A stretch of DNA of 63,391 nt, the filler included, from Reclinomonas americana ATCC 50394 (lineage: Eukaryota): assembly GCA_048213135.1 (NCBI GenBank). It is 8 parts of 5 records of this genome, joined end to end, with 100 filler letters (N's around TTAATTAATTAA, not from the genome) between each part and the next. Parts side by side here need not be neighbours in the genome. Positions count along the whole stretch, not along the records: positions 37,366 to 46,613 come from PS015408.1; 7 more parts are not named here. One strand, 5' to 3'. A program made the translations under genes and the position numbers. Shown one piece after another: positions 1-63,391 of this stretch. Below the pieces are notes generated by a model, which had not been told where the DNA came from, made no database searches, and was given only the letters and a program-made list of their open reading frames with translations. How positions within the stretch are numbered: the first letter of the stretch is position 1; the number at the start of each line of letters is the position of its first letter.

Positions 1-767
1 CGATATCAACAACAAGTGAAACGTAACGGCACGAAACTTGCGACTTCTTTACAGGAAGGACACCAGCACTGACTGACATATACTCCAGCTCATCACCACC
101 GAGCATCGCCCGCTGCTGCACCAGAAGCCGCACCTGTGCACCATCGCCGTGTCAGTGGAAATCTGCTGCCATATGCATGTCAAAAACCACGTAACTGAAG
201 CGCCTGGCAACTCACCGCACCGTGTGCGACTCTGCCGCAACACATCCCCGTACCTACCCAACAACAATCTACCCCACAAAAAGTCACTGCATACGTTTGT
301 AACACAAGTGACACCATCGGAGATTTGTACCTCAAATTCGTTTCCAACTCTGCGCATGCGACAGAACCAGGTGCCATGAACAACCATGATATCATACTGC
401 GCGCTTCTGTTCCCGACTGCAACGCATGCCACACAACGCCTGCTATCATGCACACAGAGAGAGAGATGATAATGATGCAATCTTCTATCTTCCTCACACT
501 CTCCACATCACACTGAATCTATCGTCGTCCTCGATTGAGATCCATGCCGAACACAAACAGACATTCTCTCAATCTCTCTCCATCTCACACACACCGCCTG
601 CAGAGTGATGCATCGCCGTCGACATCTCTTCATTCGACAAGCCACATCGATAAAAAAAAATAAGGGCACAGAAAAGAAACACAAAGAGCACACGTCCAAA
701 AACTCTTGAATCTTCAACAATCGAAAGAGGCACATTGTACACAGACACACACTGACGCAGCGCATTA

Positions 768-3700
768 TCACGTGTTGGTGCTCTCGCGAACCACCGACCG
801 CACCACTTCTGTTCGCTCCACCACGGCGCCACTCGAGCCGGTTCCACTCATCATCTCCAGCCGCTCACGCTCCGCCAGCAAGTGGAGACTCTCGTTGAGC
901 TCCTGCCGTGTCCGTTGCAGCTGGTCAGTGAGACCGCGGATTCGTTCCTCGCTCTTGGCGAGGATCTCGTCGCGCTCCCGCTCCAGGCTGTCAAAGCACT
1001 GGTCGGACACCTTCAATAGCTCCTCCAACTCGGTGCACTTGGCGCCGAGGCTGTCGCGCTCCGTGCGCAGCAGTTCCACGGATTCCACGGCGCGCTTGTG
1101 TTTGAGTTCGGTGGAGGAGACCGCCTCCTCCTTCTTGAGTGCCAGTTCGCGGTAGCGGCTCAGCTGAGAGTGGGGAAGGGAAATGAGGGAAAGGGGTAAA
1201 GGGGAGGGAAGGGGGAATGAAGGGAAAGGGTTGAAGGGGGGAGAAGGGGAAGGGTGGACGGGGGAAGGGGAAGGGTGCAGGGTGGAGGGTGGAGGGTTGA
1301 AAGGGTGGAGGGATGGAAAAGGTGGAAGGTTGGAAGAAGGTGAAGGGTTGAAAGAGTGGAGGGTTGCAGAGGGTAAAGAGTTGAGGGTGAAGGGTTGGAG
1401 AGAGTAGAGGGTTGGGGTGAGGGGTTGAAATGGCGGAGGGATGAGGGTGGACGATTGGAAAACGGTGAGCGTTGGGAGTGGGGGAGGCTTGGAGAAGGTG
1501 GAGGGTTGGAGAAGGGTGGAGAGGGGGAAGGGTGGAGGGTGGAGAGAAAAGGGTTGAAAGGGGAGGGTTGGAAACGACGGTTGAGAGAGGGAAAAAGGTT
1601 GAGAGCAATTGGGAATTGGTGGAGAGTTGGAAAGGTGGAGAGTTGGAAAGGTGGAGGGTTAGAGAAGGGTGGAGGATGGAGGGCGGAGAGGGGGAAGGGT
1701 GGTGGAAGGCTGTAGAGGGTGGAGGGTTGGGAGGGTGAAGAGTTGAAATGATGAAGGGTTGCAAGAGTGGAGGGTTGCAAAGGGTTGAGGGTTGAAGAGT
1801 GGTGAGGGGTGGGTTGAAATGGTGGAGGGATGAGGTTGAAGGATTGGGAAAGGGCGAAGGGTTGGAGAGGGTAAAGGGTTGAGAGCGGGTGGAGGGTTGA
1901 AAGGGGAGGGTTGGGAAAGGGTGGAGGATTGGGAGAGGGCGAAGGATGGAGGGTGGAGAGGGGGTAGGGTAGAGGGTTGAGGGTGGAGGGTGGAGAGTAA
2001 AGGTTTGAAAGGAGGTGGGTTGGGAAAGGGTGAAGGGTTGGGAAAGGGTGAGGGGTTGAAAGGGGAGGGTTGGAAAGGTGGAGCTCCCATCCGCTCTTTC
2101 CCAACCCTCCTTCCATTCGCAACCGTCCGTCCATGACCCTTCATCCTCCACCCCTTCAACCCTCTACCCTTTCCCAACACCTCCCCTTCAAATCTCCACC
2201 CTCTCCCAACCCTTTCAACCAGGGTGCAGGGTTGGAAAAGGGTCAAAGATGCTGTTTCTACCCAATCCTCTCTCACTCTCTCTCTCTCTTGCACACACAA
2301 ACCTCCTTCTCCAGCGCATTGAATCGACCCTTCCACTCCAGCAGCTCCGCCTGCAGTGCCTCGGCGTGTCGCTCCTCCATGTCGGCACGCTTCGCCTCTC
2401 GATTCCGCTGTTCTTCGCTGTCGTGGCGTGCCAACTTCAATGCAATCGAAATGAGATCACTCACCACGGAGTTCACAACAAGGGGAACATCAACGCACAT
2501 CCTTTTGTCGCAGACGAGCCTCAAGAGCGTCGATGCTGTCCTTCAGCGCCCTGTTGTCCTGCGCCAACTTGGTCGCACGCATGCGCTCCTCGTCGGCGGC
2601 CGCCGTCTGTCACATTTGCGGTAAGGGAACGATCACAAAGCAGCCAAGGGGTGGAGTGGGCGCAACTCTCGATCGCAGATCCTCCTGTCCTGTGCGCAGG
2701 AACTCGGTCAAGTCCTTGACACGGTCGGAGAGGCTCTGCACCTCGGCAGTGCGGCGATCCACCAGGTCTGTTTGCTCCGTCAACCGCCTCTGCAGCGATG
2801 TGTTTTCCTCACGCAACCGAGCCGCCTCCGACTCCTTGGCTCTGCGATACGAGGACAGTCAGCAGGCAACACCACCTAAGCGACTTACTAAAGATGCGCA
2901 ACTGAATCTCCAATCGTCTCGCGTTCTCCGTTGTGTACAAGGCCGACGTGTTTTGCGCTAGTTCCTTCTCGGCGCGCTCCACCAGTACCGACAGATCGGC
3001 GATTTCCTGCGGGGAGATGAGAGTAAAAACAATGGCCTCCCCANNNNNNNNNNNNNNNNNNNNNNNNNNNNNNNNNNNNNNNNNNNNNNNNNNNNNNNNN
3101 NNNNNNNNNNNNNNNNNNNNNNNNNNNNNNNNNNNNNNNNNNNNNNNNNNNNNNNNNNNNNNNNNNNNNNNNNNNNNNNNNNNNNNNNNNNNNNNNNNNN
3201 NNNNNNNNNNNNNNNNNNNNNNCCACATTCTCATTCACATCACACACCTGCTCACGCGCTGCCTTGGCGCTCTCGAGCTGCGCAATGTTATCTTGGAGGG
3301 CTGCAATCTGACGTCTGGAGTCGTTCAGCTGCCCTTCGAGGCCGGCCTTGGCTGCTGCGCTGCGGGCGAGCTCAGCAGTCAGCTCCTCCACGGTGTGCTG
3401 TGTCTCGCGCAGTTCGTGCTCCAGGCGGCCGTTGCGGTCTTCCAGGTCGGCGGACTGATGAAGGGGAAGGAGACGGGAGAGGGGAAGGGGGAGGAAAGGA
3501 GAAGGGGGAGAAAGGAGAAGAGACGGTGAAGGGGAAGAAAACGAGAAGGTGAGGAGAAGCCTTCTTTCTCTTCTACCCTCTGAAGACTCACCCTATCACC
3601 CGCCCGATCACGCTCCTGCTGCGCCTCGTGTCTCTCGCGAATCGCATCGGCGCGATCCTGCTCGGCGCCAGTGATGCGGTTCCTCAGCGAAGCAATCTCC

Positions 3701-4318
3701 ATGGTCGTCGTGTCCTTCAACTCGGCGTACTCCTGCGTCGACAGAGTGAGGAGGCGCGAGTCGCTCGCACAATGTGGCAATTTTCTCTCACCTTGTCCTT
3801 CTTGTGAATGGCCGCATTCAGCGTCTGCACGCGCATGCGCAGCGTCTCCAAACGCTCGTCACGCTCCTCGCGGTCGCGACGAATCTCCTCCATGGAACGC
3901 GAGTACTCTTCCTGCGATTCGTTGGCGCGTCGCTTCCACTGATCAATCTCCAGCTGCGCCTTTTGCAGACGACGGCACAACACGTCGCTCTCCTCGGTTT
4001 GCGACTTCCACAGGTTGGTGACGCGCTCCAGCTGTGGTCAATGAATAAGTGAGTGGCGGGGGGGAAAGAGTGGGAGGGAGTGAGGGAAGTCGAACCTCGG
4101 CGTTGGACTTGTCGAGGAAGTCGCTCAGCTCGGCCACTTGTTGCTCCCAGTAGCGACTGCGGAAGGGGGGAAGGGAGGTGAGATGGAAAAAAGGGAAAGG
4201 GTGCGGCGGATAGGAGACGCAACTTGGCCTCCTGCAGCTGTCTTGGCGAGGCGCTTTCGAGTTCTTGTCGCATCTGGGGAGGAGAGGAAGGAAGTGAGCC
4301 AGAGAGGGAAGAGATGAG

Positions 4319-4355
<37 letters not shown>

Positions 4356-7300
4356 AAGAGAGCAACCGAGACAACACGGCCCAACAGACAGAAAAATCAA
4401 GACACAGATACAAATCCATCTGTTGCTGTCACCAGACCCTCCTCCCGTCCCAATTATCGCCCGCTCCTTCCCCTTCCCCTTTTCGCACTTCCCCTTTTCG
4501 CCCTTCCCCGCACCGCCATTTTCGCCCTTCCTCATTTCTTCCCCTCTTCCGCCCTTCCCCATTTCTTCCCCTCTTCCGCCCTTCTCCATTTCTTCCCCCT
4601 CTTCCCCATTTCTTCCCCTTTTCAACCCTTTCCCTCAACAAACCTTCACCACCGTGCTCTCCAAACTCGTCTTGCTGCGCGCCACGGCCGTCGAATTCTC
4701 CTTCGAGGCCTTCAGCTGCTGCTTCAACTCCGCCACCTGCTCGTTCCACTGCTCGCACTCGTTCACTCGCGACTTGTACGCCGACTCCATGCGATCGCGC
4801 TCCGACGTCACAATGCGAAGGCGGTCGGCAAGCAGCGACATGGTGTGCTTGTTGGCGTGCACCTTGTCCTCCAACTGTGTGTCGTGCGCAGCGTCAGAGG
4901 ACAAATTACTGTTTGCGCGACAGTGGCCTCATTTAGAAACGCACCTGCTGCACGGCTGCCGCGTACTGGTTCATGCGCTGAATGGTCAGGTGGAAGAGCT
5001 CGACCATGGCCGAGACCTTGTCGCTGTCGGGCAGGTTGCGTTCGATAAGCTCGCCACACCGGTGCACGAGGTCCGAGTGTGAAATGTCGGTGAGCTTGGG
5101 TGCGGGGCCGCCGGCCAGGCTTGCGTAGTCAACCGAGACGGGGAGGGAGGCGAGGAGGGCGCTGGGGAGGGGAAGGGGGGAAGGGGGAAGGGGAAGGGGG
5201 ACTGTGAGAAGGAGAGGCAAAGAGAGAGAGAGAGAGAGAAAGAGAGGGAAGAGAAAGAGACGGTACGGGAGACGAGATAAGGGTGAACGAAAGAGAGCGA
5301 CAGAGAGAAACAGAAAGAACGAGGGAGTGAAAGAGAGAGGGAGAGGAAGAGACGGGAGAAAAGGAGAGAAAACCAGAGTGACAACTCGGGAGTGAGTGTG
5401 AGAGAGAGAGAACGAGAAAGAGAGCGGGAGCGAGTGAGTAAGAGACGGTAAGGGAGACAAGAAGAGCAAGAGATAAGGGTGAACGAAAGAGAGCGACAGA
5501 GAGAAAAAGAAAGAACGAGGGAGTGAAAGAGAGAGGGAGAGGAAGAGACGAGAGAAAAGAGAGAAAACCAGAGAGTGACAACTCGGGAGTGAGTGTGTGA
5601 GAGAGAGAGAGAACGAGAAAGAGAGCGGGAGCGAGTGATTAATCGTCTCTCTCTCTGTTGCTTTCTCTCTCATACACACACTCGCTTGTTTTCTCTCTAT
5701 CTCTGCCTCTCTCGCTCGCGCCTTATCTCTTTCTTTGTTTTTCTCGTTCTCTCTTTCCCTCGCTCTCGTGCTCTCTAAATCTTTTCTCTTTCGCTCGCGC
5801 TTTGTCTCTCTCGCTCTCCTTCTCTCTCACTGTCCCTCTCTCACTCTCTCTCTCTCTCTCTTCCTTTCTCTTTCTCTCGTTGTTATCCTGTCGCATTCTG
5901 TTTTTCTCTCTCACGCTCTCGCTCGCTTTCTGTCTTACGCGCGCGAGCAAGAGAAAGTGAGAGTGAGAGAGAGTGAAAGCGACAGTGAGAGAGAACGAGA
6001 GTGAAAATGAGAGCGAGAGAGAAAGGAGAGCGAGAGACAGGAGAGCAAGACAGTAAGTGTGAGCGAAAGAGAAAGAGAGCGAAAGAGACAAAGCGCGAGC
6101 GAAAGAGAAAAGGCAAGAGAGTGAAGCAAGAGAGAGCGAAACAAACAAAGCGAGAAAGAGAGATTAGGCGCGAGTGAGGGAGGCAGAGAGTGAGAGTGTA
6201 TGAGAGAAAGAGAGCGAGAAAAAGAATGAGAGCGGAGAGAGGAAAAGTGAGAGAGGTGAGAGACGCGAATGGATGAGGGACGCAACGACGTGGCACTGCT
6301 TGTTGCTCCGCTGCTGCCACCGTCTGCGTATTGCCGAGCGGGAGCGGGCACTGAGAAGTCCATTTCGCTGCGGAGAGGGAGAAGGGGGAAGAGGTGAGTC
6401 AACAGGAAGGGCGTGGGCGGCGTAATGAGTAAGACAGGGGAGAATGAGAATGACAGTGGCCCAGAGCTTTGGAAGAAGACAGAGTAGGGGAGAGGTGGAG
6501 GTGAAGAAGTAGTGCAAGGCAGATGCGCCAACGATTCACCCATGCTTGCGACGTAGCGTGGGAGATGAGTGTACTTACCCGCGCTGATGGGTGCAGGCAA
6601 CGACTCTCGAGTGACAGAATGAAAGGCACGGAAAGCAAGAGAGAAGGGAGAGTGCATGCGTGTATTCGACTATCTATCATCCCCCACTTCCCTTACCCCT
6701 CCCTCGCCCTTTCCCTCTCTTCCTCATCACTCACCGCCCCGACCCACTGCCATTGGCATACCCCACATGATCGTCAAACAGCGAGCCATCCTCCCCCGCC
6801 AACGCCGACAGCGTCAGCCCGGCGGCGCGCTGACTCGAGCCACCGCGATTCTGCGTCAGCAATGAGAAGGAGAGTCACAACACACTTCTTCACCCTTCTC
6901 CGCGCAAAAAACTCACCACCACCTCCTCTCCGGCCTCGGCACCGGCGAGCGGATGCGGTGAGCGTTTCCGCAGCGTGTACATGATCTGGTCGACCTGCGA
7001 CTCTGGCAGAGAGTTGTACGAAATGTCAATGGTGGTGATGGTGTTGTTGACTTGGAGGGTGTTGAGCACGGCGACGCCGGAGCGGTAGCCGCAAAAGTTG
7101 TTGTTGAGGGCGAGAGTGGTGAGGATGTGGTTGCTCTGGAGGGCGGAGACGAGGCGGACGACGCCCTTGTCGCCCATGCGGTTGTTGCCGAGGAGGAGGG
7201 TGCGGAGGTGGGTGTTGGTGTCGTTTTCGAGGGCCAGGGCGATCTGCAAAAGGGAGAGGGAAATGTAAGGGAAATATAAGGGAAGGGGGGTAGAAGGGAA

Positions 7301-10300
7301 AAGGGAAGGGGGAAGAGAAAGGGGGAAAGGGGGAGAAGGGAAAAAGGGATGCAAGGGAAAGGGGGAGAAGGGAAAGAGAGAGAAAGGAAAGGGATGCAAG
7401 AGAACGGGATGCAAGGGGAAGGGATCTGAGGGAAAGCGATAGAAGAGTAAGCAACAGAAGGGAGTCGTAGGGCGAAAAGACAGAATGCAAGCGAATATGA
7501 GAGCGAGGCAAGCTTGCAATTATTGGCATAGCATGAAGAAAGGCGAAGAGATGAAAACGAAAGAGAGAGAGAGAGAGAGAGAGAAGGCGCAGCCGTTCGA
7601 GAAAATGGACGGCCAGGAAACTGCAGACTGAAGATGAAAAATTGGAACGAGAGCGAGCAGACAGTCTCGGATCGTAAGTTGAAGCAGAGGAAAGTCAGGG
7701 AACGAAGACGGGTAGGGTGGCACAGCGTGCTGAAGGGAGCGAGAATGAGATGGAGAAGTGGGACAGAGATGAAGAATGCAAACTGAGAGTGCGGGGAGAG
7801 CGGGCAGAGATATGAGGCACAATCGTGAGAACGTGATGGGAGACAGCAATGAGACTGAGGGAACAATGAAGCAGGAGGGAAGAGATCGAAGAAAAGCAGC
7901 GCAGAGGATGGCGGGCGAGCGTCACGAAGAGAATCACACGACGAAGGATAACCGCCTTCCCTCCGCCTTTCCCTTTTTACACGCAACTGCCGCCGCGGCC
8001 TCCTGCTCCAGCTTGTTGTTCGACAAATCGAGCTTGGTCAGCAGCGGGTCGGCCTGCAGGGCGCGACCAATGGCCGCACCGCCGGCGTCCTGAATGTTGC
8101 AGTCGTCGAGCAGGAGGCAGCGCAGTGGCCGCGCATCCTTCAGCACCAGGGCCAGTGATTCCACGCCGGCGGGGGCCAAGGAGTATCGCTCCACCACGAC
8201 CTTGCAGAGGGCCTCCAGGAACGGGAGGGCCTGGCTAAAGGCGCGGACGTCTGTGTGGGGCTGATATGAGAAGGAGAAGGAGGAGGGGAAGTAGGGGGTG
8301 GTGATGAGAAGGAACCTTCGCTGCTGGGCTTGGAGGCGGCGAGGGAAAAGGTGATTTCTGCGTCGCCGCCGGCCTCCTGGAGCACGCGGAGGACCTCGCC
8401 GAGTGGTCGGATGTTGGCCTGCGCGCACATGCCGAGGTAGCGCTCGATGAACTCGCCTGGCGGGAGGGGGAGGGTGAGAGGGAGGTTGAGGGCAACGGGG
8501 GAAGGGGAGGGAATGTACCGTGAGCGGCATCGAATGCTTCGCGGCGGATTTGGAGGGCGGTGCCGGCGCCGGCGGGGGAGGCCTGTGGCGGGGCAGGGAT
8601 GTGAGTGAGAGGAGAAAGAGGCAGATGGGTGAAGGGAGGCGATATACGAGGGGAGGACGGTGAGGGCAACACGGCAGTGGGAGCGCAAACGCAGACGAAG
8701 ATTGAGTTGAGATGAGGCGCGAGAGGAACAACGAGAGGCCGACAGGGTGCAGTGAGTGATGAGCAACAAAGGACAGTGACCACGGGTGAGACGAACGAGG
8801 AAGGCAAAAGTGCGACCGACGACACAGAAGAGACGTGAGGACGACAGTGACGTGAAGGTGGTGGGCATACGAGTGGCAGCAACGAATGTGGTGCAAGACA
8901 AGACGAACGATGGAGGCAAAGAATCAAGTGATGGGCAACGGAGGCAAAAGTCAGGAACGAGGAGGATGACAGGATGCCAGTTTGGAGAAGAGAGGCACGA
9001 GCGGAGGAGATCAACAAGGAATGAGAGTTGCAGCCTGTCGAGACCTGAGCAACGCGGATGCTTTTGCCAGTGAGTGCCAGAATGGAGAGGGAGTGGGAGG
9101 GCGAGGCAAAATGGAGAGGGAGTGCGAAAAGGTGATACGAGAGGCACGAACGGAGGAGATCAATAAGGAGAGAGAGTTGCAGCAGGCCGAGCTCTGAGAA
9201 ANNNNNNNNNNNNNNNNNNNNNNNNNNNNNNNNNNNNNNNNNNNNNNNNNNNNNNNNNNNNNNNNNNNNNNNNNNNNNNNNNNNNNNNNNNNNNNNNNNN
9301 NNNNNNNNNNNNNNNNNNNNNNNNNNNNNNNNNNNNNNNNNNNNNNNNNNNNNNNNNNNNNNNNNNNNNNNNNNNNNNNNNNNNNNNNNNNNNNNNNNNN
9401 NNNNNNNNNNNNNNNNNNNNNNNNNNNNNNNNNNNNNNNNNNNNNNNNNNNNNNNNNNNNNNNNNNNNNNNNNNNNNNNNNNNNNNNNNNNNNNNNNNNN
9501 NNNNNNNNNNNNNNNNNNNNNNNNNNNNNNNNNNNNNNNNNNNNNNNNNNNNNNNNNNNNNNNNNNNNNNNNNNNNNNNNNNNNNNNNNNNNNNNNNNNN
9601 NNNNNNNNNNNNNNNNNNNNNNNNNNNNNNNNNNNNNNNNNNNNNNNNNNNNNNNNNNNNNNNNNNNNNNNNNNNNNNNNNNNNNNNNNNNNNNNNNNNN
9701 NNNNNNNNNNNNNNNNNNNNNNNNNNNNNNNNNNNNNNNNNNNNNNNNNNNNNNNNNNNNNNNNNNNNNNNNNNNNNNNNNNNNNNNNNNNNNNNNNNNN
9801 NNNNNNNNNNNNNNNTGAAGAGCGAGGAAATCGGCAAGGAAAGAGTTGAGCTCTGAATGCGCTTGCCAGTGAATGAATGCGAGTGCAGTAAGTGAGTGAG
9901 TGTGAGCGTGTGAGACACAGACTGCGTGCGAGAGAGACTGCGTGTGAGAGAGTGGAGAGTGTGGAGAGTGAGAGTGGAGAGTGAGAGAGTGGAGAGTGAG
10001 AGAGTGGCGAGTGAGTGAGAGAGAGAGAGTGTGTGTGTGTGCATGTGTGTGTGTGTGTGTCTGTGTGTGTCTGTGTGTGTCTGTGTGTGTCTGTGTGTGT
10101 GTGTGTCTGTGTGTGTATGTGTGTGTGTGTGAAGCAGAGAGAGGATGCGACTCACTACATTTGAGAGAATGCGTGAGCGAAACCGCGTGTGTGAGAGAGA
10201 GAGAGTGTGCATGTGTGTTGGTGTCAGAGAGCGAGCGAGGGCAAGAGAGTGAGACTGAGTGAGAGACTGTGACTCCGTACATGAGAGACTGCGAGACTGA

Positions 10301-10567
10301 GTGTGTGAGACTGCGCCACAAATCGCTCACACGCATTCTCCTTCTCTCTCTCTCTCTCCCCTTGTGCCCCCTTCTCTCCTCACTCTCTCTCCTCTCACAC
10401 AAACCTGCGGGGAGAGCACACGACGAGCGCGATTGCTCGAGGTGGGCGTCGAACCGCTCTGCAGCTGCTTGCCTGTGAAGCAAAGAGAGAGAGAGAGTGA
10501 GCAGTGTGTCACACTCTTTGAGAGAGAGCAGAGAGAGCCACTCACCGAATCGCTGTGCGTAACTCAT
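768..10567 (-). CDS. RNI-like LRR + long coiled-coil protein (LRRC45-like); about 20 exons, some lost in gaps; could be two genes split near 6731
   Basis: Phase-consistent GT-AG exon chain: MSYAQRF|GKQLQSGSTPT...|...GEFIERYLGMCAQANIRPLGEVLRVLQE...LRCLLLDDCNIQDAGGAAIGRALQADPLLTKLDLSNNKL|IALALENDTNTHLRTLLLGNNRMGDKG.... This is followed by E/R/Q/L-rich heptad exons from 6367 down to a stop at 768. The LRR-to-coiled-coil junction is inferred from donor CG|GTGAGT at 6734 joining phase-2 acceptor CAG|C at 6367; the alternative is a TGA stop at 6731-6733. The 'F..Y...C......P...VL' N-terminus plus LRR plus coiled coil recalls LRRC45. Confidence 0.7.
1165..2245. repeat. Intronic degenerate G-rich GGGTTGA/GGGTGGA telomere-like array with a strand switch near 2085
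   Basis: Dozens of GGGTTG(G)A(A)/GGGTGGA units from 1220 to 2080, then the C-rich complement (CAACCC/CCACCC) from 2090 to 2220. Confidence 0.8.
5660..6215. repeat. Long imperfect inverted repeat (foldback) inside an intron
   Basis: 5781-5830 CTTTTCTCTTTCGCTCGCGCTTTGTCTCT... is the reverse complement of ~6061-6111. 5661-5735 (catacac...ctctgcctctctcgctcgcgccttatc) pairs with ~6147-6215. The centre is near 5940. Confidence 0.75.
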
Positions 10568-10902
10568 CCGACCAAAGACGGGACCGATATACACACACAC
10601 TCAATCTGTGTGAGCAGCAAGTGTGAGCGAGTGTGCAAAAAGAGCGCACACAATGAGGAGGTGACGCACTCAGCGGGCCCGCACGAGTTGTGTTGTGAGA
10701 GAGAGCCGCTTGCGAGCAACTGTCCAATCGACATTGGTTTTCGTGTTGCCTTTTGTCTGTGAGGGAGTGTTGTTGGATGCAGTGTGAGCTGCATAGGCAT
10801 GCGCTGGGCGTGAGGGAAGGAGAAGGAGAGTGGCGCTGGTTTTTCAGTGGTGGTGAGAGGGCATGGGTGCGGTACGAAACCCCGATTTGGCATATGTGCT
10901 AC

Positions 10903-10973
10903 ACACCTGTAGTCTAACGGTATGACGATTGCTTGCCATGCAGTAGGACCGGGTTCAATTCCCGGCAGGTGTA
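10903..10973 (+). tRNA. tRNA-Gly (anticodon GCC)
   Basis: Acceptor stem ACACCTG/CAGGTGT, D arm GTC..GAC with GG in the loop, anticodon stem ATTGC/GCAGT with loop TTGCCAT, T arm CCGGG-TTCAATT-CCCGG, discriminator A. A T-run (Pol III terminator) follows at ~10976-11000. Confidence 0.93.
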
Positions 10974-11654
10974 TCTTCTTTTTTATTTTTTTTATTTTTC
11001 TTTGACAGAAGAAGCATGCCAACGCCAACCATCAACACAAATAGGTGTGTTGAGGGCAGCGATAGCATTATTTTTGCGTGTGTTCGCGCTCGGAGGTTCG
11101 AACAAGTTGAAAAAACTGCAATCCGCACCACAAACCGTGCGTTTTGCAAGCCAAGAACTGTGCATGCCAGGTCCGGATCCGTGAGTTGGAAGCGGTGTAT
11201 CACGAGAACGCTGGGTGCCGGTGACGCTGCACGCACTGCCGGGACCAGCTGTTGCGAATTCGAATTCGAAGCCGCGAGTGAAACGCACGAAACAGAAAGT
11301 GGCGACGGGAGAAAGAAAGTGGCTTAGCGTACACGGTGCATTTTGTCCAGCACTTCCGTCAGAAAGCTGCGCAATTGACTTTCGTTCGATTTCTTCTCAA
11401 TATTTATTTTTCCTTGTCTTTTCTCTTGACGCCCAAGCTCTTCTGCAAATCGCATTCATTTAACACACTCCCTCTCCCCCTCTCGCCTCTTCCGCACCCG
11501 CCCCTTCCCCCGCCACCGAGACAACTCTTTTCCCACCAACACTCCATTCAGTCGATCCCTCCTGTCCAAAAGCCTCACTTTTCTTTCACGCTCCCCTTGC
11601 GCGCGATCCTCTTCCACCCCTCAACCCTTCACTTCTCCACCAACACACATCATC

Positions 11655-12010
11655 ATGGCCTCTTCATCTTCATCGCCGTCCATTTGCGGTGCCTTCGCGG
11701 AGGAAATGGATGCCACCATTGTGCGTCTGTGCTGAGATTCCCTGACGCAAACAACACAAAAATGCTCATCTTCATCCTCAGACGGCCATCATTGCCCCGG
11801 GTCGCGGCATCCTCGCTGCTGACGAGAGCACTGGCACCATTGGCAAGCGCTTCGAGTCGATCAACTTGCCCAACACGGTGTGTGTGTCTTCGCGCGTAAA
11901 CAAAAGTGCGTGCCATGTCGCACCACCCCTGCTCACTGTTGTCTTCCGTGCGTGCGTGCAGGAGGACAACCGCCGCGCCTACCGCACGCTGCTGTTCACC
12001 ACCCCCGGAG
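11655..12010 (+). CDS. FBA: Fructose-bisphosphate aldolase class I, 5' part only (exons 11655-11720, 11782-11877, 11962-12010)
   Basis: Spliced translation [70 protein letters not shown] contains the class I aldolase signature [14 protein letters not shown]. The remaining exons are not visible. Confidence 0.93.
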
Positions 12011-12339
12011 GTTTGCTTGCGTGTTGTTTGTGGCGGGGGTGATGGCCATTGCGAAATGGCGCACTTGTCTCTCTCCGCGCGCGCGCGCACTTTCTCTTTC
12101 TCTCTCTCTCTTCTCTCGCTGCGTGCTTGTGCTCTTGTCGTCGTGCATTAGTGTCATGATGGGTGTGCGCGTCATGATGCTCTTTCTCCCGACTGGTGCA
12201 CCAAGATCCGGTGATTCTGTGCTCATTATTTTGATTGCCTGTCTTGCCGTGTGCGCATCTTTACTCAGTGGTCACTGATGTGGAGTAGAAACACGCGCTT
12301 TTCGTGTTCTCCTGGTTGTGTGGGCTGTTTCTGTCTTTT

Positions 12340-12766
12340 CTTGTTTTCTATGTCGAGGTGCAGCACTCGATTGCTTTTCTCGTTCCTCGCCCTTCGTGCG
12401 TTGCTTCTTGCAACAGTCGTCCTGGTGCACGCCAGCTCTTGTAGACGCTGCCTGCTCCTCCTTCTCGCTGTCGTCGTGCTCCGCAAGTCTCTTTTAGTTT
12501 CCTGTTTTCCGTGTCGAGGTGCAGCAGTCGCCTTTGCTGCGTGCCTTCTCGTCTCTCCGTCCTTTCTTGTCATTGGGTTTCTCCGTCTCCACCTGCCTCT
12601 GCTCGTTCCCTCTGCCAGCCACCGATCGATGAGTCGGCGAATCTCCGCATGTTCTTGTTTTCCGTGTCGAGGTGCAGCAGTCGCCTTTGCTGCGTGCCTC
12701 GTCTCTCCTTCCTTCGTTGCCTCTGATCGTCTCTCTCTCCACCTGCCTCTGCTCGTTCCCTCTGTC
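12340..12766. repeat. Degenerate ~155-bp tandem repeat, about 3 copies
   Basis: TGTCGAGGTGCAGCA recurs at ~12351, 12512 and 12665; CCACCTGCCTCTGCTCGTTCCCTCTG occurs twice. Confidence 0.75.
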
Positions 12767-37933: not shown

Positions 37934-40900
37934 TCATCCTCTTCGTCCACCGTCGTCGGTCACTTCCTCACGGCCGACGCCACCCACAGCACCAAGCGCG
38001 TTGGTGAAATCGGGCAAGACGGTGCCGAGAATACGTTCCACAAGCCCGTGAGTGTTTCGACGCATCAGTTGGACCACCCTGCCGGACACGCGGGCGGTGT
38101 ACGCAGAACCGAATGCCATGCAGCGAAGATACGTCACACGATCCGCTGAGGGGTTCACGAGGTCCGCCTGCTCATCAAGAGGCACTTCCTTCCCATCCGC
38201 CAGAGACCACACTCGAACTTCTCCGCAATCACTGCCACTCACGATGTACTGGCCATCGGGAGTGATCCACACCCCAACTGTGTGTCCCTCCAGTCGTAGC
38301 AGTTCCTCTCCACTTGCCAGTGACCACACTCGTACTGTCTTGTCGTCACTCCCACTTACGATGTACTGACAATTGGGAGTGATGGCGACAGACCGCACAA
38401 TGCCAGTGTGTCCCTCCAATCGGCGCACCTCCTCGCCGCTAGCCAGTGACCACACTCGCACTGTGTAGTCAATACTCCCACTAACGATGTGTTGACCATC
38501 AGGAGTGACGGCGACAGACTCCACAGAGCTGGTGTGCCCCCGCAGCTGCCGCACTTCTTCTCCACTCGCCAATGACCACACTCGCACCGTCTCGTCCCCG
38601 CCTCCGCTCACAATGTGCTGACCATCAGGAGTGACGGCGACACATGTCACCATTCCAGTGTGTCCTTCCAACCGTAGCAACTCTTCTCCACTCGCCAAGG
38701 ACCACACGCGCAATGTCCTGTAATAACTTCCGCTGATAATGTTCTGACCATCGGGAGAGATGGCGACACACCACACACCACCTTTGCGCACCTCAAATCT
38801 TCGTATTTCTTCTCCACTCGCCAAAGACCACACCCGAATAAACCCGTTTCGACTCCCACTCACAGCGTGTTGACCACCAGGAGAAACAGTAAACGCAGAG
38901 GACTGTCCTGCCGCCTTCCACAATTCCTCGCCTGTCGACACAGACCACATCCTCACCGTGCTATCATAACCGGCACTCAAAACATGCTGACAATCGTGGG
39001 TGAGCACGACTGAACGCACCAATTCCGTGTGTCCACCCAACCGTCGTACCTCTTCATCACCTATCACAGGCCACATTCGTACTGTCATATCTTCACTCCC
39101 ACTCACGATATACTGACCATCAGGAGTAACTGTAATTGAACTCAATTGCCTAGTGTGTCCCTCCAATCGCCGCACCTCTCCGCCACTCGCCAGTGACCAA
39201 AGTCGCGCTGTCGAGTCCCTACCACCGCTGACGACGTGCTGCCCATCAGGAGTGACGGCGACAGTGTGCACTGCATCGGCGTGTCCCTCAAGCCGTCGCA
39301 CTTCACCTCCATTCGCCAGTGACCACACTCGCACTGTCTCGTCCCTACTCCCACTAACAAGAAGCTGGCCATCAGGAGTGACTGCAACGCTCTCCACTCC
39401 CCAAGTGTGTCCCTCCAGTCGTCGTACTTCTTCTCCACTTGCCACCGACCACACCCGTACAGTCTTGTCATAACTGCCACTCACAATGTGCTGGCCATCG
39501 GGTGTCACTGCCACTGCATTCACCAAATCCGTGTGGCCTTCCAGTCTGCGCACCTCCTCTCCACTCGCCATCGACCACACCCGTACAGTCTTGTCATGAC
39601 TGCCACTCACAATGTGCTGACCATCGGGTGTCACTGCCACTGCATTCACCAAATCCGTGTGGCCTTCCAGTCGGCGCACCTCCTCGCCAGTTACCACCGA
39701 CCACACCCGTACAGTATTGTCATAACTGCCACTCACAATGTGCTGACCATCGGGCGTCACTGCCACTGCACGCACCCAACCGGTGTGGCCCTCCAGTCGG
39801 CGCACCTGCTCACCACTCGCCACCGACCACACCCGTATCGTTCTGTCATCACTGCCACTCACAATGTGCTGGCCATCGGGGGTGACAGCAACAGTCATCA
39901 CCCGATCAGCGTGTCCAGTTAATGGTTCTCTCGGCCATTTCACATCCCTTACATCCGCCCCCCTGAAATCCGCCTCCCTCGCAAACGCCATGCACACATT
40001 CACCCCTCGCAAATCCGCTCCCCTCCACACCGTCTTGTGCATCACCGCATCCCTCAAATCCGCACCCCTCACTCGCACACCCGACAGATCTCGCCCACTG
40101 AACGACACTTGAGCCAAACACAACACCGTTGCTGCATTGGCGGCTGCCGTCACCACTCGCTCCTCATCCGCCTCCCGTGACATCTCAATCACCTCCCACA
40201 ACCTCGCTTGCAATCGAGGAGACCGTCGCACCACCTCCGCCATCTGCTCCACCAACGATGGTCGATCATTCAGCAATCGCACTGCCAACACATGCTGCTG
40301 TACATCTTCTATCGTCAATCGCCTCTCCTCATCCCATGTCTCCCATGCAAACACATGCCGTGCCACACAGTGCTCCAGCAACGACAGATGCACGAAACCC
40401 CACTGCGTCGTCCCATAACGTCGCACAATCGGACAGCACACTCGCACATGCTGGTTCTTGTGGCCGAGGAACTTGTCAACCGGTCCCTCATCCACTCGTC
40501 CTCGACGACCGAGAGGTGCACCACCAAACTCAGCAATGTCCTCCTCGAACGCCCGTTCCTCTGAAGTCACTCGCACCACATTCCTCTCATGCATCAACCG
40601 TGCCAGTCCCTCACAGAATGCCAGACACACCTCCTCACTCGGCACACGCTCCGCACCAAGACGCGTCTGTCTCTCCTGCTCCCTCACAATCCACTGTCGA
40701 ATGAATCGGTCAAACACATCACACCGAGTCGGTCGTTGCACTCCACTCGCCACCAACTCCGGCAACACACGAGCCACCACTGCCAGCAGGAATGGATTTG
40801 ATACCAGTACATCCAGTCCATGCACACTCTGGAGTGCATCAATGTACTCTTCAGCAGTCGACCATCGCACTTCGCCGTCATCACCATCCACTTGAACCAA

Positions 40901-42589
40901 TCTCACACAGTACTCTTTAATCTGCTCCGTTTTGAACGGTGCAATGTGCCGCTCCATCAGCTGCTGCAAGCACAACTGTCCACGTGCATCTATCGGTGCA
41001 AAATACCGTCGATACTGCGACGCGCCACCCAGTGCCGTCAGTGCGTAATCGCCACGACAGGTGATAATCACCTTCATATCTCGACACACATCCAGTTGGT
41101 TCTTGACAAATAGATTCACACCTCGATACAACTCGTCATACCCGTCAAGCAACAACAGCAGTGGTTCCTCCTTCAATTGCCGCACATCTGACTCCAATCC
41201 CAACTCGGGTGACAGTCTCTCCAATGCCTCCTCCAACAATCGCTCATCGGCATTGCGCAGAGCACCAAGAGGCACACGAACAGGCACTCGTCTGCTGTCT
41301 CTCGTTTGCCACTGTCGCCATGCTCGCTCAGCCAGCACTGACATGGTGGTGGTCTTGCCGGCGCCACTGTTGCCAAACAGTACCAGCACATGCTGCGTGG
41401 TGTTGGTGTCGGAGATGAAAACATCCACTTCCGTCAACAGATCCGTCATCTTCTCACTCGATGAGACATCGCGGTCACGTGAGCACAGCAGCGGCACATA
41501 CATCTGCATGTCCTTGCGCACACTCTCGTCGTGCTGGTAGAAAGACAGCTCACGGACAGCCAGTCGATGCAGTCGCTCTTCATAGGTGCTGATGATGTGC
41601 TGAACGTGACGCGCCTCTCGAATCCGCGTCGCAAATCCGTCGATCGCGTCGGCAGGCAGCTGCAACTTGCCAAGCAGGGCAAGGAACGTGCCACGGTCAC
41701 CGAGATACTCTTGCACGCTGGCCGCTGTCCATGCCGACGATCCGTGCACCAACTCGTTCAGCACCTCGCGCAACTGCTCCAGCGCCTTGCGCTCATCAAC
41801 ATCGTCCATCACCAGCGCCTTGCGACCGTCGACAGGCACAAAACCGCCGAACAGCAAGATGGAAGCCAAGGCTGTCACGTCGAATGCGCCACACGAGGGA
41901 TCAGCGGTGGAGTCAGCATCAAAGGCACACTTCCAGCTGAGCAGGTGCTGCTGCTGCTGTGCAAACAACTTGACTCGCCCAGGGTGGAGTGGTGCATGTT
42001 GATCGTACCACGCCTTGATCGTAGTTGGATGCCAGAACAACGGAGGCGTCCACACATCGGGAGTCCACGCCCGTACATCAAAGTCGGGATGATCGCGACT
42101 GAACTGCGCCAGCGCGCATTGACAGCGCAGACGCACGGCCTCCTCCACCACCTCAAAGGCCATGTTGATGCGCTGGGAGTTGATCATGCTGTGCATCCAG
42201 CGCTGTCAGTACCAAGTGAACAAGGAAGGAAGTCAAGGATGATGAAGGCAAGCAACACAAACCGAGTCACTCGCTCCGAGTTGCTGCGCGAAGACATGCG
42301 AGTGAGCGGCATGTTTTTGAACAGAGAGATGATTCACATACACACACCTTCCACTCCCACTCCCACTCCCGCCACTCGACTGCAGCGCCACGCCAAGTGT
42401 CAGACGGACGACGAGATGAGTGGATAAGTTGATGCCGAGTCCACGCAGCGGTGTTGCGCTGACGAACTCAATGTCGTACGGCACCGGCTTCTCCACCCCC
42501 ACAATCTCCATCTCCCCATCCCCACTCTTCTCACGCAGCAAGCGTGTGGCCTCGCGCAGCACGTCAGCAAGAGTGGACATGGCCGACAT
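37934..42589 (-). CDS. NLR-like STAND protein: HEPN-like N-terminal domain - NACHT - pentapeptide repeats - 14 WD40 repeats (~1531 aa; exons 42263-42589 and 37934-42202)
   Basis: A 1420-aa open frame is extended by one 60-nt GT-AG intron (42203-42262). Walker A VLVLFGNSGAGKTT, Walker B LLLLLDGYDEL, KVIITCR, NPFLL, WGFVHLSLLEH, AAANAATVL, pentapeptide SFSGRDLSGVRVRGADLRDA, then LEGHT..V..VAVTPDGQHIVSGS.D.TVRVWS repeats. Confidence 0.93.
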
Positions 42590-43189
42590 GCCCTCCACCA
42601 CCACCGACAGCGACGAATCATGCGCCGCACTCACATTCACAGAGAACTGTGACACACAAGTGCAGTGAGCGCAGGGAGGAAGGAGAAAGAGAGAAGGTAA
42701 GCACACACCGACATTGTGCTTGTGGCGCGTTGTGTTCTCAGTCGCGTTCACAAAAACTCCTGTAAATCAAGTTGTCACCTTGCTGGTGGATTTCTCATGT
42801 GACAGTGATCCTTGCAAGTCAAACCAAGCCGGGATGAAGAACGCAGGTATGGAGGAGTGTCATATCCCTACAATGATCATCTGTATTCAATGCATGTTCA
42901 AAAGAAACGCGTTCGGCTTTCTGCCTTTCCTATTCCTCCTCCCGTCCCTCTGCAAAGCCCCCTCCTCATCACAAGAGACGCCATCTACATACCCTCACCA
43001 TTGTTTGTATTTCACGATTCATTCGCTATCTCACTCAAGATCTCGCCTCAAACAACCCCTGCTCCTCACAACTGTTCACCAAATCACGCGCTTCTCCTCC
43101 AGTAAGCACCGGATCCTCTCCGCCAGTTTTTCCTCCTCCTGCACGACCCGCATCGCCGCCCTCGCTCACCGCACCTCCTCGCACGCCAT

Positions 43190-45227
43190 TTATAAGTCGT
43201 CCTCCACACCCTCACCCCACCACAATATACTGCTCCTCCACCGACAAATGGCAATCAGCCACGCCGTGCTGCCACCCACCAACCTCCACACCTCCTCCCC
43301 TCCACTCTCTGCGACCACACGCGCACCGATCGATCCCAGCTGCCACTCACCACATGCCACCACCGCCCTCACCGACTCGGTGTGTCCCTCCAACCTCCTG
43401 ACACCACTCTCCCACTTCCCACACACGCACCGTCGCATCATCATGATCACCGCCACTCACCACCACCTGCGCATTATCAACAGCCACCGCCGTCATCGAT
43501 CCTGTTCGACCATCCAAATTCCGCACCTCCTCGTCGCCACTCCATCCTCACTCCCCCCGCCCATCCGCCGACACCCTCAACGGCACTCGCCTTCAGTCTC
43601 TCGTTCACCGCACACGCACCAATGCATCGGTCACCGCACATCGCCACCACGACGTGACCAGCGTGCACCATGCAGGCGGTCAATAAAGACCACCACTCCA
43701 CTTCATCTTCGCTCCACATACGCACATTGTCCCATCATGCGACGCCACCACCGAGAACAAATCGCCGGCCACCACGAGCAGTGTTGGCGGTGATTTTCGA
43801 AACGGACTGAGACATCACTGACTGGTAAGATGTTGGACGGGTGGAGGAAGGAGGTGGTGACAGCGGGAAACATGGACGAACCAAAACACCTCATCCGACC
43901 TTCGCCTTGGCATGCTGGAGGGTGGCGTTGTGCTCCTCCAAAAGAGATAGAAAGTTGATGAGAAGTGAATGCCAGCGCCCATGGACTGCCGGCCAACGAG
44001 AGCTGGTCTACCACGGCACGCACACAGCTCTGGCTCCTTCCCACAACGCACCTCGTGCCCATGTGTCACTCCCCTCTCCTGCCTACAACAACCGTCCCGC
44101 CACCACGCATCTGTGCACCACGCCTCCACTTCCTGAAGACACCGCACCATCTTCACCAAACACCGCACTTCCCCCTCTCCTTCTCCTGCCTACAGCACCT
44201 GCCCCGCCACCACGCACCCATGCACCACCACCTTCGCCCCCCTCCGCCAGAAGACATCACCATCTCCACCAAACACCACACTTCCCCTTCGTCTGTGCAC
44301 CACCACCTGCGCCTCCTCCTCCATAAAACACCACATCACCATCTCCACCAGACACCGCTCTTCTCCCTCTCCTTCCTCCTCCCGCATCATCTCACGCACC
44401 ACCCGCTGCGCCTTCTTCGCCCACTCTAGCACCCCGCACGTCAGCGTATACGCCGTGGACCACACACGCACCTTGCCATCGGTGCTGCCACTCACCACGC
44501 GCTGCCCGTCGGGCGCCACCGCCACCGCCACCACACCACCCGTGTGACCCACCAGTCGACACACCTCCTCACCCGTCGCCATCGACCACACCCGCACCGT
44601 CTTGTCGCCACTGCCGCTGACAATGTGCCGCCCGTCGCGAGTGACGGCCACACACGACACGTAGCCGCGGTGTCCCTTGACCTGGCGCACCACCTTGCCG
44701 TCATCAGTGAGCGACCACACACGAATCGTCGCATCACAACCCGAGCCCGTCACCACATGCAGACCGTCGGTGGTGACAGCCACTGACGTCACTGGCCAGT
44801 GATTCCCGATCAGCAGCAGCTGTTCCTCTTGCCCGCTGTCCAGCGAGAACACATGCACAGAGCGATCTTCACCAGCACGCGCGGTGACGGTCGCCGAGCG
44901 CAACTGCCGCGTGCATCGCAGCTTGACGTGCCACACCTGCTCGCCACTCGCCAGCGACCACACACGCACAGTGCCGTCTGCGCCACTGCCGCTCACCAGG
45001 TGCTGGCCGTCGGGGGTGAAGGCGACGGATGACACGGGTCCACCACTTGACTTGATCTCTCGCACACACTGCGCCTCCTGAGGGAGTGAACACACACACA
45101 TGGTGGCGTCGTGGCTGCCGCTCGCAATGTGGTGGCCGTTGGGGCTGACGGCGACACGAGCAACCGCAAGCATCAACCTCGACGTCGACCAACTTCGCAC
45201 CCCTTCACCTGCATTTCTCTGCCGCAA
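43190..45227 (-). pseudogene. Degenerate WD40-repeat array related to the adjacent NACHT-WD40 gene
   Basis: ORF 44190-45227 has about 6 WD repeats, partly eroded (VAFTPDGQHLVSGSGADGTVRVWSLASGEQV; GHRGYVSCVAVTRDGRHIVSGSGDKTVRVWSMATGEEV). Frameshifted relics continue to ~43300 (RRLEGHTESVRAVVACG). The 5' end runs into a (CA)n tract and a gap. Confidence 0.65.
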
Positions 45228-45251
45228 AAAAAGCCACTCACCGTTCCCCCA

Positions 45252-45345
<94 letters not shown>

Positions 45346-46780
45346 NNNNNNNNNNNNNNNNNNNNNNNNNNNNNNNNNNNNNNNNNNNNNNNNNNNNNNN
45401 NNNNNNNNNNNNNNNNNNNNNNNNNNNNNNNNNNNNNNNNNNNNNNNNNNNNNNNNNNNNNNNNNNNNNNNNNNNNNNNNNNNNNNNNNNNNNNNNNNNN
45501 NNNNNNNNNNNNNNNNNNNNNNNNNNNNNNNNNNNNNNNNNNNNNNNNNNNNNNNNNNNNNNNNNNNNNNNNNNNNNNNNNNNNNNNNNNNNNNNNNNNN
45601 NNNNNNNNNNNNNNNNNNNNNNNNNNNNNNNNNNNNNNNNNNNNNNNNNNNNNNNNNNNNNNNNNNNNNNNNNNNNNNNNNNNNNNNNNNNNNNNNNNNN
45701 NNNNNNNNNNNNNNNNNNNNNNNNNNNNNNNNNNNNNNNNNNNNNNNNNNNNNNNNNNNNNNNNNNNNNNNNNNNNNNNNNNNNNNNNNNNNNNNNNNNN
45801 NNNNNNNNNNNNNNNNNNNNNNNNNNNNNNNNNNNNNNNNNNNNNNNNNNNNNNNNNNNNNNNNNNNNNNNNNNNNNNNNNNNNNNNNNNNNNNNNNNNN
45901 NNNNNNNNNNNNNNNNNNNNNNNNNNNNNNNNNNNNNNNNNNNNNNNNNNNNNNNNNNNNNNNNNNNNNNNNNNNNNNNNNNNNNNNNNNNNNNNNNNNN
46001 NNNNNNNNNNNNNNNNNNNNNNNNNNNNNNNNNNNNNNNNNNNNNNNNNNNNNNNNNNNNNNNNNNNNNNNNNNTTGCACAGCCTCGCATTCAACCTTCC
46101 CTCCCACGGCAAAAAAAGTCCCACATGACAACCACTTGTCTCTCCGCGCTCGTGCGAGCCATGCTGAAGCCGCTCAGCCTCTTCTACGTTGTCTACGAGA
46201 GCGACAGTGTGGTCTCTCATGGACTGGCGTATGTCACAATGATTCCGATTGCCAGTTGCGCGCGCATTTGTGTGATTGACTGACTGACTCTCACAGAGTA
46301 GAGTCTCTCTCGTGTCTCTCGTGTCTCTCTCTCATGTCTCTCTTGTCTCTCTTGTCTCTCTCTGACTCTCTCTCTCTCCCTCACACACGCTCATGCATTC
46401 AATCAATCAATGTGATTTAGGCGACACATGTCGTGCTCTTCTTCTCTCTTGCTCTCTCTCACACACTCTCCCTCTCACAGACTCTCTCTCTCTCTCTCTC
46501 ATTGTTCTCACTACTGCAACTCACACAGTCATGCATTCAGTCAATCAATGTGATTTATGCGACACCTGTCATACTCGTCTTCTCCTCCCTTGCTCTCTCT
46601 CACACGCTCACTCNNNNNNNNNNNNNNNNNNNNNNNNNNNNNNNNNNNNNNNNNNNNTTAATTAATTAANNNNNNNNNNNNNNNNNNNNNNNNNNNNNNN
46701 NNNNNNNNNNNNNCTTCTCTCTCCCTCTTACTTGTTGAGTTAATTGATGATACATTCTTTTTTCCCTCCAAAAAGGGTAC

Positions 46781-49107
46781 TCACGCAAACAGCGTGGTGG
46801 CGTCGCCGGCGCAGTGATTGACGGTGGACTGCGTCTGGTCGGGGAAGAATGTCTTCTTCACCCTCTCGACAATCATGAACGTGGCGGCGTTGACGACGAA
46901 TCCTCTCCACAGGCAGGGCCTTAGGCCGCGCCATAGTGCCTCCCGTGCGCCGGCGCCCTCCTCGGCCACCAGTGCGCGCCAGGCGCGGAGAACGCCGCGG
47001 TATCTTATTGGTTCGTCGCTGGCGAAGTTTTGTGCTTGGACGCGGGCCTGCGAATAAGGGGGAAGGGGGAAGGGAAAGGGAGAGGGAGAGGGGAAGGTGG
47101 TGAGAGGGGAAGGGAGAGGAAAGATGAAAACAAGAAGAGAGAGGGGGACCAAGGGCAGCGAGAAGGGAAAGAGGCAGCGGACATGCAGAGACCATGAAAG
47201 CAGGAGAAGAGGGAAAGAGAAAACGGGAGAAGGGCGTGTACAAAGCAAAGGGGCAACATCATGAAAGAAGACATGGAGGAGGGGTGGACAAAGAGAAAGG
47301 GGAGCACAGAAAGAGAGGAAAAAGGAGAAGAAAGGAAGAAAGGATACATCGATGGGAAGAGCAACGAGAGACGCAGAGAGGATGCAAACGAAGGTGATGA
47401 TGGTGAGCGTAGGATGGGAGAATAGTTTGATGGAAACAGCAAAGAGAGGTAAGAGAATTAGATACGGGTGTAGAGAGTTGATAAGAAGAGTCTGGATTCT
47501 CCGTGTCGCGAAGATTACGGTAACCGCTCCTACCGCGACGCGAACGACCGAGATTCCGGCTTCTCCAGTCGTGGAGTACTCTCTTCTCTTACCCATCTGG
47601 TCACAGCGCTTGCTTGCTCTTCATCTTCTTCTTGATTTCTTTCCTTACATTCCCTTTCTGTCAACCTTTCTGTTTCCTTCTCTGTCTCACTCGCTCTGGG
47701 GAAGACTGAGGAAAGGAATATACAGAGAAGAAATGAGTGATAGAGAGGCGCACTTTGGCAGTGACTCATACAGACACACAGAGCGAGCGAGTGAAAACGA
47801 AAGAGACAAATGGCGAGGCTGCACTGACTGCTCCAATTCCTCTGTTGTTCTGTCATATTCTCTCATCCTCTCATCCAGTAATCTTCTCAGCCTTTCGCAT
47901 TCTGGAAGAAAAGAGGAATGCAAGGAAGTATAACGAGTGAAAAAATGCATATTGCAAGTGAGCAATTCAACGCACATACCCAGAGAAGAGGGATAAAGAG
48001 CGTGAGAGACAAATGAGACAGACGGCGAGACTTGTCTGACAAAAAATTTATGTTGTTTCTCTCCTCCACAACTCTCCCCTCGGTAACAGCAGAAACATGC
48101 GAGAGACAGAATAAATAAAGGGTCCCCGCTGACGCAAGCAGCAATGGCACAAGCTTTAAACGCCACGGGAAGATACAGCGCGAAAGAGGAGGACATCGAG
48201 AGAAAGAACAGAGAAGCTGTCCCCCCTCCTGTTCGTCTGACTTTGAACTACTCGTCACCTCTCTGTCATCCAGATTCTCTCTCCATCTACTCTTCTCCAT
48301 TCTCTTCCCCCCTCACCCTTGCATTCCCCTCCCTCTCATCCATCCCACTTCTCTTCTTTCTTCTCTTCCCCTTCCCCTTCTCCTTGCCTCCCCACTCCCC
48401 CCTCTCTTTCCCCCTTCCCCTTCCCCTTCCCCTTCTCCGCCCTTCCCCCTCCCACACCTTCAGCGTATCCGCCGGAAAACACGCAATCCAGGAGGCCACC
48501 CCGGCACACCCACCCGCCGTGAACGCCACCGCATCCTGTACCAAGCCGTCGTCAGTCGACAGCACCCTTGTCTGGTCCAGGAGGTAGTTGAAGCCGGCGG
48601 AGAAGGCGGTGAAAGTGGTGAAATAGAACGTGAAGCCGATGACGTCACGTGTGATGGTCGCCGGCAGGCCGGTGGCCAGGATTCCACGGAGGCCTACTCT
48701 CCGATACAGTGCTCTCGTGCAGTCCATCAACGGGTGCTTCGAGGAGGTCCAGGGGCTGTTGGCGATTTGGAGTTGGATCTGGGAAGAGGGGAAAGGGTGG
48801 GCGAGAGATGAATGGAGAAGGGTGGAGGGGGGATGGAGAGACCTTTACAAACTCCATGGGTGTGGCGATGAAACTTGAGCAAAAGCCGGTCACGGCGCCT
48901 GCACCCAACAGTGAGCAAAGGGGGTGCGATCACCAAGACTCTCCTTCAACACCAAACCTCCCACGGCGGCCGAGACCAGCGGGTGCGAATCGAGGGATCC
49001 GTGCAGGAATTTGACGGTGAGGTCGAAGGAGCCGAAGGCGATGGCGTTGAGGCCGGCCTGGGCGAGGAGTGGGGGCCAGATGCCGCGGAAGAGGCCTCGG
49101 ATGCCCC
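46781..49107 (-). CDS. Mitochondrial carrier (SLC25; carnitine/basic amino acid carrier-like), 5'-partial
   Basis: Exons give GIRGLFRGIWPPLLAQAGLNAIAFGSF...GG|AVTGFCSSFIATPMEFVK|IQLQ...GLPATITRDVIGFTFYF...AGGCAGVASWIACFPADTLK|ARVQ...YRGVL...LWRGLRPCLWRGFVVNAATF. The Px[DE]xx[KR] signature occurs twice. Confidence 0.92.
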
Positions 49108-49204
49108 TGCGAAAAAGGGGAAGGGGGAAATAAGGGAAAGGGTGAGAAGAGAAATGGGGAGAAAGAGAAAGAGACCAAGGAATAAGGGGTACTGAATGAG
49201 GGTG

Positions 49205-49419
49205 AAGAGACTGGGGGTTGAGGAGCAAGGGTCGAGGGTTGAAGAACGAGGGTTGATTGAGGGTTGAGGGATGGAGAACGAGGGTTGAGGGTTGAGGAAC
49301 GAGGGTTGAAGGGCAAGGGTTGAGTAGCAAGGGTTGAGGGACAAGAGTTGCAGAGCAAGGGTTGCAGGACGAGGGTTGAGGGTTGAGGGTTGAGGAGCAA
49401 GGGTCGAGGGTTGAAGAAC

Positions 49420-49457
<38 letters not shown>

Positions 49458-49466
49458 GAGCGAGGG
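49205..49466. repeat. (GAGGGTT)n telomere-like array inside an intron, running into a gap
   Basis: Perfect GGGTTGA tandem copies at 49422-49457 and 49373-49393, flanked by variant copies. Confidence 0.85.
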
Positions 49467-51135
49467 NNNNNNNNNNNNNNNNNNNNNNNNNNNNNNNNNN
49501 NNNNNNNNNNNNNNNNNNNNNNNNNNNNNNNNNNNNNNNNNNNNNNNNNNNNNNNNNNNNNNNNNNNNNNNNNNNNNNNNNNNNNNNNNNNNNNNNNNNN
49601 NNNNNNNNNNNNNNNNNNNNNNNNNNNNNNNNNNNNNNNNNNNNNNNNNNNNNNNNNNNNNNNNNNNNNNNNNNNNNNNNNNNNNNNNNNNNNNNNNNNN
49701 NNNNNNNNNNNNNNNNNNNNNNNNNNNNNNNNNNNNNNNNNNNNNNNNNNNNNNNNNNNNNNNNNNNNNNNNNNNNNNNNNNNNNNNNNNNNNNNNNNNN
49801 NNNNNNNNNNNNNNNNNNNNNNNNNNNNNNNNNNNNNNNNNNNNNNNNNNNNNNNNNNNNNNNNNNNNNNNNNNNNNNNNNNNNNNNNNNNNNNNNNNNN
49901 NNNNNNNNNNNNNNNNNNNNNNNNNNNNNNNNNNNNNNNNNNNNNNNNNNNNNNNNNNNNNNNNNNNNNNNNNNNNNNNNNNNNNNNNNNNNNNNNNNNN
50001 NNNNNNNNNNNNNNNNNNNNNNNNNNNNNNNNNNNNNNNNNNNNNNNNNNNNNNNNNNNNNNNNNNNNNNNNNNNNNNNNNNNNNNNNNNNNNNNNNNNN
50101 NNNNNNNNNNNNNNNNNNNNNNNNNNNNNNNNNNNNNNNNNNNNNNNNNNNNNNNNNNNNNNNNNNNNNNNNNNNNNNNNNNNNNNNNNNNNNNNNNNNN
50201 NNNNNNNNNNNNNNNNNNNNNNNNNNNNNNNNNNNNNNNNNNNNNNNNNNNNNNNNNNNNNNNNNNNNNNNNNNNNNNNNNNNNNNNNNNNNNNNNNNNN
50301 NNNNNNNNNNNNNNNNNNNNNNNNGAGAGAGAGAGAGAGAGGGAGAAGAAGGAGTGCGACAGAAGGAGCAGCAATTTAGTGCAAGAGAAGTGGGACAGCG
50401 AGGGATAAAGGAGCTGGACGTCGTAATCAAGGCGACGATGAAGGCACGACAACACAGAAGAATGAGAGCAGTAAGCAAGAGTGAGTGAGTGAGGAAGGAG
50501 AGGGACAAGTGAAAGAGAGTGAAGAGTGAAGACGGAGAGGGGGGCAAAGAGGGAGAGACAAACGAGAGAGAAAGAGATGGGAGGAAGGATAAAATGTGAC
50601 TATGTGTCGCCTGCATCCATTCAACGACGACAGAGGCAGGCAAAGTGAAAGAATGAGAGCAAATGGGAAACGAGAGAAAGACAACGAGAGGGAGAGAGGA
50701 ATAAAGAGGCAAACGAGAGAGAGGGACACGAAAGGCAGACTGAATGTGGAGGCAATGGAGGACAGCATTCTGCCAGGCCGGTTGCAATCAGTGCGACGAC
50801 AAAGAGAGCGATGGAATGAGGACAGAGAGGGGGAAACGGAGAAGAGAGGAAGAGGACAAAAGTGGGAAGGATAAAATGTGACAAACTGTAGCCTGCATGC
50901 ATTCAACGACGACGGAGGCACGCAAAGTGAAAGAATGAGAGAGAATAGAGAGAGAGAGAGAGAGAGAGAGAGGAGGAGGAGGAGAGAGAGAGGAGGAGAG
51001 AGAGAGAGAGAGGAGGAGAGAGAGAGAGAGAGAGAGNNNNNNNNNNNNNNNNNNNNNNNNNNNNNNNNNNNNNNNNNNNNTTAATTAATTAANNNNNNNN
51101 NNNNNNNNNNNNNNNNNNNNNNNNNNNNNNNNNNN

Positions 51136-63242: not shown

Positions 63243-63349
63243 CTCTGTGGGAGGGATTGAGAAGCCAGTGACGACGGCAACAGCGCGGGAGCGCATGAGA
63301 GAGGAGGCGGCGTCGTAGAGCTCGCCCGGGATGTGGAGGGCAGCGATTC
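63243..63349 (-). CDS. DUF4392-family N-terminal exon (belongs before the 60442 exon in protein order)
   Basis: CAG|GIAALHIPGELYDAASSLMRSRAVAVVTGFSIPPTE|GTTTGT matches the family segment RGI..L....AA..L....V...TGF preceding ETDGPPGA. Confidence 0.75.
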
Positions 63350-63391
63350 CTGAGGGGGGGGGGGGGGGGGGGGGGGGGGGTATTGGAGAGG

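What the first reader, a model, noticed from the sequence alone, without database searches (positions are those of the whole stretch)
37934..42589. HEPN-like effector - NACHT - pentapeptide - WD40 NLR-type receptor: candidate innate-immune/allorecognition system in a microbial eukaryote
Seen: the N-terminal helical region has AFDVTALASILL...ALEQLREVLNELVHG...SVQEY. This matches the DZIP3/Swt1-type HEPN pattern (D.T.L..+L ... +R..RN..AH), except that the R of Rx4H is L (CTG, one change from CGG). An intact NACHT, a pentapeptide segment and 14 WD40 repeats follow. The gene has one intron in 4.6 kb, whereas its neighbours have one every ~100-200 nt. Established: effector-NACHT-WD40 proteins mediate fungal heterokaryon incompatibility (HET-E/D), STAND-effector fusions act in bacterial antiphage defence, and NACHT-pentapeptide-WD40 architectures occur in cyanobacteria and Mortierellaceae. 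Inference: a ligand-triggered oligomerising receptor with an RNase-derived (possibly inactivated) effector, recently acquired or retroposed.
Basis: partly seen in the sequence, partly recalled or inferred. Interest (0 to 1): 0.75.

Follow-up and report, generated by a model that had tools for sequence, protein, structure and literature searches.

The report
NLR-type NACHT-WD40 receptor gene, HEPN-like head
This is an intact gene for an NLR-type immune-receptor-like protein (helical head, NACHT switch, pentapeptide spacer, 14 WD40 blades) in an unidentified intron-rich eukaryote; it is a new example of a design already known from bacteria, Mortierella-type fungi and shellfish, and its head may be a disabled RNase domain.

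Summary
The gene is real. On the minus strand, 37934-42589 holds a 4,272-nt stop-free frame. A 242-nt first exon and a 159-nt GT-AG intron are plausible. The product is about 1,498 aa: helical N-domain, NACHT with intact Walker A/B, a ~60-aa pentapeptide segment and 14 WD40 units. Pfam confirms NACHT, pentapeptide and WD40.

The WD40 units vary at two pairs of positions that flank conserved residues, the geometry reported for Podospora HET-E/D. The NOD module is 23-28% identical to Linnemannia (Mortierellaceae) and bacterial NACHT-pentapeptide proteins and groups with them. That architecture is published as a transfer from bacteria to Mortierellomycota.

The HEPN reading of the N-domain is plausible but not shown.
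- For: the quoted strings are present, Leu (CTG) sits where the Arg of Rx4H should be, and the protein-language-model neighbours are DZIP3/DUF4559/Swt1 HEPN clusters (0.93).
- No support: Pfam, phmmer against 1.84 billion proteins, hhalign against 28 bacterial Swt1-type HEPNs (P=0.1) and two low-confidence AlphaFold models.

HEPN-NACHT-repeat receptors are already described in bivalves, cnidarians and bacteria.

Context is thin. The window is a chain of contigs joined by artificial linkers, the gene's own piece is 9.2 kb, the organism is unidentified and no RNA run was listed. Verdict: new member of a known kind, moderate interest.

The parts
37934..42188 (-). Main (second) exon. The stop-free frame itself runs 37934..42205 and gives 1423 codons (P0001); the stop codon is at 37934-37936.
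42189..42347 (-). Proposed 159-nt intron: donor AAG|GTGTGT, branch-like TACTGAC, acceptor CAG. It keeps the frame.
   Evidence: The donor resembles AAG|GTGTGG of the carrier gene. There is no RNA evidence.
42348..42589 (-). Proposed first exon (80 codons plus 2 nt) from the ATG at 42589. It matches no known family.
   Evidence: Its codon score is 0.11 against 0.29-0.34 for the main frame, while a 150-nt window at 42506-42655 scores 0.39. No Pfam or NCBIfam hit.
41606..42028 (-). HEPN-like helical segment, ORF residues about 60-200. The predicted helices are 75-95, 110-119, 138-154 and 161-180.
   Evidence: Language-model neighbours score 0.93 and are HEPN_DZIP3/DUF4559/HEPN_Swt1 clusters. Helices come from a low-confidence model. 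No HMM or HH support.
41852..41887 (-). Helix-2 string AFDVTALASILL (residues 107-118), with Asp109 at the place of the conserved acidic residue.
   Evidence: It lines up by eye with WD.AALLK / LDLAALLR of bacterial Swt1-type HEPNs.
41744..41794 (-). Helix-3 string ERKALEQLREVLNELVH (residues 138-154). It has LNxxxH where the family has RNxxxH; Leu149 is CTG at 41759-41761.
   Evidence: It is the best local hhalign match to the Swt1 profiles: 17 columns, 41% identity, P=0.2, and 28 columns, P=0.1.
41396..41698 (-). Helical linker before the NACHT (residues 170-270), alignable with the pre-NACHT region of the Linnemannia proteins.
40136..41395 (-). NOD module (residues about 271-690). It holds the NACHT P-loop NTPase with Walker A GNSGAGKT (41351-41374) and Walker B LLLLDGYDE (41132-41158), followed by helical/winged-helix parts.
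39935..40117 (-). Pentapeptide-repeat segment (residues about 697-757) between the NOD module and the WD40 array.
   Evidence: PF00805, 30.6 bits. It aligns with the same segment of Linnemannia P0002.
38201..39946 (-). 14 WD40 units (twelve of 42 aa, two of 39 aa; residues 754-1335), enough for two seven-bladed propellers.
   Evidence: TRF finds period 126 x 12.9 copies.
37937..38200 (-). 88-residue C-terminal tail with no family match.
43204..45251 (-). Upstream WD40 array of the same repeat type. At least five Pfam WD40 stretches lie in one frame at 44451-45251, with further fragments at 43204-43532 in other frames. It is either a second gene or a remnant, and it runs into a 729-N gap.

Best explanation
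This is an intact eukaryotic gene for an NLR-type STAND receptor built on the bacterial-style 'NACHT - pentapeptide - 2x7 WD40' chassis, the lineage also found in Mortierellaceae.

Shown:
- the domain order;
- intact NTP-binding motifs;
- a WD40 array whose units differ mainly at two pairs of positions flanking conserved residues.

Inferred mechanism:
- the WD40 propellers hold the protein closed until a ligand binds their variable face;
- nucleotide exchange in the NACHT then drives oligomerisation;
- oligomerisation brings the N-terminal heads together.

The head (residues about 60-200) is most likely a diverged HEPN domain of the DZIP3/CXorf38/Swt1 group. It keeps the Asn and His of RNxxxH but has Leu at the Arg place. 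It is therefore probably a weak or dead RNase that acts by induced dimerisation or by recruiting a partner, rather than as a potent nuclease. The biological role is most likely non-self or infection sensing. That role is inferred from relatives and was not tested.
For: Architecture and motifs.
- WD40 has 14 stretches. NACHT and pentapeptide both score above their Pfam cut-offs. Walker A and B are intact.

Relatives.
- 11 proteins reach E<=0.001 among the 8000 candidates scored. The best three are Linnemannia proteins at E=6.6e-34 to 2.9e-32 and 26-27% identity. The bacterial or metagenome hits carry Mrr_cat + NACHT + pentapeptide + WD40.
- The alignment with Linnemannia runs from residue 170 through the pentapeptide segment.
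- In a 13-row NOD tree, the window protein, a gammaproteobacterial NACHT-pentapeptide-propeller protein (L001) and the three Linnemannia proteins form the smallest supported set, 96/98.

WD40 variation, 11 in-register units.
- Column entropy exceeds 1.5 bits only at positions 14, 15, 17, 18, 33 and 35.
- At those six positions there are 286 non-synonymous and 17 synonymous codon differences. At the other 36 positions there are 515 and 679.
- Pairs 15/17 and 33/35 flank conserved Val16 and Asp34 and lie 18 residues apart. This matches codons 7/9 and 25/27 around 8 and 26 in HET-E/D (PMC1805685, passages read).

HEPN head.
- The language-model search of residues 60-200 gives 0.93 with 185-186 of 256 shared features.
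- Among the 30 best named clusters, 13 fall in the HEPN_DZIP3 set, 5 in DUF4559 and 2 in both. HEPN_Swt1 appears at 0.89.
- The whole 270 aa gave HEPN_Swt1 at 0.79 and HEPN_DZIP3 at 0.77.
- The best local hhalign match to Swt1-type profiles is exactly the RNxxxH helix.
- The predicted helix 138-154 ends at His154. In HEPN domains the motif sits at the end of helix 3 (PMC3710099).
- The two recalled sub-patterns occur in 0.35% and 0.37% of 200,000 shuffles, and never together in the right order (the pattern was chosen after the fact).
Against: Against or missing for the HEPN head.
- No HEPN family appears in Pfam at E<=10, in NCBIfam or in PADLOC. The PDB sequence search found nothing.
- phmmer of the N-terminal 270 aa against 1.84 billion representatives gave 0 hits at E<=0.001. 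The word-indexed search of residues 90-215 scored 606 candidates, none at E<=10.
- A profile of 15 bacterial Swt1-type HEPNs scores 0.5 bits with filters off. hhalign gives P=0.2 with 15 sequences and P=0.1 with 28 sequences.
- Both single-sequence AlphaFold models are unusable, with pLDDT 39.1 and 44.7. Foldseek on the second gives nothing below E=2.6.
- The language-model tool warns that 4-10% of shuffled proteins reach 0.9, that it was not calibrated for parts of proteins, and that only 3 of the ten best hits share a family with the top hit.
- The defining Arg of Rx4-6H is absent.

Against or missing for function.
- No RNA evidence, paralogues or alleles were available, so function and polymorphism are untested.
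- The window protein sits on a long branch (1.72) with deviant composition in the tree.
Confidence: 0.6

Rival explanations
1. The receptor chassis is the same, but the N-terminal head is not a HEPN domain. It is a lineage-specific helical adaptor or death-fold-like module of unknown type, and the RNxxxH-like string is a chance resemblance.
For: Every alignment-based and fold-based test failed to reach significance. The catalytic Arg is missing. N-terminal heads are freely swapped in this lineage: ARM_5 in Linnemannia and Mrr_cat in L002, P0005, P0007 and P0012.
Against: Both language-model searches point to the same small group of HEPN families out of all of Pfam. The best hhalign match falls exactly on the catalytic helix. 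Helix order and motif position fit a HEPN domain. The two motif halves never co-occurred in 200,000 shuffles.
Confidence: 0.3
2. The gene is a decaying or silent xenologue: a bacterial-type NLR gene that entered the genome, lost effector activity (Arg to Leu) and is no longer used.
For: The architecture is bacterial in type and the frame is almost intron-free, while other frames of the same assembly are split by short introns. The effector motif is degenerate. An apparently broken WD40 array lies just upstream. No RNA run was listed, which is no evidence either way.
Against: A 1423-codon frame is open without a single stop. The Walker A and B motifs are intact. Non-variable WD40 codons show more synonymous than non-synonymous differences (679 against 515), while variable ones show the reverse (17 against 286). 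That pattern indicates selection on the protein. GC3 of 0.60 lies within the 0.57-0.75 range of the valid coding frames in the window, so the gene is not freshly arrived.
Confidence: 0.1
3. The gene has a housekeeping or scaffolding role instead of non-self sensing, in the way TEP1 or NWD1-type proteins are large NACHT-WD40 proteins working outside immunity.
For: NACHT-WD40 proteins with non-immune roles exist (TEP1 is named as a separate NACHT clade in the Kibby preprint). Nothing here tests function.
Against: No orthologue above 28% identity turned up in the protein searches. Variation between repeats is concentrated on the predicted binding face. Units 2-4 were duplicated recently, at 88-94% nucleotide identity. 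A tandem WD40 relative lies upstream. These are traits of fast-evolving receptor genes.
Confidence: 0.12
4. The 9.2-kb piece is contamination from a bacterium or another organism in the assembly, not part of the intron-rich genome.
For: The window is a chain of separate contigs joined by linkers. The gene is almost intron-free and of bacterial type.
Against: The same piece carries (CA)46 and (TC)n microsatellites like the other pieces. Its GC content matches the window. A frame-keeping GT-AG intron with a branch-like site is present. The upstream WD40 array is split over several frames, as spliced or decayed eukaryotic genes are.
Confidence: 0.03

Closest known systems
NOD-like receptors of Mortierellomycota with NACHT-PPR-WD40 architecture (Ciach et al. 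2024, PMC11291939; for example the Linnemannia hyalina/elongata proteins P0002-P0004)
   Same: The order NACHT, pentapeptide, WD40 is the same. These are the best database hits, at E down to 6.6e-34. The alignment covers the pre-NACHT linker, the NOD module and the pentapeptide segment. They share a supported tree set with the window protein. The paper describes them as acquired from Mycoavidus endosymbionts (passages read).
   Different: Identity is only 25-28%. Their 550-residue N-terminus is an ARM-like repeat (PF23948), not the helical HEPN-like head. Their WD40 units are much more diverged from each other (sequence). The host here is not a Mortierella-type genome as far as composition and intron density show.
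Bacterial NACHT (bNACHT) NLR-related proteins with repeat sensors (Kibby et al., bioRxiv 10.1101/2022.07.19.500537)
   Same: The plan is effector head, NACHT, then pentapeptide and/or beta-propeller sensor. L001 is NACHT-pentapeptide-propeller and L002 is Mrr_cat-NACHT-pentapeptide. The preprint lists HEPN RNases among bNACHT effectors, and it states that eukaryotic NACHTs derive several times from bacterial versions with such sensors (passages).
   Different: This gene sits in a eukaryotic assembly next to microsatellites and probably has an intron. Earlier notes of this scan name 'clade 11', but I could not check that: the phrase does not occur in the preprint's main text and bioRxiv supplements are closed. 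No anti-phage context applies.
DZIP3/hRUL138-like HEPN - NACHT - (LRR/TPR/WD40) proteins of bivalves and cnidarians (Takeuchi et al. 2022, PMC9646362; Anantharaman et al. 2013, PMC3710099 Table 1)
   Same: The HEPN-type head is N-terminal to a NACHT with C-terminal repeats that can be WD40. The Asn follows the Arg place. The language-model neighbours of the head are molluscan DZIP3/DUF4559 clusters. The papers report more than 50 such proteins in the pearl oyster, and lineage-specific expansions in Nematostella, oyster and Capsaspora (passages).
   Different: 194 of 202 oyster domains keep Rx4-6H, whereas this one has Leu at the Arg place. No Pfam PF18738 hit was obtained here. The NOD module here is of the pentapeptide-bearing bacterial/Mortierella type.
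Podospora anserina HET-E/HET-D/HET-R (HNWD) allorecognition NLRs (Paoletti et al. 2007, PMC1805685)
   Same: Both have a NACHT plus a WD40 array of 42-residue units. The variable positions come as two pairs around conserved residues, 18 residues apart, which in HET-E lie on the top face of the propeller.
   Different: There is no HET domain (no PF06985 hit). A pentapeptide segment is present. The repeats are less homogenised, with mean nucleotide identity 68% and only units 2-4 at 88-94%. No allelic data exist.

Membership tests
NACHT NTPase (Pfam PF05729, STAND class) | Profile match above the curated cut-off | tested here: met
   35.4 bits against a cut-off of 26.7, E=1.2e-8
NACHT NTPase (Pfam PF05729, STAND class) | Walker A GxxxxGK[ST], and Walker B with hydrophobic strand-D-[GAS]-x-DE | tested here: met
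   GNSGAGKT at residue 278 and LLLLDGYDE at residue 350. The Walker B consensus is recalled.
NACHT-pentapeptide-WD40 lineage (bacteria, Mortierellomycota) | Pentapeptide segment between the NOD module and the WD40 array | tested here: met
   PF00805 scores 30.6 bits at residues about 697-725, directly before WD40 unit 1. It aligns with the Linnemannia segment.
NACHT-pentapeptide-WD40 lineage (bacteria, Mortierellomycota) | NOD module groups with members of the lineage | tested here: met
   A 96/98 set holds L001 and three Linnemannia proteins in a 13-row tree. Branches are long and composition is flagged.
NACHT-pentapeptide-WD40 lineage (bacteria, Mortierellomycota) | Assignment to a numbered bNACHT clade of Kibby et al. 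| not testable with these tools
   The clade tables are in closed bioRxiv supplements, and 'clade 11' does not occur in the main text.
HEPN superfamily, DZIP3/CXorf38/Swt1 group | Significant profile match (PF18738, PF18731 or PF15112) | tested here: not met
   No such hit at E<=10. My own Swt1 profiles give 0.5 bits, P=0.2 and P=0.1. No DZIP3 members could be fetched (0 of 401 genomes).
HEPN superfamily, DZIP3/CXorf38/Swt1 group | Rx4-6H motif at the end of helix 3 | tested here: not met
   The string is L149-N-E-L-V-H154: Leu replaces Arg while Asn and His are kept. Motif-less, presumably inactive HEPN domains are accepted members of the superfamily (PMC3710099).
HEPN superfamily, DZIP3/CXorf38/Swt1 group | Four-helix up-down bundle | tested here: inconclusive
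   The models have pLDDT 39.1 and 44.7. Helix order fits, but Foldseek gives nothing.
HEPN superfamily, DZIP3/CXorf38/Swt1 group | Similarity to family members by an alignment-free method | tested here: met
   Score 0.93, with 20 of the 30 best named clusters in the DZIP3/DUF4559 sets. By the tool's own rules this is a lead only.
HET-E/D/R (HNWD) family | N-terminal HET domain | tested here: not met
   No PF06985 hit in the N-terminal 271 residues
HET-E/D/R (HNWD) family | Highly similar WD40 units with variable pairs on the top face | tested here: met
   Pairs 15/17 and 33/35 match codons 7/9 and 25/27. Homogenisation is only partial.

The most novel reading that the evidence does not exclude
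A eukaryote outside the animals carries a chimeric immune receptor. A NACHT-pentapeptide-WD40 chassis of bacterial descent (a transfer separate from the Mortierellomycota one) was fused after transfer to a DZIP3/CXorf38-type HEPN head, a type otherwise reported mainly from animals and Capsaspora. That head has since been converted from an RNase into a non-catalytic signalling or recruitment module. This would make it a protist parallel to the catalytically dead effector heads seen in some bacterial NLRs.
Probability: 0.25. Interest if true: 0.55.

Novelty: new member of a known kind. Interest (0 to 1): 0.4.

Why it matters
NLR-type receptors are thought to have entered eukaryotes from bacteria several times. 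Each new eukaryotic lineage that carries a bacterial-style chassis helps to date and count those transfers.

If the head is truly a DZIP3-type HEPN, the HEPN-NACHT pairing known from shellfish and cnidarians would extend to a different NOD lineage and probably to a non-animal host. The Arg-to-Leu change would then offer a natural test of whether such heads signal by RNA cleavage or by induced proximity alone.

The WD40 array also gives a compact example of HET-E-like surface diversification outside the fungi where it was defined. As it stands, the gene is one more member of a catalogued design, with no functional data.

Tried and rejected
Searches on the head that found nothing.
- Pfam on sub-segments, NCBIfam and PADLOC.
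- PDB sequence search.
- phmmer against 1.84 billion representatives.
- Word-indexed search of residues 90-215 at E<=10.

Structure.
- Two single-sequence AlphaFold jobs gave pLDDT 39.1 and 44.7, too low to use.
- Foldseek against PDB on the second model gave a best E of 2.6, which is meaningless.

Profiles of my own.
- I took 15 of the 29 PF18731 matches in 401 genomes of one phylum and 13 of the 14 matches in 401 genomes of another.
- Neither hmmsearch with filters off nor hhalign reached significance.
- PF18738 was not found in the 401 genomes searched, so no DZIP3 profile could be built.
- The supplement of PMC3710099 held as text (4,325 characters) has no alignment.

Relatives elsewhere.
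- The metagenome scan with the head returned one locus, L040. Its 29-residue match lies antisense to ABC-transporter genes and is spurious.
- Paralogues in the window: none for the head or the NOD module by tblastn. Only WD40 repeats were found upstream.
- No whole genome is held.

Expression: no run was listed and no RNA holder was listed.

Organism.
- My last protein search used a 77-residue carrier-exon query whose first ~14 residues are intronic, and it found nothing.
- Rfam found only one tRNA.
- The scan has no notes on this genome.

Retroposition is rejected as unsupported: there is no A-run in the 570 nt after the stop codon. Recent transfer is rejected as unsupported by composition. 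I did not send a complex-prediction job.

Full report
WHAT IS THERE. The minus strand carries a stop-free frame from 42205 to 37934, 1423 codons long (numbering below is of this frame, P0001). Pfam finds 14 WD40 stretches (PF00400, E=3e-148). With the repeats cut away, it finds a NACHT domain (PF05729, 35.4 bits, cut-off 26.7, E=1.2e-8) and a pentapeptide segment (PF00805, 30.6 bits, cut-off 20.2). Walker A (GNSGAGKT, residue 278) and Walker B (LLLLDGYDE, residue 350) are intact. The residue at the Arg place of Rx4H is Leu149, codon CTG at 41759-41761, with Asn150 and His154 kept. The domain observations are therefore confirmed.

GENE MODEL AND CONTEXT. An exon 42589-42348, a 159-nt intron 42347-42189 and an exon from 42188 join in frame with no internal stop, giving 1,498 residues. 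The intron has donor AAG|GTGTGT, a TACTGAC about 17 nt before the acceptor, and acceptor CAG. The donor resembles AAG|GTGTGG of a carrier-gene exon elsewhere in the window, where a 64-nt intron is plain to see. Support for the first exon is modest. Its codon score is 0.11 against 0.29-0.34 for the main frame, although a 150-nt window at 42506-42655 scores 0.39. It matches no family. A start at Met15 (AACATGG) without any intron cannot be excluded. No sequencing run could be listed.

The window is not one continuous stretch. Seven 44N-TTAATTAATTAA-44N six-frame-stop linkers chain separate contigs together. The piece that holds the gene is 37366-46613, 9.2 kb, with a 729-N gap inside. The intron-dense 'neighbours' (mitochondrial carrier, REJ/GPS gene) are on other pieces. 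The contrast in intron density therefore holds for the assembly, not for a locus. The gene's own piece carries (CA)46 and (TC)n microsatellites like the rest, which argues against bacterial contamination.

RELATIVES OF THE NOD-PENTAPEPTIDE-WD40 PART. A search with residues 1-760 scored 8000 candidates and gave 11 proteins at E<=0.001. The best three are 'WD40 repeat-like' proteins of Linnemannia hyalina and L. elongata (E=6.6e-34 to 2.9e-32, 26-27% identity). The others are bacterial or metagenome proteins whose precomputed Pfam lists hold Mrr_cat, NACHT, pentapeptide and WD40. The alignment with Linnemannia P0002 runs from residue 170 through the NOD module and the pentapeptide segment to residue 757, and the first ~170 residues are not shared. 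The Linnemannia N-terminus is an ARM-like repeat (PF23948, E=1.4e-60).

A scan of one genome per prokaryote species gave 10 loci. L001 (a gammaproteobacterial MAG) is NACHT-pentapeptide-weak propeller, and L002 (Verrucomicrobia) is Mrr_cat-NACHT-pentapeptide. With the NOD module alone, BLASTP bit scores are 109, 98 and 93 for Linnemannia and 85 and 81 for L002 and L001. I then built a maximum-likelihood tree of 13 rows. P0008-P0011, L004, L005, L007, L009 and L010 were left out because their matches cover under about 300 residues or were not found. The window protein, L001 and the three Linnemannia proteins form the smallest supported set (96/98). However, the window's branch is long (1.72) and its composition is flagged.

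Ciach et al. (PMC11291939; passages read) describe 'NACHT-PPR-WD40' NOD-like receptors of Mortierellomycota as acquired from Mycoavidus endosymbionts. Kibby et al. (preprint; passages read) state that eukaryotic NACHTs derive several times from bacterial versions with repeat sensors. Earlier notes of this scan report many bacterial effector-NACHT-pentapeptide-(WD40)14 genes. The chassis is thus a catalogued design.

THE WD40 ARRAY. Twelve units have 42 residues and two have 39. Over the 12 in-register units, mean pairwise identity is 63% (protein) and 68% (DNA), and units 2-4 are 88-94% identical in DNA. TRF sees period 126 x 12.9 copies, with a 3.8-copy core at 89%. Over 11 units (the first left out), column entropy exceeds 1.5 bits only at positions 14, 15, 17, 18, 33 and 35. 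Those codons show 286 non-synonymous against 17 synonymous differences, while the other 36 positions show 515 against 679. Pairs 15/17 and 33/35 flank conserved Val16 and Asp34 and lie 18 residues apart. Paoletti et al. (PMC1805685; passages read) report the same geometry for HET-E/D. There, codons 7/9 and 25/27 around conserved 8 and 26 lie on the top face of the propeller. This compares repeats within one gene, not alleles, so it shows where the units have diverged and does not show allorecognition.

THE HEAD: HEPN OR NOT. Evidence for:
(i) The language-model atlas placed the 270-residue head nearest to HEPN_Swt1 (0.79) and HEPN_DZIP3 (0.77) clusters.
(ii) Residues 60-200 scored 0.93, with 185-186 of 256 shared features. 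Among the 30 best named clusters, 13 fall in the HEPN_DZIP3 set, 5 in DUF4559, 2 in both, and HEPN_Swt1 appears at 0.89. That DUF4559 is the CXorf38 family is my recollection and comes from no call.
(iii) Against profiles I built from bacterial Swt1-type HEPN domains, the best local match is exactly the catalytic helix, ERKALEQLREVLNELVH against ERSLLSELRDHRNSWAH.
(iv) In the low-confidence model, helices at 75-95, 110-119, 138-154 and 161-180 give a four-helix order with His154 at the end of the third helix. Anantharaman et al. place the motif there (PMC3710099; passages).
This pattern was fixed after seeing the sequence.

Evidence against:
- No HEPN family turns up in Pfam at E<=10, NCBIfam or PADLOC.
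- Nothing turns up in PDB sequences.
- phmmer finds 0 hits at E<=0.001 among 1.84 billion representatives, and the word-indexed search scores none of its 606 candidates at E<=10.
- hmmsearch with filters off gives 0.5 bits, and hhalign gives P=0.2 and P=0.1.
- The AlphaFold models have pLDDT 39.1 and 44.7, and Foldseek's best E is 2.6.
- The atlas tool itself says that 4-10% of shuffled proteins reach 0.9 and that parts of proteins were not calibrated.

I could not build a DZIP3 profile: PF18738 was not found in the 401 genomes searched, and no eukaryotic members were reachable. I put HEPN homology at about 0.6.

ACTIVE OR NOT. The His is essential in RNase L, RloC and PrrC, and the Arg was needed in the KEN domain and PrrC (PMC3710099). 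In the pearl oyster, 194 of 202 DZIP3-like HEPN domains keep Rx4-6H, usually with Asn after the Arg (PMC9646362). With Leu at that place the head is probably a weak or dead RNase, as proposed for eukaryotic Swt1. A single-base assembly error (CTG for CGG) cannot be excluded in a draft of this quality.

ORIGIN. The chassis is bacterial in type and nearly intron-free, so descent from a transferred gene is plausible. 'Recent' is not supported. No relative exceeds 28% identity. GC3 is 0.60 for the gene overall and 0.72, 0.58 and 0.56 for the head, NOD and repeat parts. That lies inside the 0.57-0.75 range of the valid coding frames in the window (the two rows of that call whose frames proved wrong, the carrier exon and the LRR exon, are left out). 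A WD40 array of the same repeat type lies upstream, which implies duplication in place. Retroposition has no support, because there is no A-run within 570 nt after the stop.

HOW IT MOST LIKELY WORKS. Shown: the order of parts, the intact nucleotide-binding motifs and a repeat sensor with a variable face. Inferred from STAND/NLR biology (established knowledge): ligand binding at the WD40 face releases autoinhibition, the NACHT exchanges nucleotide and oligomerises, and the N-terminal heads are clustered. For HEPN heads, clustering would normally assemble a composite RNase site. Here it more likely serves recruitment or a residual activity.

NOVELTY. HEPN-NACHT fusions are in print for cnidarians, cephalochordates, bivalves and bacteria, with WD40 or TPR tails in the oyster. 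NACHT-pentapeptide-WD40 is in print for bacteria and Mortierellomycota. My literature searches (listings and the passages named above) did not show the two combined, or a HEPN-NACHT receptor in a non-animal eukaryote other than the Capsaspora expansion of DZIP3 domains. These searches cover open-access text only. I file the gene as a new member of a known kind, with interest 0.4.

LIMITS. The organism is unidentified. One protein search spent on that question had a query with ~14 intronic residues and found nothing. No genome, reads or paralogues were available. Supplements of the bioRxiv preprint, which hold the bNACHT clade tables, could not be seen.

Noticed in passing
window 25336-25435, 37266-37365, 46614-46713, 51037-51136, 53281-53380, 58107-58206, 60331-60430: Seven identical spacers of 44 N, TTAATTAATTAA, 44 N, which give stops in all six frames. 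The window is therefore a chain of separate contigs or scaffolds, and gene neighbourhood across these points is artificial. Twenty other N runs of 179-919 bases are ordinary gaps.
   Followed up: partly
window 43204-45251, minus strand: A second WD40 array of the same repeat type lies directly upstream, with 41-63% identity to the main gene's array at 44451-45164. Five Pfam WD40 stretches sit in one frame at 44451-45251, and further fragments lie in other frames at 43204-43532. It ends in a (CA)46 run and a 729-N gap, so its N-terminal part, if any, is unseen. It may be a tandem NLR paralogue or a remnant.
   Followed up: partly
window 17797-20098, plus strand: Long frames give a weak REJ domain match (PF02010, E=7.8e-5, below the cut-off) and a GPS motif (PF01825, 26.4 bits). 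This suggests a polycystin-1/REJ-like receptor gene on another contig of the chain.
   Followed up: partly
window 46781-49100, minus strand: Mitochondrial carrier gene (PF00153, E=1.5e-11) split into short exons. One intron of 64 nt (48841-48778) runs from GTCTCT to a pyrimidine-rich CAG acceptor.
   Followed up: partly
window 55269-57713, minus strand: An 815-codon stop-free frame, the second longest in the window, is rich in Pro, Ser, Arg and Thr and has no Pfam match. Long exons are thus not unique to the NLR gene.
   Followed up: partly
window 6893-9159, minus strand: Frames with leucine-rich-repeat-like strings of the ribonuclease-inhibitor type (for example LRTLLLGNNRMGDKGVVRL). This was read by eye only.
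   Followed up: no
window 10903-10973, plus strand: tRNA-Gly (GCC), the only Rfam or ARAGORN hit in the window.
   Followed up: yes
window 771-2163 and 61344-63315: Long stop-free frames made of low-complexity Pro/Ser/Leu-rich repeats on both strands. They are probably simple-sequence DNA rather than genes.
   Followed up: no
L011-L028 (bacterial loci): Most strong PF18731 (HEPN_Swt1) matches in the two bacterial phyla sampled sit at the start of open frames of about 1050-1370 residues. This fits the Ava_2192-type HEPN plus AAA+ fusion of Anantharaman et al. Shorter stand-alone forms of about 190-205 residues also occur.
   Followed up: no
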